From sequence record PX880101.1: a stretch of 64,000 nucleotides of DNA; one strand, 5' to 3'. Positions 1 to 64,000 of this stretch are shown piece after piece. The position numbers were made by a program, and so were the translations under genes. Numbering within the stretch: the stretch's first letter is position 1; each line of letters starts with the position of its first letter. This stretch comes from a phage. Below the pieces are notes generated by a model, which was not told the DNA's origin, ran no database searches, and saw only the letters and a list, made by a program, of their open reading frames with translations.

Positions 1-872
1 CAGAGGAAGCAATTAACTCCTTGTATGCAAACCAGTTAGGGTTTGATGTTAAAGAGTTTGTTGAAGATCCTAGCCAGTTTTTAACTGATCAAGAACACGC
101 AGAGATTCACCAATCATGGGCAAAAGCTGGAAAAATCAAAGTGTTCAAACATTTCGGATCTATTCCGGTGGACGAGTTGATTACCAAGCTTAAGCAAATG
201 GTTTGCCTGTACCATTGCCGTTATATTGTGCTGGATCACCTGTCCATGGTAATTTCAGGGCTTAATGTTAAGGATGAGCGAAAAGAACTGGACATGGCTA
301 TGACTCAGCTGGCTGCGTTTTGTAAGCAGTTTAACGTGTTTATCTTGGTGATCGCTCACCTCAAACGTACAGAGATTGTGCCTCCTAAGGACAAGGATGG
401 TAACCCGTTACCTTTCTGGTATCCTGTGCGAAAAGAGAATTTGCGAGGATCGGCGGGGCTTGAACAGTTGAGTTGGGTAGTCATAGGTGTCGAGGCCGAA
501 GAAATGGTGGATCGTTCTCGTGGACGTGTCCGTCTGGTAGGTCTTAAAAACCGTCCAGCAAAAACTCTAGGTATTGCTGACACTTTGGTTATGGACCCGC
601 ACACAGGTAAGTTCCATGATGCCAGTAATTGGTACTGGGACAAAGAAATGCAAATGTTTACAGACGGAGAAGGTGGGGAGGTTGTTTGGAGACCTCAGGC
701 TATGTTTGAGGATCAGGAGCATGCAGTTGTAGAAACACCTATGGGCAAGGTTGTGGCTGATAAGGTTGTAACTCCTACTGTTAAGCCTGTTGACACGCAG
801 GAAGACCTCCAGTACGATGATCCATCCTCTGACCAGGTCCCTGGTTTTGAGGATGATGAAACGCCTTTTTAA
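1..872 (+). CDS. Replicative DNA helicase, C-terminal RecA-like domain (T7 gp4/DnaB-like); 5' end lies outside the window
   Basis: Frame is open back to the window edge; LRGSAGLEQLS and IAHLKR segments resemble the DnaB/gp4 helicase C-terminal motifs. Confidence 0.65.
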   Translation, partial: EEAINSLYANQLGFDVKEFVEDPSQFLTDQEHAEIHQSWAKAGKIKVFKHFGSIPVDELITKLKQMVCLYHCRYIVLDHLSMVISGLNVKDERKELDMAMTQLAAFCKQFNVFILVIAHLKRTEIVPPKDKDGNPLPFWYPVRKENLRGSAGLEQLSWVVIGVEAEEMVDRSRGRVRLVGLKNRPAKTLGIADTLVMDPHTGKFHDASNWYWDKEMQMFTDGEGGEVVWRPQAMFEDQEHAVVETPMGKVVADKVVTPTVKPVDTQEDLQYDDPSSDQVPGFEDDETPF

Positions 873-930
873 TGTTTAACAAAGAGTGGGAGGGGTAGTA
901 CAACCGCCTCCCCTTTAAGGAGAACTGTAT

Positions 931-3354
931 ATGAGCATGTGGTCGTTCGATTTTGAGTCATCCGGTTTGCTGGAAGACCCAGATCTTTATTATCACTGCG
1001 GTCTGTTTAAAGAGCTGAATAAGAACCGTTTTATGCTGTTCCTTCCTCTAAATGACCGCACACACTACTCCGAGGAGGATATAGAAAAGGCTAAGAACTT
1101 CATTCTGGCAAAGAAAACTCTTTATAAAGATTTTGAAGTTCGCATAGCAGATTTTTCGGAGTTGGAAGGTTGGCTTACAGGCAATTCCGACTGGTCACCA
1201 ACAGCTTTGAACTGCCATAACTGCTACAGTTATGACTTTATGCTGATGGAGAGATTGTCCGGTATTCATTTTGATATGTTCCGTGATCCTAAATGCATGG
1301 GGACTATCAACGACCACCAGGTTAACCTGTTTGATACGTTGGCGATGAGCCGAATTTTGTGGCCTGATCGCCCTCTACCAAAAGGTTGTCCGGACGCTGT
1401 ATTCAACCCGGTTACTAAGAAAATGCAGCCTGTTGGTCCTCACGGCCTTATGGCATGGGGCTACGCCCTTGGTAACCAGAAAGTTCAAATTGATGACTGG
1501 CGCGATCTTCCGTTGTGGAAGTATGTGGATCGTGTATTCGAGGACGTTATCATCCAGGAGCTGCTCTGGAAAGAGCTGGTAGCGGAATCAAAAGGTGTAT
1601 TCTACGGCAAATCTGACATGCAGAACTTTATGTACGATCCTGCCAAAGAGAAGCCGAAAGGGTTCAAGAAGATCACCTGGAAGAACGCATTACGCCGGGG
1701 TATGCTGCAGCACTTCCTGATGGAGCTGCAGGCCCGTCAGGGTGTATATTTCGACATAGATGGAGCTATTGCTTTACGTGACCGTTGTGATGCGTGGATG
1801 AAAGAGATCGCTGATCGTGTTGAACCTCAACTTCCTTTAAAAGAGTTGTCAATGTCTCAGCGGCCCAAGTTCCCTGAAAAGCCGTTTAACCAAGATGGGA
1901 CAATCTCCAATAATGGTTGGAAATGGTTAAAAGATAAGCTTGGCTATCCTGTGGACATGAGCGCTTTAGAGTTCAAAGCCCCACCTAAGCGAGCATTTAC
2001 CTCCACAGGGGATGTCAGTAAGATGGGGATAAAATGGTGTGAAGAGATGGGCTGTAAAGACCCTGATAAGATGGCTGATTTCTTGAGGGGCTATATTAAG
2101 GGCACCTCCACACCACAACCTTTACCTAAAGAGCTAATGGATCAGGCAATAAGTGATCTACAGCAGAAGCGAATGCCTGACTGCAAGATACCTATGAAAA
2201 TCAGCAATCAGGACGACATTAAGCGATACCTGATCAGTGCTGGTTGGCTTCCGACAATGTGGAGAACTAAGGATGTAACTAAAGACAGCAAGAAGAAAGC
2301 TCTACCTGATGCAGATGTTGATGCACGAGTATATGCATATATGGACGAGCTTTTAGAGTCAGAGTATTGTGACCTGATTATCAACTTCTGGAACAAAACT
2401 GATGCTAAGTTCCAGACAACCGTGCACAAGTTCCGAAGCTTTCCTAACTCCGAAAGGATTAAAAAGGAAGTATTCGGGAAAATACGTAGAAAAGCCAGGG
2501 CACTTATTACTTCTCCGCAACTGAAAGATACGTTTGGACACCTATGTCCGAATCTTGAAAAATTGAACGGAGAGATGGCTAAAGATATCGTCTTGTGGTT
2601 ATCCTTGCGAAACCGCAGATCGGTCCTTGATCCAATCAAGGAGGATAAGGTTGATACTGGTCTTCTTAATCACCCACGTTTGAAGATTGACCATAAGCTT
2701 CCTGCTAAAAGTTCTGGATTAACAAACACTTCCCGACAGAAACACAGTATTTGTGCGAACATGCCTAAACCATCTCCTAAAGTGGTTATGGGTAAAGAGA
2801 TGCGTAGTCTGTGGGGTGTTCCTCCAGGATACTTTGAGATTGGTATTGACGGGTCCAACTTAGAGCAGCTTATCGGGGCTTGGGGTGCCTTTGAGTTCGA
2901 CAACGGCTTGTATTATGATGTTGTAAGTAACGGGGACGCACACCAAAACAATGCTGAGGCATATACAAAAGTAGCAGGTAGAGAGGTGTCTCGTAACGAC
3001 GGTAAACCTATCACGTATGGGGTTATGTATGGGGCACAAAAAGATAAAGTTGCAGATATGCTGGACATCTCTCCAGAGTTGGGACAAAGGGTAATCGATG
3101 CACTCTGGGATGCCAACCCAGGTCTTAAGGGGCGCAAAGAGGATCTGGAGAAATTCTGGGAAGCAACAGGTAAGAAGTTTATCTACTCTTTTGATGGTCA
3201 TGCTATCTGGACCCGATCTAAACACTCTTTACTTAATGCATACCAACAAAATGGCGGTGCATCGTTGTGTGACTTAGTTGGAATACTCATGCACCACCAG
3301 ATGGTGAAGCGTGGGTGGTACGATGAAGGTGTTCGTCGTATTATTTATTACCAT
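931..3354 (+). CDS. DNA polymerase family A, exon 1 (3'-5' exonuclease plus polymerase motifs A and B)
   Basis: FDFESSG (Exo I), IDGSNLEQL (motif A), KPITYGVMYGA (motif B), NAYQQNGGASLCDL (helix before motif C); the unspliced frame ends IIYYH-K-stop at 3355-3360, before motif C is complete. Confidence 0.85.
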
Positions 3355-3630
3355 AAATAACATTGTGGCTTCATAGAGTAATCTATGTCGAATAACCTCT
3401 TTAACTGCGGGAAGCCTAAACCTTATGGCAAGGTAATCCGCAACGAAGCGCTCAAAAGAGCGAACGCTCAGAGGCCATTCCGAAAGGAAGTAGACCAGCA
3501 AGTGCGGTCGAAATGGGAGGATTCCTGTGGTTGCTTATCATAGGAATATGAGATGGTCCGATCCTACGTGAAAACGTATGGCTATGCACGTAAAGGTGCG
3601 GGGTAGCTTAACGACCTACCTGAACTATTG
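3355..3630 (+). other. Candidate group I self-splicing intron without ORF, inside the DNA polymerase gene
   Basis: Follows exon base U (3354) and ends in G (3630); GTGG at 3365-3368 can pair with exon end CCAU; GNRA-capped hairpins at 3372-3387 and 3478-3489; R-like UCAGAGGCCAU (3468-3478) and S-like AGAUGGUCC (3551-3559). Confidence 0.55.
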
Positions 3631-3984
3631 GATGAGTACCAACTTCAAGTCCCTGACACACCGAAGTATAAGACTGTGTACACCTTCGACACAATCGAAG
3701 AACTGGAAGCATTTAAGGCAGAGCAGGAGGCCAAACTTCATGTGTTCGACGGTCATAAGTACAAAAAGGCACGCAAGGATGAGGACGGAAACGAAGTGGT
3801 TGACAGAGACGGAAACACGGTGTACGATCCTATCCTGAATGATGACGGAAAGCTTGAACTTATCTGGAGCCCTGTGGGTGAAATGGTGGTGCATTGCTTC
3901 TGGCAAGCTTCTAAAATGATGGGCGTCCCGTTCCAGATCACAGGTGAATACTTGTGTGGTCGTAATTGGGGTGATTGTCACTAA
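3631..3984 (+). CDS. DNA polymerase family A, exon 2 (motif C Asp-Glu through conserved C-terminus)
   Basis: No ATG (only in-frame TTG at 3628); frame starts DEYQLQV, completing YH|DE motif C, and ends GRNWGDCH, like the T7 gp5 and Klenow C-termini. Confidence 0.7.
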   Translation, partial: DEYQLQVPDTPKYKTVYTFDTIEELEAFKAEQEAKLHVFDGHKYKKARKDEDGNEVVDRDGNTVYDPILNDDGKLELIWSPVGEMVVHCFWQASKMMGVPFQITGEYLCGRNWGDCH

Positions 3985-4033
3985 TGTAAACTATCAACAC
4001 ATGGAAGTGTTGTTGAGCAAAGAGGAGACTTTT

Positions 4034-4318
4034 ATGGTAGTAGAACCAACAAAAACATTTACATCCATGACTATCCCTGTTATTATGCAGGTGGAGTGTG
4101 TTCAGGTATCTCAAGTGTGGCCAGGCACTAAAATCCCAACAGGGCCTGATTTCTTTCAGGTTGGGAAAGTGTACAATGTCTGGAAGGCACCAGATTGTCA
4201 CCCTTTCATTAAAGATGACCGTGGAATGCTGTGGTATCTTGGAAATGATTTGACACTGCACCTTGGGAATGCTATTATTGCAGTATTCAGACTTAACAAG
4301 AAGGAGACCGATCAATGA
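4034..4318 (+). CDS. hypothetical protein
   Basis: ATG 6 nt after GAGGAGA; upstream part of the listed ORF 3944-4318 overlaps the polymerase 3' end. Confidence 0.5.
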   Translation: MVVEPTKTFTSMTIPVIMQVECVQVSQVWPGTKIPTGPDFFQVGKVYNVWKAPDCHPFIKDDRGMLWYLGNDLTLHLGNAIIAVFRLNKKETDQ

Positions 4319-4542
4319 CGACTTTGGTTAAAGCTACCTTTGTAGAAGAAAAGATGACAGACATGTCATTCTTTAAAGAAGGAAAGACCTACGAGGTTTA
4401 TTACGATAAAGCTCGTGCAAACAAAATGATTAAAGACGAGGAAGGGGTTGACTGGTATATCTCTCACCTGGCAAACGGTGAGTATCATATCTACGGAACC
4501 ACTTTGCTTGCCAAGTTTGTAGTTGTTGAAGAGGACCTATGA
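4315..4542 (+). CDS. hypothetical protein
   Basis: AAGGAG SD; start overlaps the upstream stop. Confidence 0.55.
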   Translation: MTTLVKATFVEEKMTDMSFFKEGKTYEVYYDKARANKMIKDEEGVDWYISHLANGEYHIYGTTLLAKFVVVEEDL

Positions 4543-4733
4543 AAGTAAAGTATCTTGCTGAAGGTATGAATAGGTATTTTACCCTTGGTGAAGAATATTG
4601 GCCCTTTACAAACAACGGCGATGTCTACGTGAAAGATAATTTCGGCACGCCGTGGTTTCTGCACTCTAATGGGCTGGGATACTCCATTTACTGCGGTGCA
4701 GTGAACAACACAACTCTTGCAGAGTTCGTTTAG
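4539..4733 (+). CDS. hypothetical protein
   Basis: Start overlaps upstream stop (ATGA); SD-like GAGGA. Confidence 0.5.
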   Translation: MKVKYLAEGMNRYFTLGEEYWPFTNNGDVYVKDNFGTPWFLHSNGLGYSIYCGAVNNTTLAEFV

Positions 4734-4743
4734 AGGAGGTAGG

Positions 4744-5115
4744 ATGTTAGTAAAAGGTACCCACACAGTCAAACAACGTATTGAAGTTGAGATTGATGAT
4801 TGTGAGCTGAAGCATATTTTACGGTCATGCTCCAACGTTTTGCTCCTTAGTATTCTTCAGGAGCGAGCGGAGAACGAGTTCTTAAATGCATTGGCAGGCC
4901 GTCCCGGTGACTTCTGTGTGCGTAAGCGTGGTGACAACAAGTCGTGGTTGTGGGAGATCGATGCCGACTGGGATTACCACAAAAATGAGGGTATAGATGG
5001 GCCTATTCGTGAACTGACGGACAAAGAGATTCAGATGTACAATGAAGTTTGTCATTGGGCAACACGCCAACAAATTTACCTAGACCCTGTGTGGCTGATT
5101 GAAAATAGTCGTTGA
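4744..5115 (+). CDS. hypothetical protein
   Basis: Internal ATG preceded by AGAGGAGGT chosen over the listed upstream start at 4717. Confidence 0.5.
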   Translation: MLVKGTHTVKQRIEVEIDDCELKHILRSCSNVLLLSILQERAENEFLNALAGRPGDFCVRKRGDNKSWLWEIDADWDYHKNEGIDGPIRELTDKEIQMYNEVCHWATRQQIYLDPVWLIENSR

Positions 5116-5140
5116 CAAGAAGTAAGGCTAGATGTAAGAT
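5112..5140 (+). promoter_or_regulatory. sigma70-like promoter TTGACA-N17-TAAGAT
   Basis: Hexamers read directly, 17-nt spacer, about 50 nt upstream of the 5192 start. Confidence 0.5.
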
Positions 5141-5191
5141 ACTCCCCACAAACAGAGTATTGATTGTTAAATAATTAAGGAGACCTCTAAG

Positions 5192-5446
5192 ATGAAAATC
5201 ATGTTGAAACCAGAATGCGTTGCAAACGACCGAGCTTTTAAAGATTGCACACTTGGCGCTACTTATGAAGCAGAGTTTTGTGAGAACCCTTTGGTAAAAG
5301 CCCTTCTGGAAGAAGGGGCCCCTTTATCACAAGAAGAGATTGATGAGCTGGAAAACTCAGCACAGTGCCTTACCTTTAAAGATGATGAAGGAGACTCTGT
5401 CTGGTGCACTGTTAATGAAGTAGTTTTTGTAAAACCTGAACATTAA
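5192..5446 (+). CDS. hypothetical protein, paralogue of 5510-5782
   Basis: AAGGAGA SD; shares the segment RAFKDCT / SAFRDCT with the next gene. Confidence 0.6.
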   Translation: MKIMLKPECVANDRAFKDCTLGATYEAEFCENPLVKALLEEGAPLSQEEIDELENSAQCLTFKDDEGDSVWCTVNEVVFVKPEH

Positions 5447-5449
5447 TAC

Positions 5450-5478
5450 TTGACAACAGTGATGGGGCCTAATATAAT
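5450..5478 (+). promoter_or_regulatory. sigma70-like promoter TTGACA-N17-TATAAT
   Basis: Consensus hexamers with 17-nt spacer; lies inside the listed ORF 5450-5782, so the real start is downstream. Confidence 0.55.
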
Positions 5479-5509
5479 GGCCCTATCAAAACGAAAGGGG
5501 ACCACAGCA

Positions 5510-5782
5510 ATGACCAAACAATATCAACGAATTAAAGCCAAGGTTAAGCCAGACTATCTGGAGAAGGACTCTGCTTTTCGGGACTGCACAGCTGACAAAG
5601 TTTATACAGGGGCCGTCCTGTTGAACGATGAACTTGAAGTAGATATTCTGGGTAAAGAGGCAACTATTAAGGACGACCAAGGCGATTATGTTTGCTGCAC
5701 CACACGTGAGCTAGAAATCTTAGAATACTTCGGTGAAATCTTCACCTCTCTTGATGATTACTTAGATGATGAGGAAGCGTGA
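5510..5782 (+). CDS. hypothetical protein, paralogue of 5192-5446
   Basis: ATG after AAAGGGGA, downstream of the promoter; shared KDCT segment. Confidence 0.55.
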   Translation: MTKQYQRIKAKVKPDYLEKDSAFRDCTADKVYTGAVLLNDELEVDILGKEATIKDDQGDYVCCTTRELEILEYFGEIFTSLDDYLDDEEA

Positions 5783-6171
5783 TGAAAAATATTTGGGATA
5801 TCGATATCTTTGAAGCCTCTAAGCTTGATGGTGCTGATGGAGTGATTATGGTGTCTGATGGCAAGGCAACACTAACTTCCGGAGATATCATCTATGCCTT
5901 GGACGAGCTGGCGCTTCTGAAATCTACCGGTAACACTTTGGAGGAGCGTCTTCAGGGATTCGCTTTCAAAGAAGGTACAAATACAGCCATGATGTGCACC
6001 ACACGGACAGTTCAGGTTGGTAACGGTGTCTATATGATTATTGCTGTGTGTCCTAAATTCAGCAACGTCAACAAAGATGATGCTGACGCGGTCAACGATG
6101 TGGTTGTTCTCTTCGTGGGTGACGCTATGGCAGATCTGATGAATGCAGGAGAAGCAGCAAATGAAGACTGA
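5779..6171 (+). CDS. hypothetical protein
   Basis: ATGA start/stop overlap with the upstream gene. Confidence 0.55.
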   Translation: MMKNIWDIDIFEASKLDGADGVIMVSDGKATLTSGDIIYALDELALLKSTGNTLEERLQGFAFKEGTNTAMMCTTRTVQVGNGVYMIIAVCPKFSNVNKDDADAVNDVVVLFVGDAMADLMNAGEAANED

Positions 6172-6463
6172 AAACATCACCCCAGCAGGGTTCTTAAAAG
6201 TATACCGTGAACTGCTATATACTACAGAGGACAGTGTTCTAGAGTATCCAGAATATCTTTTGCTGTATAAGTATCTGCAGGAGGCTGGTGAAAATCTGCC
6301 AGTTAGTGCAGAAGGTGGTCCAAACTGGATATACAGCGCATGGAGAAAGGTTGACATTCTCCCAGACCCAGGTAAAGATATGGTAGTTTGGCAGCTTATC
6401 AACAACATCGGGATTCCAATCTTTGATGAAGCTGTTAAAATCTATTTTGAACTTGACGATTAA
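6161..6463 (+). CDS. hypothetical protein
   Basis: ATG 9 nt after AGGAG; the listed 6143 start has no SD. Confidence 0.45.
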   Translation: MKTENITPAGFLKVYRELLYTTEDSVLEYPEYLLLYKYLQEAGENLPVSAEGGPNWIYSAWRKVDILPDPGKDMVVWQLINNIGIPIFDEAVKIYFELDD

Positions 6464-6480
6464 TATCAGGAGACCTTAAG

Positions 6481-6726
6481 ATGACTGAAGCAGTTGCTCG
6501 CGCAGGACAGAAAGTACGTTGTGTTGAAGTGGGTTTTGGTGGCAAAGGGTGTCAAAACTTGACTCAAGGCAAGGAATATGCTGTTATCTCTGGTGGTGGC
6601 GACGAAAGTATTGTGTTCGAGGGCCACATCCTGGATGCTGAAAACTTTGAAATCTTTGACGACGATGGGGATCCGATCACCTGCCTGCTGGACGGGAATT
6701 GGGGAACTTTCGAAGTGATTGGCTAA
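6481..6726 (+). CDS. hypothetical protein
   Basis: AGGAGA SD 7 nt upstream. Confidence 0.55.
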   Translation: MTEAVARAGQKVRCVEVGFGGKGCQNLTQGKEYAVISGGGDESIVFEGHILDAENFEIFDDDGDPITCLLDGNWGTFEVIG

Positions 6727-6809
6727 CAAATACCTATTGTAATTTACAGAAGGGGATGCTAAAATAGTATCTCCTTCTATGTTGTTCAAATAAAATCGGA
6801 GATTCCATA

Positions 6810-7178
6810 ATGGAACAAATGAACGATCAAGAGTCGGTTGCGATGAACGAGCAAGAACAACCTCAAGAATTTTTCTTAGGGTTAAGTAAAGATCAAGTGT
6901 CTCTTTTGCTAGTGCTTTCTTCTTTCATGGGAAGACTTCAGGAGCTCACACAACAACCGGAGGCTGAACAATTATTTCAGGCTCTGCGTGAAGAAGAAAA
7001 ATATCGTCGTTTGGACTATGCCTTAGGTTGGGTAGCTCAACAACGAGATATGTTGATGGCCCTCTCTGGGACCACAAGTTTTGCAATGGGCCTGTTGGCT
7101 CAAGTTCAGGACAAATTAATTCAAGCAGGGTTTGCACACACGGCAAACACTAACGAAGAACAAGGAGACAAAGAATGA
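6810..7178 (+). CDS. hypothetical protein
   Basis: GGAGA SD; coupled to the next gene by ATGA overlap. Confidence 0.55.
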   Translation: MEQMNDQESVAMNEQEQPQEFFLGLSKDQVSLLLVLSSFMGRLQELTQQPEAEQLFQALREEEKYRRLDYALGWVAQQRDMLMALSGTTSFAMGLLAQVQDKLIQAGFAHTANTNEEQGDKE

Positions 7179-8446
7179 GCGTTATTCAACAATTCGCTAA
7201 CCCGATGAATCCGCGTGAAACTGTTTTACTGGCTCACGGCATGATTAAACGCGTCAGCATCAAGCCTATCAAAGGTGCTGATCCTACAACAGGTATTAAA
7301 ACCACTGTGTGGCAAGGTAAGAAAATTGAGTCCAGCCACACCATCTCTTTACTGATTTCTGAACTGGATTCCTCTGATAACCTACTTCAAGGTGGTGAAG
7401 AAGTTTGGATCAGTATGGGCGATAAGCTGCTTAAACCGGGTCATCAAGACTCTGTCTCTGTTAAAATTGATGACAAGTGGGAAACCGTAACGCCAGGATG
7501 GATCGTAAATATCCCTTTGAAGGCAAACGAGCATAACGGTAAGACCTACTACAAAGGCTCACTGGCTAAGATGGTTAAGCTGGGTGCAGGAGAGACTCCA
7601 GCAGCGACTCAGCAGCAAAAACCGCAACAAGGTGCACAATCACAAGGCCAGAAGCAGAAACCTCAGCAGAATGCCAATCAGGACGTTTTACGCATCTATG
7701 GTGATGTGACTCAGATTGTTGGCAACGTGGTTACTGTTAATGACCACAAGATTGGCGAAGGTGCTATGGTTGTAACTGATGAGCAGCTTAAAGACCTGGT
7801 GGTAGGTGGTCGTGTTGCAGCCATTGTTGACAAAGACACCGGAAACATTATCAGTGGTTTCAAAGCCTATCCTCCTAAGGCAGAGAACGGTACTCAAGGC
7901 TCTGGTGGCAAGCGTAAATCCTCTTACGACCCTATCGGTGTGGAAACGGGGCATAGCATCAATGCGTTGCAAATCATCCTGGATCGCGGGTTTAAGGTAG
8001 ACGACCCACTAGGAGTGGCTAAAACACTACACGTAGTCACTATTGAGCTTAAGAAAGAGTATGCTCAAGCCACCAACCGAACTGAAGATGAAGTAGGTGC
8101 CAGTGTCGGTAATGCGGTGTTGAACGCTTGTCGCCGTATTGACAAGAAAACGAAAGTTGATGATTTTGCAGCGGCAATTACTGCAGAAGCAAAAGATGTC
8201 TTGACTAATCTGGCTGAGCCGTTGTACGATTGGATCAAGAACGGTGCTGGGTCAACTGACCATCAAGAACCTCAGGCTGCCAAACAGGAAGCAGCTCCAC
8301 AGCAAAACACTGTAGACGCTCCTCCTGTAAATGATGGGGAAGATGACCCGATGGATCAGAATCCAGCACAGTATGACTTCTGTGATGACATACCTTTCGC
8401 TCCGGTAGGTCTGCAATATGGTAAAAGTAGAATCTACGCATTGTAA
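7175..8446 (+). CDS. Putative ssDNA-binding protein (Q-rich linker, acidic tail with DDIPF motif)
   Basis: Low-complexity [20 protein letters not shown] linker and acidic segment DFCDDIPF resembling the E. coli SSB tail, but 15 residues follow the motif; position after helicase and polymerase. Confidence 0.4.
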
Positions 8447-9041
8447 GAGGTGCATCAAGTGCGGAGAGGTGAAAAACCTCTCCGAGTTCTACAAACATCC
8501 AAAGATGGCTGACGGTCATCTTAATAAGTGCAAAGAGTGCTGTAAGAAGGCCAGCAGAGAGGCTGACCAGTTTTCCCACGACTCTTCAGAAAAAGGTGTA
8601 ATACGCGTGCTGTACAAGGCTCAAAAGTGCAACAGCAAGCAAAGAGGTCACCCTCCTCCGACTTACACCAAAAAAGAGTTTAAGGAGTGGCTATACCTGA
8701 ACGGTTACAAAGAGTTGTATGATCAGTGGGTAGCCAGCGGATACGACAAAAGGAAAAAGCCTTCTTGTGACAGGATAGATGATTTCAAAGGGTACTCTTT
8801 TGATAATATCCGTTTAACAACCTGGGGAGAAAATAAAGACAAGCAGACGGAGGATATTCTGTTGCATAGAAGCACCAGCGGTAGACGGTGTAAAAATGTA
8901 AGGAGGCTGGACATGAATGGCAACGTTCTTAAAGAATGGGTATCCCACAATTCTTGTAGAAGAGAAACCGGAATATGTGTTGATTACTACATTCATGAAA
9001 AAATTCCAGCTCCCGATGGATACCTCTATGAATACTTTTAG
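8418..9041 (+). CDS. HNH homing endonuclease (N-terminal zinc finger plus HNH_3-like CDRID...[10 protein letters not shown] motif), free-standing
   Basis: CKRCIKCGE...HLNKCKEC zinc-binding segment and [24 protein letters not shown]; overlaps the 3' end of the SSB-like gene by 29 nt. Confidence 0.6.
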
Positions 9042-9056
9042 CACCTAACTGACATA

Positions 9057-9086
9057 GCCCTGCCCGAAAGGGTGGGGCATTTTTGT
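9057..9086 (+). terminator. Rho-independent terminator (9-bp stem, GAAA loop, T-run)
   Basis: GCCCTGCCC-GAAA-GGGTGGGGC followed by ATTTTTGT. Confidence 0.55.
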
Positions 9087-9103
9087 ATAAGGAGATCTGA
9101 AAA

Positions 9104-9520
9104 ATGACATTAGAAGATATCATTGTTAAACCTGAGAACTATGACCAATACAACCTGTCAACTCAATCTGTAGACCTTGGATGCGCCACGGTCAGTGCGT
9201 GGATGGTTAACGGAAAAGAGCTGGATAAATGCTTAGAAGCTCACATGTCTATTAACAAGTTTCTGGATGAAAATACTCACTGGCTTGAGGGTGCAGGTGT
9301 ATATGCTTCATGGTTGGAGAGTATGGGATTCGACTACCAATCTGAAGAGGGGTGGTGGAGCTATTTAGCTATCTGCCCAGAGACGCTGCAATGCTTCATG
9401 AAATATTCTGAAGATTTGGAGTACCGGGCGGTGGTTGATAGTGCTATTGCCCGTTATAGCCGTAAACCTTTTTCCCACGACATTAAAACTGTGGAAGAAT
9501 TTGTTGAAGTTTTCTGTTGA
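9104..9520 (+). CDS. hypothetical protein
   Basis: AAGGAGA SD. Confidence 0.55.
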   Translation: MTLEDIIVKPENYDQYNLSTQSVDLGCATVSAWMVNGKELDKCLEAHMSINKFLDENTHWLEGAGVYASWLESMGFDYQSEEGWWSYLAICPETLQCFMKYSEDLEYRAVVDSAIARYSRKPFSHDIKTVEEFVEVFC

Positions 9521-9616
9521 CACAAGTTGAAAGGTGTGCAATTATAACTTCATAGAACGGGAGGACGTGATGAACGAAGAAAACTGGGATGTATAACTAA
9601 CAGGAGGCCACTGCCC

Positions 9617-9814
9617 ATGATTTATCGAATCCGTGTAAGAGAAGATGCACCAGGCTGTTACTTTGACTGGCGTGGGTGGTGGTTTCTCCACCCAATGGAT
9701 GGACTCACAGATAGAATGCTGGAGGCTGCCCTTTATACAGATACCGACATAGAATATAATCTTTATCTGAAGGACGGTATAGATAACGGCCTGTTTGAAG
9801 CAATTCCTGTGTAA
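9617..9814 (+). CDS. hypothetical protein
   Basis: AGGAGG SD. Confidence 0.45.
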   Translation: MIYRIRVREDAPGCYFDWRGWWFLHPMDGLTDRMLEAALYTDTDIEYNLYLKDGIDNGLFEAIPV

Positions 9815-9882
9815 GAGACTATGATAGCCATGTTTTATGATCTTCCTGTAGCACCACCACCTGTTGAACCCGGAGAACTAAG

Positions 9883-10308
9883 ATGATCTATGAAATGCCA
9901 AAACTGATTCGCGACGATGCCCAAAACGCCCACACCTTTATCATGGGCAAGCGCATGGATATTATTTGTCATAAAGACTTCTGGGAAGGGAGTTACTTCA
10001 CAGAGTATTTTGGTAAACTGGACAATGGTCTGCTGATCCAGTTCTACACCGATGCGGAAAACAACATTCACTGGGAGTTCGAAACTGAAGATATCCATAA
10101 ACTTTTCACCTTCCTCGGTATTAAGGTTGAGGCCAAGTTTGAAGAAGGTGAGTGCGACGATTGTGGATTCTATGAGGTAACAGATTTCTACCTTCCAAGT
10201 GGTAAAAATCTCTACTACGAAAGCCACTTCGGCAACTCAAATATGCCACAGTGTTGGGATGAGTTTTTGGAAATTGCAGAAGAGGAGCTGGAATACCGTG
10301 ATTATTGA
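9883..10308 (+). CDS. hypothetical protein, translationally coupled to the macro-domain gene
   Basis: ORF; the downstream GTG start overlaps its stop. Confidence 0.5.
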   Translation: MIYEMPKLIRDDAQNAHTFIMGKRMDIICHKDFWEGSYFTEYFGKLDNGLLIQFYTDAENNIHWEFETEDIHKLFTFLGIKVEAKFEEGECDDCGFYEVTDFYLPSGKNLYYESHFGNSNMPQCWDEFLEIAEEELEYRDY

Positions 10309-10756
10309 TACTGTAGAGGGAGATCTAATCTCCCTTTTCAAGAAAGGGGCAGGACACATGATCCACGGTTGCAACTGCTTTCACACAATGGGTGCAGGCA
10401 TAGCGAAAGATATTGCCCGTGAGTTCCCTCAAGCATTGGCAGCAGACAAAGAGACTGCTTATGGTAATCTAGACAAGCTGGGTATGTTTTCTTGTTGGGA
10501 GCATTTTGCCAAGAACAAGGTTGTATATGGAATCAACCTATATACTCAGTTCTACCCAGGACCTAATGCTGAATACTTCTCAATCATGAAAGGCTTTGAG
10601 CGAGTCAACGAGGTATTCAAAGGTATGTCATTACCGTTCTACATTCCTAAAATCGGATGCGGTATTGGTGGTCTAAAGTGGGAACACGTGGAAGACGTCA
10701 TTAATCTTGCCACCACCGACATCGATGTGATCGTGGTGGAGTACAAAAAGTGTTGA
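10298..10756 (+). CDS. Macro-domain protein (ADP-ribose binding / hydrolase fold)
   Basis: VEGDLISLFKKGAGHMIHGCNCFHTMGAGIAKDI and IPKIGCGIGGLKWEHV match the macro-domain NAAN and G-rich loop pattern; GTG start assumed (GAGGAG upstream). Confidence 0.65.
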   Translation: MIIDTVEGDLISLFKKGAGHMIHGCNCFHTMGAGIAKDIAREFPQALAADKETAYGNLDKLGMFSCWEHFAKNKVVYGINLYTQFYPGPNAEYFSIMKGFERVNEVFKGMSLPFYIPKIGCGIGGLKWEHVEDVINLATTDIDVIVVEYKKC

Positions 10757-10781
10757 CGACCATCTTCTGAGGTGATATAGT
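10753..10781 (+). promoter_or_regulatory. sigma70-like promoter TTGACG-N17-TATAGT
   Basis: Hexamers read directly. Confidence 0.5.
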
Positions 10782-10810
10782 TTCCACAACAACTAAGAGA
10801 GGAGAGCACT

Positions 10811-10981
10811 GTGGAGACTAAAATCTTAATTCTTGCTGTGGTAGATACAACCGAAGGAGCTATATTCGAATCTGCAGGAGGGTATTTCTACCTACCATAC
10901 GGAAAAAGAACTTCCGAGCCAAGTAAAGATTCAATCCTCAAAGTGTTCCCGTGTGCTTTCTGGCTGGAGATTTTGGTATAA
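10811..10981 (+). CDS. hypothetical small protein (GTG start)
   Basis: GTG after AGAGGAGAG; 56 codons; not in the supplied ORF track. Confidence 0.3.
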   Translation: METKILILAVVDTTEGAIFESAGGYFYLPYGKRTSEPSKDSILKVFPCAFWLEILV

Positions 10982-11007
10982 GATTGCAGAGGATTTTGGA
11001 GAGAATT

Positions 11008-11202
11008 ATGAGAAACAAGAAAGAGCTTTACTCTGGCGAGTGGATTAACGATCAACAGATCGGAGAGGTAACCTGCTTCCGATGTTTTACCAGGTACAAT
11101 ATTAAAACTGCACCAAAAAGTGTTCCAAAGACTGACGGTTATTACATAAAAGAACCTCATTGCCCAAAATGTAAATGCCGATTGTACTGGAGCAATCTGT
11201 AA
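11008..11202 (+). CDS. hypothetical small zinc-ribbon protein
   Basis: CFRCF...CPKCKC cysteine pairs; internal ATG chosen over the listed 10951 start. Confidence 0.4.
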   Translation: MRNKKELYSGEWINDQQIGEVTCFRCFTRYNIKTAPKSVPKTDGYYIKEPHCPKCKCRLYWSNL

Positions 11203-11206
11203 GAGG

Positions 11207-11234
11207 TTGACATCTGAAAACTGCAGTGTATAAT
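11207..11234 (+). promoter_or_regulatory. sigma70-like promoter TTGACA-N16-TATAAT
   Basis: Consensus hexamers upstream of the 11266 gene. Confidence 0.55.
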
Positions 11235-11265
11235 ATACGCATAAACTAACAGAGAGTGATGTATT

Positions 11266-11457
11266 ATGGTAATTTTTAACCGGGATGGTATCATAGTTAG
11301 ACAGCACCCGTTCCTTGAATACTATCAAATTGAGCAATGGTGCTACGGGGATTGCAGTCACTCCTATGGGCAAAGTTGGGGATATCGCACAGTTTTTGAA
11401 TCAACAGACCTTGACAAAGTAAGACAGAAAGTTTTAGAACTTATTAACAACAAGTGA
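11266..11457 (+). CDS. hypothetical protein
   Basis: ORF downstream of the promoter. Confidence 0.5.
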   Translation: MVIFNRDGIIVRQHPFLEYYQIEQWCYGDCSHSYGQSWGYRTVFESTDLDKVRQKVLELINNK

Positions 11458-11466
11458 GTATGATAT

Positions 11467-11799
11467 ATGGTAACATTAGAAAGACGTAAAGCTATCGCCG
11501 CCACACTGGCAGACATCTTTTGGGATTGCAACTTAAAAGATACCAGAAATTGTGGCGCATCTGTAGATGTATTATTCCCACGGCCCACCATTGTTGCAAT
11601 GGGAAACCTGTTAAACGTAGTGTACGGAGCATGGGACAAAGAAGGTGGATTCTATATCTGGCAACCTGACTACAGAGCCTGGAAAGAGGTAAGGGGTGCG
11701 GTTGACTTTGGGCCTGCAAGTGCTAAGATGGATGGCTGGGAAATTTATGTTGGAAACGACATGAAGCTGAAAGGCGAGATTGTTTACTGGTTACCTTAA
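11467..11799 (+). CDS. hypothetical protein
   Basis: ORF in co-oriented array. Confidence 0.5.
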   Translation: MVTLERRKAIAATLADIFWDCNLKDTRNCGASVDVLFPRPTIVAMGNLLNVVYGAWDKEGGFYIWQPDYRAWKEVRGAVDFGPASAKMDGWEIYVGNDMKLKGEIVYWLP

Positions 11800-11819
11800 G
11801 AAAGTGCAGGAGATAAAGT

Positions 11820-12065
11820 ATGAACAAAGGGTGGACATTTGTAGACGGAGTTAAAAACATGCCTCTAGGAAAGTATATCGTAGCCATGGCTGATGAGGAT
11901 GGCAATGTAGATTTCGGAGCTTGCGAGGTTGTTCTTGCAGGATCTGGTAACTATGTGAGTAAAACCGGGATAATTAACGGTCAGTTCTACTTTGATCACA
12001 ACCCTGTTGTAGCGTATATGGCTATGCCAGAGTTCAAGTTCCCAAAGGAGGGTGCAGATGTTTAA
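11820..12065 (+). CDS. hypothetical protein
   Basis: AGGAGA SD. Confidence 0.5.
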   Translation: MNKGWTFVDGVKNMPLGKYIVAMADEDGNVDFGACEVVLAGSGNYVSKTGIINGQFYFDHNPVVAYMAMPEFKFPKEGADV

Positions 12066-12255
12066 GCTTAAATCTGCATGGAACATCGCTGTGGGGGACG
12101 AGATCCGTATCCCAGGTGGAAAGACCATTATGAAGATATCTCGTATTGAGTACGAAGGTGACCGTGTATTCCACATCTTCGCAGAAGATGGTCGAGAAAT
12201 TTATATACAGGCAGGTTCTCACATTTATATCCGTAAGAAAGGGGACGACAAATGA
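12058..12255 (+). CDS. hypothetical protein
   Basis: ATG after AAGGAGGG. Confidence 0.5.
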   Translation: MFKLKSAWNIAVGDEIRIPGGKTIMKISRIEYEGDRVFHIFAEDGREIYIQAGSHIYIRKKGDDK

Positions 12256-12581
12256 CAGAGATCATCATTTCAACTGCAGGGTATGTGTTCCTGACAATCA
12301 TTGCACTGACTATTTTGGTGACAGTGTATGGGTTTGTTATCCTTCCTATCCTTGAGACATTTAGTTTGTGTCGGTGTTGGAGAAAAGCTTACGGTCCACA
12401 ACCATGGAAGGACTGGCCCCACCTGGTGCGCTTAGCGTTCTCTTATGCTTACGATCACTCCAGTAGTGCATGCATAACCGGATACCACGCCCACAACTGG
12501 AGCTGGGAAGGATTGAGGAAATGGAATGTTACAAAGACCATACCTCTACGCATGTACAAACCTAAAAACAAAGACAGCTGA
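12252..12581 (+). CDS. hypothetical membrane protein
   Basis: Hydrophobic N-terminal segment; ATGA coupling. Confidence 0.5.
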   Translation: MTEIIISTAGYVFLTIIALTILVTVYGFVILPILETFSLCRCWRKAYGPQPWKDWPHLVRLAFSYAYDHSSSACITGYHAHNWSWEGLRKWNVTKTIPLRMYKPKNKDS

Positions 12582-13598
12582 TACTTGAAAATTCCTGGCA
12601 TATCAAGTGTAAGGGGGATTTCTAAAATGGATTTCCTCCTTTTGATATTTCACCGGGCTGGATATTTTAAAATTCTTAGAAAATCAGAAAATGGATCGAA
12701 AACTAAAATGGATTTTTCAGAGTAGGCGCGACAAGCTGAATAACTCATCCTATCGTTTGCACCATATTCCAGGCCACCATTATAGATTTCCCACACATGC
12801 TAACCTCCCTCTACTAGAACTTCCTCCACTTGCCCTTAACCTTCTATGGTAACAATCTAACCACTATCTTGAAGTTGCGGTGCAGCTTTCCAAGTACTCG
12901 ATCTACTTTTCATTTCATGGCTTGGATTTTCTGAAAATTTTTCTCGATAAATTTCTCAGTACTCGATCTGTTTTTCGTTTTCTGAATCGGATTTTCTGGA
13001 AATCGTTCCGGATCTCGACCTGAAATTTTTGGGGACGAAATCGATTTTTCGTTTTCAGAAATGGATTTTTAAAATTTCTATATGGGAATATTTTATGGGA
13101 TACTGTTTTATAGGAAATTGTTACGGAGGGTAATTAGCATGCTAATTAAATTTATTAAATGCGAGGAGTTCTCATTTAGAATTTTGAATGATAATCATTC
13201 TCGTTTGCAGAATAACGGGCAGGCCCGGTGATTGTCTCCCGGCCCCTGTTGCCCCGGCTTGTTATTATAGTATCACACAGGACAAAGAAAGCAAGGATTT
13301 TTTGCATAAATTTTTAAATGATAATGATAACCGTTCTCATTTTATGCAGCGCCCATCCCCGGTGGTTGTCTCCCCCGTCACCGGTGCCTGCCGTCCTTTC
13401 GATAGGTATATTTTGCCACCTGGCGGGGCCGCTGTCAACACTTTTCAAAAAAAAATTTCTAACCTGATGCGCTGACCGCTGCAACCTGGCGGGGCCAGCC
13501 TGGCAGGGCCTAACTGACCAGGTAGGAGATAATGAAGGCTTGCAAACCTGGTGGGCCTATGCTATAGGATAGGTAACAATTGAAGAGGAGGTACAAAA
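12582..13598. repeat. Repeat-rich non-coding spacer (AAATGGATTT-type motifs, about 45-bp degenerate direct repeats, two about 60-bp tandem units)
   Basis: No convincing ORF; direct repeats read at 12620-12720, 12895-13075, 13185-13250 and 13313-13375. Confidence 0.55.
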
Positions 13599-13775
13599 AT
13601 GGAAGGTAATATGATCCCCCTGGAAAATGTAGCTATTAATGACACTGAGGCTATCGCCCTGGTTGAAAAGGCTATGGCGGGAGCGTTGGAACATAAAGAA
13701 GAGTACGAAAAAATGATGGTTAACCTGGCAGGGGCGGCGGCTGGAGAATTCTACCCAAAAAATAATTTTAACTAA
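13599..13775 (+). CDS. hypothetical protein (58 aa)
   Basis: ATG after GAAGAGGAGGT; not in the supplied ORF track. Confidence 0.4.
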   Translation: MEGNMIPLENVAINDTEAIALVEKAMAGALEHKEEYEKMMVNLAGAAAGEFYPKNNFN

Positions 13776-13778
13776 TGG

Positions 13779-13807
13779 TTGACAGCTCGGACAGTTCTTG
13801 TTATTCT
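13779..13807 (+). promoter_or_regulatory. sigma70-like promoter TTGACA-N17-TATTCT
   Basis: Hexamers read directly. Confidence 0.45.
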
Positions 13808-13860
13808 TATCCTCGCAAGGTGAACAACACCACACCAATTAACAGAGAGGATAAAAAATC

Positions 13861-14058
13861 ATGAACGCCTACGGAATTAAAGTACGTCGCAACACTCGCC
13901 AGGTGGTCACCAATCAAGTGATTTGCCGGGTGGATGTAACCATCAACAACGGGCAAGGCCTTTATAAATTTCGTCGCGGTCATAGCTATACCCTGCAGCA
14001 GCTTAACCGTTGCGCCCTGACAAAAGGTCAGATCAACCACTGGTTTAATAAAAAATAA
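13861..14058 (+). CDS. hypothetical protein
   Basis: AGAGGATAAAAAATC-ATG leader. Confidence 0.5.
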   Translation: MNAYGIKVRRNTRQVVTNQVICRVDVTINNGQGLYKFRRGHSYTLQQLNRCALTKGQINHWFNKK

Positions 14059-14061
14059 ATA

Positions 14062-14090
14062 TTGACACGTAGTCTGACACAAAATATACT
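14062..14090 (+). promoter_or_regulatory. sigma70-like promoter TTGACA-N17-TATACT
   Basis: Consensus hexamers. Confidence 0.55.
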
Positions 14091-14122
14091 TAAATCACAA
14101 AAGACACTAAGAGGATAAAATC

Positions 14123-14521
14123 ATGAAAACTACAACCTTTAATTTTGACAATGCCGACTTCTCTTTTTCTGATGTTAAGAATTGCCGCCGTGATCGTGGA
14201 TTTTACAAGGCTTATAATCTGGTTGGCCTAGACGATGATAATAATTTGCACGAAGTAGCGGAGATCCGGTACTATGCCGCCGCCAGCGGTAACACTAACT
14301 ACTGCGTTTTTTGGATACACGACAACAAGAATAATAAGTACGGTTATACTGGTGGCAAGGCGAGCGGTCACGGTTATGATAAGGCCAATGCAGCACTTGA
14401 GAGCGCGTTAAATGCTATGGGGATCACTGCCAACGGCTGGATCTATGAAGATGAGTTTTTGTCAGCACTTGCTGCCCACCTGGGGTATAAAAAGCACATT
14501 GTGACATGCGCCCACGAATAA
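14123..14521 (+). CDS. hypothetical protein
   Basis: AAGAGGATAAAATC-ATG leader. Confidence 0.55.
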   Translation: MKTTTFNFDNADFSFSDVKNCRRDRGFYKAYNLVGLDDDNNLHEVAEIRYYAAASGNTNYCVFWIHDNKNNKYGYTGGKASGHGYDKANAALESALNAMGITANGWIYEDEFLSALAAHLGYKKHIVTCAHE

Positions 14522-14531
14522 AAAAAAATTA

Positions 14532-14559
14532 TTGACACGCTGCAAAATTAAAGTAAACT
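14532..14559 (+). promoter_or_regulatory. sigma70-like promoter TTGACA-N16-TAAACT
   Basis: Hexamers read directly; followed by leader hairpin GGCGGGAA-TGT-TTCCCGCC. Confidence 0.5.
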
Positions 14560-14608
14560 AGACACAAAAGGCGGGAATGTTTCCCGCCAACACAAAGGAA
14601 AAAAGATC

Positions 14609-15004
14609 ATGAATAAGAACGTACGCCGCATCATGAACGAACTGGCAAACGATGAAAAAATTATTGATATGCATTTGGTAAACATTTGCCGCCGTTGTGT
14701 AACATATAACAACCGCGCCGCAAAAGCGCGTGAGATGAACGCAAAAGGCACCTTAAAGCCCTTTCAGGTGGTTGTAAAATCTATAACCAGTGCAGCAGAC
14801 CAGGCGCATGACCACAACAACGGGAGCACTAATATTGATCCGTCTTACGTAATGAAACGGATCCGGACTTGCAAGAATAAAGAGCAGGTGTATAACGTCA
14901 TAGATTGGTTGGACTCCCTGGGCGATGTGGTTTATAATAGGTTTTCTGCAGCTATCGAGATCCAGCTTGACAGACTGGACGGGAAAGTACTGAAAACTTA
15001 CTAA
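14609..15004 (+). CDS. hypothetical protein
   Basis: ORF after promoter and leader hairpin. Confidence 0.55.
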   Translation: MNKNVRRIMNELANDEKIIDMHLVNICRRCVTYNNRAAKAREMNAKGTLKPFQVVVKSITSAADQAHDHNNGSTNIDPSYVMKRIRTCKNKEQVYNVIDWLDSLGDVVYNRFSAAIEIQLDRLDGKVLKTY

Positions 15005-15051
15005 GTTTATTTTTAGATGGCCTTGACGCCAGGGCCATCAATAAAGTAAAC
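15005..15051 (+). promoter_or_regulatory. Conserved 45-bp intergenic cassette, copy 1 (T-tract, inverted repeat GATGGCC-N10-GGCCATC, embedded TTGAC and TAAAGT/TAAACT)
   Basis: Near-identical copies at 15626-15670 and 19364-19408; each follows a stop codon and precedes an SD. Confidence 0.5.
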
Positions 15052-15083
15052 TAATCCCAGTTAAGCTAAAAGGAGGCTTGAAG

Positions 15084-15203
15084 ATGAGCACTACACGCCA
15101 GCACACAAAGGTAACTATTATCGTTTGCATCATTGGTTATATCCTGGCGCAAATGTTGATGGGTAGCGCCAACGGTGTCGCAAAATTTTTCTTAAACTTT
15201 TAA
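15084..15203 (+). CDS. hypothetical small membrane peptide (39 aa)
   Basis: AAAAGGAGG SD; hydrophobic core. Confidence 0.35.
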   Translation: MSTTRQHTKVTIIVCIIGYILAQMLMGSANGVAKFFLNF

Positions 15204-15231
15204 TTGACAAGCTAACTTAGATCGGTATACT
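15204..15231 (+). promoter_or_regulatory. sigma70-like promoter TTGACA-N16-TATACT
   Basis: Consensus hexamers. Confidence 0.55.
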
Positions 15232-15281
15232 AAACACATCAACGGGAAAACTTCCCAGAACACACAAAAGGAGAAAACACC

Positions 15282-15623
15282 ATGACCACTATGACCGCCG
15301 CAGAAAAAGCTATTCAGATCGCTGCCCTGAAAAAACAGATCGCAGACCTTGAGAATAAGATCGATAACTTTGAAATCGACGAGGACAAGTACGACGAAAA
15401 CTATGATGAATGGTTAGACGAGATCTACGGCGAAATTATGATCGGAAACATTTCTTTTCTTCCGTCGCGTATCCTCAAGGAGCTAGATCCTATCGCTTAC
15501 CGCTGCGGATTTAGCGACTACATCGACAGCCTGGATATTGAGGACGATGAAGAATACCAGGAATTACAGACAGAGTTGGAAGAAGCAAAAGAAGAGCTTG
15601 CGGAGCTGGAAGAAAACGAGTAA
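15282..15623 (+). CDS. hypothetical acidic coiled-coil protein
   Basis: AAAAGGAGA SD; D/E-rich heptad-like sequence. Confidence 0.55.
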   Translation: MTTMTAAEKAIQIAALKKQIADLENKIDNFEIDEDKYDENYDEWLDEIYGEIMIGNISFLPSRILKELDPIAYRCGFSDYIDSLDIEDDEEYQELQTELEEAKEELAELEENE

Positions 15624-15625
15624 GA

Positions 15626-15670
15626 TTATTTTTAGATGGCCTTGACTCCAGGGCCATCAATAAAGTAAAC
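15626..15670 (+). promoter_or_regulatory. Conserved 45-bp intergenic cassette, copy 2
   Basis: ATTATTTTTAGATGGCCTTGACTCCAGGGCCATCAATAAAGTAAAC. Confidence 0.5.
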
Positions 15671-15712
15671 TTTATACTGTTAACACTGAACTAATGCATA
15701 GGAGTTAAAACC

Positions 15713-15958
15713 ATGGCAGCACTAATCACTAAATATTACGCCCCTACCAACACCAAAAGCGCCCGTATCATGGTAAAAGGCTTCGGACGTAAAAAGGTTT
15801 ACACCTGGGATTATGCCTTAGACACGGAAGACAACTACACCAACGCGATGACAGATTTTATTAATGAGCTGAACACGCGGATCTTGACAAATTATAAAAT
15901 TACCGATATTGCCTATATAGGGGAAGGCGGGATCTGTTTTGTCGGTATCGTCAAATAA
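15713..15958 (+). CDS. hypothetical protein
   Basis: TAGGAGTTAAAACC-ATG. Confidence 0.5.
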   Translation: MAALITKYYAPTNTKSARIMVKGFGRKKVYTWDYALDTEDNYTNAMTDFINELNTRILTNYKITDIAYIGEGGICFVGIVK

Positions 15959-16034
15959 ACTGTTTTTTCGGTGGTCCTGGTAGCAGGGCCATCTATAAAG
16001 ATAGTTTATCAATACAATGAAAGGAGAAAGTAAC

Positions 16035-16388
16035 ATGATCAGTGGGGCAAGTTTTATTATTGGCGCTATTGCTACGGCTTTAATTGTAAACAAGATCCAA
16101 TCTAAAAACGAAAAAGAGAGCAACGCGCTCACAGAATACCCATTTTGGATATTCAACGACAATGAAGACTACATTATCAAGTACAAGAATGAGAAGGGCG
16201 ACCAGGTAACACCGCGACCGATCCCGGCCTACAAGATGCAAGAAACACTATACCGCCTAAAGGCTGGAGGCGCAAAAATCGTAGACTTTTGGGGATATGA
16301 TTGCAAGGATCAGGAGGTTATAAAACGGCGTATCCGGGCTATTCAGGCCAATATTGAAGTTAGCAAGGGGGGAATATATGAAGATTAA
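16035..16388 (+). CDS. hypothetical membrane protein
   Basis: ATG after GAAAGGAGA; hydrophobic N-terminus. Confidence 0.5.
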   Translation: MISGASFIIGAIATALIVNKIQSKNEKESNALTEYPFWIFNDNEDYIIKYKNEKGDQVTPRPIPAYKMQETLYRLKAGGAKIVDFWGYDCKDQEVIKRRIRAIQANIEVSKGGIYED

Positions 16389-16575
16389 TTTTGAGAAGAT
16401 TGTAAAGCGATCTCATGATTCCGAAGAGCTGCCGGAACGCCGCCAGCGTAACAATAAACTGAATAAGCCAAAAAGATTTGGGAAGATCTGGCGGAATCAT
16501 TATGATCGTAAATTGCCGGGCCTCCTTTTGGAACGTGAACGGCAGGCGGAACGATACCGCCACAAAGGCAACTAA
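16378..16575 (+). CDS. hypothetical basic protein
   Basis: ATG after AAGGGGGG; R/K-rich. Confidence 0.4.
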   Translation: MKINFEKIVKRSHDSEELPERRQRNNKLNKPKRFGKIWRNHYDRKLPGLLLERERQAERYRHKGN

Positions 16576-16583
16576 CAACCAAC

Positions 16584-16611
16584 GCCCCGCCATCGTGCGG
16601 GGCTTTTTATT
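16584..16611 (+). terminator. Rho-independent terminator
   Basis: GCCCCGC-CATCGT-GCGGGGC followed by TTTTTATTT. Confidence 0.6.
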
Positions 16612-16755
16612 TCTACCCTACGAATAGCGCCCCTGGTTGGCCCTGTAAGCGCCAAAAAGGCCCCACCTATGCAATCGCCCCCTTTAACCTGAAAACATCG
16701 CTTAGGGCCGTTTTATGGCGTTAAAAATATCATTGACAGTGATTTTATTTAAAGC

Positions 16756-16783
16756 TTGACATCTTAAACAGGTTAGCTATACT
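16756..16783 (+). promoter_or_regulatory. sigma70-like promoter TTGACA-N16-TATACT
   Basis: Consensus hexamers. Confidence 0.55.
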
Positions 16784-16815
16784 AACCACATCAAAGAGAG
16801 AAAGGAGTAAACGCC

Positions 16816-17076
16816 ATGCGTAAATTAAAAAATTTTGATAAAGTTGATGTTGTCCTGAATAATTTTTACTACTGCAACAACAAGGCCATTTGGTGGCGTG
16901 ATAGTTCCACCGATAAAGTCAAGGCGCGCTTTCTCCAGGGGCACTGGCAAGGCCGCCCAGTGATTAAAATCATGGGGCAATTGGTAGCGTTTAAAAATTG
17001 CCGCCGTGTTGATGACGTTGAGGAGATTTTAAACATTTTGCGCCACAATAATTTAAAAAATAGTGTTGACAAGTAA
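16816..17076 (+). CDS. hypothetical protein
   Basis: AAAGGAGTAAACGCC-ATG. Confidence 0.5.
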   Translation: MRKLKNFDKVDVVLNNFYYCNNKAIWWRDSSTDKVKARFLQGHWQGRPVIKIMGQLVAFKNCRRVDDVEEILNILRHNNLKNSVDK

Positions 17077-17093
17077 ATCTCAATAAGTATAAT
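17066..17093 (+). promoter_or_regulatory. sigma70-like promoter TTGACA-N16-TATAAT
   Basis: Consensus hexamers; followed by leader hairpin GGCGG...CCGCC. Confidence 0.55.
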
Positions 17094-17150
17094 TAAACAC
17101 ACAGGCGGGAAAACTTACCGCCACTAACAAAGAAAACAGGAGAAAATATC

Positions 17151-17774
17151 ATGACCACCGTTAACATTACCACAGGTTACAATTTATCTTTCGACGTGCT
17201 GACCGACGAACAAAAAGAAAAAGCCATTGAAATGGTACGCGAAAGAGAAGAACACAGCGGGGATGACTTTTTTGCAGAAAGTGTAATTGAACACTACAAA
17301 GAATATATCTTTCCAGAGTACGGCCTTGAAGATACCGAAGTACATTGGTCCGGCTTTTGGTGCCAGGGTGACGGCGCGTCAATCAGTGCTGAAAACGTGG
17401 ATTTAGAAAAATTTTTGCGTAAAGTAAAGGCCCTGACCAAGTTCCGATCAATTCGTCACTTGTTCGGCACAATGCACGATGGCGAGTTATCAGCCAGTGT
17501 TGAACGCGACAAGTACAGCCATTACAGCCATGAAAACACTGTAAGCGGATACATTGATACCACCTGGCTAGATCTGACCGCCAAACAAGAAAACAAAGTG
17601 GAAGACCTGGAAGAGCTGATCACCGAGACGGTACGGGAGCTATCCCGCAAGGTTTACGTAGACCTGGAGGAGGCCTATCTAGAACAGTTCACTACCGAAA
17701 ACCTGATCGGCCTTATTGAGGCCAATGATTGGCGGTTTGATGTGGATGAATATGGAGAGATGAGTTTTTCATAA
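17151..17774 (+). CDS. hypothetical protein (207 aa)
   Basis: ACAGGAGAAAATATC-ATG; no motif I can name. Confidence 0.55.
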   Translation: MTTVNITTGYNLSFDVLTDEQKEKAIEMVREREEHSGDDFFAESVIEHYKEYIFPEYGLEDTEVHWSGFWCQGDGASISAENVDLEKFLRKVKALTKFRSIRHLFGTMHDGELSASVERDKYSHYSHENTVSGYIDTTWLDLTAKQENKVEDLEELITETVRELSRKVYVDLEEAYLEQFTTENLIGLIEANDWRFDVDEYGEMSFS

Positions 17775-17865
17775 ATAAAGTGTTGCAATAATCTAAAAAC
17801 CTGCTATATTAAAACTCAAGGGGGGGCAAGACGTTTGCCCCACACAAAACAAAGAGGAAAACATT

Positions 17866-18246
17866 ATGAAAAACACTACTAAAGCTATTGACACCGTTAT
17901 GTTTAACCTGGTTACCTTTCGCGAGGATATGAAAGATCTTCCACGTGAAACAGTGTGCGATCACATTGAAAACTATCGCAAACTAATCAAAGAGTTGCCT
18001 TTAAAACGTGACCAGTATGCGGCTAACGCTATGCTCAACGCCATGATCAAAAAGATGATTCAGTGTGATTTAACCCTGGCCTATGATTATGCAGGTGGTC
18101 GTTTTGCAGTATACAATCAGCCCGTGCCTGGTATGAGCACCACCGAAGAATTGCACGCGTTAAATCTGAAACAAGATGTATGGGATAACATGCCCCGCGT
18201 GGTGGTGTGGGCAGAAAGCGGAAAGATTTACGGCGATAATTTTTAA
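17866..18246 (+). CDS. hypothetical protein
   Basis: AAGAGGAAAACATT-ATG after promoter TTGCAA-N16-TATATT and GC hairpin. Confidence 0.55.
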   Translation: MKNTTKAIDTVMFNLVTFREDMKDLPRETVCDHIENYRKLIKELPLKRDQYAANAMLNAMIKKMIQCDLTLAYDYAGGRFAVYNQPVPGMSTTEELHALNLKQDVWDNMPRVVVWAESGKIYGDNF

Positions 18247-18310
18247 TCAGGTAACAGGCGGCATATTTGCCGCCTTATTGTTAAACAGAACTGCAAAAGA
18301 GGTACATAGA

Positions 18311-18682
18311 ATGGAATTTATTATTTTGGCTGTAGTAGTTGCCTTGTTCAACGCCTGGATCGCTGGCAAGATAGGTAGATCCGCTTTTCTATGGTTTGTT
18401 ATATCTATTTTCCTGGGAGTGGTTGCAACTATTGTATTGGTTATCCTTGCAATTGTTGACAAGGGCGATAATAGAAAGGGTAAAGTGTTTTCCGACCTGT
18501 ATGACGCACAAACGTTTGTCAACGCCTATTATAGTGATCTTCCAGTCTCCCTACGCTGCAGCCTGGCACAACAGGTTTTTGATGAGGCTAAAACCAGAGA
18601 CCAAGCCCATGAGATATGTTTAACTGAAGCGGATCGCCTATTTGAGAGGAATAGAAAATATGTGGACCAGCCGTTTAAATAA
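18311..18682 (+). CDS. hypothetical membrane protein (two predicted TM helices)
   Basis: ATG after AAAGAGGTA; hydrophobic N-terminus. Confidence 0.5.
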   Translation: MEFIILAVVVALFNAWIAGKIGRSAFLWFVISIFLGVVATIVLVILAIVDKGDNRKGKVFSDLYDAQTFVNAYYSDLPVSLRCSLAQQVFDEAKTRDQAHEICLTEADRLFERNRKYVDQPFK

Positions 18683-18900
18683 CGCCACGTTAATTAATCC
18701 CTTTAGTGAAGATTTGAAGCCAGCCGCCTGGCGTGACGGATTCAATAACGAACGCTTTATTTTCAGGCCTGATCTTGAGGAATTTTATAACAATGGATCG
18801 AACAACAGCGGAGATAATTTTTCTTGTGGTGTGCGTGGTGATAGGACTCCTGGGGGCCATTGTAAACCACGTCACTACTAACAGGAGGGAAGGGGGAGAC

Positions 18901-19020
18901 GATGACAACCAAGGATAAGCCATGCGCTGATAAGGTGCGCCGTGTTATGGTATGGCTTGAGATTATCGCCCTTGAAATATTGTTAGGCGTAGGGATGTAC
19001 TTTATCGCTGTAAGTAACTA
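18901..19020 (+). CDS. hypothetical small membrane peptide
   Basis: ATG after GGGAAGGGGGAGA; the region 18640-18920 has overlapping alternative frames. Confidence 0.3.
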
Positions 19021-19025
19021 AGAGC

Positions 19026-19060
19026 GGCCCCCGATCATGGGGGCCTATCTTTTAAAAAAT
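19026..19060 (+). terminator. Rho-independent terminator
   Basis: GGCCCCC-GATCAT-GGGGGCC followed by a T-rich run. Confidence 0.55.
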
Positions 19061-19159
19061 TTTTCTTCCGGGGTGTTGCAATCCGGTCCGGAATGTGGAT
19101 AATAACAATCAACGGGGAGCTAATCCCCACCACCACAAAAACCAGAAAGGAGAAACAAA

Positions 19160-19360
19160 ATGAGCAACAATATCCGCGTTATTAACTTCAAAAAAGAAGA
19201 AAAAATTGCCGTGCTGATTGACGGTCAAGAAATCTTCAAGGGCGACTATGAAGATCATCAAACGGCGATTAGTATCACTCGCGTGATTGGTTATCATAAT
19301 TTCTACCCCCAAGGCGCTGAGGCAGCAGTTAAACGAATCAAAGAGATTGTAGGCCTGTAA
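19160..19360 (+). CDS. hypothetical protein
   Basis: GAAAGGAGAAACAAA-ATG. Confidence 0.5.
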   Translation: MSNNIRVINFKKEEKIAVLIDGQEIFKGDYEDHQTAISITRVIGYHNFYPQGAEAAVKRIKEIVGL

Positions 19361-19363
19361 AAT

Positions 19364-19408
19364 TTATTTTTAGATGGCCTTGACTTCAGGGCCATCGATA
19401 AAGTAAAT
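19364..19408 (+). promoter_or_regulatory. Conserved 45-bp intergenic cassette, copy 3
   Basis: TTATTTTTAGATGGCCTTGACTTCAGGGCCATCGATAAAGTAAAT. Confidence 0.5.
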
Positions 19409-19444
19409 TTAAACCCTGTTAAAATACCACGCAGTTAACAAGGA

Positions 19445-19753
19445 GTGATAGACATGTTTATCCAGGCTAATAATCTTTATTTCTTTGATGGTCAGATCGT
19501 AGATGGTGTGGAAGTGGAGATCACCGGGTGCCCTGGCGGTCAGGCTATGACTTTTCGGAATAATGCCTTTGATGATTCTCATATCGTTATGAGAATGGAA
19601 GTTACGAAGCTGGACGACAAGAAAACACTTATTGACTATTCTGTGAAAGATCATCCAGACTACCGCATGATCCATGGTGATTTGTGCATTGTTGACCGTG
19701 ACAAGGTGGGCGGCATTGTGATCGCTATTGTGAACGATGTTTTCTCAAACTAA
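19445..19753 (+). CDS. hypothetical protein
   Basis: AACAAGGAGTGATAGAC-ATG. Confidence 0.55.
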   Translation: MIDMFIQANNLYFFDGQIVDGVEVEITGCPGGQAMTFRNNAFDDSHIVMRMEVTKLDDKKTLIDYSVKDHPDYRMIHGDLCIVDRDKVGGIVIAIVNDVFSN

Positions 19754-19846
19754 TTTCAGCAGGCGATTTTATGAAAGTCAAACTATATTACCTTAATGAG
19801 CTTAACCCCCTTGCCCAGGTCCGCGCCCTAGCTAATACCTTGATTT

Positions 19847-20110
19847 GTGAGAAATCTGTATATTGTGTTGAGCTTAACACGTCTCAAAGGTGGTTACTTT
19901 GACATCCATGCTGCAATCAACGGCCTGAATATGGAATTTATACGCTTACGTAACAGCCGCCGGAATCTGGCAAGAATGGAACAAGATCCGGCCCACCTTC
20001 GCAAGCTGGTTATTGAAAATCATCTGATGTTTAATGCCGAGGGGGATTATTACCATTTTCACCGCAAACGCTGGTACCGTGGCGGCAATACAGGCAAGAA
20101 TGCAAAATAA
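19847..20110 (+). CDS. hypothetical protein (start uncertain)
   Basis: ORF; no clear SD at the first ATG. Confidence 0.3.
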   Translation: MRNLYIVLSLTRLKGGYFDIHAAINGLNMEFIRLRNSRRNLARMEQDPAHLRKLVIENHLMFNAEGDYYHFHRKRWYRGGNTGKNAK

Positions 20111-20146
20111 GGCCCCTAGCAGGGCCTGCAGCAATATAATCACATA

Positions 20147-20180
20147 AAGGCCATGCGGTTGCATGGCCTTTATTATTTTG
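20147..20180 (+). terminator. Rho-independent terminator
   Basis: AAAGGCCATGC-GGTT-GCATGGCCTTT followed by ATTATTTT. Confidence 0.55.
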
Positions 20181-20312
20181 GCGTTACAACGGCATACGGG
20201 GCGCTTAAAAAATTTTTAAAGAAGTACTTGCATCATTCCCGACAATATGGATAATAAGAGTTGTCGAGGGGGAGGCCCCCAATCGTTGACCAGATAGATA
20301 GGAGTTAAAATC

Positions 20313-20597
20313 ATGGCTATTGTTACCGCTGGCGATGTAGTAGAAATGGAAGCAAAATACTTAAAAGCGGGTATGCACATCCTACGGAATGATCAAGAGT
20401 TATTATTAACGATGGTTGACTATAATCACGGCCAGGATTATCCAAGCATCGACTACTTTTTTGAGTATGTTGATGAAGAGTTGAAAGAGGATGAGGCCTA
20501 TTGCGGTGAGTTCTGCAACTTCTTTTGTCCTGATGAGGTTGTAAAGGTTATTTATCAACCTGGCGTAGCTTTCCCGCTGCACGCTATCAATAAATAA
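20313..20597 (+). CDS. hypothetical protein
   Basis: TAGGAGTTAAAATC-ATG. Confidence 0.5.
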   Translation: MAIVTAGDVVEMEAKYLKAGMHILRNDQELLLTMVDYNHGQDYPSIDYFFEYVDEELKEDEAYCGEFCNFFCPDEVVKVIYQPGVAFPLHAINK

Positions 20598-20652
20598 ACC
20601 TGGCGGGGCCGAAAAGGCCCCCAATTATGAAAATAAAGAGAGGCAAATCATC

Positions 20653-20886
20653 ATGATGGAACAAATTAAACGCGCCGAGGCTATTAATGGCAACGTGATC
20701 TATTTTGTCAGCAAAAACGAAAAAGGCGTACCATATGCGGCAGTAATAGTACAACCTGACGGCGATTATTGGTTTACTGTGTACGGCGCTTATTCTTTTG
20801 GGCGTCCAGTGCATGATAAAATTTTGAAAGTAGCGAACCCTACCGGGAAGAATATCACAGCAGAAAAATTTTTTGAAAATAGTTGA
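20653..20886 (+). CDS. hypothetical protein
   Basis: AAGAGAGGCAAATCATC-ATG. Confidence 0.5.
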   Translation: MMEQIKRAEAINGNVIYFVSKNEKGVPYAAVIVQPDGDYWFTVYGAYSFGRPVHDKILKVANPTGKNITAEKFFENS

Positions 20887-20961
20887 CATGACCATATAAG
20901 ACTGTAATATATAAATCAAAGGGGGCAACGAACCCCACCAACTACAAAGAGGATAAAAATC

Positions 20962-21141
20962 ATGGCTATTATTGCAAAGACTGAGATCGTAGGCTTAGAT
21001 TCTATTCTCCTCGCATATGAGGAAGCTATAGAAATGTATGTGGTTTCCTATGGTGAGTATATCCGTGAATATAAATCTATTGATCTGGCTTTTGAATGTT
21101 ATATCCGCCAGGTTAATAAAGCGTACGATGATTATCGTTAA
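20962..21141 (+). CDS. hypothetical protein (59 aa)
   Basis: Promoter TTGACA-N16-TAATAT, then AAAGAGGATAAAAATC-ATG; not in the supplied ORF track. Confidence 0.4.
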   Translation: MAIIAKTEIVGLDSILLAYEEAIEMYVVSYGEYIREYKSIDLAFECYIRQVNKAYDDYR

Positions 21142-21225
21142 AATAGTTTGACAACAGCCATCTTACAAAGCATAATACATAAGGCGGTGGAATGGTCCGC
21201 CACCTGGAACAAAGAAGAGGTAAAC

Positions 21226-21474
21226 ACCATGAAAAGCAATAAAGGTTATAACGGTTACAAAAACAAAACTCATTGGAATGTAAGCCTTTGGATTAATAAC
21301 GATGAGTCATTGTACCGGTTGGCCCAAGGCTTTATTAACGCCAATGCTAATCGTAATGATGCGGCGCGGGATATGATGCTTTTTCTGGAGCTAACCGGAC
21401 AAGATAAGACCCCGGACGGCTTCAAGTACAGCACTACGGCGATCCGTGCCGCGATGGTTGGAATGAAACACTAA
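21226..21474 (+). CDS. hypothetical protein
   Basis: Internal ATG after GAAGAGGTAAACACC; promoter-like TTGACA lies inside the listed 21148 start region. Confidence 0.45.
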   Translation, partial: TMKSNKGYNGYKNKTHWNVSLWINNDESLYRLAQGFINANANRNDAARDMMLFLELTGQDKTPDGFKYSTTAIRAAMVGMKH

Positions 21475-21665
21475 AAGCACATAGCTGCCTTACCCTGGGG
21501 CTGTGGTAGCGGCCCCATGAATAAGGTTACTAACAGAAGAGAATAAACACCGTGAAACAGAAATTAATCGATGCAGTGATCTTGGTTATTGCCCTGGGTA
21601 TTGGCCTGATTGCAACCATGTCTAATATGATCTTGTCTTCCAACGGTATCTGGTGAGGTTGGCAA

Positions 21666-21881
21666 ATGATCACTAACAAAACAGGCAAAACGGAATTTTT
21701 ACGCAACTTACAGATCGGCAAGCCTGAGATCTGGTACTGCACTAAAACACCGCGTGACGAAATGAAAGACTTCACCGCCACGCTGCAACGGGTAAAGATA
21801 TCTATCACGCAGAAAAAGGCCTTACTAGTGGTGGAAGGGGAGATCCCCCAAACCGTTGTTATAGTTGAGCGTACAGCATAG
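21666..21881 (+). CDS. hypothetical protein
   Basis: ORF with GAGGT upstream. Confidence 0.4.
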   Translation: MITNKTGKTEFLRNLQIGKPEIWYCTKTPRDEMKDFTATLQRVKISITQKKALLVVEGEIPQTVVIVERTA

Positions 21882-21972
21882 TTTAATTTATACAGATACC
21901 TGAAAATTAACCAACAAAGCATAAACAGGCGGTTACCGCCGCCTTAAACGTAGCAGAAAGAGGATAGACACA

Positions 21973-22257
21973 ATGAAAAAGATGATCGCAGTGGTTACCC
22001 TGGTTGTTGGACTTAATGCGCCTGTAATGGCTAAAGAGCTGGCAAAAGAGGTTAATCTAACGGATATTCATGCCGTCAATCAAATCGGGGTTACTTATCG
22101 CTTATGCCTTGCCGCTAAAACTTTTAAGGACGGCACAACAGAGTACTACGGATTCGAGGGTATCCGGTGCGGTGAGCTTGCTCGCGACCTTAAGGAAGAT
22201 CCAGACCTGGAGGAACTGCCCATAACCGTGAACGGGAAAACTTACGTGAACCGTTAA
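21973..22257 (+). CDS. hypothetical secreted protein (N-terminal signal peptide)
   Basis: MKKMIAVVTLVVGLNAPVMA signal-like N-terminus; GAAAGAGGATAGACACA-ATG. Confidence 0.5.
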   Translation: MKKMIAVVTLVVGLNAPVMAKELAKEVNLTDIHAVNQIGVTYRLCLAAKTFKDGTTEYYGFEGIRCGELARDLKEDPDLEELPITVNGKTYVNR

Positions 22258-22259
22258 CC

Positions 22260-22394
22260 ATGAGAAAGATAATTATTACCATGGGGATCGTGGCGGCAAT
22301 GTTGGCGATCTTTCCCTTTATGGTTAGGTATGTGCTGATTAATGTTGTCCTGGTAGTCAGCGATCTGGTGTTATATATTAACTCATTGTTTTAG
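22260..22394 (+). CDS. hypothetical small membrane peptide
   Basis: ATG overlaps the upstream stop; hydrophobic. Confidence 0.3.
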   Translation: MRKIIITMGIVAAMLAIFPFMVRYVLINVVLVVSDLVLYINSLF

Positions 22395-22402
22395 GCGCGA
22401 TA

Positions 22403-22594
22403 ATGACAGCGGAAGAAGTTAAAAAAGTACTGGCGGTACTGCGTTATCATAATCATTGCAAGGTGAAGAATGATCCTGATTATCTTGATTCATCCCTTGA
22501 AGAGGATACACTACAAGCCATAAGCAACATGCAAGAATTGCTTAAGCGTATGACAGAGAAAAACCGACCGGACTACATAGGGGGTAAAATATGA
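22403..22594 (+). CDS. hypothetical protein
   Basis: ORF in array. Confidence 0.45.
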   Translation: MTAEEVKKVLAVLRYHNHCKVKNDPDYLDSSLEEDTLQAISNMQELLKRMTEKNRPDYIGGKI

Positions 22595-22902
22595 TCGCTA
22601 TTACGCCAACCGTTTTAGATTGGTATCGGCAACGCATAGCGCCTCCGCTGGCTATCTTCAAAGATGCGGAAGCAAAACAACGCCGGATCTCAATACATGA
22701 GATCATCAACCTTAACGCTGGAGGCACACCATACCGCCCAGGACCTGGCCGTGAGATGGACAATACATTGGCGATCCTGAAGATACGCCGTAAACGGTCC
22801 TCCCTTACGCTGGATTCATTACACACAATGCAGTCTCCGTTCCAGGTGACTGGGAAACGGATCGCCAGGTCCTGGACAAAGGCCAATGACCGGACCGTAT
22901 AA
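22591..22902 (+). CDS. hypothetical protein
   Basis: ATGA coupling. Confidence 0.45.
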   Translation: MIAITPTVLDWYRQRIAPPLAIFKDAEAKQRRISIHEIINLNAGGTPYRPGPGREMDNTLAILKIRRKRSSLTLDSLHTMQSPFQVTGKRIARSWTKANDRTV

Positions 22903-23121
22903 ATAAAAAGTGTTTTGGTACTGATTTTGGGGTTGACTTGTTCGGCCCCTTTTGCTATTCTTATTAAACGGGCGGCACTTGGGAACAGGGGGAGACAATC
23001 ACCAGGCCTGCCTGTCATATAAGAACTATAAAAACCGTTGACATCTGCCAGGGGGGTGGGGTAACATTTATCTTGAAGGGGCAAAGGTGCCCACACAACA
23101 ACCAGAAGAGAGGAAAACACT

Positions 23122-23394
23122 ATGTCAAGCTGGATTAATCAAGAAGTCGAATCACGTTTTAATGCTATTTGGGATCTCATCGAAAAAGAAGACGGCACAT
23201 CAAGCCCCTACCTCAACAATTTGGAATTCCATTTTGTGGAAGCGATGAACGCAGAACATGATCACGAAGGTGGTGCGGACGAGTTCGCTAAAGGGTATGG
23301 CTTCAATAATGCCAACGAAATGATCGAGGCGGTTGTACTCCAGGCTGAGGAAGATTATCAATTAAAAACGCTTGAATTCTGCCGCCGTAAGTAA
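23122..23394 (+). CDS. hypothetical protein
   Basis: Promoter TTGACA-N18-TAACAT, hairpin GGGCA-AAGG-TGCCC, CACACAACAACC, AGAAGAGAGGAAAACACT-ATG. Confidence 0.5.
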   Translation: MSSWINQEVESRFNAIWDLIEKEDGTSSPYLNNLEFHFVEAMNAEHDHEGGADEFAKGYGFNNANEMIEAVVLQAEEDYQLKTLEFCRRK

Positions 23395-23454
23395 TAGGAT
23401 AATGACACGGGCCGGGAGGCCCACTAATCAGAACCACACAAAGAGGTAAACATC

Positions 23455-23718
23455 ATGAAACGTCTTGATCAGCTTAAACTAGTTCAGTACATGGCCTACA
23501 AAGTTCTTGAAGTCCAAAAAGGTAGCAAAAAAGAGGTTTGCGAGAAAGCATATAAGATCTTTACCCGTAAAAAAGATGATTGGATGTTACGCCAGACCAA
23601 AAAAGCCGATATCCTGGGATACCTGGAAGAAGAGATCCGACTTGAAGAACAAGAAGAGATCCGCCGTAGTGAGGCAGATTATCAGGCAGCTTGGGAAAAC
23701 TGGATGAGTAACAAATAA
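23455..23718 (+). CDS. hypothetical protein
   Basis: Hairpin GGGCC-GGGA-GGCCC, CACACAA, AAGAGGTAAACATC-ATG. Confidence 0.5.
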   Translation: MKRLDQLKLVQYMAYKVLEVQKGSKKEVCEKAYKIFTRKKDDWMLRQTKKADILGYLEEEIRLEEQEEIRRSEADYQAAWENWMSNK

Positions 23719-23785
23719 TACAACAAGTTACATGGTCAGGGGCAATAAAGCCCCTTGATCGCATAAAAAATTATGCTATCCTTGG

Positions 23786-23814
23786 TTGACAAGGATCGTC
23801 AGTTTTGCTATATT
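23786..23814 (+). promoter_or_regulatory. sigma70-like promoter TTGACA-N17-TATATT
   Basis: Consensus hexamers. Confidence 0.55.
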
Positions 23815-23862
23815 CTTTTTGAAGGGAAGTTGTAAGAAAATTAACTAAGAGGTAAAAACACC

Positions 23863-24282
23863 ATGAACATTAAATCTAATAATCCGGCATATAGCTTTGA
23901 TAACGCTTTTTGTCACGGTCCGGCGGCGAAAGGATTCGAAATCGATGGTAAACTAATTATTGTCAATGTTGACGGGGAAGAGGTTGCAGTATATCCGGTG
24001 GCAGACGTAAAAAGCCGTTTACAATGCCGCATTGATGTTACCGCCTATCAGCTTGATCCGGTCCGCATAGTTGCCCTGGTCCTGGAAGAAGAAATTAAAG
24101 CCATGCACCATAGCAACAGATTTATTGGTGACGCGCAGGATAATATGAAAGTATGCCGCCATAAAGTTAATGAAGTGCTTAAAGAGTACGGCTATAAAGA
24201 TCTTATGATCAAACGTGAGGAAAAATTCCGCTACCGTAACGACCTGGCAAATCGAATCTATGAAATATACGAATCATTATAA
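23863..24282 (+). CDS. hypothetical protein
   Basis: TAAGAGGTAAAAACACC-ATG. Confidence 0.55.
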   Translation: MNIKSNNPAYSFDNAFCHGPAAKGFEIDGKLIIVNVDGEEVAVYPVADVKSRLQCRIDVTAYQLDPVRIVALVLEEEIKAMHHSNRFIGDAQDNMKVCRHKVNEVLKEYGYKDLMIKREEKFRYRNDLANRIYEIYESL

Positions 24283-24300
24283 TTTCTTAACTAAACTATC

Positions 24301-24328
24301 AGGGGCTTTAAAAGGCCCCTTTCTTTTT
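24301..24328 (+). terminator. Rho-independent terminator closing the plus-strand early block
   Basis: AGGGGCTTT-A-AAAGGCCCCT followed by TTCTTTTTGT. Confidence 0.6.
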
Positions 24329-24929
24329 GTCTGTATTTCTCCTACCACAAACGGCCCAGCCTGGCAAGTGGAATAATTGACTAGCCATCAATCCCACACA
24401 CTGTACAAATATACATGGAAAATAACTATTGCATAATTTTTCATTGTGTGGTAGCAAGTCCATTTTTACCCGTTTTCTCTCTCAAAATTGCACGTAATGC
24501 CGCTATTGCACAAATTTTAACCTGATGCACATCTCCAATATCTTGTCAACAACTAAAAATCTTTATAAGTCATACACTTACACAGCATCGAAAGCGTGTT
24601 CTACGCGAAAAATCGAGTATAACTATAGCCGCCAGATCTCAGAATTCACGTACGCACGCCATTCTATAGCCTGCAAAGTATTTATTCCAACCACAGAATA
24701 ACGGAATAGTCAATACCTGCATAAAATAATTATTCGTGTAAACTGCATAACATAAATCAGCTCAGGTGTCAACATTTTTCGTAAACAGTCCGAAATTATC
24801 ACGATGAGTTATCATAAACAGAGAAATCTTTAGTCGTCTAATGTTTACTGTACATTACTATACTGACTGGAATCATTAGATGACTAAGAGAAAGATAAGA
24901 AATAATTAATAATGTAATTATTTTACCTG

Positions 24930-25240
24930 TAACAATAAGGCAACTATGCAAACGAATGGCATGGCGCGACGGAGTCGCGACATAATATAAAAGCAGTAAC
25001 CATCACCCCCGTGATAGTTTGTCTGCAATCTATTAATCAGATCATAGTTGCCTTGTATTCAGTTAATCATGACATAATAAGCAAGGCAACTATAGATCTG
25101 CTAATAGTTGCCCTGCTTTTATATTATGTCATAGAAACACCCGAAGGGGTGACCAAAGGTCACCTGGCATGGCCAGTGAAAGATTATTAACTTGTTAATT
25201 GTTAACTTGCTAATTGTTTTCATGCAAACGAATGTCATGG
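24930..25240. repeat. Cluster of inverted and direct repeats (GGCAACTAT in both orientations; 18-bp inverted arms GACATAATATAAAAGCAG; CATGCAAACGAATGNCATGGC direct repeat; palindrome CGCGAC-GGA-GTCGCG)
   Basis: Read directly from the sequence. Confidence 0.6.
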
Positions 25241-25249
25241 CTTATCCTA

Positions 25250-25330
25250 TCTGTGTAAACAGTTAAGGTGTAAACTATCCAGGCGTAAACAGTCTATGCG
25301 GGAACAATCTATACGTGAACAGTGAAACAT
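25250..25330. repeat. Iteron-like array: five or six copies of GT(A/G)AAC(A) at about 15-bp spacing
   Basis: tgtgTAAACAg, gtGTAAACt, gcGTAAACAg, gGGAACAat, cGTGAACAg, GTGAAACat. Confidence 0.55.
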
Positions 25331-26805
25331 GAAATAATAACAATCGTTATTGTGTCGAAAGTGTATAAGGTGTCATAGTATGTCAGACAAGTTTTTCTCC
25401 TCTTTGTCAAGTGCTGCATGAAAATTTACAAACTGGTATGGTAGCATTTTTGCGGCCCTGTTTACATTCAGTTGTGTATGTATAACCCTTGTTGTGTGGG
25501 CGTTTAGACGTCTGGACGGTTGGAAGTCTACAGGTCAATATCTAATCTATTGGCTGCTAACTATATCCCACACAAATAGTAAGAAATACAATTGTTATGT
25601 GAGTAAACGGTAACTCATGTTATCAATCCCTGTATGGATCGCCAGTGGTGCGCATAATGGGTATTATGTTAAATTGCCCGTAATGATAACTATTCTCACA
25701 ATGATAGGTATTCTCATTCACTCCCACAAGATAGGTTGCAAATGTTGTGCCACTGTGTGAACGGCCTCACCTATTAATTTGCCTCACTGCCTCGATATTT
25801 GAGAATTGTTATAAGAATGAGAAGTATTCCCATTTCGTCCGCCTGGCAGCACTCCAGTCGCTACCGCTCATGACAGGGCAGAACTGGGTCCATTCAGATA
25901 TTTCTGGCTGACTCTTCAGGTCTGTGTGGGAAAAGCCAACCTCTCCGGCGGGGCAGGGGTAGGTCAATTAAAAAATTTACGTGGTGTATGAAGAGCCCTT
26001 CAGGTAAGGCATGTATTATGGGATGAAACACCCTTCAGGCAATGATATTTGTGGGTGGGATATTTGCTGGAAAGCCAGATATGACGGGACTCCTGGCGGG
26101 GCAGGGGTAGTACAGACAGGGGAAATATGGTGGATGTAGTTGGGTGGATTGATCAGGCAGGTAGAGTATGGAATATGTTACAAGTATGTTAAATATGGAG
26201 GATGAATATCTGTAGGATTTGTGTGTAAAATCAAAGACTTAAGTGGTGTTGTGGTATTTTCTATAAATAATTCAAGTTTAATAGGTAATATTTGTCTCTA
26301 TCCGCTTTGTGTGGTAAACAAATTCAGATGGTGTTGGTTTACAAGTGTATACATAATATACAAATTAAAGATACAAGAAACCCCCCTCCCCCTTCGGCTA
26401 CCATTCACCTTTTCCTCTGACTGGTACTTAAACACTTATTCAGACTCTTCAGGTTATCACCCATATATCATATGGCAGTGACTGGTGTCCTCCGGCCCCT
26501 CTTTCGTCACCCGTCCGCTTCGCCATGCTAATGCCATAGCCAACGGTTCGGTTGTTCACCCTGTTCACTCAGGTGTATCTCCATACCCCTTCAAACCGAA
26601 GAGAACAGAAAACCCGAATTACTCGGTAAAAGAAAAGAGAAGAACTTAATTTTATCAGGATAGGCAAGAATGTCAAGGCATGACTGCTCACTAAACAAGC
26701 AAACAGTCATGTGTGGAAGGTAAGTGATTGTGGTGGTAGGAAATTTAGTTGAAAGATGTGTTATAGGTGCGCTTCCAGCACTTTAGCCGGGCAGCTAATT
26801 GTGTG

Positions 26806-27021
26806 TCAGTCCAGCGGTTCATCCTCTACTTCACTGAAATCAATGTTCATGGTCTCTTCCCAACCATCGATCTCAGCACAAGAGTGGAGTTCTTTAGGGT
26901 TTACTCCCAAAGCCTCAGCAACAGAGTCTATATTTAACACCTCTGGCAGGTATGATTCATCGAATTCAAGGTAAATCAGGCCACGAGTGTTGTCAGCTCC
27001 ACCAAATATTTCTATCTTCAT
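26806..27021 (-). CDS. hypothetical small acidic protein (N-terminus MKIEIFGG)
   Basis: Own promoter with extended -10 (TGTATAAT) and CAGAGGAGA SD upstream on the minus strand. Confidence 0.5.
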   Translation of the reverse strand: MKIEIFGGADNTRGLIYLEFDESYLPEVLNIDSVAEALGVNPKELHSCAEIDGWEETMNIDFSEVEDEPLD

Positions 27022-27142
27022 AAAATCTCCTCTGGAAATGAGAGTGTGAACAGGGTTTTATACGTTCTAATGCACAGGAATTATACACGTTTTCCTCTTC
27101 AGGCCATGCTTTAGCATGAGGAACCTGTGTGGGCTCGGTGCT

Positions 27143-27355
27143 TCATAGTCTACCACCCCTGAACTCTTCGTGCTCAGGCATAATAGAGAACCAGATATCT
27201 ACGATGTCTTCCCACGTTAGGTCATCAGCCTCAGGATCTACCTGGAGCGAAGATGGAGAATCTTCAGAATCGAAGTTTTCCTCTTTCACTGGCTCAGCCA
27301 AGGGACATATAGTCACTCCTTTGGATGTCTCTTCAGATGCATGTGTGTTTATCAT
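27143..27355 (-). CDS. hypothetical acidic protein
   Basis: ORF in the minus-strand array. Confidence 0.45.
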   Translation of the reverse strand: MINTHASEETSKGVTICPLAEPVKEENFDSEDSPSSLQVDPEADDLTWEDIVDIWFSIMPEHEEFRGGRL

Positions 27356-27715
27356 GTTCCACCCGTGAGTATTCCGGCAACAGCCGCTATGGACGTAATG
27401 ATCATCAGGATCACCACTAAAACTTCGGACAATGTTCTCATTGTGTACCTCATATTCTCCAAACTATGTGTGGATACTATCACGAGAGTGGCAATGTGTC
27501 AACAGAAACGCCGCGAGGGTTTGGTTAAAATCCGAGCGTATGGTGATTTGGGTCAAAACGGACGTGCGTTCTCGCTACGCTCGAAATATGGAGTTGTTTG
27601 TAGGAAGCTCTTAAACGCTCTGTAATGAGATTATCTGTCCAAGGTATGCAATCGTGCACCAGATAAAGAAAAGGACGCCACAGAGCGTCCTAGGTGTCTT
27701 AAATTTGATATTTTG

Positions 27716-28015
27716 CTATACCCATGAGGGCTTATCAAGGTTGGAGTAGCTGAAAGGTGTCAAAAGGTGACTGTCAAAATCCCTCAAACTATCCAAATCT
27801 TTTTCCTCGTCCTGACACCATCTGTGCCTACATTTATTGTTGTAGTGCATGGAATGCATGGCGTTCTGCAACTTAACAGGCACAAGTGATTCAGGAGTAG
27901 ATAGTATTGTTGGGTATGCCAGAACCACCTCAAACAGTGGAAACACATCGAAACTAAAGTCTACCTCTGCAGAGGTTGATGGCATATAGGAGTATTTAGC
28001 CGCCTTTGTAGACAT
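27716..28015 (-). CDS. hypothetical protein
   Basis: ATG after GAGGTGG overlapping the upstream stop. Confidence 0.45.
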   Translation of the reverse strand: MSTKAAKYSYMPSTSAEVDFSFDVFPLFEVVLAYPTILSTPESLVPVKLQNAMHSMHYNNKCRHRWCQDEEKDLDSLRDFDSHLLTPFSYSNLDKPSWV

Positions 28016-28023
28016 AATCCACC

Positions 28024-28356
28024 TCACACAGGTTTGATAATACCTTTACCGAATAACTCTTCGTATCTAATCTTGTCCGGATCCCACTCCTGGATAATTT
28101 CGAAGACAATATCCAACCCAGGAACAATCACTTCTCCAGTGTCAAGCTTAGCAAGAACAAAACCGGAAGGTTGAATGGTTTCCCAGTTACGGCGATCAGA
28201 ATAAAATACTTCGAAAATATCACCAACCTCAATCCGTTTCTGTTGCTCAAGATGCTCAAGGTTCTCTTTCATACGGATGCAACGGATTTTTCGTACAGGC
28301 CATAGACCACCTGCATCACGTTCATTCAATTCTTTTACAGTGATCGGCATACCCAT
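28024..28356 (-). CDS. hypothetical protein
   Basis: ORF downstream of the terminator at 28378-28410. Confidence 0.5.
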   Translation of the reverse strand: MGMPITVKELNERDAGGLWPVRKIRCIRMKENLEHLEQQKRIEVGDIFEVFYSDRRNWETIQPSGFVLAKLDTGEVIVPGLDIVFEIIQEWDPDKIRYEELFGKGIIKPV

Positions 28357-28377
28357 CTCAAATCTCCTTCATAGATA

Positions 28378-28410
28378 GTAAAAAGAGGGGCCTAAGCCCC
28401 CCTCTTTGTC
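28378..28410 (-). terminator. Rho-independent terminator (minus strand)
   Basis: Minus-strand AGAGGGGGGC-TTAG-GCCCCTCT followed by TTTTTAC. Confidence 0.55.
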
Positions 28411-28411
28411 A

Positions 28412-28717
28412 TTATTCTACAGAGCGTTTGAACAGAATGTCTGCCTCAGACATGTGCTCAACCTCTTCTTCGATTTTAGCTCGACGTTTTTCAGCCTCAT
28501 ATCGAATATCGAACTCGGTAGCCACCAAAGATTTGATGAATTTAGGAGAATACAGATGATCCTGCTTCTCAACAAGAATGATATCCTTGATGGCATCTTT
28601 CAGATCTTTAATCTGAAGCTGGAGTTCCACCAGTTCTTCGATTGTTTTGCGAAGGCGATCACGTTCTGCAGTGTCAGAAGGAAGAGAGGTGAACAGTTCA
28701 ACTTTAGATTTAGCCAT
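28412..28717 (-). CDS. hypothetical coiled-coil protein
   Basis: ORF; charged heptad-like sequence. Confidence 0.5.
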   Translation of the reverse strand: MAKSKVELFTSLPSDTAERDRLRKTIEELVELQLQIKDLKDAIKDIILVEKQDHLYSPKFIKSLVATEFDIRYEAEKRRAKIEEEVEHMSEADILFKRSVE

Positions 28718-28745
28718 AGTAAGAGTCTCCTTATGTTGTTTTAAA

Positions 28746-28997
28746 TTAACGTTCTACAAAAATACCGTTCAGTTCAATAACCAGGAATTTCTGGTCTTCA
28801 CTATCGTCTCGTGCCAGCACCTCACAGACGTATCGGTCATCCCCATCATCATCGCAGTCAAATACAAGACTGAGGACTTTATCATGATAAACCTTCGCCA
28901 CTACCGCCTCATAAGTATTGCCGATTGTGAATCCAAGATAATCTCCGATGCATTTGACAACAACATGGTCGCCAGCATTCAAGTCAATCTTCGTCAT
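28746..28997 (-). CDS. hypothetical protein
   Basis: ATG after AAGGAG (internal start of listed ORF 28746-29063). Confidence 0.5.
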   Translation of the reverse strand: MTKIDLNAGDHVVVKCIGDYLGFTIGNTYEAVVAKVYHDKVLSLVFDCDDDGDDRYVCEVLARDDSEDQKFLVIELNGIFVER

Positions 28998-29152
28998 TAC
29001 TGCGCTCCTTGGGTAATAATACTGTATGTAAAACTTTAACCAGAGATGTGAATAACGCCCCAAAACACACCGATAGCGCTAAAACAGACAAGGCCATCAT
29101 TAAAGCTTCAGTAAAATCAGTCACTCCTCACCTCTTGTTAGTCACTATACTG

Positions 29153-29416
29153 TCATTTATCCTTGCCGTCAAGAACTTTTTTAAATCTTTCAGGAATATC
29201 ACCTGTTCTTAGATAGTTCATGACCTCACAAGGTTCCCACTTGAATTTCTTACAAAGCAGGGCGGCTGAGATTGTTTCATTGCGAAAAGAAAGGATATTA
29301 ATATCCCATTCTGAGAACCCCAACTTCCGAAGGGTAGCTACAGAAATCCTCACCGCAACCCAGCAGCAAAAACATGCAACAAACGCCACTGCTATAACCC
29401 ACATCAGGATGTTCAT
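29153..29416 (-). CDS. hypothetical membrane protein
   Basis: Hydrophobic N-terminus. Confidence 0.45.
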   Translation of the reverse strand: MNILMWVIAVAFVACFCCWVAVRISVATLRKLGFSEWDINILSFRNETISAALLCKKFKWEPCEVMNYLRTGDIPERFKKVLDGKDK

Positions 29417-29505
29417 ACAAGCACCTCACTGAAATACAAGACACAGTGTTAAGGTTACTGACCAGCAAATAATTAACAGTACCGTTGCAACCTTGGCAAG
29501 ATTTA

Positions 29506-29793
29506 TCATAGTGCCTCTAAGATTTCATATCCTTCGGGTCGGAATACAAGCCACTCCGTGGCTCCGTTTGGTCGATACGCTTTATACAGAACAACCTGGT
29601 CTCGGCACATGCACATGGCTACATAGTTTTCATCCACACCTGCAGCCTGCATTGCATCTTCTTCTCCGGCAACTGCTTTGCTTACAACTTCCTTGGTAGG
29701 CAGGTGTGCGATCAGCTCGTCACCATCATTAATTCCAAAATGGCTGAGTTCGCCGTTGGTATCTTTAATCTTAATCTTAACCAGATCTTTCAT
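29506..29793 (-). CDS. hypothetical small acidic protein (tandem family member)
   Basis: MKDLVKIKIK N-terminus, acidic C-terminus; ATGA coupling. Confidence 0.5.
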   Translation of the reverse strand: MKDLVKIKIKDTNGELSHFGINDGDELIAHLPTKEVVSKAVAGEEDAMQAAGVDENYVAMCMCRDQVVLYKAYRPNGATEWLVFRPEGYEILEAL

Positions 29794-30122
29794 TAGTCTT
29801 CCCCCAGGTTCAAAGGTCCTAAGATTTCATATGCCAGATTAGAAGTTACAAGAGGGTCTTCTGCGTCTTTAGTATTATACCACCCGTGAATAACCAGAGT
29901 CCCACTTTGTTTCATGTCCAACTGGAACTCTTCTGCCGTTTCCTCATCCAGCTCCAAGATTTCCATAAGGTATTTGATGTTAGGGAGGTATGCAGCTGTT
30001 ACAGTCCCCTCTACCAGACCTTCAGGCCAACCTACATCTGGATGACAAGTAGGAACCAGGTTGGTCAGCTTAATGGTGTACGCTTTTTCTGCACGAGCCT
30101 TCAGTAACGGGTCAATCTTCAT
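29793..30122 (-). CDS. hypothetical small acidic protein (tandem family member)
   Basis: ORF; coupled starts and stops. Confidence 0.5.
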   Translation of the reverse strand: MKIDPLLKARAEKAYTIKLTNLVPTCHPDVGWPEGLVEGTVTAAYLPNIKYLMEILELDEETAEEFQLDMKQSGTLVIHGWYNTKDAEDPLVTSNLAYEILGPLNLGED

Positions 30123-30472
30123 TATTCGTCCTCCTCTTCGGTACCTGCTTCCAGTAATAAGTTAAGAATATCTTCTGCACAAGGCTCATAGAACTCTTGG
30201 CCTTCATTATCGATGATTTTATAGTCATCTCCACGAATAATCAGGGGATCACTCTCAAAATTATCGAGACCTTTAACAACGACAACACGATCGATTGCCA
30301 TCATTGTAAGAACTTTATCGACATCTTCCTCTGCTACACCATACTGCAGCAGAATGTCTTTGGTAGGAGGAACAGCATCCACCACAACACCGTTACCAAA
30401 ACCTTCCGGGAGTTTAGCTAAAATATCTTCCGGAACCACATTCACATCAAAACCAGTAATTTCTACTTTCAT
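30122..30472 (-). CDS. hypothetical small acidic protein (N-terminus MKVEITG)
   Basis: ORF; acidic C-terminus EEEDE. Confidence 0.5.
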   Translation of the reverse strand: MKVEITGFDVNVVPEDILAKLPEGFGNGVVVDAVPPTKDILLQYGVAEEDVDKVLTMMAIDRVVVVKGLDNFESDPLIIRGDDYKIIDNEGQEFYEPCAEDILNLLLEAGTEEEDE

Positions 30473-30733
30473 TTACAGCACCTCTTCGTCAACTACTTCA
30501 TAAAAATGGCTTGGGATTGCAATAGCGTTCTCACCTTCACCCAAGAACACTGTCCCACTAACGATTAACATTAGAAGAACGTCTGCGATACCTTCCTCGG
30601 GGACGTTGCCAAAACCTTTGATCAGCTCGTAGGTTGGAATATTTACCTCTAAGATGTCACCATCTTTAGAACGGAAATCAACACCGTCCTGAATCTCTGC
30701 CGTTTCAAGGTTTTTCAATTTAATCTTCATCAA
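30473..30733 (-). CDS. hypothetical small acidic protein (tandem family member)
   Basis: MMKIKLKNL N-terminus; C-terminus VVDEEVL. Confidence 0.5.
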   Translation of the reverse strand: MMKIKLKNLETAEIQDGVDFRSKDGDILEVNIPTYELIKGFGNVPEEGIADVLLMLIVSGTVFLGEGENAIAIPSHFYEVVDEEVL

Positions 30734-30809
30734 TCGGTCTCCTGTCTTGTTAAGATGAAGGTATTATTTCACACAGGGTTGGCGTTGTCAACACCTGTGT
30801 GCAAGAAAA

Positions 30810-31205
30810 TTACTGAAACAGTGCAGATAAATTACCTTCTGGTGGGAACTTATCTGCCAAAAACGGTGTTAGCACAGTAGCCTTCTGAAGATCTGGGGTC
30901 CACTCGTTGTTCAGAACATCCCAGTAGTACGCAATATTGCTGTGTGGGTGCCGCATTACGAACTTTTTCCCTTCGTAGTCATCTGAAACCTCTACAGAAG
31001 AAATAACAACAGAATCTTCAAGGGTTTCTTCATAGAAAGATCCACCTTCAAATTTCCAACGAGATGCAAGAGCCCCTGCCTTGAACGCTGCAGATAACGG
31101 ACTGTCGGCAAGAACATACATTTCTTGCACTCTGTCGCTGCGATCTTTGCTTCTTACGTTGTATACAGTATCTGAGCTATACTCAACACGGTATAGGCTT
31201 ACCAT
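30810..31205 (-). CDS. hypothetical protein, paralogue of 33017-33415
   Basis: Shared segments HP.S...YW....W.P...A..L. Confidence 0.55.
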   Translation of the reverse strand: MVSLYRVEYSSDTVYNVRSKDRSDRVQEMYVLADSPLSAAFKAGALASRWKFEGGSFYEETLEDSVVISSVEVSDDYEGKKFVMRHPHSNIAYYWDVLNNEWTPDLQKATVLTPFLADKFPPEGNLSALFQ

Positions 31206-31537
31206 TACCGCACCTCCTCAATAACTTCCACATCTGAACCTACCACAAATGCAAAAGGACAGGTTTCATGAAAGATATCCGGATCGCCGCCAAGCTTGCT
31301 AACAATTTCTCCACCACTAATAAACACAAGCTCACCGATATTCATCAGATTGCTGAAATAGTACCCATAATGATTAAAGAATGCAGCAGGGTCAGGTAGA
31401 CTAGTAGCCTCAAGCACTACATCGGTTGAGGTTACTTTCTTATCATAACCTCTCGCCTTTTGAGATGCAAGATCTGCAGAATCCTCAGGAGACCGGAGAT
31501 GCACAGGAATTGTTTCACCAATAAAGCGTACTTTCAT
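31205..31537 (-). CDS. hypothetical small acidic protein (tandem family member)
   Basis: MKVRFIG N-terminus; C-terminus GSDVEVIEEVR. Confidence 0.5.
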   Translation of the reverse strand: MKVRFIGETIPVHLRSPEDSADLASQKARGYDKKVTSTDVVLEATSLPDPAAFFNHYGYYFSNLMNIGELVFISGGEIVSKLGGDPDIFHETCPFAFVVGSDVEVIEEVR

Positions 31538-31541
31538 ATTA

Positions 31542-31805
31542 TCACCCAACAACCATAGCTTCAAAAGGAGTCATGAACGAATAAACGGCATCATCATCTG
31601 CTTCAGGGAATGCTCCCAAAGACTTCATGTCTGAGCCCTTGACAAATACAAGGTTTTGATCAAAAGCTTCTTGGGGGTCAATCCGATACATATTTCGTAG
31701 AATATCGCTTACCTCCTCATCAAGAGGTGAGTATGCTGTGCACGTTTTTCCGATCAAGCTTTGAGAATCAGGGTAGCCACCTGAAGTTTTAAAATAAACA
31801 ATCAT
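31542..31805 (-). CDS. hypothetical small acidic protein (tandem family member)
   Basis: ORF in tandem array. Confidence 0.5.
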   Translation of the reverse strand: MIVYFKTSGGYPDSQSLIGKTCTAYSPLDEEVSDILRNMYRIDPQEAFDQNLVFVKGSDMKSLGAFPEADDDAVYSFMTPFEAMVVG

Positions 31806-31896
31806 ATAGTATCACCTCTGGTAAGAGATTGGGATTCCTTTCCCATAAATAATTACAAATCTTCCTTAGCGAGGAAGTATGCTAATCCAAGCAGGA

Positions 31897-32166
31897 TTAT
31901 TCCTCTACAATCTCATACACATCAGGAGTTACAATCAACTCTTCTCCATTACCAGGTGCAACAAACACCACCAAACCCTCAGGTGTGTGCTTTTTAGCCA
32001 TCTCGATAACATCTTCTCGCAGAGCTGGCTCCATCAGATCAAAACCTTCACCCAGGGCATCACGAACCACCTTCATATAGTCCACTGGTTGTGCTTCAAC
32101 AATCATGCCTTCAACCAGACCACAATTTTTGTCTGCCAGCTCAGTTTTGAATAATTTAATTTTCAT
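31897..32166 (-). CDS. hypothetical small acidic protein (tandem family member)
   Basis: MKIKLFK N-terminus; C-terminus VYEIVEE. Confidence 0.5.
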   Translation of the reverse strand: MKIKLFKTELADKNCGLVEGMIVEAQPVDYMKVVRDALGEGFDLMEPALREDVIEMAKKHTPEGLVVFVAPGNGEELIVTPDVYEIVEE

Positions 32167-32303
32167 TTAGAGGTCTCCTCAATTATTTGATATTAATAGC
32201 CGTAACCTAACACATTAACTACAACTGCGATTGCAAACATAATTTCAAAGCATGCAATCTCTACATTTGGGACTAATTTCTTAATCACACCCATTGTAGC
32301 ACC

Positions 32304-32624
32304 TCATTCTCCAAAGTCAATCTTTACTTTGCCTTTCCCCTTACCTTTCTTTCCACCGCATTTAGCCAGCTGACGTGCTGCAACATCTACCATACGGTCA
32401 GTTGCCTCGTAAGCATCACTGCCTTTAGCCTTGGCAATAACTTCTTTTCCAGAATTGTCAAAAATGAACGCCATAACTTCCTGGTGATCATTTTCAACTT
32501 TTACACTCACACGTGCATAGTTAACAGAGGGATGTAAACGCTCCAGCTTGGACATTTTGCGGGAAATAAAAGATACCATACCTTCTGTGATTTCTACATT
32601 GTTGCCAGTGATTTCAATTTGCAT
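32304..32624 (-). CDS. hpf: Ribosome hibernation promoting factor / RaiA-family protein (HPF homologue)
   Basis: MQIEITGNNVEITEGM...KLE...VKVE...AKAKGSDAYEATDRMVDVAARQLAK aligns along its length with E. coli HPF (recalled as MQLNITGNNVEITEAL...KLEQ...LKVEK...ASAEGQDMYAAIDGLIDKLARQLTK). Confidence 0.75.
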   Translation of the reverse strand: MQIEITGNNVEITEGMVSFISRKMSKLERLHPSVNYARVSVKVENDHQEVMAFIFDNSGKEVIAKAKGSDAYEATDRMVDVAARQLAKCGGKKGKGKGKVKIDFGE

Positions 32625-32673
32625 AACGTGTTCCTTTTAAGGAAGAGGGAATAACTATCTCTCTTTGAAAACA

Positions 32674-32702
32674 ATGATACTAAATCTGAAGCGTTGTGTC
32701 AA
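32674..32702 (-). promoter_or_regulatory. sigma70-like promoter TTGACA-N17-TATCAT driving hpf (minus strand)
   Basis: Minus-strand hexamers with 17-nt spacer, about 50 nt upstream of the hpf ATG. Confidence 0.55.
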
Positions 32703-32708
32703 CAGTTT

Positions 32709-32999
32709 TTACAGCTTGTTGTCGATAGTTTTTAAAATATCCACAGCAAGATCTGCCATTTTTCGAACATACTCTGCAAACTCAACAGGATCCTTGATCA
32801 AAGAATTCACAGGGTCGTACCCTAGAGCGTTTAAAATGGCTGCAGCATCTACAACCTTCTCATCATTTGCGAAGATCTCTCCGTCAAACTTGTAGGTCCA
32901 TTTTGAGTCAACCTTAGCAGAGCAGGGTTTGTCCATGCTTGTTACACCATCGTCTTTAAACTCTCCTGCGTTATCAATATTTAGAATTAAATCCATCAT
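32709..32999 (-). CDS. hypothetical protein
   Basis: ORF. Confidence 0.5.
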   Translation of the reverse strand: MMDLILNIDNAGEFKDDGVTSMDKPCSAKVDSKWTYKFDGEIFANDEKVVDAAAILNALGYDPVNSLIKDPVEFAEYVRKMADLAVDILKTIDNKL

Positions 33000-33016
33000 G
33001 GTGACACCTCACTGTT

Positions 33017-33415
33017 TCAGTTTAGCTTTTCTTCAACAACCCCATAACTTGGGGCAGAGTCAAGAGCTTTCTGGTTTAAAAGTGGCGTAGCAGAATCTGC
33101 AAACGGTGTCCAAGTTTTTGTTCTGGCATTCCAGTAATGCTTCACTCTGGAATCTGGATGCACTATAACAAAAACTTTTTCACTTGTCAACACATTAATT
33201 TCTTCTACACCCTTGCTGATAATTTCTCCGTCATAGCCCCCAGTCTGGTATCCTTCGTACCAGGTTCTTGCATAGGCATAGCCAGCCTGCCAGCATGCAG
33301 CCTCCTCCGAGGTGGAGACTACGTAGAAGTCTTTCTCAAATTCCGGAATACGCCCTTGCTTTACGCTCCAAGCTCCGCGAATTTTCATTGTTACTTTGAA
33401 AAGCTTGTTCTTCAT
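33017..33415 (-). CDS. hypothetical protein, paralogue of 30810-31205
   Basis: Shared segments with 30810-31205. Confidence 0.55.
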   Translation of the reverse strand: MKNKLFKVTMKIRGAWSVKQGRIPEFEKDFYVVSTSEEAACWQAGYAYARTWYEGYQTGGYDGEIISKGVEEINVLTSEKVFVIVHPDSRVKHYWNARTKTWTPFADSATPLLNQKALDSAPSYGVVEEKLN

Positions 33416-33416
33416 A

Positions 33417-33671
33417 CTACCGCTCTACAATCTCTACGTCTGTTCCTACACCGAAGGCATAGTAATGTTCTTCCCCAAAGTAATACTTGGGGACACCCGC
33501 TTTGATCAGATCTAACCCGCGAATAAATACCACACCGTGTGATACAGTGGAATGCTTCTGACGCACAGGATCGTTGTCAGGCAACCATTCAAAGTACACC
33601 GCAGGTACAACCTTTCCCTTCAGGAAGGATTGTCCCAAGTAGACGTTAGAATCAAGAATTTTAACCTTCAT
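33417..33671 (-). CDS. hypothetical small protein (MKVKIL family)
   Basis: MKVKILDSNVYLGQ...GTDVEIVER. Confidence 0.5.
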   Translation of the reverse strand: MKVKILDSNVYLGQSFLKGKVVPAVYFEWLPDNDPVRQKHSTVSHGVVFIRGLDLIKAGVPKYYFGEEHYYAFGVGTDVEIVER

Positions 33672-33888
33672 TCTCGTCCTCCACTATCTCTACATCCTCA
33701 CCAAGGGCAAAGTTGTAGGTCCACTGGCTGTCAAAGCAGTCCTGAGATGCACCAGCGGCAATAAGATCTGCACCTTTTATTTTTAAAAGGTCAGGATAAT
33801 CTTCGTTAGGGATAGCGGTAAACACTTTCCCCACTAAGGGCTCCTGACCAATATAGAAGCTTGAATCTAAAACTTTAACTTTCATCAA
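33661..33888 (-). CDS. hypothetical small protein (MKVKVL family)
   Basis: MMKVKVLDSSFYIGQ...GEDVEIVED. Confidence 0.5.
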   Translation of the reverse strand: MMKVKVLDSSFYIGQEPLVGKVFTAIPNEDYPDLLKIKGADLIAAGASQDCFDSQWTYNFALGEDVEIVEDENEG

Positions 33889-34172
33889 CGGTCTCCCTCA
33901 GGCGGTTGTGGGACGTAAACACTGTTACGAATATCGTCAGCAGTGTAGTAATAAGTGGTTCCAACCCTATCTCGGGCTGCAATGTACTCTGCTATACCAA
34001 CAAGTGCCATTGATTTGGTGGCGTATCTTCCCCACTCGTTAGCTCCCCAGTAGAATTTAGACCAGTAGGGAATAAGACCGAACAAATATACCTTTTGACG
34101 AACTTCCCAGTAAGTGCCTTTTCCGACAAGTTTAAACTCTACTTCACTACTGTTAATCTTTTTCATTATCAA
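33885..34172 (-). CDS. hypothetical protein
   Basis: ATGA coupling. Confidence 0.45.
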   Translation of the reverse strand: MIMKKINSSEVEFKLVGKGTYWEVRQKVYLFGLIPYWSKFYWGANEWGRYATKSMALVGIAEYIAARDRVGTTYYYTADDIRNSVYVPQPPEGDR

Positions 34173-34465
34173 TCTCCCTCTACCGTGGTCGGATTGTCAG
34201 TAAGAAATTGAGCATTGGCTGGAGGCACGCCTGACATTTTCCACACAACCATAAGTTTATAACCAGGCACTCTATTAAGTGCAGATCGAGTAGAGTTTGT
34301 GCACGTATACTTTCGCTTTCCAAACCCGTTCTCCATCATAATCCAGTACCCAGTATCTTTGTCACCAGGTATCGGTAGACCACCTTCATCAACCCACTGA
34401 ATTGACCACGGCACGATGGCTACAGCTTTATATTTAAACTTTTTAAACCACTCAAAAAGTTTCAT
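34169..34465 (-). CDS. hypothetical protein
   Basis: ORF. Confidence 0.45.
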   Translation of the reverse strand: MKLFEWFKKFKYKAVAIVPWSIQWVDEGGLPIPGDKDTGYWIMMENGFGKRKYTCTNSTRSALNRVPGYKLMVVWKMSGVPPANAQFLTDNPTTVEGD

Positions 34466-34560
34466 AATTCAGCCCCGCATAGACATAATCACTATAAACA
34501 GGCAAACAATGAATCCGAATGCCACGCCACCCATAAACGTTAATATTGATGCAATCATAG

Positions 34561-34746
34561 TCAATCAGCCTCGCCTGGCAACTCTTCTACCTTAACATGC
34601 CGAAAAGTGTTACCGTAATGGTTGATCCATGACATCAGCTCACTTTCTTGCTCTTCCTCTGGGATGAACTCTCGAATACTGACAAGTTTTAAGAAAACCC
34701 AATCACAATCTGCACCCATTCTACCAGACAGACAATAGTGCTTCAT
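34561..34746 (-). CDS. hypothetical protein (start uncertain)
   Basis: Internal ATG after GGAGGG. Confidence 0.35.
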   Translation of the reverse strand: MKHYCLSGRMGADCDWVFLKLVSIREFIPEEEQESELMSWINHYGNTFRHVKVEELPGEAD

Positions 34747-34765
34747 AAAAACCCTCCCGCCCGGT

Positions 34766-34960
34766 TTAGAATATTGCTTCTTCCATTGCGCCTGAGAGCA
34801 ACAAAGAGGCAATCTGGCTAACATTCATCTCAGACTCTACTTCCTCCCCTTTGAAAGGTTCGCGGCAGAATAGGACTGTTTCAGGACTTTTACTTCGAAC
34901 AATATAATACAAATCATTCAATGTGTTGTAGTAATAAGTGTTAAAACGTAAGTTTTTCAT
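34766..34960 (-). CDS. hypothetical protein
   Basis: ORF. Confidence 0.4.
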   Translation of the reverse strand: MKNLRFNTYYYNTLNDLYYIVRSKSPETVLFCREPFKGEEVESEMNVSQIASLLLSGAMEEAIF

Positions 34961-35244
34961 TTTCTAGTCCCCTTCTTAGATTTTTGTGCAGAAACGCTTT
35001 CTGCAATACGAGACAGGCGTTCTTCTGAAGCTTTACCTATCCCAGGTTTCTTGAGCGGGTTATCTTTATGACCGCAATCCAATTGGATATTGGATACCTC
35101 CCCAATCTTGTAAGTCAATTCTAGCAAAAGGTTGTCGTCCTTGTCAAATGTTTTTACGATAAATTTTTTATCGTTCTCCTGAACTTCATATCTGGTACCT
35201 GCAGTATACAGCATGGTGCCATCAGCATAGGATATCCAGATCAT
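34957..35244 (-). CDS. hypothetical protein
   Basis: ATGA coupling. Confidence 0.45.
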   Translation of the reverse strand: MIWISYADGTMLYTAGTRYEVQENDKKFIVKTFDKDDNLLLELTYKIGEVSNIQLDCGHKDNPLKKPGIGKASEERLSRIAESVSAQKSKKGTRK

Positions 35245-35588
35245 TGAGCCTCCTTTTGCTGCAACAGCATTAACTCTTTGTTAGAGATCTTTACTGCTGT
35301 TTTTATTGTTCCATCTTCACGAAACCACGACCAGAACTCTACAGTGTCACCACTATCAAGTAAAGCATACCCATGGTAAAAATCTTTGTCCTTAGACAGT
35401 TTCTCATCGATATCTGCATCGACACATTCGTGATCCATAGCATTTTGCCTGAACGCATCGGTTATGCCAATGCACGCCTTGCTCTCAAGACTGGTATATC
35501 CGATATCTTTTAATTCAGTTTCCCAAGTCCAGTACCCTATAAAAGCTAAAACAGCTACCCACAGTAATAACGTTTTAATCTTTGGCAT
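35241..35588 (-). CDS. hypothetical protein with N-terminal signal anchor
   Basis: MPKIKTLLLWVAVLAFIGYW hydrophobic N-terminus. Confidence 0.5.
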   Translation of the reverse strand: MPKIKTLLLWVAVLAFIGYWTWETELKDIGYTSLESKACIGITDAFRQNAMDHECVDADIDEKLSKDKDFYHGYALLDSGDTVEFWSWFREDGTIKTAVKISNKELMLLQQKEAQ

Positions 35589-35650
35589 TCTCTCTACCTC
35601 TTTCTTAGTTTATTTCACTATGGCACATCCTTTGTGCCATATCTCAACTA

Positions 35651-36121
35651 CTACTTAAATAGTAGTTCAAAATAGTGCAAAATTAACAGAAGTTGAACTA
35701 CACCTAGTGCAACGGCGAGTATGTTAATCTTAGAATCGAAAAACTTCTTAACTTTTACTCTAAAAGGTTCCTTAATGTCCTTTACGATCCTATCTATAGA
35801 TGACCTCATATCCCTGATTACCATCCTGAACATTAAAGACGGATGCTCCCCCATCTCTGTAACGGAATCGAAAACATACTCTCTTCGGTCATAAGGGCCG
35901 CCAGCTCTGCGTATTAACCTCTCCACAGAGACCTCGAACGTCACACCTGTAACGTAATCATCTATAACAAGTCGTGACGGGTCTTTACCTTTACTATCAA
36001 GAGGTATCAAAGTTATCTTTCCAGATTTTGTTAAAATTTCCCCTTTTTCAAGCAAGGTGTACCAATGCTCTCTGCCAAGACTGTTGAGGCACGTTTTTAC
36101 ATATTTAACAAACATCGTCAC
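35651..36121 (-). CDS. hypothetical protein with C-terminal TM helix
   Basis: Hydrophobic C-terminus. Confidence 0.5.
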   Translation of the reverse strand: MTMFVKYVKTCLNSLGREHWYTLLEKGEILTKSGKITLIPLDSKGKDPSRLVIDDYVTGVTFEVSVERLIRRAGGPYDRREYVFDSVTEMGEHPSLMFRMVIRDMRSSIDRIVKDIKEPFRVKVKKFFDSKINILAVALGVVQLLLILHYFELLFK

Positions 36122-36303
36122 CCCTCATCGCACGTCTGATATAACCACTCTATAAAATCTTGATACCATTCGCCCTCTGAGCGCTCCGTAGGCCAATAAT
36201 CTTCACCCTCTCGTGCATTAAAATCTGAGTATTCAACTTTCCACTCCTTTACCAGCTCGTGGAGAAGGTTTTCAGCCTGCTCTAAAGATTTATTTTTTAC
36301 CAT
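36118..36303 (-). CDS. hypothetical protein
   Basis: ATG after AAGGAGA. Confidence 0.4.
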   Translation of the reverse strand: MVKNKSLEQAENLLHELVKEWKVEYSDFNAREGEDYWPTERSEGEWYQDFIEWLYQTCDEG

Positions 36304-36522
36304 TGCTGTCTCCTTTTTCAAGATAGTTATACATCAGAACTGCACCACCTAAGATGGCTACCAGTAACAATATCCCAGATAGCATCTCAATAAACATGGC
36401 TTGAAACACTGGAAGGTCTCCCTAAATTAACGCACCATTTTAAATACATGCTCTTTTCCCATAAAGGTGCCTGGCTAAGATCTGCGTAGAACGCAATCTC
36501 TTTAAGAACAGTATAGATAGTT

Positions 36523-36750
36523 TTAGGTGCGGTCTCCATCCCTACTCTCCTTCCTGATATTCTTGTAGTAATCAACTAGGCACATTATTACGATGAAGAT
36601 AACAACAGGCCAAAAAGGTGCAGCAGTGATGATGGTGATAAAATCATCAAACTTCACCCTTCGTCTGGACACGATGCATACACCTGTCAAGAATACCGCT
36701 GTTATAACGGACATTACCAGGTAACCTATTAGCACAACATTTATACTCAT
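36523..36750 (-). CDS. hypothetical membrane protein (two TM helices)
   Basis: Hydrophobic. Confidence 0.45.
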   Translation of the reverse strand: MSINVVLIGYLVMSVITAVFLTGVCIVSRRRVKFDDFITIITAAPFWPVVIFIVIMCLVDYYKNIRKESRDGDRT

Positions 36751-36780
36751 TGGTCCTCCCTTTGTAGGTTAAATTGTATA

Positions 36781-37314
36781 CTACAAATGGTCGCTGAGGG
36801 TGTCAAGAAAATTATCCCGTTCTTTCTCAGAGTTTTCATGTGTGTAGCTGAAAAACATATCGAGAATAACCTTATTGATATATTCCAGCTCCTCTGTGTT
36901 CAGATGCTTAGCAGGATCTACAATGACATCCCAAATATCATACAGACCACACTCATGATACCCATAACGCCACTCAATTGTCAAGCTGAGCGGCAAATCT
37001 TTACCTTCACAAACAACCTTCCATCTACATATGTTGGTATCTGGTCGTACCTGTGCACGGTACACCTGCACAAAATCCAATTTGAATTTGAGGTACTCGT
37101 CATACAATTTAAGCACAAAGCTCTCGATTTGTGGAGACACTTTTGCAGCAAACTGTGCGTATTTGTACTTGCACTGGATGATCTTTCTGCGTTTTGCAGT
37201 TAAATTTTTTGCCGCCAGTTGTTCTTCAGTGTATCTCCACCTACGATCAACAAACGCAACAGGGTCTTTGTCCCCATATAGGTCTTCCCAGTTAATCAGA
37301 AGCATACCTGTCAC
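36781..37314 (-). CDS. hypothetical protein
   Basis: ORF. Confidence 0.5.
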   Translation of the reverse strand: MTGMLLINWEDLYGDKDPVAFVDRRWRYTEEQLAAKNLTAKRRKIIQCKYKYAQFAAKVSPQIESFVLKLYDEYLKFKLDFVQVYRAQVRPDTNICRWKVVCEGKDLPLSLTIEWRYGYHECGLYDIWDVIVDPAKHLNTEELEYINKVILDMFFSYTHENSEKERDNFLDTLSDHL

Positions 37315-37544
37315 TCCTCCACAACTTCAAGGCCTTTACCGCCTCGCTCTGGCAGATTACTTAAAGATAGGTAATACATATAATCAGGAGAGATCCTGCC
37401 AGACTCTGCACCTGCAGCTAGTAAATCCTTCCCTTTAACCAGGACAACATTCTCGTTTGCAGATAGCCGTTTTGCTTCCACAATTTTACCAACACAGTCA
37501 ACCAAGGAAGGGTACCCTAAATCTGTAAGAAATTTAACTTTCAT
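37311..37544 (-). CDS. hypothetical small protein (MKVKFL family)
   Basis: MKVKFLTDLGYP...VVLVKGKDLLAAGAES...LEVVEE. Confidence 0.5.
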   Translation of the reverse strand: MKVKFLTDLGYPSLVDCVGKIVEAKRLSANENVVLVKGKDLLAAGAESGRISPDYMYYLSLSNLPERGGKGLEVVEE

Positions 37545-37581
37545 GCTACCTCCTACCTACCGTCCCTGGTAAGATAAATTA

Positions 37582-37980
37582 TTACTGAACAGAGCGCGGT
37601 GCTGGGAAGGATAACTCTTCTAAAGAGAAGATTTCATTTCCTACCACCCAAGTTGCTGGGTCATCTGGATCAACAGGTTGGATAATCATTACCTCATCCG
37701 CCTCGCACACACGTTTCCCACCCATAGTAGCGTCAGCCACTAACATACGCGGCTCTTCAGAAATGCACAGGTAGCCACCTCGGCCCACTGTTCCTTCCAC
37801 GGGATCCTGCCCTTTGACCACAATGAATACCTTCTCTCCTGTGGCGATATTACTTTTCACACTAACAGTTTGACCAACTTTAGATGTACCGATCTTGGTG
37901 GCTTCAAACATTAAATCCCGAATTACTGTTGCATAGTTGCCGGACACTTTCTTACCTTCTTTAGTAATCTCAATCTTCAT
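37582..37980 (-). CDS. hypothetical protein (N-terminus MKIEITKEG)
   Basis: ORF. Confidence 0.5.
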   Translation of the reverse strand: MKIEITKEGKKVSGNYATVIRDLMFEATKIGTSKVGQTVSVKSNIATGEKVFIVVKGQDPVEGTVGRGGYLCISEEPRMLVADATMGGKRVCEADEVMIIQPVDPDDPATWVVGNEIFSLEELSFPAPRSVQ

Positions 37981-38216
37981 AATCTAGGCTCCTTAAATGA
38001 ATCTATGTAATCAATTAAATCCCAAGCATCGCGATGGGCTGTCAGAGGGTATACTTCTCCGAGAGGGATCATAGCAATAAGTCTATCAAAAACCCAGTCT
38101 GGACGCAACATTTTATGGTGATATTCCCACTCACCTTCCACAGATTTTTTCTCAGTGATCAGGATCTCTGTGTAGTGTTTCGCCTGTCTTGAGTAGATTG
38201 AAAATGACTTGTACAT
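37977..38216 (-). CDS. hypothetical protein
   Basis: Internal ATG after AAGAGGGGG. Confidence 0.4.
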   Translation of the reverse strand: MYKSFSIYSRQAKHYTEILITEKKSVEGEWEYHHKMLRPDWVFDRLIAMIPLGEVYPLTAHRDAWDLIDYIDSFKEPRL

Positions 38217-38252
38217 AAATGACCCCCTCTTGTTGAAAACAACAATACACAA

Positions 38253-38537
38253 CTACCAGGTTACTGTCAAGTAGGCAACCGTATTATTTTTCTCTGGGGA
38301 GATGCCAACAACATCTACCTGCAGACCTCCTGCCCTTAAATCTCCAACAATGTGCGGGAAGTAATCTGAGAGATGCGAGGGTAGATTTATCGAAAATCCG
38401 CACCCCAGAAAGCCTGCTAACGCTTTATTTTGTATCTCCCCTACAATCGCATCATAAATGGAGTTAAGCTCGTCAGGGAGCGTTACAGGACGTTTTAGCG
38501 CTAACTGGTGTAATTTGTCCTTAGCACTCATTTTCAT
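38253..38537 (-). CDS. hypothetical protein
   Basis: ATG overlaps the methyltransferase stop (ATGA). Confidence 0.45.
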   Translation of the reverse strand: MKMSAKDKLHQLALKRPVTLPDELNSIYDAIVGEIQNKALAGFLGCGFSINLPSHLSDYFPHIVGDLRAGGLQVDVVGISPEKNNTVAYLTVTW

Positions 38538-39067
38538 TTCAGGTCTACCTCTGGTGGTGCCAACCACATAAATGGCGGCAAGCCTAAACGGTTTTTCTTA
38601 TCCCACACAAAATATGCATATGCTTGCCCGTCAGTTCTGCCATTTGATTGAAAAGATGGACGCTTAGATATTGTGATCACAGTGGTAGGTGCATTATCAA
38701 GCCACCATTCAAATCTGGCTTTGCTTTCCAGAAAATTAAGACGCAAAAGCATAATAACTACGTCAGCATCTTTCAACGCCTTGTCTACAAACTCACGAGC
38801 CAAACTGTATGGTGGGTTGGTGATAATACAGTCAACATGGTTGTATTCTGTATTCAGATAGTCAACACCTTCTTGGATTTCTCCCCATGCAGATCCTAAC
38901 GGCATACGGGAGTAGAACACACCTGAGGCACTATTCCTGCAAGGCTCTAAGTAGGTCCAGTCTTCTGGGAACGGAATAAGGTCATACAGCCCTTCTGCAC
39001 ACCACTCCGGTGTCACATACTCATCGTAGGCGTTACGTTGTTCATCAGGTTTTCGAGCACAAGTCAT
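38534..39067 (-). CDS. DNA methyltransferase (N6-adenine or N4-cytosine type, NPPY motif)
   Basis: IITNPPYSLAREF catalytic motif. Confidence 0.6.
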   Translation of the reverse strand: MTCARKPDEQRNAYDEYVTPEWCAEGLYDLIPFPEDWTYLEPCRNSASGVFYSRMPLGSAWGEIQEGVDYLNTEYNHVDCIITNPPYSLAREFVDKALKDADVVIMLLRLNFLESKARFEWWLDNAPTTVITISKRPSFQSNGRTDGQAYAYFVWDKKNRLGLPPFMWLAPPEVDLK

Positions 39068-39118
39068 GCAAATCTCCAGATCATAAAAGCCCTCCGAAGA
39101 GGGCTTTAGAATTAATGT

Positions 39119-40168
39119 TTAAGCTTCTTCGACAATCCCTGCACCCAGGATTTTTTCATTGAGCTCTTTTGCTGTTTTAATAATATTGTCCACCAGACGC
39201 TTGCGAGTCTTATCTTTTACCTTAACCTCTTCACCGCCGTTCAGGGTTGTCTTCAATTGGGACAGAATGTCTTGAAGTTCAACGACAGAGAATCGCTGCA
39301 GATCTTCTGAGGTAATCTCGCCTAAGGCAATCTTAACGGTCTCACCACTTTCCATCTGCAGGTTCAGGAACACAGTGTGAACATCACCTTTCGAACCACC
39401 CGCTTTTGCAGATTCAACAGCATGAACTAGCTCATCTAAAGAGGTGCACTGGTGAATCTCCGGAAGACCTGCTTCACCTAGCACACCTTCTTCATCACCT
39501 TTTGCCAAAAGCTTTTTAGGTTTTTGTCCGTTCTGGATGCGTTGTATGTTGCCTTCATCCAGAATGATAGCTCCAGTTCGAGCTGCCAGCTCCTCTCCGT
39601 CCAACCACACTTCGCCACCAGCTGTGATGGATGCGATCTCATCTTCTGTCAGCACCCAACCGTAGTATTTTTCGATCAGGCGTTCGAAACGTTTTTTCCA
39701 GTAGCTGACCTGAGTATTCATGTTCACACCATTGCCATAAGTGCCGCCTTGATAGTAGTGGAACATAAACTCTGTGTCCGGAGCCACAGTGCGTTCTTTG
39801 CAACCCAGCCATAGGATTGTTCCAGCAGAGCAGCACATCCCTTCAGCATGTGCAACAACGCTTGCCTGAGACTCGCGGAATGCCTGTAGATAAGCCATTG
39901 CAATGTGCACGCAACCCCCAGGGCTATTGATGATCACACGAATGCTTTCTTCCGGCTGAGCCATACGGATCGTCTGCAGACGAGACATATGATCCTGCAG
40001 GTCCTCCAAATCGTCGATATAAAGAACGTGGTCAACAACAGGTGTTGGGTAGCTGTATGTTTCCATAATACCACCCGGCATACCAAACATTTTATTACTC
40101 ATAGGTTCGAAACCGTTCTGTTTTTCTTTCATGCCGTGTACCATGGTGCTGCGAGGTGTTAAATTCAT
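39119..40168 (-). CDS. ClpP/S14-family serine protease with about 150-aa C-terminal extension
   Basis: VINSPGGCVHIAMAYL and GMCCSAGTIL (active-site Ser context). Confidence 0.65.
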   Translation of the reverse strand: MNLTPRSTMVHGMKEKQNGFEPMSNKMFGMPGGIMETYSYPTPVVDHVLYIDDLEDLQDHMSRLQTIRMAQPEESIRVIINSPGGCVHIAMAYLQAFRESQASVVAHAEGMCCSAGTILWLGCKERTVAPDTEFMFHYYQGGTYGNGVNMNTQVSYWKKRFERLIEKYYGWVLTEDEIASITAGGEVWLDGEELAARTGAIILDEGNIQRIQNGQKPKKLLAKGDEEGVLGEAGLPEIHQCTSLDELVHAVESAKAGGSKGDVHTVFLNLQMESGETVKIALGEITSEDLQRFSVVELQDILSQLKTTLNGGEEVKVKDKTRKRLVDNIIKTAKELNEKILGAGIVEEA

Positions 40169-40228
40169 GAGAAATCCTTAATATTGGAAGTTGAAAGCTA
40201 TTTATTTAAACCTGATTCACATTTACCT

Positions 40229-40540
40229 TTATTTAGCAATCACTATGGAATACTTACGATTGTCAGAAGCATCACAACTCAATGATTGCCAGTCTACCAC
40301 ATACCACGTATCATTGTCAACAATTACTTTATCGCCTGTTCTGTAGCAGATGCTGCTTTCAATAATTCGAGACTCGATAAAGAATCTGTGTCGGCGCTCA
40401 CGTAGCAACGCTAAGTTGATTATGTTACCACCGCTGTCCTTGATCCACACATTCTTGGATCCTTTATTTGCCAAAATTGTCTCGCCGTTATAGACAAACA
40501 GGCAGTATATTTTATTCAGTTTCTCTTGTATTGTAGCCAT
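40229..40540 (-). CDS. hypothetical protein
   Basis: Promoter TTGACA-N17-TATTAT (40566-40597) and GAGAGAAGGA SD. Confidence 0.5.
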   Translation of the reverse strand: MATIQEKLNKIYCLFVYNGETILANKGSKNVWIKDSGGNIINLALLRERRHRFFIESRIIESSICYRTGDKVIVDNDTWYVVDWQSLSCDASDNRKYSIVIAK

Positions 40541-40565
40541 ACTGTCCTTCTCTCTGTTTTGTCCG

Positions 40566-40597
40566 ATAATAATATCTAAAGTTTACCTATTTGTCAA
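40566..40597 (-). promoter_or_regulatory. sigma70-like promoter TTGACA-N17-TATTAT (minus strand)
   Basis: Minus-strand hexamers; preceded by hairpin GGGTGG-TTATT-CCACCC, a possible terminator after phoH. Confidence 0.55.
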
Positions 40598-40641
40598 CAA
40601 CTGTTTTAGATATTTAAGGGTGGAATAACCACCCTTCTGTA

Positions 40642-41430
40642 TTACTCGGAAACAGGGGTCCAAATATGATTTGCACGATCCTCAATAAGATTGAGTGCGA
40701 TCTGACGACCCAACCCAGAACGAACGACATCGTCTGGACTATCAAAGCTGATCATTCCAACCTCAGGATCTGGATGACGAGTAAAGAAATCCGTCACCCA
40801 TGCAAGGCCAGATTTACCAGGGATGTCACGTTGGCTATTATCACCCATAATTACAAGGGTGGCTTGATCAGAGATCCTTGTGATAATTGACAACATTTCT
40901 TCAGGGTTAGTTTGCTGTGCCTCGTCAATCAGGACAAAGCATCGCTCATCGAAACTACGACCACGAATGCTTTCAACTTCACAAATCTCGATACGGCTGT
41001 TCTGACCGTCTCCCAGCATTGCGGCAAAAGCACCTTTGCCAACACGACGACAAATCGTGTCCATCATGCTTCGAAGATAGGGCCACAGTTTCTGCATTGC
41101 ATTTCCAGGTTTAAATCCTGAAGTCTTTCCTGTCTGAACGTAAGGACGTGCAACAATAATCTTATCAATCTCGTTCTTACGCAGAAGATCACCTGCATAT
41201 GCAGATGCCATGAATGTCTTACCGGATCCAAACACACCGTTTACAATAATAATCTTACGTGACCCTAGATAATCAAGATACTTTTGCTGCTTCTTATTCA
41301 TTGGTCGGAGAGCTGGAGCGGTGTGCTCTCTTTCGTCAGCAAATTTCTCAGCAGCCTTACGCAGGCGATCAGATTTGCGAGCCTCTCTAGCTTCATCACG
41401 CATGCGCTTTGTTTCTTTAGCTCGACCCAT
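40642..41430 (-). CDS. phoH: PhoH-like ATPase
   Basis: Walker A VNGVFGSGKTFMA and PhoH-like length and layout. Confidence 0.8.
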   Translation of the reverse strand: MGRAKETKRMRDEAREARKSDRLRKAAEKFADEREHTAPALRPMNKKQQKYLDYLGSRKIIIVNGVFGSGKTFMASAYAGDLLRKNEIDKIIVARPYVQTGKTSGFKPGNAMQKLWPYLRSMMDTICRRVGKGAFAAMLGDGQNSRIEICEVESIRGRSFDERCFVLIDEAQQTNPEEMLSIITRISDQATLVIMGDNSQRDIPGKSGLAWVTDFFTRHPDPEVGMISFDSPDDVVRSGLGRQIALNLIEDRANHIWTPVSE

Positions 41431-41468
41431 GTTGGGACTCCTTTCAGATTGAGATGTGCCAAGTACTT

Positions 41469-41819
41469 TTACTGCAACAGTTTTTCAATAGCCGCTTCCA
41501 TGCTGCTTGCAACAGCCTGAACTCGGATATTCATCTCTTCTTGGTGGATCAGCTCCTTAAGCTCTTTAATGGTAAATTCTTTAGAGAAACCTTCCACCAT
41601 AATCTTGTGCAAGGCTTCTTGCGTGTCTACTTGCAAGAACTTTTCCAGTTTGTTGGCAGAGGCTTCTAAATCAGCCCGAATACGAGGGTCATCTGTGCGA
41701 TTCAGCATTAGGCGTAAGCCATCAAGATTAGTAGAAATAGCATCTGCATGTTGAGTAACTAACCGTGGCAAAATGAGATCTACAAACTTATTAGCCAAAT
41801 CGATACGTTCTTGTGTCAC
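41469..41819 (-). CDS. hypothetical protein (GTG start)
   Basis: GTG overlaps the upstream stop (GTGA). Confidence 0.45.
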   Translation of the reverse strand: MTQERIDLANKFVDLILPRLVTQHADAISTNLDGLRLMLNRTDDPRIRADLEASANKLEKFLQVDTQEALHKIMVEGFSKEFTIKELKELIHQEEMNIRVQAVASSMEAAIEKLLQ

Positions 41820-41929
41820 TGTTGCACCCCCTCTTCATCTTCATGATGTTTCTTTTCACGCTTGTGTTTTTTCTTAAGCTCAAGCGCAATCTCTTTCTTG
41901 TACGCCTTCTTCAAGGCTTTTTTAGCCAT
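41816..41929 (-). CDS. hypothetical small basic protein (37 aa)
   Basis: ATG after GAGGAGGTG; K/R/H-rich; not in the supplied ORF track. Confidence 0.35.
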   Translation of the reverse strand: MAKKALKKAYKKEIALELKKKHKREKKHHEDEEGVQQ

Positions 41930-41991
41930 TTGGCACCTCCTCTGCTTTCATTACGGCAATTATAACCAACTCAACAAAGCTTTGTCAACAA

Positions 41992-42465
41992 CTAGTCTAC
42001 CTGAACCCAACCGCCTGATACTTTTTTAAACATTCTTTGGTTATCACTGCCTCGGAACGGTTTCTTGGTTGGTAAATCTTTTACATACTTACCGTCAATG
42101 ATGATATCAGCCAGTTTAAGAACATCACTAGAGATATGGTCAAATGTGAACCCAGTATATACAAGAATAGTTTTCTTGTCACCAAATTTTTCCTTAATTT
42201 TCTCCATCAGGCTAATAATATCTGGCTCATTATAGTATGCTAAGGGTTCTCCACCCAGTAGAGAGATACCGCACACAGACGGGTTATCTAAATCTGACAA
42301 GATTTTTTGCAAGTCTTCTTCAGTGAACTTCCTCCCCTTATCTTTTGACCAAAATGCCTGATTAAAGCAACCAGGGCAAGCGTGTGGGCACCCAGATACC
42401 CACAAGGCAGTTCTAATACCTGGTCCTTCGGTGTAAGATATTTCTGTGTATCCAGCAATGTTCAT
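41992..42465 (-). CDS. nrdG: Anaerobic ribonucleotide reductase activating protein (radical SAM)
   Basis: CPHACPGC CxxxCxxC cluster; adjacent to nrdD. Confidence 0.85.
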   Translation of the reverse strand: MNIAGYTEISYTEGPGIRTALWVSGCPHACPGCFNQAFWSKDKGRKFTEEDLQKILSDLDNPSVCGISLLGGEPLAYYNEPDIISLMEKIKEKFGDKKTILVYTGFTFDHISSDVLKLADIIIDGKYVKDLPTKKPFRGSDNQRMFKKVSGGWVQVD

Positions 42466-42578
42466 AGATACTCCGCATCACATTTAGGGCAATGCCAAAT
42501 AAAATCGTCTAGTGCCTTGCACCAACGAAGATTACAACTACAGCCGCACTTGCAAATTTTATAAATACCTGATGACAT
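42462..42578 (-). CDS. hypothetical zinc-ribbon micro-protein between nrdD and nrdG (38 aa)
   Basis: ATG after TAGGAGGTG; CKCGCSC...CPKC; stop overlaps the nrdG ATG. Confidence 0.4.
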   Translation of the reverse strand: MSSGIYKICKCGCSCNLRWCKALDDFIWHCPKCDAEYL

Positions 42579-42641
42579 ACTGCACCTCCTAGCTCACTGT
42601 GTGTCAATAATATGCCACATCCTTGTGGCTTTTGTCAAGAA

Positions 42642-44765
42642 TCAGCAACCACAACTTCCGTAGTGCTTAACTCGCTCGATAACTTCCGCTTGCTTACCTT
42701 TATTGTAAGGACGGGAGTTAGGACTGGAAAGGTATCCAGACACACGTCGAATTACACTGATCGTTCCCTCTTCATGGTTTCCACACTCTGGGCATACAAA
42801 GCCTTTAGCTGTTGCACTGAACTCACCAGAGAAACCACACTTGAGACATTTATCCACAGGTTGGTTAATACCAAAATACATAATGTGTTTATACCCGAAG
42901 TCAACAAGAGCCTCTAAAGCATCCAGGTTGTTTTTCAGGTTAGGTGTTTCTACGTATCCGATGTTGCCACCAGAGGAGATCATAGCAAAACCTTCCTCAT
43001 ACTCCCACTTATCAAAAGGAGAGCTATTTATCCATACTGGCTGATGGAAACTGTTGGTGAGATATTCATGCTCGTGCTTCAACACTTCCGGATATTCACG
43101 ATCCAGACAGGTTGCAGCTTTATAGCATAGACTCTCAGAAGGAGTGCCGTACAAGCTAAATGCTAGTCTACTTTCCTTCTTGTATCGCTCACAAGCATCT
43201 CTCATGTGCTGAAGGATTCCAAGAGCTAAAGCCTTGTCACCCTCTCTGCCCAAAATCTGACAGGTTTCATACACACCGATATACCCAATACTGATGGAAG
43301 CGTACCCGTCATAGAAGAGTTTATCAATACTCTCTTCAGGATCCAGGCGAGCAAGAGCGCCTTCACACCACATGATGGGGTTCTGCCCTGCCTTTGTTCC
43401 TTTTAGACGATTAACCCTTACAAGGTGAGCCTCGTATGCAAGATCCAAGTATTCGTCAAGAACTGCAAAGAAATCAACACCTTCCGTCTTGGCTTTTGCC
43501 GCAATCATTGGCAGGTTAAGGCTAACAACGCCTAAGTTAAATCTGCCAAGGTATTTCTCCTCGCCTGTTTCCAAGTCATTGTATTTGCTAAGAAAACTCC
43601 TGCAACCCATGCTAGTTACTTTGCCATCTGTCGAGCCTGTCACTTTTCTATTTAGTGGTACAGATACGAAGTCAGGATAGATACGTTCTGCACAGCATTC
43701 CAGAGCTAATCGTTTCAAATCATAGTTAGGATCCCCAGGGTTCATGTTGACACCCTCTTCCAGGAAGAACAGCACTTTAGGGAACACAGGTGTGATACGT
43801 TCTTCACCAAGACCCATTTTGTGGACTTTCAGGTAGTTTTTGGTAATCATTCTACCAAAGACCGAGGTATCCAGTCCTAAACTCAATGTGATGAATGGAG
43901 TTTGCCCGTTGACAGAAGTTAACGTGTTGATTTGATAGAGCAAAGTCTGCATGCTGTCAAATACGTCTTTATCTGTCATTTGCATTGCAACAGTTTCAGC
44001 ATCCGGCAACCAATGTTCCTGGCAAAATTTAAGGTTCTTCTCATAGGTTGCTTCAGCATACTGTGCCAGATAATGATCAATATGGCTCATAGTCTGACCA
44101 CCATATTGAGCACTAGCTACCGCACTAGAGATTTGGCTAAGGATTGTTGTTGCAACCCCTATTGACTTCGGCTTACTGACATAGGCGTTACCAATGTTGA
44201 ATCCGTTTTCCAACATATCTGGATAATTTACCAAACAACAGTTTGTTAACGGACTGATCAAGTAGTCAAGATCATGCACATGGATGAATCCTTTATTGTG
44301 CTCTTCGGAGACACGGTCTGGCAGGATCTGTGTTGATGCAAGGTGTTTGCTAAGAATACCTGCAAGCAGGTCGCGATGAGTGTGTACATGATTAGTAGGC
44401 TTATTTGCGTTTTCTTTTGTAAATTCATCACAAGTTCGATCCAAGAAGCCACTAATATCTGCAAGCAGTTTTCCACCTGCCTCTCTGTTATTATCTCTTG
44501 TCTGTCTATACTGGATGTATTCTCTGGCTGCACATTTTAAACCCATATCCATAAGAGCATCTTCAACAAGGATATGGATATTTTTTACAGAGATCGTGCA
44601 CTGGTCGGTTGGTAGATTGTTAGCAACAACTTCATTAACCGCGCAGGCGATCCGGTAAGCTTCTTCTTCAGTATGTCCAGACTCAAGTAAGGCGGACTCT
44701 GCCGCCTTGATCACCTTAATTCCGTTATAGAACTCTTCTCTACCGTCCCGTTTTACAACTTTCAC
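42642..44765 (-). CDS. nrdD: Anaerobic ribonucleoside-triphosphate reductase (class III) with ATP cone
   Basis: N-terminal ATP-cone KRDGREEFYNGIKV; glycyl-radical motif RRVSGYL near the C-terminus; cysteine cluster. Confidence 0.9.
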   Translation of the reverse strand: MKVVKRDGREEFYNGIKVIKAAESALLESGHTEEEAYRIACAVNEVVANNLPTDQCTISVKNIHILVEDALMDMGLKCAAREYIQYRQTRDNNREAGGKLLADISGFLDRTCDEFTKENANKPTNHVHTHRDLLAGILSKHLASTQILPDRVSEEHNKGFIHVHDLDYLISPLTNCCLVNYPDMLENGFNIGNAYVSKPKSIGVATTILSQISSAVASAQYGGQTMSHIDHYLAQYAEATYEKNLKFCQEHWLPDAETVAMQMTDKDVFDSMQTLLYQINTLTSVNGQTPFITLSLGLDTSVFGRMITKNYLKVHKMGLGEERITPVFPKVLFFLEEGVNMNPGDPNYDLKRLALECCAERIYPDFVSVPLNRKVTGSTDGKVTSMGCRSFLSKYNDLETGEEKYLGRFNLGVVSLNLPMIAAKAKTEGVDFFAVLDEYLDLAYEAHLVRVNRLKGTKAGQNPIMWCEGALARLDPEESIDKLFYDGYASISIGYIGVYETCQILGREGDKALALGILQHMRDACERYKKESRLAFSLYGTPSESLCYKAATCLDREYPEVLKHEHEYLTNSFHQPVWINSSPFDKWEYEEGFAMISSGGNIGYVETPNLKNNLDALEALVDFGYKHIMYFGINQPVDKCLKCGFSGEFSATAKGFVCPECGNHEEGTISVIRRVSGYLSSPNSRPYNKGKQAEVIERVKHYGSCGC

Positions 44766-45040
44766 TTTTTCTCTCCAAAACCATTCTTAACAAAAGAGAT
44801 GAAATCGTCGGCACCGCCTATATGGACACTGTCAAGATCGCTTTCTAAGAAGATCTGCGGCAACGTTCTGGGGACAATTGGACTGCACTTCTCAATAAGC
44901 TCTTCTTTTGTGTAGCCCTCGCCAAGTGTCTTATATACAAAAGGCAGACCTTTGCTGATTGCAAATTCTTTTGCTCTGACACAATGTGGGCAGTTATCCT
45001 TACCGTAAATGATGATGAAAAAAGATTTTTCGCAGCTCAT
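44762..45040 (-). CDS. Glutaredoxin / NrdH-like redoxin
   Basis: CPHC active site in IIYGKDNCPHCVRAKEF; 92 aa. Confidence 0.8.
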   Translation of the reverse strand: MSCEKSFFIIIYGKDNCPHCVRAKEFAISKGLPFVYKTLGEGYTKEELIEKCSPIVPRTLPQIFLESDLDSVHIGGADDFISFVKNGFGEKK

Positions 45041-45043
45041 ATA

Positions 45044-46132
45044 TTAAAACTCCCAAATTTCTTCTTCAGCGTCGTTAACAGTTGTGTTGACGCGGTAGTC
45101 AGTGTTCGACATTTCTTGGTTCGCCGTCTGTTGTAATGAAGGTTTCATCCACACCTGCATGAACGGTAGCGGGTCCTTTGTTGGCGGCACAAAGTCTTTG
45201 TCGATGTCGTAGTAATCATAAATCGGTGAGCAGTTATAGTCAACCCACTCTTTAAGCAACGGTGAGTTAAGACCTATAATCGCTCTTCCTTCGCTGAAAA
45301 TATAGTCACTCCAACCGTACTCTTTGGTTCGTACTTCATCAAAAATCTCTTTTAACTCCCCCTTTATCTCAAGGAAGCTTTTCTCCCATGCGGGATCATT
45401 AAGCAAGATATCAATGATGGCAAAATCACCTTTCGAATGTAGCATTTCGTCAAGCATGATTTTTTGAACAAGCTGCGCCACCTGAACAAAGATACCCTGT
45501 TCAGCTACTGCGAAAGTGCATGCAAAACTTGCAATAAACTCAATACTTTCCAGAGCTAAAAGCGCAAAAAGCGCTCTAAGAATGCATTTCCGCACAATAT
45601 CTTCTTCAACACTAGAAGGATCCAAGCGGTATTTTGCACCAATAACCTCAAGCTCTTGCATGTATTTGACAATAACGCCGGATCTGCTCAGAACGTTTTG
45701 GTTTTCCTGAATCTCTTCTATAATCTCACGGGCATTGGGGAGGCATTGTCTAACAATCTCTGAGTAAGTTAGTGCGTGAAGAACTTCAATCTCTGACTGT
45801 TTCATCAATAGAGTGAAAAGCTCACTATTAGTGATGAATGGTGAAAAGAGGCAGATGATCGATCTTGCCGCAACGCTATCAGCCTCCCATTGCCACATCA
45901 AGGTCTGCACCATCACGTCATAAGTTGACTTTGAGCATGTTACAAAATCTGAAATAGATTGCGACAAATCCACTTCATCCTCTGCCCAATCTTGCTCTTT
46001 TTGTTTTTTGTATAGTTCAAACAGTTGTGGATATTTTTTGTTGATAGAGTCGTACATACCCATTTGCTGTCCCAGAAACAGCGGATAGTCACCAGTTTTA
46101 TGAGCGGTGTTCTCAGCATTAAATACAGCCAT
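45044..46132 (-). CDS. nrdB: Ribonucleotide reductase class Ia small subunit
   Basis: Ferritin-like diiron fold segments; directly downstream of nrdA; internal ATG with GAGGT SD taken as start. Confidence 0.85.
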   Translation of the reverse strand: MAVFNAENTAHKTGDYPLFLGQQMGMYDSINKKYPQLFELYKKQKEQDWAEDEVDLSQSISDFVTCSKSTYDVMVQTLMWQWEADSVAARSIICLFSPFITNSELFTLLMKQSEIEVLHALTYSEIVRQCLPNAREIIEEIQENQNVLSRSGVIVKYMQELEVIGAKYRLDPSSVEEDIVRKCILRALFALLALESIEFIASFACTFAVAEQGIFVQVAQLVQKIMLDEMLHSKGDFAIIDILLNDPAWEKSFLEIKGELKEIFDEVRTKEYGWSDYIFSEGRAIIGLNSPLLKEWVDYNCSPIYDYYDIDKDFVPPTKDPLPFMQVWMKPSLQQTANQEMSNTDYRVNTTVNDAEEEIWEF

Positions 46133-46170
46133 TATTCTACCTCTAAAATGGGGCCGAAGCCCCTTTAAAA

Positions 46171-48486
46171 TTATAGTGCACAGCTTTCGCAATACGGATC
46201 TTCAACTGAACTATCTGCAATCAAAGGATAGTTCTTTCTGGTTTCATCTTCAGCCTGTTTCTTGGCATGAAGTTCCTCTGCCAAGGAGTCACCAGCACCA
46301 ACCCTAGAGTTTAAATAATACCATGTCTTCATCCCGAATTTAGTGGCACGGATAAGGTACCCTAACTGCTCCTTCATTGAAATTTTACCATCTTTCAACT
46401 TGGTGTAGTCTATGTATAAATCCGCGCTGATTGCCTGACCTGTGAATTTTTGAATCACGGCATACATATCGATCATGTCGTTAGTATCAACGTCCCAAGC
46501 CGAGGTGTAATACTCTTTCAACTCATCATAGTCAGGAACGATAAACAGCACCTGCCCTTGTGGCGACTTTTTAAAGATAATGTGCTCACGGACAGGATAA
46601 ACCCCGTTAGTGGTGTTTGTTGCCAGCGAAGAGCTTTCATTAGGCATATATGCTTCAAGAACGCTATTACGTAGCCCACCATTCTCAATGATTTCTTTAC
46701 GTAACCCTTCCCAATCCTGTTTAAGAGAAGGATCTTTCACCACGCTATCGACCTCTTTGTTATAGGTGTCGATTGGTAACCAACCTTCTGGATATTTTGT
46801 TTTATGCATCCACTCGCAGACACCACGCTCTTTTGCCAACCGTAAACTTGCCTTATGCAAGCTGTAGCTGTGAAGTTCTGCAAGATCGTGAACGAGCTGT
46901 TTACTTTCAGGAGACCCGTAAGTAACCTTGTGGCTGGCAATAAAATGTGCAACATTGGTAAGGCCAACCCCGATGGATCTGCGTTTTTTAACTGTGCTTT
47001 CCATATTTTCATACGGATATGTCATGATTTCCATAACATTGTCAATCATAAGCACCGTATAGTATGCAACATCCTCATACTCCTCTGGAGTAACCCTCCC
47101 AGCTACAAGAGATGACAGGAAGCACAATGCAACCTCTCCATCATCAGCATCGTACTTGAAGATATTACGCATATCTGAATAGCCTTTTGTCGGGAGGGCT
47201 ATTTCTGCACACAGGTTGCTTGAATAGATCACATCTTTAAAAGGTGTATGTCTATTCATCTCATCTGTCCAGTATACGTACAGCCTTCCCACCTCAGTGC
47301 GCTGCGTGATCAGTTCAACAGCAAGATCTCTAGCTCGGATCCATGTTTTAGGAATACTGTCATCTTTAGCAATACGATCAACCTCTGCATCAAACTCCTC
47401 CATAGACATGGTGAAGATACCCTCATGCAGTTGAGGCGCGTGCTTATAAGAAACAAGCATCCAATCTAAATTCTTAGCCACACGGTTGATAAACGACCTA
47501 TTAATACCGATGGAGTAGTCCATGGTGTTGATTCTTTTTGAAGCAACAGTCATAGGGTTTCTCAAACGGATTAGCTCATCAATCTGCGGGTCCAGTGCAA
47601 GGAATGATACTGTTGCAGAACCACCACGTGATTGTTGTCTGTTCTCCTTAACCCCAGCATCAATACCTCGATAATATGGAATCTTACCCATATGTTTAAT
47701 AGTGTTACCACGAACACCATCGCCTGCAGATCTTGAGGATAAGTAGTAGCCGATACCTGCTTGGTTAACCGTCATTGTGTACGCAACTTCACGTGCCACA
47801 CCAATAGATTTTGCTGTATCGTCAGCTTTTATTACACAACAAGATGCATACCCTGTCTTACCTGTGCGCAGCCCGTTTAAGTACGGTGTTGGGGCATTGA
47901 TCTTTAAGTCGGACAGATAAGTGTATAATTTTACAACATCGTTGATACGACGTTCTTTCGGCATATTCTTCATGACAGCCATTGCTATCCCCATAAACAT
48001 CATCTGGGGAGATTCAAACAAGGTGTCTTTAAGAGTATCCTTGATCCCGTATTTGTCGCGAAACTGTTTAAGGACTGCATAGCCATAACCGAGATCTTTA
48101 CTGTGGTCAATAACAGCGTCTAAAGTGTTTAGCTCGGTAAAGCTATAACCCATATCCTCCCAATAACCTTTCTCAACCATGTCATTGTAAAATGATGGTA
48201 AGGAAGGGATCTTTGTAAACCCTCCAAAAGCCTCTTTATAGATCTGACCAATAAGAACACGACCAGCCATACGGGAATGTGCTTCGTCTTTACGGCTAAC
48301 ACAAGAGTCTATAATAGCTTGGTTAACTTCTTTGGTTGTACATCCATCATACAACCGCTTGTAGGCATCCAGTGCAATATGTGACCAATTGCCGTTACCA
48401 TCGTCACCGAAAATAGCTGCCTTATTTAAACGTTCTGGATCGAATGCCACTTCACATCCGTTGCTTTTAATTACCTTGGTGATCAA
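46171..48486 (-). CDS. nrdA: Ribonucleotide reductase class Ia large subunit with ATP cone
   Basis: N-terminal ATP cone VIKSNGCEVAFDPERL; 771 aa; C-terminal CESCAL tail. Confidence 0.9.
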   Translation of the reverse strand: MITKVIKSNGCEVAFDPERLNKAAIFGDDGNGNWSHIALDAYKRLYDGCTTKEVNQAIIDSCVSRKDEAHSRMAGRVLIGQIYKEAFGGFTKIPSLPSFYNDMVEKGYWEDMGYSFTELNTLDAVIDHSKDLGYGYAVLKQFRDKYGIKDTLKDTLFESPQMMFMGIAMAVMKNMPKERRINDVVKLYTYLSDLKINAPTPYLNGLRTGKTGYASCCVIKADDTAKSIGVAREVAYTMTVNQAGIGYYLSSRSAGDGVRGNTIKHMGKIPYYRGIDAGVKENRQQSRGGSATVSFLALDPQIDELIRLRNPMTVASKRINTMDYSIGINRSFINRVAKNLDWMLVSYKHAPQLHEGIFTMSMEEFDAEVDRIAKDDSIPKTWIRARDLAVELITQRTEVGRLYVYWTDEMNRHTPFKDVIYSSNLCAEIALPTKGYSDMRNIFKYDADDGEVALCFLSSLVAGRVTPEEYEDVAYYTVLMIDNVMEIMTYPYENMESTVKKRRSIGVGLTNVAHFIASHKVTYGSPESKQLVHDLAELHSYSLHKASLRLAKERGVCEWMHKTKYPEGWLPIDTYNKEVDSVVKDPSLKQDWEGLRKEIIENGGLRNSVLEAYMPNESSSLATNTTNGVYPVREHIIFKKSPQGQVLFIVPDYDELKEYYTSAWDVDTNDMIDMYAVIQKFTGQAISADLYIDYTKLKDGKISMKEQLGYLIRATKFGMKTWYYLNSRVGAGDSLAEELHAKKQAEDETRKNYPLIADSSVEDPYCESCAL

Positions 48487-48713
48487 TTTGCTTCCTCCAC
48501 TTCACTAACGTATTTATCAAGGCAGGTATCAGTATCTTGCTGGATAAAAGTATCCTCTTCTACAGAGATATTTATAATTTTACCTGTATACTCGTCATAA
48601 TAGACATCATCATACATTTTAATATCGTTTGTCAGGCCATTGAACCAAAGCCAACCAACATACTCTGCCCGACTTGCAAAACCAAGATCCTTCCACTTGG
48701 AGTTATGACTCAT
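48483..48713 (-). CDS. hypothetical protein
   Basis: ATG after AAGGTGGTG. Confidence 0.4.
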   Translation of the reverse strand: MSHNSKWKDLGFASRAEYVGWLWFNGLTNDIKMYDDVYYDEYTGKIINISVEEDTFIQQDTDTCLDKYVSEVEEAN

Positions 48714-48723
48714 CTTCACCACC

Positions 48724-49224
48724 TTAGCTTTCAATACCGAATAATTTTTCCAGGCGATGCAGATCTTCAAAATTGAAAGGTTCATCAACAATATGAATAT
48801 CTTCAGCCTTTTCAGATTGTTTTGTATACTTTCTTACATTAACACGATCCTCTACAGGGATATCATACGGGAGATCTTGAACAAGCATTGCCTCACCAGG
48901 TGCTTTATCTACATCTAAAATATCTACACCGTTATACATTTGTGGGTATCTAAAGTCTGCACGCATGACACCAGCAAATACATCTGCCTTTCGATAATGT
49001 GTTGGCTTATTTTTGCATCGAACGTTTTTTCCACGAAGAACATCAATACTTTTTAAATCAAACCCTACGGCAAAGAGTGCAGCTCGGAGACCGTTTCGTG
49101 TGCGAACGTTAAACCCGGGGACGGTAGATAGAAAATCTAAAGTAACTGAAATAAATGTCTTTTTAGGAATCATAACATTACTCATATCTGTCTCCATTTC
49201 TGGCTCACCAACAAAGTGAGCCAT
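48724..49224 (-). CDS. hypothetical protein
   Basis: ORF. Confidence 0.5.
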   Translation of the reverse strand: MAHFVGEPEMETDMSNVMIPKKTFISVTLDFLSTVPGFNVRTRNGLRAALFAVGFDLKSIDVLRGKNVRCKNKPTHYRKADVFAGVMRADFRYPQMYNGVDILDVDKAPGEAMLVQDLPYDIPVEDRVNVRKYTKQSEKAEDIHIVDEPFNFEDLHRLEKLFGIES

Positions 49225-49283
49225 TATTATAGATTATCTAATACTATTAGTCAACACAAAAGTTACCTATCGCTGTGATAGGA

Positions 49284-50267
49284 TTAACCTTTCACGAAGT
49301 GGTTATTAAGCAGTTGTCTGTGCTGAACCCACCCACAAAAGTTGGCAGACCAGAATTTACCATCACGGTCTTGATGGGTTACACCTTCCTGCCAAGTACT
49401 GATGTCTTGTGTGATTTCACATGAAGACAGGTAGTAGTTTAAACGTTCCATTGCGTTATCGTGATCCATAGGTGTTGCCTGGTGCTCGTAAGGGCTTGCA
49501 TGAATACGATCCCCACCAATCAATTTTTTAGCCACACTATCTGCCTTTTCAAACGTGCTGTCAATATTTCGATAAGATACTTGTGCACAGCAACTAGCAC
49601 TGATAGACAGAGCTTCTTTAGTATCGAGAATGCAGAGCTTTCCTTCTGTGTCACGTACAGCGTAGTTAAACTCTCCGTCCAAATAAACGTGCTCTACATA
49701 TGGGGTGTGCCATTGACCCGGTTTAAGGATTTCAGGAGTGCTATTCTCAAGAGCCTCCCACATACAATTAGCTAACATCTGAATCGTAGGATCCGCATCG
49801 TGCCAGCAACGGAGGTGGAAAAAATTATTCCACTCGGTGCTTGTTACAACTGTTTTCATGCGCTGGAACGGCTCCACTAAGCGGTTACATACTTGCTTAT
49901 GGTAACCAGCAAGGGCGAACTTCTCTGCATGCCAAGCGGCGTTTTTTGCAGCTTCTTTCCAAAACTCTTCAGGAGTTAGCTCCATGTCAGTGTACTCTAC
50001 ACGGATCTTTTGATCGTGTTCCCCACCATCTTCCATTCCTCGCTTATTTACACCGAAGCGAACTGGCATTGCCGGATTCTCCACAATCTGTTGCAGCATC
50101 TTGCCGACAGGTACTGCACGGGAAGACATGGCGTTTCGGCTGAACACTCGGTGCGTCATAAGCTCTGAGTGAATAATTCGAGGGTACTCTAGTTCAAAAG
50201 TGGTGATACGCTTACCTTTCTCGGAAATGCTGTCAGCAATAATCTTTGCAGTGCACAGTTTTAGCAT
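49284..50267 (-). CDS. thyX: ThyX-like flavin-dependent thymidylate synthase (variant signature THR-X7-S)
   Basis: ELMTHRVFSRNAMSSRA compared with the ThyX signature RHRX7S. Confidence 0.6.
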   Translation of the reverse strand: MLKLCTAKIIADSISEKGKRITTFELEYPRIIHSELMTHRVFSRNAMSSRAVPVGKMLQQIVENPAMPVRFGVNKRGMEDGGEHDQKIRVEYTDMELTPEEFWKEAAKNAAWHAEKFALAGYHKQVCNRLVEPFQRMKTVVTSTEWNNFFHLRCWHDADPTIQMLANCMWEALENSTPEILKPGQWHTPYVEHVYLDGEFNYAVRDTEGKLCILDTKEALSISASCCAQVSYRNIDSTFEKADSVAKKLIGGDRIHASPYEHQATPMDHDNAMERLNYYLSSCEITQDISTWQEGVTHQDRDGKFWSANFCGWVQHRQLLNNHFVKG

Positions 50268-50467
50268 TATTTAGCTCTCCTTGTTTTAATTTTGGAAATT
50301 TCGTCTGGGTTTATGTTGGCCTTAAATGCAAGGTATCTGTTGAACATGTCAGAGCACATATCTTGGGTGATCCTAGAGGCATACACTAGCTTACCTCCTA
50401 GATCATACACCTCTAGCCAGTCACCGTATCTGACTACAGGATCGCCACCTTTAGAACATCTGCCCAT
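50267..50467 (-). CDS. hypothetical protein
   Basis: ORF. Confidence 0.4.
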   Translation of the reverse strand: MGRCSKGGDPVVRYGDWLEVYDLGGKLVYASRITQDMCSDMFNRYLAFKANINPDEISKIKTRRAK

Positions 50468-50468
50468 T

Positions 50469-51062
50469 TCAAATACCTTCTAAAAATTTTCCTATTTTAT
50501 ACCAGCTATTAGCGGTATAGTCAACACTGACCTTTAACTCCTCGAATTGCTCATAAGGCGTATCTTTTAGGATTTTAATAACTTCAGGTCGTGAAGCGAA
50601 TTGGTTCAGGTATTCATGCCTGTCGTCAATTATAACATCTACAGCCACATTCCCTTTGAAATGTGTGGCGTAGAAGCCGTGGCCCTGGGTGTGATCGTCC
50701 AGATCCATAAAATCACTGGTCCAACGCTTTAAGAACCTTGATTTAGATGCAAGGTGACCTTTCTTGCATACCGAGATAAATGCAAGCTTGTGACCACGAG
50801 CCACCAAATCTTTCATAACCTCAATAGCCCCCTCTTCAGGCTTAAGGAAGTCGTAGAGGAACGGATCACTCCAGAAATCAAAAGGTCCTATGATGTTTTC
50901 TTTGGGACGATCAGGCCAATACTTTGACAGATCGTAATACATTAGCCCATTAGAAGGTTTAGCCACTGTCTTACTGGCTGGACCATACAAACGCTCCAAC
51001 CACTCCCACCATGCTGTTCCTGAATCTACCAGTGTCAGATCTACATCAATTCCGATTAACAT
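50469..51062 (-). CDS. HAD-superfamily phosphatase (putative 5'-deoxyribonucleotidase)
   Basis: HAD motif I IGIDVDLTLVD. Confidence 0.5.
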   Translation of the reverse strand: MLIGIDVDLTLVDSGTAWWEWLERLYGPASKTVAKPSNGLMYYDLSKYWPDRPKENIIGPFDFWSDPFLYDFLKPEEGAIEVMKDLVARGHKLAFISVCKKGHLASKSRFLKRWTSDFMDLDDHTQGHGFYATHFKGNVAVDVIIDDRHEYLNQFASRPEVIKILKDTPYEQFEELKVSVDYTANSWYKIGKFLEGI

Positions 51063-51673
51063 TCTTCTTGGGCCTCTTTAGCATCAATATACTTGCACAC
51101 AATCTCCGATGCACACTCCCAAGGTGCACCTTCAGGGTTTACAACATCAAACTCAACCCCTTTTATTCCGTTCTTTTCCAGACTTAGATAGGTTCTGGAA
51201 TCATTTCCCCAGTCATATCCTACACGGTGAATACGGAACAACAACAGATCTCCACCTGTGCTGTATGCGTACTCGCTAAGGCATGCCAGCTCCTCTTTGA
51301 ATCCCCCATCGGAGTAAACAATAACCCCTTTACCTTCAGGGAAATCTTTCTTCAAAGATGCGACTGCGGCTTTACCGAAAGCATCTTCACCAAAGATAGG
51401 TTTAATCAGATTTTCACTACAATGGATCATCCATTCTCGCGGAGAAACATGCTTGCCGTCTATCATTAAGAAAGGGCAAGGCTCTTCTTTGTAGTGGCGG
51501 TCATAAAGTGCATTCCAGAGTTGAGGAGTTACACCAGCTGCCTTAATTGCCACGCTGAAGAGCATCTCCTTAACCTCACGGTGGTGTGAGTTAGGAATAG
51601 CTTCCAACAAGAGATCTGCAATGTGATCCTTACCACTGCTGGGTGGGGCGTTAAGAACAATAATATCCATCAA
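51056..51673 (-). CDS. P-loop kinase, putative deoxynucleoside monophosphate kinase
   Basis: LNAPPSSGKDHIADLL resembles the T4 gp1 dNMP kinase P-loop (GVKRSGKD). Confidence 0.5.
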   Translation of the reverse strand: MMDIIVLNAPPSSGKDHIADLLLEAIPNSHHREVKEMLFSVAIKAAGVTPQLWNALYDRHYKEEPCPFLMIDGKHVSPREWMIHCSENLIKPIFGEDAFGKAAVASLKKDFPEGKGVIVYSDGGFKEELACLSEYAYSTGGDLLLFRIHRVGYDWGNDSRTYLSLEKNGIKGVEFDVVNPEGAPWECASEIVCKYIDAKEAQEEC

Positions 51674-51873
51674 AAACCTCCGTGGTATTCTTCAACTGCA
51701 TCAATAATACTTTTACACTTATCTACCAGCTCGTTAGCCACTACAGCATCGTCTTCCCAAACAGCTTCCTCAATCTGATCAAGCAATGATCGCATCTTAC
51801 CCATCATTTCTGGGATAAAGTTTTCTGAAAAGCTGTCTGGAATTGTTAACTTTAGTGTCATTGCGGTCTCCAA
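51670..51873 (-). CDS. hypothetical protein
   Basis: ORF. Confidence 0.45.
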   Translation of the reverse strand: METAMTLKLTIPDSFSENFIPEMMGKMRSLLDQIEEAVWEDDAVVANELVDKCKSIIDAVEEYHGGF

Positions 51874-51888
51874 TCATACTATGCGTTA

Positions 51889-52347
51889 TTAGAAGTTTGT
51901 TTTTACACGTCCCTTTTCATCAACTTCGTTGTTAGCTAAAAGCGTTACAAAGTCTGTGAAACGGACATGAAGAACTCTTTTCTTGTCAAGGTATCCTAAA
52001 GCCACCCCTGAGAAATTTAGCATCAAAGGGGCTAAAGAAGCTCTAGCACTGAAATGCTGTTGTTCTACCCTTCCAACACCCTTAGTATAGGATGGGTTGA
52101 GATTGTAAGTTCTGAATCCAAGTTTTGTTGGAGCTTTAGAATTAAAAACAACTTTGTAGCGTTTCTTACTCAACTTATGCTCCAGGATAAGCATTCCCTT
52201 ATCGCCCTTGATAAGTTGAAAATCTGTAAAGTGCTCTTTTAAGACGAAAGGTAGTGCCAGTCCCATCGCCTGCCCCCTTTGTACCGCTGTCTCACCAAAA
52301 GCTTTTGCATCAGTAAGTTCTTTGGTCAAGTCTATGCTTTTGATCAT
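51889..52347 (-). CDS. hypothetical protein
   Basis: ORF. Confidence 0.5.
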   Translation of the reverse strand: MIKSIDLTKELTDAKAFGETAVQRGQAMGLALPFVLKEHFTDFQLIKGDKGMLILEHKLSKKRYKVVFNSKAPTKLGFRTYNLNPSYTKGVGRVEQQHFSARASLAPLMLNFSGVALGYLDKKRVLHVRFTDFVTLLANNEVDEKGRVKTNF

Positions 52348-53128
52348 ACCTAGTCTCCAAAATGTATTGTAGTTCTTTCTTACCTATACTCTTCATTCCG
52401 GCAGTCTTACCTGCTTCTTCTTGAAAGGAAGAATAGCATTCAGCAAACACTCTGTCAACACCGTCAACTAAAGATTTTATGAAATATGTTGATTCTTCAG
52501 ATTTTGGGTCATCCTCCCCCAATACTTTTCCAGCATTATACCCAACACGTCTTACACAGAAGTCGTAGTCATCTGGAGTGCTAAAAGAAAATAACCTATT
52601 CTCCCCAATCTCTACAGGATCCCTATTGCACTCCTTTTTCTCCCAAATTTGGAAAACACATGGCACGTCATAAGGTTTGCCATTAAGTAAAAACGAATTC
52701 TTAGGGCACCTTTCGCTGTAGACAAGGTGCATCGACATGTCCAGTTTGTTTGCAAAAAATATTTTTTCAAATGTCCGTGGCAAGATGAAGGCTATAGCCC
52801 CTCCAAGCTCTAGCAATGATGCACAATGGTTGAAGAATTTGCAAGCTAAAGATGAATTCTTGCCAAATGGTGGGTTACCTATGAAGACATCTGCCTTGGG
52901 ATGAACCTCCAAGAAGTTTGCCTGAATGCACGGTGTTGGTCCTTCAAATTCAGGATCTGGTACTAAATCGTACGACAGTATCTCTGAAAATAGTTTTGAA
53001 AAAGAACCCCTTCCAGCAGAAGGCTCAACGTATGCACAATTCCCATACTTATCTTTTACTTTACCAACAAGATATTCTGCATACTCAGGGTTTGTGTAAT
53101 ATTTGTCGTTGGACTCTTTCTTGCTCAA
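52310..53128 (-). CDS. N6-adenine DNA methyltransferase (NPPF motif)
   Basis: EPSAGRGSF (AdoMet motif I) and FIGNPPFG (motif IV); no ATG, TTG after GGAGG taken as start. Confidence 0.65.
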   Translation of the reverse strand: MSKKESNDKYYTNPEYAEYLVGKVKDKYGNCAYVEPSAGRGSFSKLFSEILSYDLVPDPEFEGPTPCIQANFLEVHPKADVFIGNPPFGKNSSLACKFFNHCASLLELGGAIAFILPRTFEKIFFANKLDMSMHLVYSERCPKNSFLLNGKPYDVPCVFQIWEKKECNRDPVEIGENRLFSFSTPDDYDFCVRRVGYNAGKVLGEDDPKSEESTYFIKSLVDGVDRVFAECYSSFQEEAGKTAGMKSIGKKELQYILETRYDQKHRLDQRTY

Positions 53129-53135
53129 AGTGCCT

Positions 53136-53165
53136 CCAAAAGGAAAAGGGAGGCGCAAGCCTCCC
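53136..53165 (-). terminator. Rho-independent terminator (minus strand) immediately upstream of the methyltransferase start
   Basis: Minus-strand GGGAGGC-TTGC-GCCTCCC followed by TTTTCCTTTT. Confidence 0.55.
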
Positions 53166-53173
53166 TATAATTG

Positions 53174-54157
53174 TTAGATTATCTGAATCAGGGTGTTTTT
53201 CATTTCTTCTCTGGTACGGATGTTGTTACGGTCACGAACAACAGATCCACAACCTTCGCAGCGGTATGTTTTAAATGCACTCAGCTGAGTATATGCCAAA
53301 GCTTCTTCCTCGTGAAGGTGTTCTCCACCACAGCGTGGGCAACGAACCTTTGGCTCCTCGTCCTGGTAGTACAATGACATGTTTGGGTGCTGCTTAGCAA
53401 ACGGGCGAGCCAGCAAATACAGTCCTTCCAGAGACAGGATATCACCAACATTATACTCCCGCATCTGTTTAAATGCCTCAAGATCGCCATGGACACACTT
53501 GATCCACATTTCAAATGTGTGATCAATCAGTTTCTGTCTGGCCAGTTGGAAGTATTTGCATGCATACTCCAAAGTGTTTGCATTCAAACGGAATGCCTTC
53601 TTGATCATTTTAAGGGTGTCAACCTCTTTGTAGGGGCTTGTTGGAGGCAACCCGTGAAATGCAAATCGTTGGTTGGCCCACCCGCAGTCAAAACCTGAAT
53701 TGTGGGCTACTGCGACATCGCATTTATCCAGATAATACCACAAATCCTGAATCAATTCGAGATCATTGTGAATATCCTCATCCCACATTTTGTAATCGGG
53801 AAGAGCGCAGTCAACCACACTAGGGCTGTCTAACCACTTACCTGCGAAAGTTAGCATATAAGGCATAACTTCAATACCACAGGTTTGAATGTTGGTCTTA
53901 TAGTGCCCAAAGAACCAGCCGTTTGTTGGGGATGTCTCTGTATCATACACCCAAACTTTAGCGCCTTTGTGCTCTTCAAGGAAGCGCTCCGTTGCTTCTC
54001 CTACAATCTCTGACATATTCTCTTGTGCACGTTTAAGCTGTAGTCGGATCCAGCTCTCACGTGACTCACGGCCTAAAAATTCACGAGCAATTTGTCTATT
54101 AGTGTATCCCTGTTGCTTTAGTGTTAAAATTTGCTCAAGAGTTAACTTTGTCATCAT
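53174..54157 (-). CDS. DnaQ-like 3'-5' exonuclease with N-terminal HTH and C-terminal zinc ribbon
   Basis: VWVYDTETSP and VAHNSGFDCGW (DEDD-type exonuclease); CPRCGG...CEGCG. Confidence 0.55.
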   Translation of the reverse strand: MMTKLTLEQILTLKQQGYTNRQIAREFLGRESRESWIRLQLKRAQENMSEIVGEATERFLEEHKGAKVWVYDTETSPTNGWFFGHYKTNIQTCGIEVMPYMLTFAGKWLDSPSVVDCALPDYKMWDEDIHNDLELIQDLWYYLDKCDVAVAHNSGFDCGWANQRFAFHGLPPTSPYKEVDTLKMIKKAFRLNANTLEYACKYFQLARQKLIDHTFEMWIKCVHGDLEAFKQMREYNVGDILSLEGLYLLARPFAKQHPNMSLYYQDEEPKVRCPRCGGEHLHEEEALAYTQLSAFKTYRCEGCGSVVRDRNNIRTREEMKNTLIQII

Positions 54158-54169
54158 CGTTAAGATTCC

Positions 54170-54391
54170 TTAGTAAAACTGAAGAATGTCTTTTAAAGCG
54201 AAGTCACGATATTCGCCCTTGTCTACATCGAAGGCACGCATCAACCACTGCTCTTCTTTATGATACTCTGTAGAGCCAAACCATAAATTAGGCTCAGTAA
54301 CGCAGCGATCTGCAACAACACCTTTCCAGTTACGGTATTTCATCCTGATCAGGACTGAGTCGCAAGGATTGAATACCTTTTTCATCCCCAT
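54170..54391 (-). CDS. hypothetical protein
   Basis: ORF. Confidence 0.4.
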   Translation of the reverse strand: MGMKKVFNPCDSVLIRMKYRNWKGVVADRCVTEPNLWFGSTEYHKEEQWLMRAFDVDKGEYRDFALKDILQFY

Positions 54392-54935
54392 AGAAATCTC
54401 TCTCCTCAGTTTTCTTTATAAACTCCTGCATGTAGAACTCAATAGCCTCATGCTTGGTGCACTCCGGATTAATGACAAGATTGAGATCTGATTCTGCTCG
54501 TGCAATGATCGTAGCTTTAGAGCATCTCCTCAAGAACTTTGTCATATCATCTCTGTAGTTTTTGTGGAGCGGGAAGTCGCTGTAGTCTTTCTCCAAATAG
54601 TCAGCCATCCGGCGCAACGCCTCTGATAAACTGCAATCTGTATACTCGTTACAGTATTTCATCCAGTATTTAAGCACATACCCCTCAAAGGTATTAGTGC
54701 ATTGAGACAAAACACCCCTGCAACGACCAGTCAGATGATCATGATCTAAACAAGGCTTACGAAGTGGCTCGCACAAGATTGGATCAAGACCATCCTGCTC
54801 CTCTGACAATTCTTTTCGAAAGTTGGCTATGTCCTTAGAATCTTTTAACCACCCGTTATGAACGGGAGCTTTGACAGCTTTCTTTCTTATTTTACGCTTT
54901 GCGATAATCCCTCCAGATGCGCCCTGCCTATCCAA
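54330..54935 (-). CDS. Endonuclease VII-family (T4 gp49-like) junction-resolving nuclease
   Basis: CLDHDHLTGRCRGVLSQCTN matches the EndoVII DHDH...RG.LC..CN motif. Confidence 0.6.
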   Translation of the reverse strand: MDRQGASGGIIAKRKIRKKAVKAPVHNGWLKDSKDIANFRKELSEEQDGLDPILCEPLRKPCLDHDHLTGRCRGVLSQCTNTFEGYVLKYWMKYCNEYTDCSLSEALRRMADYLEKDYSDFPLHKNYRDDMTKFLRRCSKATIIARAESDLNLVINPECTKHEAIEFYMQEFIKKTEERDFYGDEKGIQSLRLSPDQDEIP

Positions 54936-55516
54936 TAAGCATCTGCAAGATCGGCCTTACCTTGTACCAAATTGATCCCATCTAGGAACCCAGGTTCAGA
55001 TACTTCGCAGGCCTTAACCATCAACTTTTTATCCATCGTAACAGGTTTCTTCACAGTATGCTCTTTACCTGTCCTTTTGTCAAGCTTTTTCTTCTCCTCA
55101 AAAGCAAGTTCCTCAGGAAGATGACTACGAGCAAACTTTTTGGCAGTTGTTGGTGTCACTGTGTGAACCTTAAACAGGCCGTCATTTTCACAATCAGCTA
55201 AAGCATCCCAAAGCATAACTTCGAGACCGTAAAACAACCCAGCCAGTTCACGTGTGGCATCCCCGCGTGATCCAAAGGAAAGCCCTTCCATAACCACGGT
55301 GTCAACGTGGTGCGTGTGGATATAATATCTGACCTGTTTGCAGATCCAGTCAATACGCTCAGCAGCTGTTGCAAAAGAAACCGTCCCTGGTTTCTTCTCT
55401 TTTGCAGATGAGCTTTGAGTTCGTAACACAACCTTGTGAACAGGCTTTCCATCGTCCCATACAACGCAAGCTGTGTGTGTCAACGACTGGTCTATGGATA
55501 ATAGACGCTCTCTCAT
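54887..55516 (-). CDS. RuvC-like Holliday junction resolvase
   Basis: LSIDQSLTHTACVVW, VVMEGLSFG and ADLADAYWIG fit the RuvC-fold acidic residue pattern. Confidence 0.6.
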   Translation of the reverse strand: MRERLLSIDQSLTHTACVVWDDGKPVHKVVLRTQSSSAKEKKPGTVSFATAAERIDWICKQVRYYIHTHHVDTVVMEGLSFGSRGDATRELAGLFYGLEVMLWDALADCENDGLFKVHTVTPTTAKKFARSHLPEELAFEEKKKLDKRTGKEHTVKKPVTMDKKLMVKACEVSEPGFLDGINLVQGKADLADAYWIGRAHLEGLSQSVK

Positions 55517-55848
55517 GCTTCCTCATCCTCCTCTCCTTCATCAGGAGCATAAGCCTTATCTTTGAACAGGACGAGAGAGCAAAGCTTAACATCTGTTTCC
55601 ACACTGGTGAACATGCATAACCGCTCGCCCTCAATCAGCTCACAATCCTCTTTTAAAACAGCAGACCATACACGGTCATCTGCGTAATCATCCGTGTACA
55701 GGATGTATGAAATGGTGTCATCTTCGTACAACCGCCACATACCTGTGGCAACAATAAATGTATTTTTTGTTTTAATGGTCCCTGTTGTATGATCATCCTC
55801 AAAAACAGCTTCCATAATTGCATTATCTACAGAATTTTTAGTCATCAA
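55513..55848 (-). CDS. hypothetical acidic protein
   Basis: ATGA coupling. Confidence 0.45.
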   Translation of the reverse strand: MMTKNSVDNAIMEAVFEDDHTTGTIKTKNTFIVATGMWRLYEDDTISYILYTDDYADDRVWSAVLKEDCELIEGERLCMFTSVETDVKLCSLVLFKDKAYAPDEGEEDEEA

Positions 55849-56984
55849 ATTGCTCCAACATTTCTAAGAACGTTAACAAGTTTTGTTTGATCATTGAATG
55901 TTCGCTTCATATACAAACAGTCAAAAATTATACTCATCCATTGACCTACGGAAATTCTACGATCAACACCATTGAAGTCAGTATACTTAACAACACCTTT
56001 CGGGAACCACTTCTTGTACTGATCAATAATAGCCACCCACATCTCCTTTGGAGTGCTGCACTGAGACAGTAGGTAGAATGCTGAGGCATCCCCGAACTTA
56101 CCCTTACCGATAAGTCCTTGATACGGCTTGATATTGTCAGCAGAGTCACCACACAGCATTTGGTATCCGAAGAACAGCATTCCGTAACCACCAACCTCTC
56201 CATTAGGCTTCATGAAGATGTTCCCCATACCGTTATCGATCAGCATAGGGGTTTCCCTTACAAAATCTCCCTTATCGTTTCGCATGGGATCGAACACAAG
56301 CCCCGGTAGTGTTCTTTGGTCCTTATCAATAGAGATAATAAACTTGTTGAACTTACCTGTTTTTTGGTAGTGGTTCCAACCTTCAAATTGCTGAATAGCT
56401 AACCAGTCGTCAGCCTCGATACCGTTGATCACTTGAGCATTATACTGCTTTTGGAGATACTGTCTTGCATCTCCAAGCAGCAGTGGTCGAAGAGTATTGT
56501 TACGGTTGGCCTTGTATCTTTCCGGCATTGGAAGATCTAGTCTGAAGTTACCTGTGCCTCCCAACACCCCGACACATCGCTCTTCCGGAATACCCAGATA
56601 GTTAAGAACTGCATTAGCTTTACACTTAATTGTGTGTAAGCAGTTCTCTACAGGATCAGGGGTTTGGATATCCAAGACATCGAAATCTTCTCGTGTCCAC
56701 GGAATAAACTCCTTGCCAGCCTTTTTACATGCAGCTTCACGGTTGGTATTCTCAGCTTTTAACCAACCACCAACGGTGTTCTTCTGCCGCCCCCAGAACT
56801 CTGTTCGTGTTTTAAACATCTTCTTACGTCCGGAGGCTTTGTGTGTTACCTCAATTGTCCTTTTTTCACAACTTGCTGCAGCTTGATATGCAACCTGATC
56901 GAAGTCATAATAAACTATAGCGTCAGGTTCAAGAAGATCAGCCAGACAATCTATGGACTCAATAAGTGGATATTCTCTACTCAA
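55845..56984 (-). CDS. 5'-3' exonuclease / flap endonuclease (FEN family)
   Basis: GIEADDWLA (FEN EADD motif) and CGDSADNIKPYQGLIGKGK (H3TH GDxSDNI...G.G.K). Confidence 0.7.
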   Translation of the reverse strand: MSREYPLIESIDCLADLLEPDAIVYYDFDQVAYQAAASCEKRTIEVTHKASGRKKMFKTRTEFWGRQKNTVGGWLKAENTNREAACKKAGKEFIPWTREDFDVLDIQTPDPVENCLHTIKCKANAVLNYLGIPEERCVGVLGGTGNFRLDLPMPERYKANRNNTLRPLLLGDARQYLQKQYNAQVINGIEADDWLAIQQFEGWNHYQKTGKFNKFIISIDKDQRTLPGLVFDPMRNDKGDFVRETPMLIDNGMGNIFMKPNGEVGGYGMLFFGYQMLCGDSADNIKPYQGLIGKGKFGDASAFYLLSQCSTPKEMWVAIIDQYKKWFPKGVVKYTDFNGVDRRISVGQWMSIIFDCLYMKRTFNDQTKLVNVLRNVGAI

Positions 56985-57285
56985 AGACCCTCCTGTTAGT
57001 TATTCTGCAAGATGGTTGGATGCTGTAATGGAATGCATCATCACTCTCTGCAATAAGTGACTCAACATCCCAATACTTTTCAAAAAGGAACGGATTAGAC
57101 CCCCAGTGGTGGGTTATTTTCATCAAGGAGTCTGGTATCATATAACCACAGATCTTAATTACATCGCCAGGTTGAATTGTGTTTTCATGAAGGTTGCTTG
57201 CCTTCTTCAGAATCATACCTTTATGATTCTCGTTTGCATACAACTGGACAATATCTTTATCTTCAACAATAAAAATTTTAAGCAT
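56977..57285 (-). CDS. hypothetical protein
   Basis: ORF. Confidence 0.45.
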   Translation of the reverse strand: MLKIFIVEDKDIVQLYANENHKGMILKKASNLHENTIQPGDVIKICGYMIPDSLMKITHHWGSNPFLFEKYWDVESLIAESDDAFHYSIQPSCRITNRRVFE

Positions 57286-57344
57286 ATCTAGTTCTCCTAG
57301 TTTATAGATATCTGACCGATAATATCAGATTAATAACACTTTTG

Positions 57345-57638
57345 TCAAGACTTTTTAGTCTTTCTTGGAGAGCTTTTTGTTGATCTTTTCCTTTTGTGGT
57401 AGATTCCAAGTGCAGCGTTTTCTTGGGCGCACGTTTTAACAGTTCTCAGACAAGAACTTTCAGCTTTAGGCAGGTTTAACTCCCACCAACCAAGCCAGTA
57501 AAGTTCTGATTCAGACAACTGCTCAGATTCAGCCTTCCGATACAGGGCTTGCATACCTCTGATGATATCGTCCAGAGGTGTATCGAATACAAAAGCTGTC
57601 TTATCAAATTTCTCTTTTGCAGGTTTCTTAGCCATCAA
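57345..57638 (-). CDS. hypothetical protein with basic C-terminus
   Basis: ORF. Confidence 0.45.
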   Translation of the reverse strand: MMAKKPAKEKFDKTAFVFDTPLDDIIRGMQALYRKAESEQLSESELYWLGWWELNLPKAESSCLRTVKTCAQENAALGIYHKRKRSTKSSPRKTKKS

Positions 57639-58092
57639 GGTAACCCTCTATCCACGAAAAGTCAGTCTTCCATTCTGGAACTTTACTAAGCTCACGCCAC
57701 TCTGCAAAGCAGTCTCGGTAATACGCCTCTGCCATACCTTTGGTGATCTTATTCACCTTAGCCAACTGATTAACTGCTTGAGCATACTTTCCACGGATAT
57801 TTGCTAACCCAGGATGCACAGATGTGTGACAATCTGGGCACAACGCTATCAGTCCGACAAGCCGGATCACTCCCTCTTCGAAAGTGTAAAGTTCATGACA
57901 CTCCACTGGATGTTTGCTGCCTTTACCTCCGCACACCTCACAAGTGTAGTTGGCTTCTCTGTAGCACTTCTTACGGATCTTATCCCACTCACTCTTCTTC
58001 ACAGCGTTTCGTAGGTTATTATACCAAGCTGTTTCTGGGATCAGTTGCACAATAAGCCTGCGTTCAGACTTCATTAAACGTCCGTCTTCCAC
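57628..58092 (-). CDS. HNH endonuclease
   Basis: CEVCGGKGSKHPVECHELY...CPDCHTSVH. Confidence 0.75.
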   Translation of the reverse strand: MEDGRLMKSERRLIVQLIPETAWYNNLRNAVKKSEWDKIRKKCYREANYTCEVCGGKGSKHPVECHELYTFEEGVIRLVGLIALCPDCHTSVHPGLANIRGKYAQAVNQLAKVNKITKGMAEAYYRDCFAEWRELSKVPEWKTDFSWIEGYLDG

Positions 58093-58101
58093 GTATTCTC
58101 C

Positions 58102-58308
58102 TCATTCAAAGAAATGGGTGCGAGGACAAGATCCAGCCTCGCCTTGTTTCACAAGCTCGTAGAGCTCACCTTGACTTGTCTCATAAAGGCAAATACGTTT
58201 ACCATTGTCCCGATATACATCGACAAGATACGCTGTTTCACCTGCAAACACGACACCACAGGCCAGACATGCTGCCATGAACAAAATTGCCAACAGAAAA
58301 TCTTTCAT
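58102..58308 (-). CDS. hypothetical small secreted protein or lipoprotein next to the lysozyme gene
   Basis: MKDFLLAILFMAACLAC signal or lipobox-like N-terminus. Confidence 0.45.
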   Translation of the reverse strand: MKDFLLAILFMAACLACGVVFAGETAYLVDVYRDNGKRICLYETSQGELYELVKQGEAGSCPRTHFFE

Positions 58309-58371
58309 GGTTAAACCCTCCTAAACATTTTATGAGGCAACAATACCACGTCCGTGTGGTTATGTCAATGA

Positions 58372-58842
58372 TCAATCAAGGACAACACCGCCTGCCTTTT
58401 TAAACACCTCGATCAACTTCTCAATCTTCTGTTCATGCTGACCATATCCAGCACCAGGTAACGAAGCCCAGCGGGAACGGCATTTATGGATAGCCTCGTG
58501 GATACGCCCTTCGTCAATGTCGGCGAGAGCCTTGCACTCACGGATCAGTTGCAACGCAATCTTGTCCTGACTGGCAGGGCCAAAATCTGGCAATCCTAAC
58601 TGTTCCATGTAGTGTTTAGCAAACTTCTCCAAAACCTGGTAACGCCCAGCAGCGGAGGAGGTAAGTTTAGCATTTAGCTTAACGTACACACCTGGATGCT
58701 TGCTGTAATCGCTAAACAGCTTGCCACCAACTATGACATCATAGCCCCGATCCTTGGTGGGTTGTCTACCATTATCTGTGCCTTCTGAATATGCGATCAT
58801 ATCCAAGAAAGCTTTTCGTTGAACATTTTTATCAAGTTTCAT
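58372..58842 (-). CDS. Endolysin, lambda R-like lytic transglycosylase
   Basis: NVQRKAFLDMIAYSEGTDNGRQ...GYDVIVGG...AGRYQ...WASLPGAGYGQHE closely parallels lambda R. Confidence 0.9.
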   Translation of the reverse strand: MKLDKNVQRKAFLDMIAYSEGTDNGRQPTKDRGYDVIVGGKLFSDYSKHPGVYVKLNAKLTSSAAGRYQVLEKFAKHYMEQLGLPDFGPASQDKIALQLIRECKALADIDEGRIHEAIHKCRSRWASLPGAGYGQHEQKIEKLIEVFKKAGGVVLD

Positions 58843-58966
58843 TTTTCATACTCTCCAGTTTACTCATAACTAACCAGATCAACAACACTACACAGTGTGG
58901 TTATGTAGGTGCCAATTGAAAAACCATCATTCGATTGGCTACCGTTACCTACTAAACCTTCCTACA

Positions 58967-60250
58967 TCATTCCAGAACCTCCCAAGTGTCTGGGTCAACA
59001 TTTCGGACGCATATACCGACAGGGAATTGGTAGTTGTTGTCTTCTGTCCTTGATTGATATTTGAAGGTGACAAACTTGCCGATCATTTCCTGCATCCTGT
59101 CATAGCTACGCTCCTCGTGCGTGCCTTTCATCTTCATTTTAACAATAACACCTTCCTTGTCAACACAGATAAGAACACCTTCATCATTCTTATCTTTCTC
59201 AACGTCAATAACTTTCACCTCTGCGTCGTTGAACTTTTTCCATTTCAATGCTTCAGATGTTCGCTGACCGTACTCGTATTTACCGCAGAAATTACGCATG
59301 ATAGTACCTTCATATCCTTCGGACATGAATATACCAACAGATTCTTCGCAATGATCAACTGTGTACGCAAGCTCTGCGTCAACAACCTTGATATGGTCAA
59401 GCATCAGAGTGGTAACGGTATCCTCTGCATCCATAAGATCCTTGCAGCGTCCAGACTCTGTTTCTGGATCCCACCACACCTTGTCGCTAGGAATATCAAA
59501 AATGTGATACTCCAGATCGTAGCTACAGTACCCACCGTAACGCAAATCATCACGAACAGGCTCAACATCGACAGGAATATCTACCTTGTTGAAGTTTTTG
59601 TATGTTGATAAGCCTGCCTTAATTGCTGCATGACGGCGTTTTTTATCTGCCTCATAGTCTTTATCGATCTCGGCCTGAATCTCTTCCTGTGTGCGCCACC
59701 GTTTAGCAAGAGACACTATTTTCTGCAAAGGAAGACCATGAATGTATAGTTCCCCATCAAGTTGTTTAATCCCAGTGGTAGAATGGAAAGAACGAAGTTG
59801 CTCTAAAAGCTTTCCTTGAATAGGGTAGGACTTATTACCACGGGAAATAAATTTAGGCTCACCATTTTGGAAAACAACAAGCAGACGAAGGCCATCTAAC
59901 TTACGCAAGATCCAGCAAGGTAATTTAAGTGCCTTGCCACGCTTCAGGTAGTCATGCACCAGCATGGGTAAAAGATCAACACCCTGCTCGCAATCTTCCA
60001 TGTTTTCAACATACCCCAGACGGACTTGTTTTTCCCACTTGCTGATAGCCTCAAGCTCGGCCTGTTGCTCAGCTGTAGTCTCGTTGGCACGACCTACGTT
60101 CTTAGGTGTGCATACCGTCTCTTTGTACTGCAGTTTACCATCAAGCTTGCCAAACTCTACGATAACCTTATCACCATCCGTGAATACTTTCCACTGTTGG
60201 TAGCTGCCATCTTTATTCAGTGCGTACAGTGTTGTTTTGATCTGATGCAT
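58967..60250 (-). CDS. ATP-dependent DNA ligase
   Basis: Motif I KLDGLR (KxDGxR). Confidence 0.8.
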   Translation of the reverse strand: MHQIKTTLYALNKDGSYQQWKVFTDGDKVIVEFGKLDGKLQYKETVCTPKNVGRANETTAEQQAELEAISKWEKQVRLGYVENMEDCEQGVDLLPMLVHDYLKRGKALKLPCWILRKLDGLRLLVVFQNGEPKFISRGNKSYPIQGKLLEQLRSFHSTTGIKQLDGELYIHGLPLQKIVSLAKRWRTQEEIQAEIDKDYEADKKRRHAAIKAGLSTYKNFNKVDIPVDVEPVRDDLRYGGYCSYDLEYHIFDIPSDKVWWDPETESGRCKDLMDAEDTVTTLMLDHIKVVDAELAYTVDHCEESVGIFMSEGYEGTIMRNFCGKYEYGQRTSEALKWKKFNDAEVKVIDVEKDKNDEGVLICVDKEGVIVKMKMKGTHEERSYDRMQEMIGKFVTFKYQSRTEDNNYQFPVGICVRNVDPDTWEVLE

Positions 60251-60519
60251 TACTCGGTCTCTTCCTTAAAAATTTTAAACATCTCTTCTTTACTCATTAC
60301 CAACCAGTCTCCCATAAAGTCAACTAGCCAATCTCCCTGGTACAAGACAAGGTTACCAAAAGGCTCGACAAGCTCACACATGCGACGAAGATCTCTGGTC
60401 CGAACAGGTGACGATGTAAACACACCTGTATCAATCCACCGTTGCAGATCAGATACTGATGAAGAGCTTCCGTCAAACTGATGTGCTTCTACAGGTTTAG
60501 CAAGATTAAATAACGGCAT
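60250..60519 (-). CDS. hypothetical protein
   Basis: ORF. Confidence 0.45.
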   Translation of the reverse strand: MPLFNLAKPVEAHQFDGSSSSVSDLQRWIDTGVFTSSPVRTRDLRRMCELVEPFGNLVLYQGDWLVDFMGDWLVMSKEEMFKIFKEETE

Positions 60520-60814
60520 TGCAGTCCTCCTTCTGTAGTAGGTCTTTTATAGGATAAACAAGTAAGTGTGGGTCGTAATAACGTATAGTCCTATTCTGCC
60601 ACACTATGAACTTTATTACAACCAAATTTACAATATCTTTATCACCATGTAGCCCAACACACACATTTGTCCATATTTTGTGGTTGAAGACCTTGCTATC
60701 GATGTAGATTTTAGTGTCAAACTTATCTTCCATTCTACCAATAAGTTTGATCAGCTCCTTCATCTGGTCGCCAAACACAGCATCTTTTTCAAGATCTCTG
60801 GAATGCTTGTACAT
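60506..60814 (-). CDS. hypothetical protein
   Basis: ORF. Confidence 0.45.
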   Translation of the reverse strand: MYKHSRDLEKDAVFGDQMKELIKLIGRMEDKFDTKIYIDSKVFNHKIWTNVCVGLHGDKDIVNLVVIKFIVWQNRTIRYYDPHLLVYPIKDLLQKEDCNAVI

Positions 60815-60876
60815 AACTGACTACCTCACTGCATACTTTCCATAATAAGTAAAGCCGGGTAATCCCGGCTATGTTG

Positions 60877-61590
60877 TTAAATATACTCTGTTACATCCTT
60901 GAAGCTCGAAGGCTTCATAATCTTACCTTTACTGTCAAGGAATATAATAACTTTATTGCCGTTGTAGAACTCCTCTTTAGCAACGAAACCTTCGTAGCGA
61001 CCACCAAAACGACGCTCAAGATCTTTAATCTCCAACTCGATGAGTTGTTCAGCAGGCATATCTGCACTGGCACCGTGTGAATGCCGTAGATGGTTGATCC
61101 GTGCAAACTTACTGTCATTAGATTTTAGAACCTTCCGCATCATCCCACACACATCCCCGCTAAGCTGGAACAGCAAAGCTGTTGATAACTCCGCTAGTCG
61201 GTAAGATGACGCTCTTTGCTTGGATGTGTTTTTCGCAGCGATCAGTGTATCATAGAACTCACCGATCTTGAACTTAAGACCTCGCGGATTATCAAACAGG
61301 TTTGACCACTTTTCGTGGTTATCATTAACAAGATAAGCTGCATAACTTGTGACAACGTGAAGATCGCAGGCCTCTTTTAGCAGGTGATCTCCACCATCAC
61401 CTTTCTCCAGCTCTTCCAAAACCTCATTGAACTCTTCCTCAATGAAGCTAAGCTGTAATTCGAATGGTGTGTATGATTTTTTCACTTTAGCTGCCACACG
61501 GTTCCAGTTTTCCACCCAGTTGGCAGACCAAAGGTAGTTTTCAGGCTGGGACAGTTTTTCCAGGTTGTCGATCAGTTTAGTATTCAGCAT
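60877..61590 (-). CDS. hypothetical protein (possible MazG-like all-alpha NTP pyrophosphatase segment)
   Basis: EEEFNEVLEELEKGD...KEACDL resembles the MazG EExxE...E..D pattern; weak. Confidence 0.35.
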   Translation of the reverse strand: MLNTKLIDNLEKLSQPENYLWSANWVENWNRVAAKVKKSYTPFELQLSFIEEEFNEVLEELEKGDGGDHLLKEACDLHVVTSYAAYLVNDNHEKWSNLFDNPRGLKFKIGEFYDTLIAAKNTSKQRASSYRLAELSTALLFQLSGDVCGMMRKVLKSNDSKFARINHLRHSHGASADMPAEQLIELEIKDLERRFGGRYEGFVAKEEFYNGNKVIIFLDSKGKIMKPSSFKDVTEYI

Positions 61591-61603
61591 TAAAGGTCTC
61601 CTT

Positions 61604-62365
61604 TTAAAGTTCCATAAAGTTTTCTACAGTTTCAATAAATGCTTTATCAGAGAAAGCGTCAACAGCACCGTTAAACCATACAGGGATCCCGCGATCCTCA
61701 TATTGATAAAGGTCGCTACGTGAAATGCCACTTCCATCTGCACTCTGCGAATCATACTTGTTTACAATCAGCAGTTTTGTGCCTTTACAAGTAGCAGGAA
61801 ACAATTCCCAGTTAAAATTAATAACTGTGTTAGAACAACCTACCAGGATCACCATATCATTGCTTGTGAGAGATGTCAACAGGTCATACATGTCTGTATA
61901 CTTAGGAGCAACCTCACCGAAGAACACTACATTGGGCTTAACCCAGGTATACTTGCCTGTATCTACCTCCGTGTATCCGATATTTTTAATTACATCATTA
62001 CCTTCAGCATCTTCGTAGGTGATTTCAGGCAAATACCCGTGGACATGTAAAATATCTTCATGTTTTACACCAGCACGCTCCAGCAAATCATCTACATTGG
62101 TAGTAAGGTTGATCACACGACCAGACCAGCGGGAATACCACTCAGCGATCCGAAGATGTGCAAGGTTAGGATCAACACTGCCCAGAGCTACACGACGTGC
62201 ATTGTAAAAGTCATGCACCTTATAGTAGTTCTTGGCAAAGGTGTGGATGTTGCACACCTCATCGATGCTGAAATTCTCCCACATTGCAGTGCTACCAGAT
62301 CGGAAAGTGGGAATACCAGATTCAGCGCTCAAACCAGCACCGGAGATAATAATCAGTCGTCGCAT
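61604..62365 (-). CDS. Sir2-family NAD-dependent protein (sirtuin-like)
   Basis: ISGAGLSAESGIPTFR (Sir2 GAGISxxxGIPxFR motif) and TNVDDL. Confidence 0.75.
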   Translation of the reverse strand: MRRLIIISGAGLSAESGIPTFRSGSTAMWENFSIDEVCNIHTFAKNYYKVHDFYNARRVALGSVDPNLAHLRIAEWYSRWSGRVINLTTNVDDLLERAGVKHEDILHVHGYLPEITYEDAEGNDVIKNIGYTEVDTGKYTWVKPNVVFFGEVAPKYTDMYDLLTSLTSNDMVILVGCSNTVINFNWELFPATCKGTKLLIVNKYDSQSADGSGISRSDLYQYEDRGIPVWFNGAVDAFSDKAFIETVENFMEL

Positions 62366-62373
62366 AAGTGTCC

Positions 62374-62724
62374 TCAGTAGATGTTTTGTTTAATCTCTAT
62401 TCCAAACTTCTTGAATGAGTCAGCAGCAAGCATAAATTTACGAGCTGCCGATGGATTAGAAGTATGCACGAAAATAATCACGTTGTCAATAAGTGGTGGC
62501 TTTCCGAATACAAGTTTCTCCTCTAGCGCAGAGAAGCAGTCGTACCCTTCAAGCACTTCACCTAGATCATTGTCAAAATGCCACTCAGAAACGCGCCTGT
62601 AGAGCTTTCTATTATCGTTAATAAAATCCATGAACTCAGAAGAGTTCTTCAGCCAAAGAGCATCTTGGATTCCGTAATTTGACGGATCTCTCAAGTCATC
62701 TAGCCACACAATCAACTTCTTCAT
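62374..62724 (-). CDS. hypothetical protein, translationally coupled to the RNA ligase-like gene
   Basis: ATG overlaps the upstream stop (ATGA). Confidence 0.45.
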   Translation of the reverse strand: MKKLIVWLDDLRDPSNYGIQDALWLKNSSEFMDFINDNRKLYRRVSEWHFDNDLGEVLEGYDCFSALEEKLVFGKPPLIDNVIIFVHTSNPSAARKFMLAADSFKKFGIEIKQNIY

Positions 62725-63638
62725 TGCATATAGTCCTCGTTGTGAAAATAGCAATCAAGTATCTCACGGCGTTCCTGCTCCAGGAGGCAGTTCCACACAT
62801 CTTCTGTGTAATTGCTACGAATGAAGTTTACCATGCCATAAAACTCTTCGTCAATACGTTTAAAGATATCATCATCCCAAATCTTCCAAGCTTTACCCCT
62901 CATTACGGCCTTCCGTGCCAAATAGTATGGAGACTTGATCTTCAGCTGCAGGTCATAAGGGTAGTAAGGCTTACGGATCATATACCCTTCGCCCCTTGTT
63001 TCTGCAGCTAATTCTTTTGCATAGCTGAACGGGATTTCACGCACAGTGTGAGGACGTTTTGCACCAAGGTATTTGGCAATCCCATCTAAAGCTGCTTCTG
63101 GTAGCATTATTCCAGAATCATTATATCTGCAACCTATCAAATATGCGCCATGGTCTTCTTGAACAATATGCGGATCTGAAGGGTGACAAATTTCAAACAT
63201 GAATGTCATGTTTTCATTGCCCATAACCTTCTTGATAAGATCTAAATTACCACATTGCTCTTGGATGGTTTCCTTTGCAAGGTTACAATATGGAGAATCA
63301 AGAGACCCGGTTGTTGAGAACAATAGGTCACCTTTATGAGATGATACCACACCAAGGAATCCGTTCTTTTTCTCTACCGCAGTCACAAGCTTATTGTCAG
63401 GCAGGTTGGTGGAGTTTTCTCCCAAGTTAAACACTTTTGTGAAGGGCCATGCCACAACATTTCCTTCATTACCTACAACAATGCCTCGGCACTCCAGTAA
63501 ACGAGGGGACAAATGCCATAAATTGTTGTAAAATACTTTTCTAGCATATTTATAGATCTTTAACCCGAGATCTGGGTAATACCTACTGGTTACAAGACCT
63601 TTGTCAACTAGGTCGTCTGCATTAAAATACTTCATCAT
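62721..63638 (-). CDS. Putative RNA ligase (Rnl2-like nucleotidyltransferase)
   Basis: Motif I-like EKKNGFLG (compare T4 Rnl2 EKIHG), motif IV-like EGYMIRK, motif V-like LKIKSP. Confidence 0.5.
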   Translation of the reverse strand: MMKYFNADDLVDKGLVTSRYYPDLGLKIYKYARKVFYNNLWHLSPRLLECRGIVVGNEGNVVAWPFTKVFNLGENSTNLPDNKLVTAVEKKNGFLGVVSSHKGDLLFSTTGSLDSPYCNLAKETIQEQCGNLDLIKKVMGNENMTFMFEICHPSDPHIVQEDHGAYLIGCRYNDSGIMLPEAALDGIAKYLGAKRPHTVREIPFSYAKELAAETRGEGYMIRKPYYPYDLQLKIKSPYYLARKAVMRGKAWKIWDDDIFKRIDEEFYGMVNFIRSNYTEDVWNCLLEQERREILDCYFHNEDYMQ

Positions 63639-63699
63639 ACGTTCCTCATTTGTCGTTTTGTCAGTCTATCCTGTCACACAAATAACCTAGTGTCAACAC

Positions 63700-63728
63700 T
63701 TGAAATTAACAAAACAGTTAGATATACT
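63700..63728 (+). promoter_or_regulatory. sigma70-like promoter TTGAAA-N17-TATACT
   Basis: Hexamers about 30 nt upstream of the 63757 ATG. Confidence 0.5.
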
Positions 63729-63756
63729 ATCGTTGAAATTAAAACGGAGGGTCACT

Positions 63757-64000
63757 ATGTCTAAAATGCTATATATCGTGCGTGGTCTACCAAGGTCTGG
63801 CAAATCAACACTGGCAAATGCGCTATCTTTAGAGGGTCTGTATCCACATTTTGAGAACGACATGTTCTGGTATGACGATGACGGCAATTACAACTGGGAT
63901 GCAAGTAAAGTAACACTCGCAGCGAAATGGTGCAAAGATAACGTAGAAGATATGATGCGTATGGGATACGACCGTATCGTGGTAAGTAATACGTTTACAA
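63757..64000 (+). CDS. P-loop kinase, possible polynucleotide 5'-kinase (3' end outside window)
   Basis: GGAGGG SD; Walker A GLPRSGKST and later IVVSNTF resemble T4 Pnk (GCPGSGKST, VIISDTN); frame open to the window end. Confidence 0.45.
   Translation, partial: MSKMLYIVRGLPRSGKSTLANALSLEGLYPHFENDMFWYDDDGNYNWDASKVTLAAKWCKDNVEDMMRMGYDRIVVSNTFT

Follow-up and report, generated by a model that had tools for sequence, protein, structure and literature searches.

Introduction

At the primary origin of phage T7, two promoters stand in tandem ahead of an AT-rich stretch, and at oriF/oriG of phage T4 and in ColE1 (RNA II) a promoter-derived RNA is used at the origin. Iteron origins, as in lambda, P1, and plasmids, carry at least three direct repeats in the same orientation beside AT-rich DNA, and the sequence of these repeats varies by lineage while the architecture is kept. 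Promoters that stand face to face form promoter/antisense modules in IS10 (RNA-OUT/RNA-IN, pIN/pOUT) and in coliphage 186 (pR/pL), and the PeSL cassettes of T4-type phages join a sigma70 early promoter to a GC-rich stem-loop. In Fur-repressed promoters, such as those of PrrF1/PrrF2 and RyhB, a 19-bp dyad lies between -35 and -10, several boxes are adjacent, and the unit is tandemly duplicated.

Here, we analyzed a window of 64,000 nucleotides of the phage record PX880101.1. The source is an rV5-like E. coli myovirus (Vequintavirus) with 99.6% identity to phages A6-1 and MaxTheCat. The spacer at 12582-13598 separates two co-oriented gene blocks, the replication genes upstream and the small early genes, the first of which starts directly after the spacer at 13599. 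The genes for a T7-like (gp4-type) primase/helicase and a PolA-type DNA polymerase lie about 10 kb upstream of the spacer. We found that this spacer is a conserved multi-part cis-acting locus, neither junk nor protein-coding. Its parts follow each other in the order of an AAATGGwTTT cluster, three two-box iterons in AT-rich DNA, Fur-box-like palindromes over a predicted forward promoter, a 27-nt core, and a predicted sigma70 promoter on the opposite strand (Table 1). The probable role of the spacer is to control the replication of the phage and/or the expression of its early genes.

The locus shares with the T7, T4, and ColE1 origins that predicted promoters are aimed into adjoining AT-rich DNA, two of them in tandem (B and A) as in T7, in a phage with a T7-like replisome. 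It differs from them in its host sigma70 promoters, its three long two-box iterons, the Fur-type boxes between promoter and iterons, and a third unit that has no iterons. The architecture of the lambda, P1, and plasmid origins recurs in the spacer, but the lambda and plasmid iterons have a period of about 20 nt, whereas it is 52-75 nt here, and a conserved adjacent initiator gene is absent here. Adjacent Fur-like boxes, one of them between -35 and -10 of the putative forward promoter, and a tandem duplication of the unit recall Fur-repressed promoters; however, the spacer belongs to a virulent phage, its best-supported transcript would run to the boxes and not away from them, and similarity to RyhB/PrrF was not seen. 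As in the IS10 and 186 modules, the predicted promoters are convergent with overlapping 5' ends, one would be strong and constitutive, and a short hairpin-prone RNA would be complementary to the opposing 5' end, but here the core is kept across phage families and the non-enteric copies are without an opposing promoter. As in PeSL cassettes, a promoter with a GC-rich element is repeated in early regions and the flanking genes vary among relatives. On the other hand, the unit found here occurs only three times, its positions are fixed and syntenic, and it is associated with iterons and Fur-type boxes, compared with dozens of PeSL copies scattered in variable regions.

Results

The first-pass annotation of this DNA had described four classes of repeats in the spacer, and all four were recovered above chance, roughly where it had placed them. 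The AAATGGATTT motif is exact at 12625, 12706, and 13059 (3 against 0.33 expected; 0/100 shuffles reach 3), with a degenerate AAATGGATCG at 12689. The three degenerate direct repeats extend over 12884-13069, with 47 nt repeated three times at 74% identity and 62 nt repeated twice at 76%. The core is also present in inverted orientation, as had been proposed, with CCGGTGRTTGTCTCCC at 13225 (+), 13359 (+), and 22990 (-) (3 against 0.03 expected). The two "60-bp tandem units" are indeed repeats, but they are not adjacent, considering that their starts are 134-136 nt apart, and they are longer than described, at about 75-110 nt with the promoter. Likewise, the reading of the unit as a non-coding repeat held, but its strand did not, as the opposite strand gives the best reading. 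A further suggestion, that the spacer holds regulator binding sites, agrees with Fur-type palindromes that are enriched and scattered around the Fur consensus and with iterons kept in nine lineages, which point to candidate sites of this kind. Its two other proposals, a secondary origin and small RNA genes, are each possible and are weighed in the Discussion. The proposed search for the repeat in related genomes found spacer parts in several other phage genera.

Table 1. Parts of the spacer and of the third, inverted unit (conservation is within Vequintavirus for the box cluster)
Feature	Position	Strand	Sequence and details	Conservation
AAATGGwTTT box cluster	12620..12720	+	exact 12625, 12706; degenerate AAATGGATCG 12689	0.82-0.95
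Linker, box cluster to iterons	12732..12880	.		0.65-0.74, lower than flanking coding gene
Three iterons, 52-72 nt	12891..13079	+	heads 12891, 12956, 13008	0.83-0.95
Perfect 18-bp palindrome	13132..13149	.	TAATTAGCATGCTAATTA	0.93
Fur-box-like palindromes	13160..13204	.	distal 13160-13178, degenerate; proximal TGATAATCATTCTCG 13189-13203	
Forward promoter P_F (inferred)	13184..13213	+	TTGAAT-18-CAGAAT; Fur-like box occupies the -35/-10 spacer	
Core copy A	13214..13240	-	+ strand AACGGGCA-GGCCC-GGTGATTGTCTCCC; - strand GGGAGACAATCACC-N5-TGCCCGTT	0.94-0.96
Predicted reverse promoter P_R(A)	13267..13294	-	TTGCTT-16-(TGa)TACTAT; leftward through core A to iterons	0.96-0.99
Fur-box-like site, copy B	13319..13339	.	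GATAATGATAACCGTTCTC; 16/19 match to classical Fur box at 13320	
Core copy B, most diverged	13348..13374	-	AGCGCCCA-TCCCC-GGTGGTTGTCTCCC	
Predicted reverse promoter P_R(B)	13410..13438	-	TTGACA-17-CAAAAT + TG extension; 10/12; 0/500 shuffles reach score	
ACCTGGCR (ACCTGGCGGGGCC) motif family	13418..13558	+	copies 13418, 13484, 13498, 13546; also 13723, 20598	
Predicted reverse promoter P_R(C)	22933..22961	+	TTGACT-17-TATTCT + TG extension; fires rightward; p = 0.006	
Core copy C, inverted vs A/B	22990..23016	+	+ strand GGGAGACAATCACC-AGGCC-TGCCTGTC	

The GC content is 34.5-38% at 12600-13199 (34.5% at 12800-13199) against about 43% in the flanks. The AAATGGwTTT box is repeated within the iterons at 12922, 12988, and 13061, and PVP-SE1 and the lineages L009, L016, and L120 have a corresponding cluster at a distance of about 520 nt from the core. 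Each iteron combines (A)GTACTCGATCTnnTTTTC as box 1 with nnGGATTTTC as box 2, with the short form GTwCTCGA..TTTTC, and 23 units from nine lineages, including Pseudomonas phage Ab03, give the consensus GT.CTCGA..G.TTTTTC. In these nine lineages the iterons share one orientation and lie 200-430 nt from the core. The number of three iterons is common to the source phage and most related lineages, while two were detected in BIS47 and L031 and one in POP15; at the iteron position of L019, L013, and L030, the direct repeats differ in sequence. When viral contigs were scanned with the iteron head, the matches were mostly single and due to chance, and clustered matches alone are informative. With regard to an initiator gene beside the iterons, no flanking protein was common to the source phage or Ab03 and the other genera. 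The perfect palindrome downstream of the iterons is possibly an operator, and the divergent relative L031 has TAATTAGCCTGCTAACTA.

The consensus of the Fur box is a 19-bp dyad, GATAATGATAATCATTATC (PMC3788343). The proximal palindrome of the spacer agrees with 12/14 specified positions of the 7-1-7 Fur consensus TGATAATnATTATCA, and L120 has the perfect TGATAATCATTATCA of this 7-1-7 consensus at the homologous position. We counted 20 Fur-like sites against 6.1 expected (0/100 shuffles reach 20), and they are clustered at 13189-13339 and at 25684-25832, the latter in a second non-coding region of the source phage. Other genera have 1-4 tandem Fur-box-like copies, usually 29 nt apart. The putative forward promoter P_F is aimed through core A at the early gene block. 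It has 8/12 consensus positions, which is under the threshold of the promoter tool, and the form TTGAAT-N18-nnGAAT is kept in all enteric lineages; therefore, we call P_F a promoter because it is conserved and not from its score. The Fur sites that overlie P_F are putative Fur operators, and Fur boxes at a replication origin would be unusual. In the copies of the Pseudomonas phages, L013, L024, and L030, neither a forward promoter nor a Fur box was detectable, and P_R and the core are kept.

The core has the 27-nt consensus RRCRSGCA-N5-GGTGWTTGTCTC, and a profile search of the 64 kb returned exactly three units (E = 4e-18, 1.4e-15 for copy C, and 1.6e-6 for copy B). Copies A and B are in tandem, and copy C is inverted and 9.7 kb away. 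By our analysis, the "60-bp unit" is this core together with a predicted sigma70 promoter on the opposite strand, which would fire back through the core. Every true copy carries a predicted reverse promoter, whose -10 ends at a distance of 37-52 nt from the core. This promoter outscores at least 96% of shuffles in 12/14 lineages, and scores are lower on the forward strand of these segments. The best-scoring reverse site differed in three Phapecoctavirus-type copies and in L019. P_R(B) and P_R(C) were called independently by the promoter tool. The score of P_R(A) by itself is not above that of shuffles, and this promoter therefore rests on its homology with the other copies. The -35/-10 spacer of P_R(B) and the CCACCTGGCGGGGCC motif are reverse complements of each other, and the -35 of P_R(C) is located within a terminator-like hairpin at 22929-22949. 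Taken as a prediction, a promoter directed through the core is well supported. The inverted two-locus layout with about 10 kb between the loci is also seen in two Certrevirus-like contigs.

The ACCTGGCR (ACCTGGCGGGGCC) family has 8 copies against 0.48 expected, and its stretch sits immediately before the first early gene; in Ab03, ACCTGGCA/ACCTGGCG occupy the equivalent position. This family, the Fur-box-like palindromes 5' of each unit, and the unity of the whole spacer as a single conserved module were absent from the first-pass annotation.

The ORFs 13188-13475 and 22542-23120 (-) both translate the core as TGRPGDCLP, and the view that this reflects a nucleotide repeat and not proteins was supported. 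The opposite reading, in which ORF 13188-13475 (95 aa, PHROG 14993) and its neighbors are true genes and the repeat is paralogous coding sequence, is hardly credible. This ORF matches phrog_14993 (E = 5e-63), is free of stops over about 88 codons in 8 Vequintaviruses, and is annotated in several records. However, its variable sites are distributed 10/7/10 by codon position, so that a codon-position bias is absent, and its C-terminus falls in a different frame depending on how long a poly-A run is. Its ATG lies within a palindrome and is without a Shine-Dalgarno sequence, non-triplet indels of 1, 2, and 4 nt occur inside it across genera, and three annotated records have no gene there. The overlapping ORF 13082-13231 has stops in 5/7 relatives, and ORF 22542-23120 (-) has no family match and overlaps a gene on the + strand. 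The ORFs across the core are, in all probability, not genes.

Both the order and the orientation of the spacer parts are kept in Seunavirus, Mydovirus, Certrevirus, and Serratia/Erwinia-type phages. Most of these parts are also found in Phapecoctavirus, whereas the locus is compact in Pseudomonas Nankokuvirus. Among individual genomes and lineages, module order and orientation are kept in PVP-SE1, Kashira, BIS47, POP15, L009, L016, and L120, with Ab03 compact. Within Vequintavirus, the conservation of the spacer is 0.89-0.99 against 0.78 for the adjacent gene. The locus persists from E. coli to Pseudomonas phages while the neighboring genes turn over, no flanking protein being shared by the source phage or Ab03 with the other genera, and this persistence is the mark of a central cis-function. 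The spacer of rV5-like phages is a non-coding control region of ancient date, composed of repeated candidate binding sites, opposed predicted promoters, and boxes like those of the host iron sensor Fur. In the HIDEN-SEQ transposon map of the Vequintavirus Bas54, only the other intergenic region, of about 2 kb, is highlighted as insertion-free, and the accompanying text is silent on the spacer; this argues weakly that the spacer is not strictly essential.

Discussion

Our leading reading, which is tentative and to which we assign a probability of roughly 0.35, is that the spacer may be a transcription-activated replication origin or early-control region, which in enteric phages would be gated by iron through Fur. 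Host RNA polymerase would start at the tandem reverse promoters and produce a short G-rich transcript over the core. Considering that the first 30 nt of the predicted reverse transcript are G-rich, RNA-DNA hybrids would be favored. When this transcript enters the AT-rich iterons, to which a phage protein would bind, it could lead to DNA opening or to priming for the T7-like primase/helicase and the PolA-type polymerase. When iron is plentiful, Fur on the palindromes of enterobacterial phages would repress the forward promoter. When iron is limited, transcription from the forward promoter would proceed into the early block, and it would collide with the reverse transcript or be antisense to it. 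In this case, origin firing and early expression would respond to iron.

On the one hand, the spacer has what is expected of an origin, namely at least three direct repeats in one orientation, an AT-rich neighbor, and the predicted promoters P_R(A)/P_R(B) directed into the repeats. On the other hand, several results count against an origin or are accommodated by it with difficulty. An initiator-like gene is not conserved beside the iterons. The GC/AT skew has no sign change at 12-14 kb, which is a weak test because phage skew mostly tracks transcription, and the sole skew switch is at about 26-28 kb, where the direction of transcription changes. No terminator was predicted for the leftward transcripts before their antisense entry into the upstream genes. 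In addition, copy C has a promoter and core without iterons, and the origin model accounts for it solely as a "secondary origin".

The same parts could instead form a purely transcriptional control hub or insulator that heads the early operon and has no role in replication, which we regard as possible but doubtful. The face-to-face promoters, a Fur-gated forward and a constitutive reverse one, would then set the early output and stop read-through from the replication operon, and a DNA-binding protein of phage or host would use the iterons as operator or upstream-activating sites. The position of the locus exactly between two co-oriented gene blocks agrees with this, as do the convergence of P_F and P_R with about 40-55 nt of overlap and the promoter-like sites that face the early genes (TTGACA-17-TATTCT at 13779-13807; an annotated sigma70 promoter in ECML-10). 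In Mydovirus KPP-1 the early block extends from the spacer homologue to the genome end, and Fur-like boxes also accompany a promoter at two other places, the terminal region of KPP-1 and the second non-coding region of the source phage. However, Pseudomonas phages, L013, L024, and L030 manage with P_R and core, the sameness of the core across families is not required by cis-antisense pairing, and an outward-facing inverted pair about 10 kb apart exceeds the needs of a simple operon head. It is equally possible but doubtful, in our estimation, that each promoter-core unit is a gene for an RNA of about 55-65 nt, three per genome, whose conserved single-stranded GAGACAAWCACC would have an RNA or protein of host or phage as its target in trans, with the iterons and Fur boxes as separate neighbors. 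PrrF1/PrrF2 are a precedent for multi-copy, Fur-linked tandem sRNAs. In favor of such a gene, a strong conserved predicted promoter precedes a short GC-rich segment, conservation ends about 60 nt downstream, after which Ab03, L013, L024, and L030 have U-rich tails, and the unit stays intact whatever the orientation of the neighboring genes, being antisense to flanking genes at copies A/B and in Ab03. Compared with shuffles, the wide-flank stems have a modest folding advantage (mean z = -1.14, with negative values in 22/24 copies), but the inner hairpin has z ~0 against shuffles, single-sequence z-scores are mixed (-2.1 to +1.2), and RNAalifold predicted 0 consensus pairs; a conserved RNA structure for the core is not supported. 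The U-tail is absent from the source phage's own copies, in which the terminator scanner calls none, Rfam at gathering and permissive thresholds gave nothing relevant, and the "12-mer" differs in Mydovirus and L035. The element is absent from the reported PAK_P3 RNAs, although RNAs of about 60 nt fall below the size limits of those methods. Finally, a small-RNA gene leaves the constant company of the iterons unexplained.

We consider it very improbable that the spacer is a pac site or genome terminus whose repeats and A/T tracts bind the terminase small subunit. The pac regions of SPP1/P1-type phages resemble direct repeats with A6T6-type tracts, such repeats are found in other genera, and the mislabelled record A112b begins within the spacer region. 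However, the terminase genes are far from the spacer, and the insertion-free region of Bas54 is the other locus. In KPP-1, a coverage-defined terminal repeat of 514 bp lies about 8.4 kb from the spacer homologue, where the gene arrays converge, and the packaging reading is removed because this terminus maps to the other non-coding region. Vequintavirus genomes have been reported to be circularly permuted (PMC8407724). It is still more improbable that the spacer encodes an anti-defence decoy RNA, which would mimic a ToxI-like antitoxin or a CRISPR repeat. ToxI contains GGTGATTTGCTACC, and the core is superficially like it. The Certrevirus PhiTE has a non-coding pseudo-ToxI locus (PMC3475682), but this is at a non-syntenic position beside tRNAs and terminase, its local alignment with the core is no better than with shuffles (p = 0.18-0.39), and the 36-nt tandem repeat is absent from the spacer; the ToxI identity of the core is refuted at the sequence level. 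There is also nothing to mimic, as a matching sequence is found in 0 of 185,579 bacterial genomes: beyond chance matches within coding sequence, the core scan of these genomes gave only a repeated Pontibacter transposase and a single mislabelled phage contig. Since there is no bacterial copy, host mimicry is excluded.

Several candidates noticed during the analysis were set aside. A "covarying hairpin" seen by eye failed both the fixed-register count (closing G-C pair bp1 in 23/24 and bp2 in 17/24, without covariation) and the shuffle test, and the "invariant 12-mer" was partly an artefact of the search pattern, with Mydovirus and L035 differing. The sequences of PAK_P3 sRNA1/sRNA2 and the antisense RNAs are without the core, and searches for tRNA/tmRNA found none. 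Among motifs read by eye, a sigma54-like TGGCAT-N5-TTGCT in Ab03 is not fitted by the source phage copies, DnaA boxes are inconsistent between lineages, and a GTC site of the T7 primase type within the core is not kept by Mydovirus; CRISPR-repeat mimicry was considered by eye only. The paper on ICP1, considered as a model for an origin, covers the pac site and not the anatomy of the origin, and the T2/ArcZ preprint has no bearing on the spacer.

Returning to the origin or early-control reading, a broader form of it may be considered, which we think quite improbable. The spacer would be an ancient origin/early-control module of rV5-like and PAK_P3-like myoviruses, in which a host-polymerase transcript over the nearly invariant core activates or primes iteron replication, and the enterobacterial lineages would have put this module under Fur, with phage replication or early expression gated by iron, or the replicating phage genomes would titrate Fur. 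In the latter case, hundreds of phage genomes would sequester Fur, host iron uptake would be derepressed, and iron would be supplied to the iron-dependent ribonucleotide reductases of the phage. In the searchable literature, we found no report that links the development of a virulent phage to host iron status.

The rV5-like phages are widely used candidates for therapy and biocontrol. If the spacer is an origin, it would offer an engineering handle, for example for phage-dependent replicons or minimal genomes. If the Fur-type boxes work, the development of a virulent phage would be tied to host iron, which would be relevant to the iron-limited gut and infection sites. The analysis also corrects database annotation, in that several "hypothetical proteins" annotated over the spacer are probably not genes.

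Repeats, coding potential and selection

The first-pass annotation described the spacer as repeat-rich, and this was confirmed by counts above expectation, with three copies of AAATGGATTT against 0.33 expected and three of CCGGTGRTTGTCTCCC (13225 and 13359 on the plus strand, 22990 on the minus strand) against 0.03. A profile from relatives found exactly these three copies of the 27-nt core (copies A, B and C) in the 64 kb. The ACCTGGCGGGGCC family is also enriched (8 against 0.48 expected), and three degenerate direct repeats lie at 12884-13069. The two units of about 60 bp near 13.2-13.4 kb do stand in tandem, as had been stated, but they are spaced 134-136 nt apart and thus are not adjacent. 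Since ACCTGGCGGGGCC lies in a promoter spacer at 13418 and again at 20598-20630, where it forms the 5' half of the hairpin GGGGCCGAAAAGGCCCC directly ahead of a gene start, this motif family has differing local contexts. A perfect 18-bp palindrome, TAATTAGCATGCTAATTA (13132-13149), with 93% conservation across the genus, separates the iterons (three two-box direct repeats) from the Fur-like boxes and may serve as the operator of some protein.

The spacer region is not coding, and the earlier call to this effect was right. Among eight Vequintaviruses, the variable sites of ORF 13188-13475 number 10/7/10 over codon positions 1/2/3 and show no codon-position bias, the length of a poly-A run shifts the C-terminal frame, and the ATG lies within a palindrome without a Shine-Dalgarno sequence. 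The match of this ORF to a PHROG of unknown function most likely reflects the same ORF annotated repeatedly in close relatives. Stops break the frame of the overlapping ORF 13082-13231 in five of seven relatives, and non-triplet indels of 1, 2 and 4 nt occur in the same stretch across genera. The annotations also conflict, as Navn, V18 and YP-6 have no gene there and other records call differing small ORFs.

Per-column conservation in an alignment of eight relatives was ~0.78 in the flanking real gene (12252-12581), 0.83-0.95 in the iterons (12932-13080), up to 0.95 in the AAATGG cluster and 0.90-0.99 in the core and promoter region (13132-13430), with freely evolving stretches at 12732-12880 and 13507-13556. 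These values argue for strong selection on the spacer.

Features of the window and of the compared contigs
Feature	Position	Strand	Remark
Primase/helicase	21-872		upstream of the spacer
DNA polymerase	931-3360		upstream of the spacer; ORF interrupted by a group I intron
Fur-like box	13189		TGATAATCATTCTCG
Fur-like box	13320		GATAATGATAACCGTTCTC; 16/19 positions of the published Fur box
P_R(A), putative reverse promoter of copy A	13294-13267	-	poor -35, not significant alone; TG extension, 96-99% conserved
P_R(B), putative reverse promoter of copy B	13438-13410	-	independent promoter-tool prediction
P_R(C), putative reverse promoter of copy C	22933-22961	+	independent promoter-tool prediction
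Block CTACCGGCGATCCACCTTCC...CCCTGGTA...TAGCCCCGCCTTTACGCCGTGGGGTGGCG	L004 2143-2243; L003, L020, L022, L033-L042, L120

Distribution of the core

In a sensitive search, conservation was limited to ~13168-13255 (80-88% identity), and the homologues sit in unannotated gaps of Phapecoctavirus, Seunavirus, Mydovirus, Certrevirus and Serratia/Erwinia/Cronobacter phages. The search of related genomes for the repeat, proposed earlier, recovered the core across several phage genera, with the alignment TTGAAT-GATAATCATTCTCAT-TTGCAGAAT-GACrGGCAGG-N4-GGTGwTTGTCTC. Pattern scans of viral contigs also placed the core in Pseudomonas Nankokuvirus (Ab03 and one KPP10-sized contig) and in unclassified contigs of 27, 42, 94 and 183 kb. 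Because 185,579 bacterial genomes gave only chance matches in coding DNA and one mislabelled phage contig, the element is phage-specific and not host-derived. The apparent invariance of the 12-mer, a conserved part of the core, is partly due to searching with the 12-mer itself; variants are GGTGTTTTGTACTCC in Mydovirus and GGTGTCTTATCCTCC in contig L035.

A 4-kb Phapecoctavirus-like fragment deposited as 'MAG: Proteobacteria bacterium' (L065, JAEZZU010000352.1) carries the full unit of Fur box, core and promoter. In Seunavirus, Phapecoctavirus and Mydovirus, the non-coding block of CTACCGGCGATCCACCTTCC, CCCTGGTA and TAGCCCCGCCTTTACGCCGTGGGGTGGCG is a further conserved element, located 100-200 nt past the core; in the window copy B stands in its place.

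Promoters, Fur-type boxes and iterons

The repeat unit is best read on the strand opposite to that chosen before. On this strand, all true copies have a sigma70 promoter, TTGACa-16/17-(TGn)TAttcT, with 37-52 nt between the end of its -10 and the core in most of them, so that the predicted promoter would fire back through the core; the best-scoring site differs in three Phapecoctavirus-type copies and L019. The reverse promoter outscored 96% or more of the shuffled sequences in 12 of 14 lineage representatives (mean score 10.5 vs 7.5), and on the forward strand these segments scored 6-9. Copies B and A are in tandem with promoters directed leftward to the iterons, and copy C lies 9.7 kb further right in the opposite orientation, its promoter directed rightward. 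The same layout is found in two Certrevirus-like contigs, with two inverted loci ~10.5 kb apart and outward promoters. In the Pseudomonas and unclassified contigs, conservation covers the promoter and ~60 nt and then ends, with U-rich sequence next; the copies of the window itself have no such U-rich tail. At 22929-22961, the -35 of P_R(C) falls within a terminator-like hairpin (GGGGTTGACTTGTTCGGCCCC, then TTTT), and the end of one transcription unit overlaps the start of the next, a design also present in L026 and L030.

In enteric phages, one to four AATGAGAATnATTCTCATT palindromes, usually spaced 29 nt, adjoin the core on the side opposite to the reverse promoter. The published Fur box consensus is GATAATGATAATCATTATC (PMC3788343). 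Given the perfect TGATAATCATTATCA at the homologous position of contig L120 and the near matches in the window, the variants scatter around this consensus. At a tolerance of up to three mismatches, Fur-like sites in the window outnumber expectation (20 vs 6.1) and are clustered in the spacer and in a second non-coding region (25684-25832). The proximal spacer box occupies the gap between TTGAAT and CAGAAT, a putative forward promoter that is kept across enteric lineages and matches just 8/12 consensus positions; non-enteric copies have neither this promoter nor a Fur-like box. Fur boxes in the genome of a virulent phage had no precedent in the literature that we searched. Tandem overlapping AATGAGAATCATTCTCATTTTGAGAATCATTCTCA palindromes occur without the core in two unrelated viral contigs (L034, 13592-13630; L041, minus strand, around 5210-5236), indicating that the palindrome has a general regulatory role, as would fit Fur.

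Automated extraction aligned 23 iteron units from 9 lineages, in one orientation throughout and roughly 150-430 nt from the core, with the consensus GT.CTCGA..G.TTTTTC ahead of a second box of the form ATCGTATTTT or ATGGATTTTC. An exact match to the iteron 8-mer is expected ~0.03 times per kb. Side-by-side reading gave three units of ~52-75 nt in PVP-SE1, Kashira, BIS47, L009, L016 and L120, and a denser, less regular array in POP15. The Ab03 gap holds three direct repeats, AAGGTACTCGACAGATTTTCAC, with a 32-nt unit, which have GTACTCGA...TTTTC in common with the window's three repeats. The direct repeats that L019, L013 and L030 carry at the equivalent place differ in sequence. The AAATGGwTTT cluster ~520 nt from the core is also present in PVP-SE1, L009, L016 and L120, and ACCTGGCR motifs occur again on the far side in Ab03. 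By eye, ACCTGGCATGCTCTTTGCT at 2040-2065 of Ab03 (L043) agrees with the sigma54 -24/-12 consensus TGGCAC-N5-TTGCW; the spacing of the window's ACCTGGCR copies does not. The other genera have none of the flanking proteins of the window or of Ab03, and the parts of the module are shared, indicating that the non-coding module persisted as the genes around it were replaced. The spacer as a whole is one module.

RNA structure

RNAalifold gave no consensus structure for the core unit, and a fixed-register count supported just two closing G-C pairs, without covariation. The inner hairpin did not exceed shuffled flanks. A long-range stem between the conserved 3' CCUGCSYG and a variable 5' partner had a mean z of -1.14 and was negative in 22 of 24 copies, and single-sequence z-scores ranged from -2.1 to +1.2. 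Conservation concerns mainly primary sequence and promoter, and RNA structure is not established. No Rfam family matches the element. PAK_P3 sRNA1 and sRNA2, by sequence comparison, and the PhiTE pseudo-ToxI (PMC3475682) were rejected as its identity.

Interpretation

Sequence comparison shows a conserved, non-coding, multi-part candidate cis-module, with a promoter predicted to aim through the conserved core, iterons and Fur-type sites. We prefer to read it, at a probability of about 0.35, as a transcription-activated replication origin or an early-control region. The tandem promoters would fire a G-rich transcript into the AT-rich iteron array beside a T7-like replisome, and in enteric phages a Fur-gated promoter would oppose the reverse promoters. 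Similar layouts are those of the T7 primary origin, of T4 oriF/oriG and of ColE1. Against an origin, there is neither a skew signal at the spacer nor an adjacent initiator gene, copy C has no iterons, and the accessible part of the Bas54 (Vequintavirus) HIDEN-SEQ account is silent on the spacer.

Small RNA genes rank second and are somewhat less probable, and a purely transcriptional hub or insulator, ranked third, is about as probable as these; these models and the origin are not mutually exclusive. The earlier guess of regulator sites, a secondary origin or small RNA genes is supported in part: the Fur-type sites, the iterons and the conserved promoter favour it, but the state of the RNA structure does not. 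The locus is of more interest than a local repeat, as an unannotated, deeply conserved putative control module that may be linked to host iron sensing.

Genome setting

The window belongs to an rV5-like E. coli myovirus (Vequintavirus). The spacer and its flanks share 99.6% identity with phages A6-1 and MaxTheCat, and the region has matches in 122 phage records. With replication genes upstream and a long array of small genes, all on the plus strand, downstream, the spacer sits between both blocks, and this flanking gene content bears out its placement between the replication module and the early block. Gene direction and GC skew have a single switch, at ~26-28 kb.

The second non-coding region (24400-27700) has no substantial ORF, is AT-rich, as is the 24.2-25.4 kb stretch, and lies where two gene arrays (+ and -) converge. 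It contains ATGCAAACGAATGnCATGGC and GGCGGGGCAGGGGTAG twice each, one 18-nt perfect inverted repeat and Fur-like sites in two tandem pairs, one at 25684/25702 and one at 25800/25818. Probably it corresponds to the insertion-free ~2-kb intergenic region of Bas54 and to the place where KPP-1 (Mydovirus) has its 514-bp terminal repeat. Accordingly, it is unlikely that the 1-kb spacer serves in packaging or as a terminus, and the spacer is not the sole candidate for an essential cis-site. Vequintavirus genomes were reported to be circularly permuted (PMC8407724).

The 3' end of the polymerase ORF contains a group I intron at 3345-3580 (Rfam RF00028, 64.7 bits); the introns described in the rV5 paper belong to the terminase gene instead. 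About 16 GenBank records within MG065644-MG065682, named 'Campylobacter phage' with the host Campylobacter jejuni, show 94-97% identity to this E. coli Vequintavirus region and are probably mislabelled or contaminated.

Follow-up and report, generated by a model that had tools for sequence, protein, structure and literature searches.

The window, i.e. the whole 64,000-nt stretch of phage DNA analysed here (PX880101.1), belongs to a Vequintavirus, an rV5-like E. coli phage. At 13.6-24.3 kb its plus strand carries a block of about 31 short open reading frames (30-207 aa), consistent with the roughly 30 early-type genes that a sequence-only reading had placed there. The block is 99.8% identical to that of Escherichia phage A6-1, and 305 related records were found. 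All 30 proteins scanned against PHROG fell into families of unknown function, and DUF7249 was the sole Pfam match above cut-off among the block proteins scanned. Intergenic DNA accounts for 22.6% of the block, whose base composition is A 32%, C 20%, G 23% and T 25%.

Matches to TTGACA-N16-18-TATAAT at 10 or more of 12 positions were found 12 times on the plus strand of the block and once on the minus strand, while a first-order Markov model predicted 1.9 +/- 1.4 matches (maximum 7). The 25 nt 5′ of the -35 box contained 60-80% A+T (68-80% at ten intergenic matches), compared with 57% in the block. The sequence-only reading had assigned such a promoter to nearly every gene. The matches indeed far exceed chance, but a promoter of at least 9/12 precedes 15 of the 31 genes (12 of the consensus type and three of a second type, the latter at 9/12), and the gene at 20313 has one more at 8/12. 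About 15 genes showed no promoter match, most of them adjoining or overlapping the preceding gene. Consensus promoters occur on the coding strand across the whole window and are not peculiar to the block; what is specific to the block is the placement of a hairpin behind them. Nine promoters are followed by such a hairpin:

14532..14608 (+), gene 14609-15004: TTGACA-N16-TAAACT (14532-14559), hairpin GGCGGGAATGTTTCCCGCC at 14570-14588, leader AACACAAAGGAAAAAAGATC; dG -14.6, z -4.65, CM match 38 bits
15204..15281 (+), gene 15282-15623: TTGACA-N16-TATACT, weak hairpin GGGAAAACTTCCC at 15244-15256, CA-rich leader, AAGGAGA SD; z -1.66, CM match 29.5 bits
17066..17150 (+), gene 17151-17774: TTGACA-N16-TATAAT (12/12), hairpin 17104-17122, z -3.83; an A in the window copy interrupts the 8-bp stem, which is intact in six of six relatives
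17783..17865 (+), gene 17866-18246: TTGCAA-N16-TATATT, hairpin GGGGCAAGACGTTTGCCCC at 17823-17841, ACACAAAACAAAGAGGAAAACATT, z -2.28
19076..19159 (+), gene 19160-19360: TTGCAA-N16-GATAAT, hairpin GGGGAGCTAATCCCC at 19114-19128, leader ACCACCACAAAAACC, z -2.39
20228..20312 (+), gene 20313-20597, a weaker copy: TTGCAT-N16-GATAAT (8/12), hairpin GGGGGAGGCCCCC at 20268-20280, z -0.52
20883..20961 (+), gene 20962-21141: TTGACA-N16-TAATAT, hairpin 20921-20936, ACCAACTACAAAGAGGATAAAAATC
21148..21228 (+), gene 21229-21474: TTGACA-N17-CATAAT, hairpin 21182-21205, z -2.12
23038..23121 (+), gene 23122-23394: TTGACA-N18-TAACAT, hairpin GGGCAAAGGTGCCC at 23079-23092, ACACAACAACCAGAAGAGAGGAAAACACT, z -0.89

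The three hairpins which had been named as examples, 14570-14588, 17104-17122 and 18257-18274, are all present. The proposed order of promoter and then hairpin holds for these nine promoters, but four promoters lack a hairpin and four hairpins lack a promoter:

13779..13860 (+), promoter-only leader of gene 13861: TTGACA-N17-TATTCT, no GC hairpin; dG -10.7, z -4.22; its 5′ end UAUCCUC is able to pair with the SD GAGGAUA
14062..14122 (+), promoter-only leader of gene 14123: TTGACA-N17-TATACT, leader of 32 nt, unstructured
16733..16815 (+), hairpin-less leader of gene 16816: a TTGACA box at 16733 adjoining TTGACA-N16-TATACT (16756-16783), after terminator 16584-16603
23786..23862 (+), promoter-only leader of gene 23863: TTGACA-N17-TATATT with TG
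18256..18275 (+), promoterless hairpin of gene 18311 (stem-loop 18257-18274), then UUAUUGUU / TATTGTT, z -2.6; alone among the leader hairpins in having a partial U tract; a terminator according to the annotation of phage Murica
20605..20621 (+), hairpin GGGGCCGAAAAGGCCCC of gene 20653, no consensus promoter; ATCAATAAATAAAC just 5′ resembles the type B -10 region (see below)
21927..21944 (+), hairpin AGGCGGTTACCGCCGCCT of gene 21973, without promoter, z -2.65
23409..23422 (+), hairpin GGGCCGGGAGGCCC of gene 23455, without consensus promoter

A second promoter type, which the sequence-only reading had not mentioned, is embedded in a hairpin (type B). It occurs in four copies and one degenerate variant, and the Murica annotation lists type B elements as terminators:

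15006..15052 (+), gene 15084: TTTATTTTTA-GATGGCCTTGACGCCAGGGCCATC-AATAAAGTAAACT, dG -29; -35 box TTGACG within a 10-bp hairpin, -10 TAAACT
15627..15671 (+), gene 15713: type B copy
15962..16006 (+), gene 16035: type B variant GGTGGTCCTGGTAGCAGGGCCATCTATAAAGATAG, without TTGAC
19364..19409 (+), gene 19454: type B copy
21491..21530 (+), gene 21552 (GTG start): degenerate type B-like element TGGGGCTGTGGTAGCGGCCCCATGAATAAGGTTACT

Five real terminators, all with U tracts, split the block into five units:

16584..16603 (+), end of unit 1: GCCCCGCCATCGTGCGGGGC TTTTTATTT, U tract
19026..19045 (+), end of unit 2: GGCCCCCGATCATGGGGGCC TATCTTTT
20144..20173 (+), end of unit 3: 13-bp stem, TATTTTGG
22929..22949 (+), intrinsic terminator overlapping a promoter TTGACT-N17-TATTCT
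24301..24320 (+), end of the plus-strand arm

The position of the leader hairpins is far from random. Of the 13 leaders with a promoter, nine have their most stable perfect hairpin starting 6-12 nt past the -10 hexamer, a placement with a null probability of 1.5% per leader (binomial tail 3e-14); transcription is predicted to start 0-6 nt away from the first base of these hairpins. The hairpins lie 20-35 nt from the ATG. Unrelated leaders with different stems (GGCGGG, GGGGCAA, GGGGA, GGGCA) share the identical position. Folding of the nine hairpin 5′ UTRs gave z scores of -0.5 to -4.65 with a mean of -2.25; at -4 to -7 kcal/mol and z of -0.5 and -0.9, some of the hairpins are weak. A U tract is absent from 12 of the 13 leader hairpins, which carry A/C tails instead. 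The spacer between hairpin and SD contains A 54%, C 23%, G 11% and T 11% and is A/C-rich and G/T-poor relative to the block, in agreement with the CA-rich tract claimed previously. Likewise, the AGAGGA-type SD leader was recovered as a stereotyped purine-rich ribosome site, AAGAGG(A/T)AAA(A/C)A(C/T)C-ATG or AAAGGAG(A/T)AAA.

The arrangement closely resembles the PeSL cassettes of T4-like phages (PMC2839356, PMC4122927), a likeness on which the sequence-only reading was silent; here the stem-loop lies where the transcript is predicted to begin. For PeSLs a role as attenuators has been proposed and partly tested, and the RB49/phi1 stem-loop cut downstream lacZ expression as strongly as rrnB T1 (PMC2839356). 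The stem-loops in the block might similarly be transcription attenuators or insulators that damp upstream read-through, with the gene's own promoter dominating and stabilisation being incidental. The four promoterless hairpins sit between genes, and the partial U tract of 18256-18275 and the Murica annotations of this hairpin and of the type B elements as terminators point in the same direction. However, nine hairpins lie 3′ of their own promoter, where a terminator would therefore stop the gene's own transcript too; 12 of 13 hairpins are followed by A/C-rich sequence whereas classic U tracts mark the five real terminators; and the hairpin offset is fixed to the -10 hexamer, not to the preceding stop codon. 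We regard attenuation as possible but unlikely.

Comparison of six relatives showed that 16 of 158 stem columns (10%) were variable, as against 25 of 63 loop columns (40%) and 146 of 780 flanking columns (19%; Fisher tests, stem vs loop 1.5e-6, stem vs flank 0.008). Loops changed while stems stayed intact, as in the replacement of GGGA by AAAA at 23414-23417 (hairpin 23409..23422) in four relatives. In a set of 41 different GGCGG-type hairpins drawn from seven loci, stem levels -1 to +2 were 100% G-C or C-G, and one level was G-C in 21 and C-G in 13. Covariation in the covariance-model alignment was thin: both sides had changed in only one pair, and 42 of 500 shuffles reached the observed score. 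The orthologues contained 14 pair-breaking and no compensatory stem changes.

Vequintavirus, Phapecoctavirus and Justusliebigvirus share the GGCGG...CCGCC core at the sequence level, along with the flanking (C/T)A(C/T)(A/G)TAG, and conservation of the core could be explained by gene conversion or by a sequence-specific binder just as well as by structure alone. The inverted repeat could be a recognition site: a DNA operator spanning +3 to +25 through which a phage or host protein shuts off early promoters, a tag on the RNA that is recognised by an RNA-binding regulator or nuclease of the phage, or the site of a recombinase that moves cassettes. The near-invariant core in 41 copies from three genera, the conserved flanks and the weak covariation would suit this, and the PeSL authors speculated on a recombination protein binding the stem-loop. 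Nevertheless, five of the nine promoter-linked hairpins in the window have unrelated stems at an unchanged position, loops vary without restriction while stems persist, and no candidate binding protein was found among the block products (all in PHROG families of unknown function), which makes a recognition site rather improbable.

We therefore favour, with a probability of roughly 55%, the interpretation that the block is a hyperplastic early ORFan region in which about half of the approximately 31 small genes each have a PeSL-like modular expression cassette of their own in front. The cassette consists of an A+T-rich upstream region, a near-consensus sigma-70 promoter presumably used by the unmodified host RNA polymerase, a Gn-loop-Cn stem-loop 6-12 nt past the -10 hexamer, a single-stranded A/C-rich, G/U-poor spacer of 10-20 nt, and a purine-rich SD separated from the ATG by an A-rich spacer. 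The promoters, upstream regions, unstructured A/C-rich leaders and SDs fit the earlier proposal of a module for strong host-polymerase expression. Its further suggestion of stabilised 5′ ends appears the most plausible role of the hairpins, given that they begin 0-6 nt from where transcription is predicted to start, that 12 of 13 lack a U tract and that their stems are conserved. Because these 12 lack a U tract, the hairpins most plausibly protect early transcripts against RNase E instead of terminating transcription. A 5′-terminal stem-loop would hinder RppH and 5′-end-dependent RNase E attack, and stem-loops at the 5′ terminus are known to stabilise mRNA in E. coli (Emory 1992; Bouvet and Belasco 1992; both listed in PMC3997798). 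The U-poor leader would offer few RNase E sites and would be unable to pair with the SD, thus allowing efficient ribosome loading, and a hairpin 20-35 nt from the ATG would lie at the edge of the ribosome footprint, leaving little naked RNA unprotected. Within read-through transcripts these hairpins would form internal obstacles to 3′ exonucleases. T4 Srd stimulates RNase E (Qi 2015, cited via PMC4980113), and gp11 of rV5 is a probable Srd homologue (PMC3606486). No 5′-end mapping, half-lives or expression timing were found for any rV5-like phage in the searchable literature.

Four strong promoters without a hairpin and four hairpins without a promoter count against the cassette interpretation; the latter four are therefore not 5′-terminal in a primary transcript.

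BLAST detected the cassette in 153 phage records, with up to 10 copies per genome. In Phapecoctavirus tuntematon at least 21 of about 30 small genes have it in front of them, as do about 13 of 20 in Justusliebigvirus phi92, and its copies are more stereotyped in these two phages than in the window. Several tuntematon stems reach the predicted +1, e.g. TCTTGTAGGGCGGC...GCCGCTCACAAGA at -21.2 kcal/mol. The sequence-only reading had regarded the block as a visibly more GC-rich, possibly separately acquired host-takeover module. The somewhat higher GC3 of its genes (48.1% vs 41.7% in the minus arm) and the restriction of the leader-hairpin cassette variant to the block within the window are in keeping with a compositionally distinct module taken up as one block. 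Overall GC, however, is equal (43.4% vs 42.7-43.6% in the compared regions, with 42.7% in the minus arm), synteny is kept in 63 Vequintavirus records, homologues in tuntematon lie dispersed and partly in a different order, change proceeds gene by gene with breakpoints at cassettes, and no product received a functional assignment in the PHROG/Pfam scan. Acquisition of a distinct module in a single event is largely refuted by composition and synteny, and we consider it very improbable.

Mosaic breakpoints between relatives lie in the -35 box, the hairpin or the ribosome-site leader. FV3 and JEP1 diverge from the window exactly after the -35 box 20883-20888, where they carry a Phapecoctavirus-type cassette, and DrSchubert diverges after the -35 box of promoter 21148. 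In Gotham, the leader of gene 21229 is joined to gene 21552, and an additional gene is placed behind the leader of gene 23455. All four realign with the window at 22950, directly past terminator 22929..22949. As read from HSP ends, about 14 of 17 breakpoints fall at gene boundaries or in intergenic DNA; the indels at genes 19771, 22260 and 22591 break at simple junctions between genes, where no cassette is present. The coincidence of junctions with cassette boundaries, the high similarity of paralogous copies with low covariation, and decayed copies (15244-15256, 17104-17122 with its stem-breaking A, and Gotham 20921-20936) could also suggest a selfish or neutral repeat spread and homogenised by phage recombination, whose hairpin is functionless baggage, a former terminator. 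This is improbable, since in orthologues stem columns are half as variable as flanks and a quarter as variable as loops, stems of unrelated sequence recur at one offset, and the architecture is maintained across two subfamilies. Under the favoured interpretation of an expression cassette, the repeated copies would provide short homology patches for gene loss, gain and exchange within Vequintavirus and also with Phapecoctavirus and Justusliebigvirus. The gene exchange at cassettes seen here resembles the behaviour described for the PeSL cassettes of T4-like phages.

A repeated cassette, consisting of a sigma-70 promoter, a stem-loop at the predicted mRNA start, an A/C-rich spacer, an SD and the ATG, precedes many of the small + strand genes of the block at about 13.6-24.3 kb. 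When the block was compared with the database, 305 phage records matched, with Escherichia phage A6-1 being 99.8% identical; many Vequintavirus (rV5-like) genomes were 95-98% identical to it, and at least 80% of the block was covered by 63 records. Following the annotation of the relative MaxTheCat, the + strand of the window carries a DNA primase/helicase, a DNA polymerase and then small hypothetical genes to about 24.3 kb. Beyond this point lie about 2.5 kb of gene-poor DNA and then an array of small minus-strand genes (the minus arm) reaching the window end. The rV5 genome has the same layout, with 33 predicted sigma-70 promoters and 20 terminators, and a leader hairpin is not mentioned in its genome paper (PMC3606486). 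We curated 31 + strand ORFs of 30-207 aa within 13599-24282, consistent with the annotations of Murica, MaxTheCat and Gotham, and 22.6% of the block is intergenic. All 30 block products scanned fell into PHROG families of unknown function, a Pfam scan of the ten largest products gave DUF7249 as the sole match above cut-off, and no tRNAs were found within the window. Five classic intrinsic terminators with U tracts divide the block into five units:

16584, + strand, intrinsic terminator with U tract
19026, + strand, intrinsic terminator with U tract
20144, + strand, intrinsic terminator with U tract
22929, + strand, intrinsic terminator with U tract
24301, + strand, intrinsic terminator with U tract

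Scored against TTGACA-N16-18-TATAAT, the + strand of the block has 12 sites that match at 10/12 or better and the - strand has one, where a first-order Markov null gave 1.9 +/- 1.4 expected matches. The 25 nt 5' of the -35 boxes of the 12 strong matches were 60-80% A+T (68-80% for the ten intergenic ones) versus 57% for the block, and stop codons were located within the A+T-rich tracts upstream of promoters. With both promoter types counted, 15 of the 31 genes had a promoter of at least 9/12. The sequence-only reading, which had placed an individual promoter before nearly every gene, was too strong on this point: 12 genes carry a promoter of at least 9/12, one carries an 8/12 match, three have a second type, and about 15 have none, most of which abut the upstream gene. 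Outside the block, the coding strand of the window had consensus promoters at an equal frequency. Promoter clustering is the only part of this arrangement that we found noted for rV5-like phages (PMC3606486, PMC7344957). In Certrevirus CB7/CR3, AAAA-N3-TGTTGAC-N19-TATAAT promoters cluster among short hypothetical genes (PMC7344957), and the annotation of phage Gotham carries PhagePromoter features. The early promoters predicted in Vequintavirinae resemble those of the block in their host-type consensus, their clustering in small-gene regions and their UP-like A tracts, but their descriptions omit the leader hairpin, the CA-rich tract, the hairpin-embedded second type and the cassette-mediated shuffling. 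The longest intergenic space of the block (240 nt) includes about 150 nt of GC-rich non-coding DNA (16604-16755) after the terminator at 16584-16603, and a TTGACA box at 16733 adjoins the promoter at 16756.

A GC hairpin was identified in 13 leaders, nine of which lie downstream of a promoter, and the three examples cited in the sequence-only reading (14570-14588, 17104-17122 and 18257-18274) were found exactly where it had placed them. In the nine promoter-linked leaders the first stem base lies 6-12 nt past the -10 hexamer (10, 12, 10, 12, 10, 12, 10, 6 and 11 nt). Since shuffling put the best hairpin at this position in 1.5% of leaders, the observed nine of 13 corresponds to a binomial tail of 3e-14, with the nine not being fully independent because four of them are paralogous copies. 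Folding of the nine UTRs relative to shuffled controls was uneven, with z scores of -4.65, -1.66, -3.83, -2.28, -2.39, -0.52, -1.92, -2.12 and -0.89. The proposed succession of promoter and hairpin thus holds in nine leaders and breaks down at four promoters without a hairpin and four hairpins without a promoter, the cited 18257-18274 being one of the latter. Between the hairpin and the ATG there are 20-35 nt. A search of 13000-27500 with Rfam covariance models gave two sub-threshold, chance-level hits and none at or above the gathering score.

Within the window, leader-position hairpins are restricted to 14.5-23.2 kb; in the other arms the hairpin lies within the -35/-10 spacer or over the -10, and the leaders are just about 30 nt long. 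Promoters of the minus arm carry a spacer hairpin, CACA(A/C)GGA(T/C)GTG, at 42616-42627, at 58347-58358 and in the 35588 leader (- strand). The sequence resembles the CsrA SELEX consensus ACARGGAUGU, but we rejected a CsrA-motif reading of these spacer hairpins, as six matches in the window versus 3.8 expected are no enrichment.

The leader hairpins could also be regarded as terminators that stop transcription, and the stem-loop of a promoter-early stem-loop (PeSL) cassette in RB49/phi1 lowered downstream expression. Nine hairpins of the block, however, are located downstream of their own promoters, and an immediate U tract after the GC hairpin was missing in 12 of the 13. A U-rich tail (TATTGTT) was found only at 18256-18275, while the other hairpins are followed by AACACAAA, ACTAACAA, ACACAAAA, ACCACCAC and similar sequences. 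The missing U tracts argue against efficient intrinsic termination, and together with the position of the hairpins they weaken this explanation, which the RB49/phi1 result keeps as a less likely alternative.

The CA tract and the ribosome site described earlier were both confirmed. The spacer between hairpin and SD consists of A 54%, C 23%, G 11% and T 11%, the whole block of A 32%, C 20%, G 23% and T 25%, and AC directly follows the hairpin in eight of the 13 leaders. Most leader-bearing genes carry AAGAGG(A/T)AAA(A/C)A(C/T)C-ATG or AAAGGAG(A/T)AAA-ATG. The impression that the block is visibly more GC-rich did not survive counting: GC was 43.4% in block genes, 43.6% in upstream small genes and 42.7% in the minus arm, with only GC3 raised (48.1% in block genes versus 41.7% in the minus arm). 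A distinct base composition of the block was rejected, as overall GC is similar across the window. One leader without a hairpin (13809-13852, before gene 13861) has a predicted 5' end, UAUCCUC, that pairs with its SD, GAGGAUA (dG -10.7, z -4.2, equalled by one of 200 shuffles). FV3 and MaxTheCat retain this pairing, and on the predicted fold the leader may be self-sequestering.

The second promoter type belongs to a different cassette, type B, an element of about 45 nt with the sequence TTTATTTTTA-GATGGCCTTGACnCCAGGGCCATC-AATAAAGTAAACT, which occurs in four copies versus none expected by chance:

before gene 15084, + strand, type B element
before gene 15713, + strand, type B element
before gene 16035, + strand, type B element
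before gene 19454, + strand, type B element
before gene 21552, degenerate type B copy

Its -35 box, TTGAC(G/T), lies inside a 10-bp hairpin, and its -10, TAAACT with an AAAG prefix, is the -10 region of many cassettes in the Phapecoctavirus tuntematon. The whole element has a predicted fold of -22 to -29 kcal/mol, which at 15006-15052, 15627-15671 and 19364-19409 takes the form of a roughly 19-bp duplex interrupted by internal loops. Two of these elements are annotated as terminators in Murica; no U tract follows type B elements on either strand. In the T7 early region, intercistronic hairpins cut by RNase III, which are imperfect duplexes of about 20 bp, come to form the ends of mRNAs and make these ends more stable. 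The leader hairpins of the block likewise stand between cistrons of a presumably early polycistronic region, but we rejected them as RNase III sites because their stems of only 4-9 bp are too short. Only the predicted type B duplex (about 19 bp) would in principle be long enough for RNase III, as at the T7 early processing sites. Lambda-type nut/boxB sites were also rejected, as the hairpins recur before many genes and not once per operon, and no boxA-like sequence was seen when judged by the boxA/boxB consensus.

The leaders were compared among six Vequintavirus relatives. Variable columns made up 16 of 158 in stems (10%), 25 of 63 in loops (40%) and 146 of 780 in flanks (19%), with Fisher tests of 1.5e-6 for stem versus loop and 0.008 for stem versus flanks. 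For instance, the loop at 23414-23417 changes from GGGA to AAAA among relatives, and the hairpin at 19114-19128 has three changed loop positions and one gained pair. In the window's own 17104-17122, an A breaks an 8-bp stem that is intact in all six relatives. Among orthologues in the six relatives we found no double compensatory changes, two one-sided changes and 14 pair-breaking ones, some of which resulted from poly-G length changes or register shifts; the contrast between stem and loop variability is the only informative signal at this level. Two covariance models (R1 and R2) derived from the GGCGGGAA..TTCCCGCC subfamily picked up four copies in the window and about 20 in relatives, strongly favouring the + strand, and missed hairpins whose stems are unrelated. 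Covariation on the R1/R2 alignment was not significant, with one double-change pair and 42 of 500 shuffles equalling the observed score. For 26 paralogous hairpins aligned with MAFFT, RNAalifold predicted no pairs; the 3' arms were misaligned, and this run was discarded. Of 41 distinct GGCGG-type hairpins that we tabulated from an anchor, 21 have G-C and 13 have C-G at one stem level, an outer level is GC in 19, GU in 11 and AU in four, and the core was invariant. The hairpin structure is thus supported by unrelated stems at the same position, by the stem/loop contrast and by one clear compensatory switch; rich covariation is not among its supports. The conserved core still leaves room for a sequence-specific reader, for which the GGGCGGCAAUGGUGCCGCUC hairpin, as RNA or DNA, would be the candidate target, or for gene conversion.

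The cassette is not confined to Vequintavirus. In tuntematon (Stephanstirmvirinae) a highly stereotyped form stands before 21 or more of about 30 small genes in a row, with TTGACA, N16-17, TAAGAT/TAAACT/TAATAT and (G/T)TAT(C/T)AC(A/G)TA in its 5' part, and GGGCGG...CCGC(C/T), an A/C-rich stretch and AGAGAGA...ATG in its 3' part. Several of its stems reach almost to the predicted +1, for example TCTTGTAGGGCGGC...GCCGCTCACAAGA at -21.2 kcal/mol. Most cassette genes of Phapecoctavirus (tuntematon 3300-13300) have the purine tract AGAGAGA(T/A)TA before the ATG; it pairs poorly with the anti-SD and so may be a non-canonical ribosome site. In the Justusliebigvirus phi92 the cassette precedes about 13 of 20 genes. 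A 63-nt cassette query hit 664 places in 153 phage records, with a maximum of 10 per genome, and the window copies at 14563, 15234, 17097 and 21176 joined a cross-genus cassette family by covariance model.

Comparison of relatives further showed that genes change at these cassettes. Several block genes have tuntematon homologues in partly changed order, with the homologue of gene 20653 relocated, and gene content among relatives varies mainly in 20.9-22.9 kb. Gotham has no gene 21229; there the ORF of 21552 has been joined to the promoter, hairpin and leader of 21229, with the crossover (junction 21243/21535) within similar ribosome-binding leaders (ACAAAGAAGAGG and ACAGAAGAGAA). Gotham also carries an additional gene right behind the hairpin and leader of 23455 (junction 23423-23458), and the leader of the gene downstream of it resembles a tuntematon one. 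In FV3 and JEP1 the match to the window runs as far as the -35 box (TTGACA, 20883-20888), past which they have a Phapecoctavirus-type cassette (TAAGATGTATCACATAGGGCGGCAATAGTGCCGCTC) and different genes, and DrSchubert diverges after the -35 box of the 21148 promoter; these three phages and Gotham rejoin the window at 22950, at a terminator/promoter. Gotham and FV3 both lack gene 23863, and the junction left there lies between two AGGGGC...GCCCCT hairpins. As read from HSP ends, which are approximate, 17 distinct breakpoints were seen, of which about 14 fell in intergenic DNA or at the boundary of a gene and at least eight fell inside cassette elements; indels of genes 19771, 22260 and 22591 occur at plain gene junctions without cassettes. 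The earlier suggestion that the block was acquired separately was not supported.

The closest known counterparts are the PeSLs of the T4-like phages RB49/phi1, PST and nt-1/KVP40 (Arbiol et al. 2010, PMC2839356; Comeau et al. 2014, PMC4122927). Each sequence-level trait of a PeSL was found here: an A+T-rich region, a sigma-70 promoter, a Gn-loop-Cn stem-loop and an SD with start codon in one intergenic cassette, concentrated in hyperplastic regions of small ORFans, with indel and replacement junctions between close relatives inside the cassettes. The other window arms show the commonest PeSL layout, and type B has its hairpin over the -35 box. In contrast, the block hairpin lies mostly inside the transcript, from +1 to about +25, as in the rare 'downstream' PeSL class; the cassette adds a conserved A/C-rich leader; and its hairpins have no U tract, which makes terminator activity doubtful to judge from the sequence. 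PeSLs are defined in T4-like myoviruses, whereas the hosts here, a Vequintavirus and, for the cassette, also Phapecoctavirus and Justusliebigvirus, belong to the Vequintavirinae and Stephanstirmvirinae and are unrelated to them, so that our claim is a PeSL analogue or extension and not shared descent. A literature search found no report of PeSL-like elements or leader hairpins in these two subfamilies. We conclude that the PeSL design principle and evolutionary behaviour recur in different phage lineages, and that the stem-loop in the 5' UTR, the conserved A/C-rich leader and the evidence for cross-subfamily exchange are the differences from PeSLs. If this reading holds, PeSL-type mobile regulatory cassettes are not peculiar to T4-like phages, and accessory early regions of large virulent coliphages would follow a convergent or shared design, which, if true, would account for ORFan exchange between Vequintavirus and both Phapecoctavirus and Justusliebigvirus. 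The finding thus extends the PeSL concept in a testable way, with RNase E as a possible connection, and is not a categorically new system.

Architecture, statistics, conservation, distribution and recombination junctions were observed directly, and the pattern first noticed is real but was overstated; of its interpretation, high-level early expression and 5' stabilisation are plausible, unlike separate acquisition and higher GC. The literature search found no transcriptome or TSS data for Vequintavirus or Phapecoctavirus. Given their consensus and the analogy to tested PeSL promoters (PMC2839356), the block promoters would fire early with host RNA polymerase. With the transcript start predicted about 7 nt (7 +/- 1) past the -10 hexamer, the stem-loop would begin 0-6 nt from the 5' end, leaving a median of about 3 unpaired nucleotides. 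In the 1992 work of Emory and of Bouvet and Belasco, stabiliser stem-loops are said to need at most 2-4 such nucleotides. The 5' UTR stabilisers of ompA and papA similarly combine a stem-loop near the 5' end, a single-stranded segment and the ribosome binding site, but each of them belongs to an individual cellular gene whose ends were mapped by experiment and whose half-life was measured, whereas the block has a repeated cassette known from sequence. RNase E prefers U-rich sites, and CA-rich leaders are translational enhancers. The stem-loop would shield phage mRNA from 5'-end-dependent RNase E decay, and the U- and G-poor leader would lack sites preferred by RNase E and be unable to sequester the SD. 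Protection by 5'-terminal stem-loops is attested for E. coli mRNAs in studies listed in PMC3997798 (Emory 1992; Bouvet and Belasco 1992). The T4 protein Srd boosts the activity of RNase E on host mRNA (Qi 2015, as cited in PMC4980113) and rV5 encodes a probable Srd homologue (PMC3606486), which together offer a motive for shielding phage transcripts. The stem-loop inside the transcript offers a concrete and testable connection from cassette design to the survival of mRNA, in a phage likely to manipulate RNase E. In practical terms, the cassettes would serve as strong, compact expression units that can be used as they are, and they flag points of gene gain and loss in therapeutic rV5-like phages.

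A bolder proposal, which we consider unlikely at roughly one chance in eight, is that the GGCGG...CCGCC hairpin with its A/C-rich tail is a 'self' mark of early transcripts in Vequintavirinae and Stephanstirmvirinae. The mark would exempt phage mRNAs from the RNase E attack on host mRNA stimulated by the Srd homologue, or else a dedicated phage RNA-binding regulator would recognise it and set the time of early-gene shut-off, and the element would double as a homology patch moving early genes between subfamilies.

Several further observations were made in the window. The DNA polymerase gene (931-3980) is broken up, as an 809-aa ORF stops at 3360 and coding restarts past a gap; the MaxTheCat annotation joins the gene from two pieces, and the gap is likely an intron or other intervening element. 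The gene at 19771-20110 has lost 11 nt (GCCATGCGTGA) near 19818 relative to Murica and MaxTheCat, where it is a 116-aa ORF, which splits it into ORFs of 43 aa and 87 aa; it is a frameshifted pseudogene or an assembly error, and is wholly missing in Gotham and FV3. The gene-poor stretch between the convergent arms (24350-26800, about 2.5 kb), which is the 'non-coding' box of the rV5 paper, contains the GC minimum of the window, with 37.7% at 24-25 kb. Short direct repeats occur in this stretch at several places, along with a perfect 18-nt inverted repeat (24979-24996 / 25113-25130), and Rfam gave no match within it. Finally, 23 GenBank records labelled 'Campylobacter phage' (MG0656xx series) matched the block, such as phage D# (MG065647), which among the matches listed had 94.5% identity over 94% of the block, and records of this series were also among the matches in both cassette searches; their host labels or samples are probably wrong.

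Follow-up and report, generated by a model that had tools for sequence, protein, structure and literature searches.

The cassette family and its place in the early region

Short, near-identical cassettes are repeated between early genes of an rV5-like coliphage, and we asked whether they act in the DNA, as promoters with an overlapping operator, or in the RNA that is read through them. An earlier note on this locus had reported three near-identical 45-bp copies and a diverged fourth, and had put the promoter and operator first and an RNA processing site second. The window analyzed here is a 64-kb stretch of phage DNA, in which 4 cassettes lie between small + strand early genes, all of them on the + strand. 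A degenerate 44-mer matched with 0 mismatches at 15007-15050, 15626-15669 and 19364-19407, with 0 matches expected in shuffles, confirming the three near-identical copies. The inverted repeat GATGGCC-N10-GGCCATC was found as described at 15016, 15635 and 19373, where it is perfect and has TTGAC inside, and with 2 mismatches at 15970 (4 occurrences seen versus 0.11 expected). The 45-bp unit is indeed repeated, but the structured unit is ~53 nt long, running from the stop codon to ~4 nt past the 3′ end originally given, and the diverged copy, also present, spans 15956-16008 instead of 15962-16000.

The cassettes form the largest direct-repeat family of the 64-kb window. The genome-wide count proposed earlier as a check was made with a covariance model, which recovered only 4 copies both in the window and in the complete 134.8-kb genome of the near-identical phage A6-1, and cassettes occupy equivalent places in 23/23 Vequintavirus genomes examined. 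Rfam gave no match at the gathering score; the sole overlap was the rhtB sRNA, with 23.1 bits versus a gathering score of 55 (E = 2.6). Each copy begins at the stop codon of the upstream ORF, as the adjoining stop codons reported before had indicated, and the 3′ end of the hairpin described below lies 26-42 nt before the next start codon. Measured from the end of the 45-bp cassette, the next SD is ~19-32 nt away and not 30-40 nt. All 4 copies are sense-oriented, each between a stop codon and the next SD, and they are situated between predicted early promoters and terminators. The genes flanking the cassettes are all without an assigned function; a T7 gp1.1-family gene is present in the same operon (PF08200, 42 bits).

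Selection maintains an RNA hairpin on the + strand

Folded as + strand RNA, the cassettes form two stems, ~22 bp in all: a lower one of 10-12 bp and an upper one of 10 bp, separated by an asymmetric 2x3 internal loop, with a tetraloop at the tip. The 7-bp inverted repeat is real but is only the core of the upper stem; a second stem arises by pairing of the T-run with the A-rich 3′ part of the cassette. The internal loop is central in the helix of all copies (UA/NAU, or UC/UAU in copy 4), and the SD and start codon are not sequestered by the hairpin. Fold energies are -21 to -27 kcal/mol on the + strand, with z-scores of -6 to -8, and -10 to -17 on the - strand; scores with the covariance model R1 are 75-82 bits on + versus 33-44 on -.

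Cassette 1 occupies 15002..15054 (+), with a fold energy of -25 kcal/mol (z -7.9) and R1 scores of 81.8 bits on + and 42.9 on -. Its lower stem is formed by 15002-15013 and 15043-15054, its upper stem by 15016-15025 and 15030-15039, its tetraloop by 15026-15029 and its internal loop by 15014-15015 (UA) and 15040-15042 (AAU), and the TAA stop of the upstream ORF is 15002-15004. The same architecture is seen in cassette 2 (15621..15673, +; -21.1 kcal/mol, z -6.1, R1 81.0 bits; upstream stop 15621-15623, upper stem 15635-15644 / 15649-15658) and in cassette 3 (19359..19411, +; -24.7 kcal/mol, z -7.4, R1 79.7 bits; upstream stop 19358-19360, upper stem 19373-19382 / 19387-19396). Cassette 4, the diverged copy (15956..16008, +; 67% identical; upstream stop 15956-15958), is without TTGAC and still forms a two-stem hairpin, with 4 G.U pairs, at -27 kcal/mol (z -7.7; R1 74.9 bits on + versus 32.9 on -).

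The pairing is supported by covariation at two levels. Across the four paralogues 95.5% of positions in the stems are paired, with 4 compensatory pairs, compared with 34-55% and 0-1 in slid controls, and the differences of copy 4 from copies 1-3 are G.U-compatible and compensatory changes that preserve the hairpin. When 57 distinct sequences taken from 23 genomes are aligned with MAFFT, pairing holds in 94.2% of the pair cells (99.5% in the upper stem; controls 37-54%), and RNAalifold independently gives the 10+10 bp structure. Compensatory double changes occur at five lower-stem pairs, in 48 cells of this alignment. In the upper stem, all 48 of 48 one-sided changes yield G.U or restore Watson-Crick pairing, leaving only 3 unpaired cells among the 57 sequences. 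The U.G at columns 12-51 is retained in 56/57 sequences, and there is no variation at two U.G wobbles or in the four base pairs that border the internal loop. Nucleotide diversity (pi) is 0.0097 in the upper stem, compared with 0.027 and 0.146 at the second and third codon positions and 0.088 in the rest of the intergenic DNA; the tetraloop varies freely (pi 0.217). We conclude that selection maintains the hairpin, and on the + strand only. Compensatory mutations have preserved a 53-nt RNA hairpin between early genes of rV5-like coliphages, and the 45-bp "promoter/operator" is its core.

These data bear directly on the main reading of the earlier note, that a dimeric regulator binds GATGGCC-N10-GGCCATC in DNA and occludes the -35. 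The perfect 7-bp repeat around TTGAC in copies 1-3 and the strong conservation of its arms would suit such an operator, but the left arm of copy 4 differs at 2/7 positions and retains only RNA G.U pairing, and the 48 one-sided changes among orthologues break the DNA symmetry while preserving RNA pairing. The pairing also runs 3 bp into the "spacer" and continues in a second covarying 10-bp stem that is superfluous for an operator, and the signal is strand-asymmetric, with the - strand scoring about half. Loop insertions in copy 3 of SYGMH1 and copy 1 of an IMG/VR contig stretch the promoter-like spacer to 19-20 nt. A DNA operator is unsupported because the diverged copy keeps the hairpin without TTGAC and because of these insertions, and we consider it highly improbable.

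Promoter-like hexamers and neighboring transcription signals

The hexamers that had suggested a promoter are present in three cassettes. In cassette 1 they read TTGACG, 18 nt, TAAACT (15023..15052, +), with 9/12 matches, which is the threshold of our scan, and equivalent sites are found at 15642-15671 and 19380-19409 (+) in cassettes 2 and 3 and are absent from cassette 4. At this threshold 36 +/- 6 chance sites are expected per 16 kb. When the hexamers are placed on the hairpin, TTG belongs to the upper stem and AC to the tetraloop, and TAAACT is part of the lower stem's 3′ arm. Tetraloop position 1 is a purine in every sequence and the AC of TTGAC is invariant in copies 1-2; both are also compatible with a -35 element.

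The phage's own predicted promoters have 10-12/12 matches and 16-17 nt spacers. One predicted strong early promoter, TTGACA-16 nt-TAAACT (14532..14559, +), corresponds to rV5 P194 (rV5 Table S4) and lies upstream of an operon that reads through cassette 1. Another, TTGACA-16 nt-TATACT (15204..15231, +), corresponds to rV5 P192, annotated in NC_011041, and lies between cassettes 1 and 2; its predicted transcripts read through cassettes 2 and 4. The operon with these two cassettes is closed by a canonical intrinsic terminator found by our scan, GCCCCGC..GCGGGGC followed by TTTTTATTTC (16584..16613, +), which is also a terminator in the Murica and Alma records. Downstream of the genes after cassette 3 the scan found a terminator-like 13-bp hairpin followed by TATTTTGG (20144..20183, +).

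PeSL (promoter-early stem-loop) cassettes are known from the T4-type phages RB49/phi1, T4/PST and KVP40/nt-1 (PMC2839356), and the rV5-like cassette could be a composite of this kind. Copies 1-3 would then be working sigma-70 promoters that restart the next gene, the stem-loop would attenuate or end upstream transcripts, and the repeats would shuffle early modules. The anatomy is shared: PeSLs have an AT-rich tract, a sigma-70 promoter and a stem-loop over the -35 or -10, at the stop-to-SD site of small early ORFs (PMC2839356). Copies 1-3 likewise have a T-rich UP-like tract, TTGAC, an 18-nt spacer and TAAAYT, with -35 positions 1-5 conserved and position 6 free; the hexamers were picked up by the promoter scan, and the -10 string AAAGTAAACTA is common to the cassette and the predicted promoter at 14532-14559 (rV5 P194). 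However, a 9/12 match with an 18-nt spacer is at chance level, the element is absent from the list of 33 rV5 promoters, copy 4 keeps the hairpin without a -35, and the insertions in SYGMH1 and the IMG/VR contig lengthen the spacer to 19-20 nt. The "UP" tract and "-10" covary as the two sides of a stem, something not required of a promoter, and conservation is highest in the 3′ arm, although this falls in the spacer. Each genome has only 4 copies, with no U-tract for termination. We regard this account as possible but not probable.

A promoter with an overlapping operator is unsupported as the main function, given the one-strand pairing, the hairpin that copy 4 keeps without TTGAC, the covariation of the T-run with the "-10" region and the 9/12 hexamers with their 18-nt spacer. 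Copies 1-3 may nevertheless have promoter activity, although the findings do not require it.

The shuffling of modules has a counterpart among the orthologues. phiWec189 (L008) and the IMG/VR contig L003 each have one chimeric cassette, whose left flank is that of copy 1 and whose right flank is that of copy 2 (flank identities of 95%/95% and 88%/98%), the product of a deletion by recombination between the copies. Recombination between copies 1 and 2 has thereby removed two genes in some phages, in a PeSL-like manner. The ECP26 alignment likewise starts at cassette 2.

Two of the cassettes are annotated as terminators in Murica (KT001917), which has 45-nt features labeled "terminator" where cassettes 4 and 3 lie, and a Rho-independent terminator or attenuator must be weighed accordingly. 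UUUA directly follows the lower stem in copies 2-4, and tail-less PeSL stem-loops lowered read-through in a reporter (PMC2839356). Our scan flagged the cassettes on neither strand, however, upholding the earlier view that they are not canonical terminators. The G+C-rich stem is followed by AAUAAAG and the full hairpin by AAUCCC (copy 1), UUAUAC, UCAAUA or UAAACC, and the base of the full hairpin is A-U/G.U-rich. Genes resume directly downstream, canonical terminators at 16584 and 20144 close the operons, and these sites are not among the terminators annotated in rV5 and Alma. Termination is very unlikely to be what the hairpin is for.

A candidate RNase III processing site

The leading mechanism, to which we give about an even chance, is that the cassette is an intercistronic RNase III processing and stability signal of the T7 early-mRNA type. 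The RNA processing site named in the earlier note fits what was found, namely a + strand intercistronic hairpin of ~two helical turns that has an asymmetric internal loop at its center, the architecture of the T7 early RNase III sites. RNase III substrates span two helical turns (~20-22 bp), with an 11-bp helix between cut and loop and, as canonical distal box, UA/UG beside the loop-closing pair and ~10-11 bp from the cut (PMC1540722; helix length also in PMC3867540), and in E. coli transcripts RNase III sites are over-represented between genes (PMC6212723). The cassette has helices of 10 + 10(-12) bp plus the 2x3 loop, and this loop, asymmetric and central in all copies, is of the kind that limits cleavage to one strand. 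U-A and U.G are the second and third pairs below the tetraloop in copies 1-3 (U-A and C-G in copy 4). Predicted promoters precede the sites and canonical terminators follow them, and the sites lie between stop and SD in transcripts that are themselves predicted.

Under this mechanism, polycistronic early mRNA made by host RNA polymerase would carry each cassette, which would fold into the ~22-bp hairpin. Host RNase III would bind the two-turn helix, and the central internal loop would restrict it to cutting a single strand. The cut is predicted directly 3′ of the conserved NAU in the internal loop's 3′ strand (NAU|AAAG), that is, after 15042, 15661, 19399 and 15996 in cassettes 1 to 4. Cleavage would separate the cistrons, and the upper stem-loop would stay as a 3′ cap that shields the upstream message from exonucleases. 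Being near-identical direct repeats, the cassettes also serve as recombination points at which early gene modules are deleted.

The proximal box agrees with RNase III in part. The rule is G-C at position 1, A-U/U-A at 2 (no G/C), A-U at 3 and A-U/U-A or a non-Watson-Crick pair at 4 (PMC1540722). With the register inferred by analogy with R1.1, the cassette has U-A at 1, an acceptable A-U at 2, a suboptimal G-C at 3 and an acceptable A.A at 4, and the departures from the optimal G-C and A-U at positions 1 and 3 count against RNase III. Copy 4 deviates further, with UA/CG for UA/UG and a G.U at position 2.

The near-invariance of all 10 upper-stem pairs also exceeds what RNase III alone explains and points to a partner with greater sequence specificity, to gene conversion among the copies or to a second function at the DNA level. 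Alternatively, the hairpin may be the site of a sequence-specific RNA-binding protein, either phage-encoded or RNase III binding without cleavage, that controls translation or stability of the neighboring early genes. Conservation of the upper stem in sequence as well as pairing (pi 0.0097) is consistent with such a protein, the invariant two U.G wobbles and four loop-flanking pairs are typical of protein-recognized RNA, and the G-C at proximal-box position 3 could weaken RNase III binding (PMC1540722). No candidate protein was found, however, among flanking genes that lack assigned functions; the SD and start codon are free of the hairpin, and the freely varying tetraloop speaks against loop recognition. 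We consider this quite unlikely.

The element could also be dual-coded, its 53 nt being a weak sigma-70 promoter in DNA and a processing site for RNase III or a phage protein in read-through RNA, with the UP tract, -35 and -10 distributed over the loop and both arms of the hairpin. This is doubtful. If true, new transcripts would start at the very point where read-through transcripts are cut and capped, early gene modules would be shuffled by crossovers at the repeats, and the cassette would be a Vequintavirus-specific counterpart of the PeSL with a processing, not a terminating, stem-loop.

Comparison with known intercistronic elements

The cassette resembles PeSLs in its conserved copies at the stop-to-SD sites of small early ORFs in a plastic region, in its AT-rich tract, -35/-10-like hexamers and overlapping stem-loop, and in the copy-copy recombination that removes intervening genes. 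PeSLs differ in that they occur in dozens of copies, their promoters are close to consensus and have 17-nt spacers, and their stems are short and of the G-run/C-run kind. The promoter match of the cassette is marginal, short of a strong sigma-70 promoter of the TTGACA-N17-TATAAT type and missing in one of four copies, and its stem is a 20-22 bp two-part helix with covariation.

The T7 sites R0.3-R1.3 were folded with the same tool as the cassettes. They have a lower stem, an asymmetric internal loop, an upper stem of 9-13 bp with G.U (9-10 bp in 4/5 sites) and a 3-5 nt loop; UAU or AAU lies 3′ of the upper stem in 4/5 sites (R0.3, R0.5, R1 and R1.1), and the R0.5 hairpin begins at the upstream stop codon, that of R1 a few nt after. 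As in the T7/T3 early RNase III sites, similar cassettes are repeated between early cistrons read by host polymerase, and the hairpin spans ~two helical turns and begins at or next to the upstream stop. The UA/UG distal box directly below the loop-closing pair and a 3′ loop strand ending in AU (4/5 T7 sites) are also shared, and A.A at proximal-box position 4 is comparable to the U.C pair of natural R1.1. Unlike the T7 sites, to which it has no sequence homology, the cassette has a smaller internal loop (2x3 versus ~4x5), a longer, A-U rich lower stem, non-canonical proximal-box positions 1 and 3 and cleavage that is only predicted.

Phage lambda, at its sib and N-leader sites, and Bacillus phage SP82, at the RNase III-type sites of its early mRNA, also have mRNA hairpins of ~two turns with internal loops, at which cleavage sets message stability; those of SP82 are near-identical repeats between early genes. 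They come from different phages and hosts.

Four early-cluster cassettes fold into the same two-part hairpin

The window phage is a Vequintavirus (rV5-like coliphage) with 99.8-100% identity to Escherichia phage A6-1, and about 120 other records are 90-97% identical to it. The cassettes lie in an early cluster of small genes without known function, one of them in the T7 gp1.1 family (PF08200), where near-consensus sigma-70 promoters and canonical terminators are abundant. A degenerate 44-mer matched with 0 mismatches at 15007-15050, 15626-15669 and 19364-19407, where shuffles gave an expectation of none, and the inverted repeat GATGGCC-N10-GGCCATC has three exact matches in the window plus one with two mismatches at 15970 (0.11 expected). 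These matches bear out the earlier description of three near-identical cassettes, here numbered 1 (15002-15054), 2 (15621-15673) and 3 (19359-19411), and a diverged copy 4 (15956-16008). The cassettes are the largest direct-repeat family in the window. All are on the + strand, each starting with the stop codon that ends a small + strand ORF, so that the remark that each copy follows a stop codon holds for all four.

When the + strand was folded as RNA, the T-run paired with the A-rich 3' part to give a lower stem of 10-12 bp, followed by an asymmetric internal loop with UA in its 5' strand and NAU in its 3' strand and a 10-bp upper stem (GAUGGCCUUG/CAGGGCCAUC) that includes one U.G pair and is capped by a tetraloop. 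The 7-bp inverted repeat is present as the earlier note described it, but it is only the core of this longer folded unit. Fold energies were -21 to -27 kcal/mol on the + strand (z -6 to -8) and far weaker, -10 to -17, on the - strand. Copy 4, although only 67% identical, adopts this fold too and has the best energy of the copies. Folding the whole window in 60-nt sliding windows was uninformative (392 windows reached -17 kcal/mol or lower) and was replaced by folding each intergenic region separately. Among all early-cluster intergenic regions folded, long two-part helices occur only in the four cassettes, and the remaining spacers contain promoters, terminators or short 5'-UTR hairpins.

The hairpin is selected as sense-strand RNA

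Across the four paralogues, pairing holds in 95.5% of pair cells and changes on both sides occur in four pairs, against 34-55% paired and 0-1 such pairs in a control with partners slid by 1-3 columns. A covariance model built from the four cassettes recovers only these in the window, scoring 75-82 bits on the + strand and 33-44 on the - strand; the next match has 16 bits. Run over the complete A6-1 genome, which supplies the genome-wide count proposed in the earlier note, it again finds the same four copies only. Cassettes sit at the same places in all 22 of the further genomes whose region was compared. In a MAFFT alignment of 89 cassette sequences (57 distinct), made blind to structure, 94.2% of cells pair, rising to 99.5% for the upper stem alone; compensatory double changes occur at five lower-stem pairs (48 cells), and slid controls are 37-54% paired. 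RNAalifold independently gives the same 10+10 bp hairpin, whose two outermost pairs are present in only around half of the sequences. Where one side of an upper-stem pair has changed in this alignment, the change makes or abolishes a G.U pair in 48 of 48 cases, with three cells unpaired, and the lower-stem U.G is kept in 56 of 57 sequences. Since a G.U pair on the + strand is an A.C mismatch on the other, the selected object is the sense-strand RNA. Nucleotide diversity among 18 genomes was 0.0097 in the upper stem, 0.049 in the lower stem, 0.043 in the internal loop and 0.217 in the tetraloop, compared with 0.038, 0.027 and 0.146 at codon positions 1, 2 and 3 and 0.088 in other intergenic DNA. 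We conclude that the cassette is a real, selected RNA hairpin.

The suggestion that the cassette is a DNA operator for a dimeric regulator is contradicted by the strand asymmetry of the signal and by changes that break the DNA symmetry yet keep the pairing. As to a promoter, the hexamers described earlier do exist: in copies 1-3 a promoter scan reports TTGAC(G/T), 18 nt and TAAA(C/T)T. Some promoter activity of these copies is possible, as TTGACN is conserved in the way that a -35 element would be and the -10 string recurs in the predicted promoter at 14532, the P194 of the rV5 paper. However, the hexamers score only 9/12, which is the scan threshold and is reached by chance at 36 +/- 6 sites per 16 kb, whereas the phage's own promoters score 10-12/12 with spacers of 16-17 nt. 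Copy 4 has no -35, loop insertions in SYGMH1 copy 3 and an IMG/VR copy 1 lengthen the promoter-like spacer to 19-20 nt, the would-be spacer holds the most conserved segment of the cassette, and the "UP" tract and "-10" covary with each other. The promoter-like hexamers are likely incidental or secondary. Cassettes 4 and 3 are labeled terminators in the Murica GenBank record, but the rV5 and Alma records carry no such label, no U-run follows the G+C-rich stem, and a terminator scan flags neither strand, in agreement with the earlier view that this is not a canonical terminator on either strand. The rV5 paper and its Table S4 list the cassette among neither promoters nor terminators.

Two other candidates were set aside. 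A MITE-like mobile element was ruled out, since the four copies share one orientation and keep their places in every genome, and a single-stranded DNA replication hairpin is unlikely for elements placed exactly between stop codon and SD in sense orientation. A "repeat_region" in the phage isim record is an unrelated repeat within a CDS.

A probable RNase III processing signal

The selected hairpin is most probably an RNase III-type intercistronic processing and stability signal. All four cassettes are inside operons: the predicted promoters at 14532 and 15204 read through cassettes 1, 2 and 4 to a terminator at 16584, and cassette 3 is upstream of a terminator at 20144. Folded with the same tool, the five T7 early RNase III sites (R0.3, R0.5, R1, R1.1 and R1.3) have a lower stem separated by an asymmetric internal loop from an upper stem, which ends in a loop of 3-5 nt. 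The upper stem contains G.U and is 9-13 bp long, with four of the five sites at 9-10 bp. R0.3, R0.5, R1 and R1.1 have UAU or AAU 3' of the upper stem; the R0.5 hairpin begins with the upstream stop codon, and that of R1 a few nt past it.

RNase III recognition involves two helical turns, with an 11-bp helix from cut to loop, a UA/UG distal box and a proximal box that has A-U/U-A at position 2 and excludes G-C from position 4, and internal loops restrict cutting to one strand, leaving a protective 3' hairpin (PMC1540722, PMC3867540). With box positions assigned by analogy with R1.1, the distal-box positions of copies 1-3 are exactly U-A and U.G; the proximal box has A-U at position 2 and an A.A mismatch at 4, whereas neither position 1 nor position 3 is optimal. 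The predicted cut, between NAU and AAAG, would fall after 15042, 15661, 15996 and 19399. Of the processing site proposed in the earlier note, the selected intercistronic sense-RNA hairpin is established, and from its form we infer the cleavage itself. A literature search for Vequintavirus transcript mapping found none.

Other features of the early region

The gp1.1-family protein (65 aa, 16378-16575; PF08200 at 42.4 bits against a cut-off of 21) is encoded in the operon bearing cassettes 2 and 4; the T7 gene 1.1 is located directly downstream of RNase III site R1.1. The terminator-promoter spacer 3' of this gene (16576-16815) is an insertion hot spot, with three extra small genes in MiataMamis (3102-3687) and one in S127 BCL3 (3256-3426). 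A second cassette family, in which a near-consensus promoter precedes a short 5'-UTR hairpin that is G+C-rich and of the GGCGGGAAnnTTTCCCGCC type, has at least three copies in the window (14532-14590, 15204-15260 and 17066-17125) and 6-9 in PaulScherrer (11560-20390; core CATAGGGCGGGAAATGGTTTCCCGCC), and probably stabilizes the 5' ends of early messages.

About 410 nt at 12726-13138 lack ORFs, fold extensively and hold T-rich, tandem-like repeats of about 65 bp (12884-13069; families D2/D4/D6 of the repeat search). This may be the "non-coding" box of the rV5 map, and it is a possible origin or iteron region. At 13476-13598, a G+C-rich intergenic stretch of 123 nt folds at -39.6 kcal/mol. An Rfam match to Clostridium-PBP RNA at 17796-17868 (33.6 bits, below the gathering score of 94.4; E = 0.17), overlying an intergenic region with the hairpin GGGGGGGCAAGACGUUUGCCCC, is probably due to chance. 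Seventeen UNVERIFIED GenBank "Campylobacter phage" records (MG0656xx) are 92-97% identical to this coliphage region, and probably reflect wrong host attribution or coliphage contaminants.

Distribution and recombination between cassettes

The cassette was found in Vequintavirus only, in 121 phage records, most with three BLAST-detectable copies, and two IMG/VR contigs. An IMG/VR scan for CAGGGCCATCNATAAAG returned 18 loci, and the 15 outside Vequintavirus all fail the covariance model. Relatives of a neighboring 81-aa protein occur at two IMG/VR loci only, its tblastn matches outside the genus being in unrelated genomes. Searches of E. coli genomes gave 0 matches, PaulScherrer (Justusliebigvirus, of the sister subfamily) has no copy and carries a different cassette family instead, an Rfam scan of 12-21 kb returned no family for the cassette, and a literature search with cassette 12-14-mers found the sequence in no paper. 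The analysis adds a previously unannotated, covariation-supported RNA motif to a large, therapeutically used coliphage group that includes rV5, FV3, Murica and BASEL Bas48-56, corrects two "terminator" annotations and gives predicted cleavage sites as exact coordinates.

Loop and flank variants are patchily common to cassettes 1, 2 and 3 of one genome in the alignment of cassette orthologues, which suggests gene conversion between copies. For instance, Alma, naswa and CarlMeissner each have the tetraloop ACAC in copy 1 as well as copy 2, and SYGMH1, NHEP1 and phiWec193 have a copy 3-type left flank where copy 2 sits. In phiWec189 and one IMG/VR contig, the two genes and the promoter between cassettes 1 and 2 are missing, and there is one chimeric cassette whose left flank is that of copy 1 and whose right flank is that of copy 2; the ECP26 alignment likewise starts at cassette 2. 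If the proposed cleavage is confirmed, large myoviruses too would punctuate early transcripts of the host polymerase with RNase III in the manner of T7, and the processing signals would also be recombination points through which the set of early genes is remodeled. Recombination at the cassettes parallels the shuffling mediated by PeSLs, the promoter-early stem-loop cassettes of T4-type phages (PMC2839356, PMC4122927).
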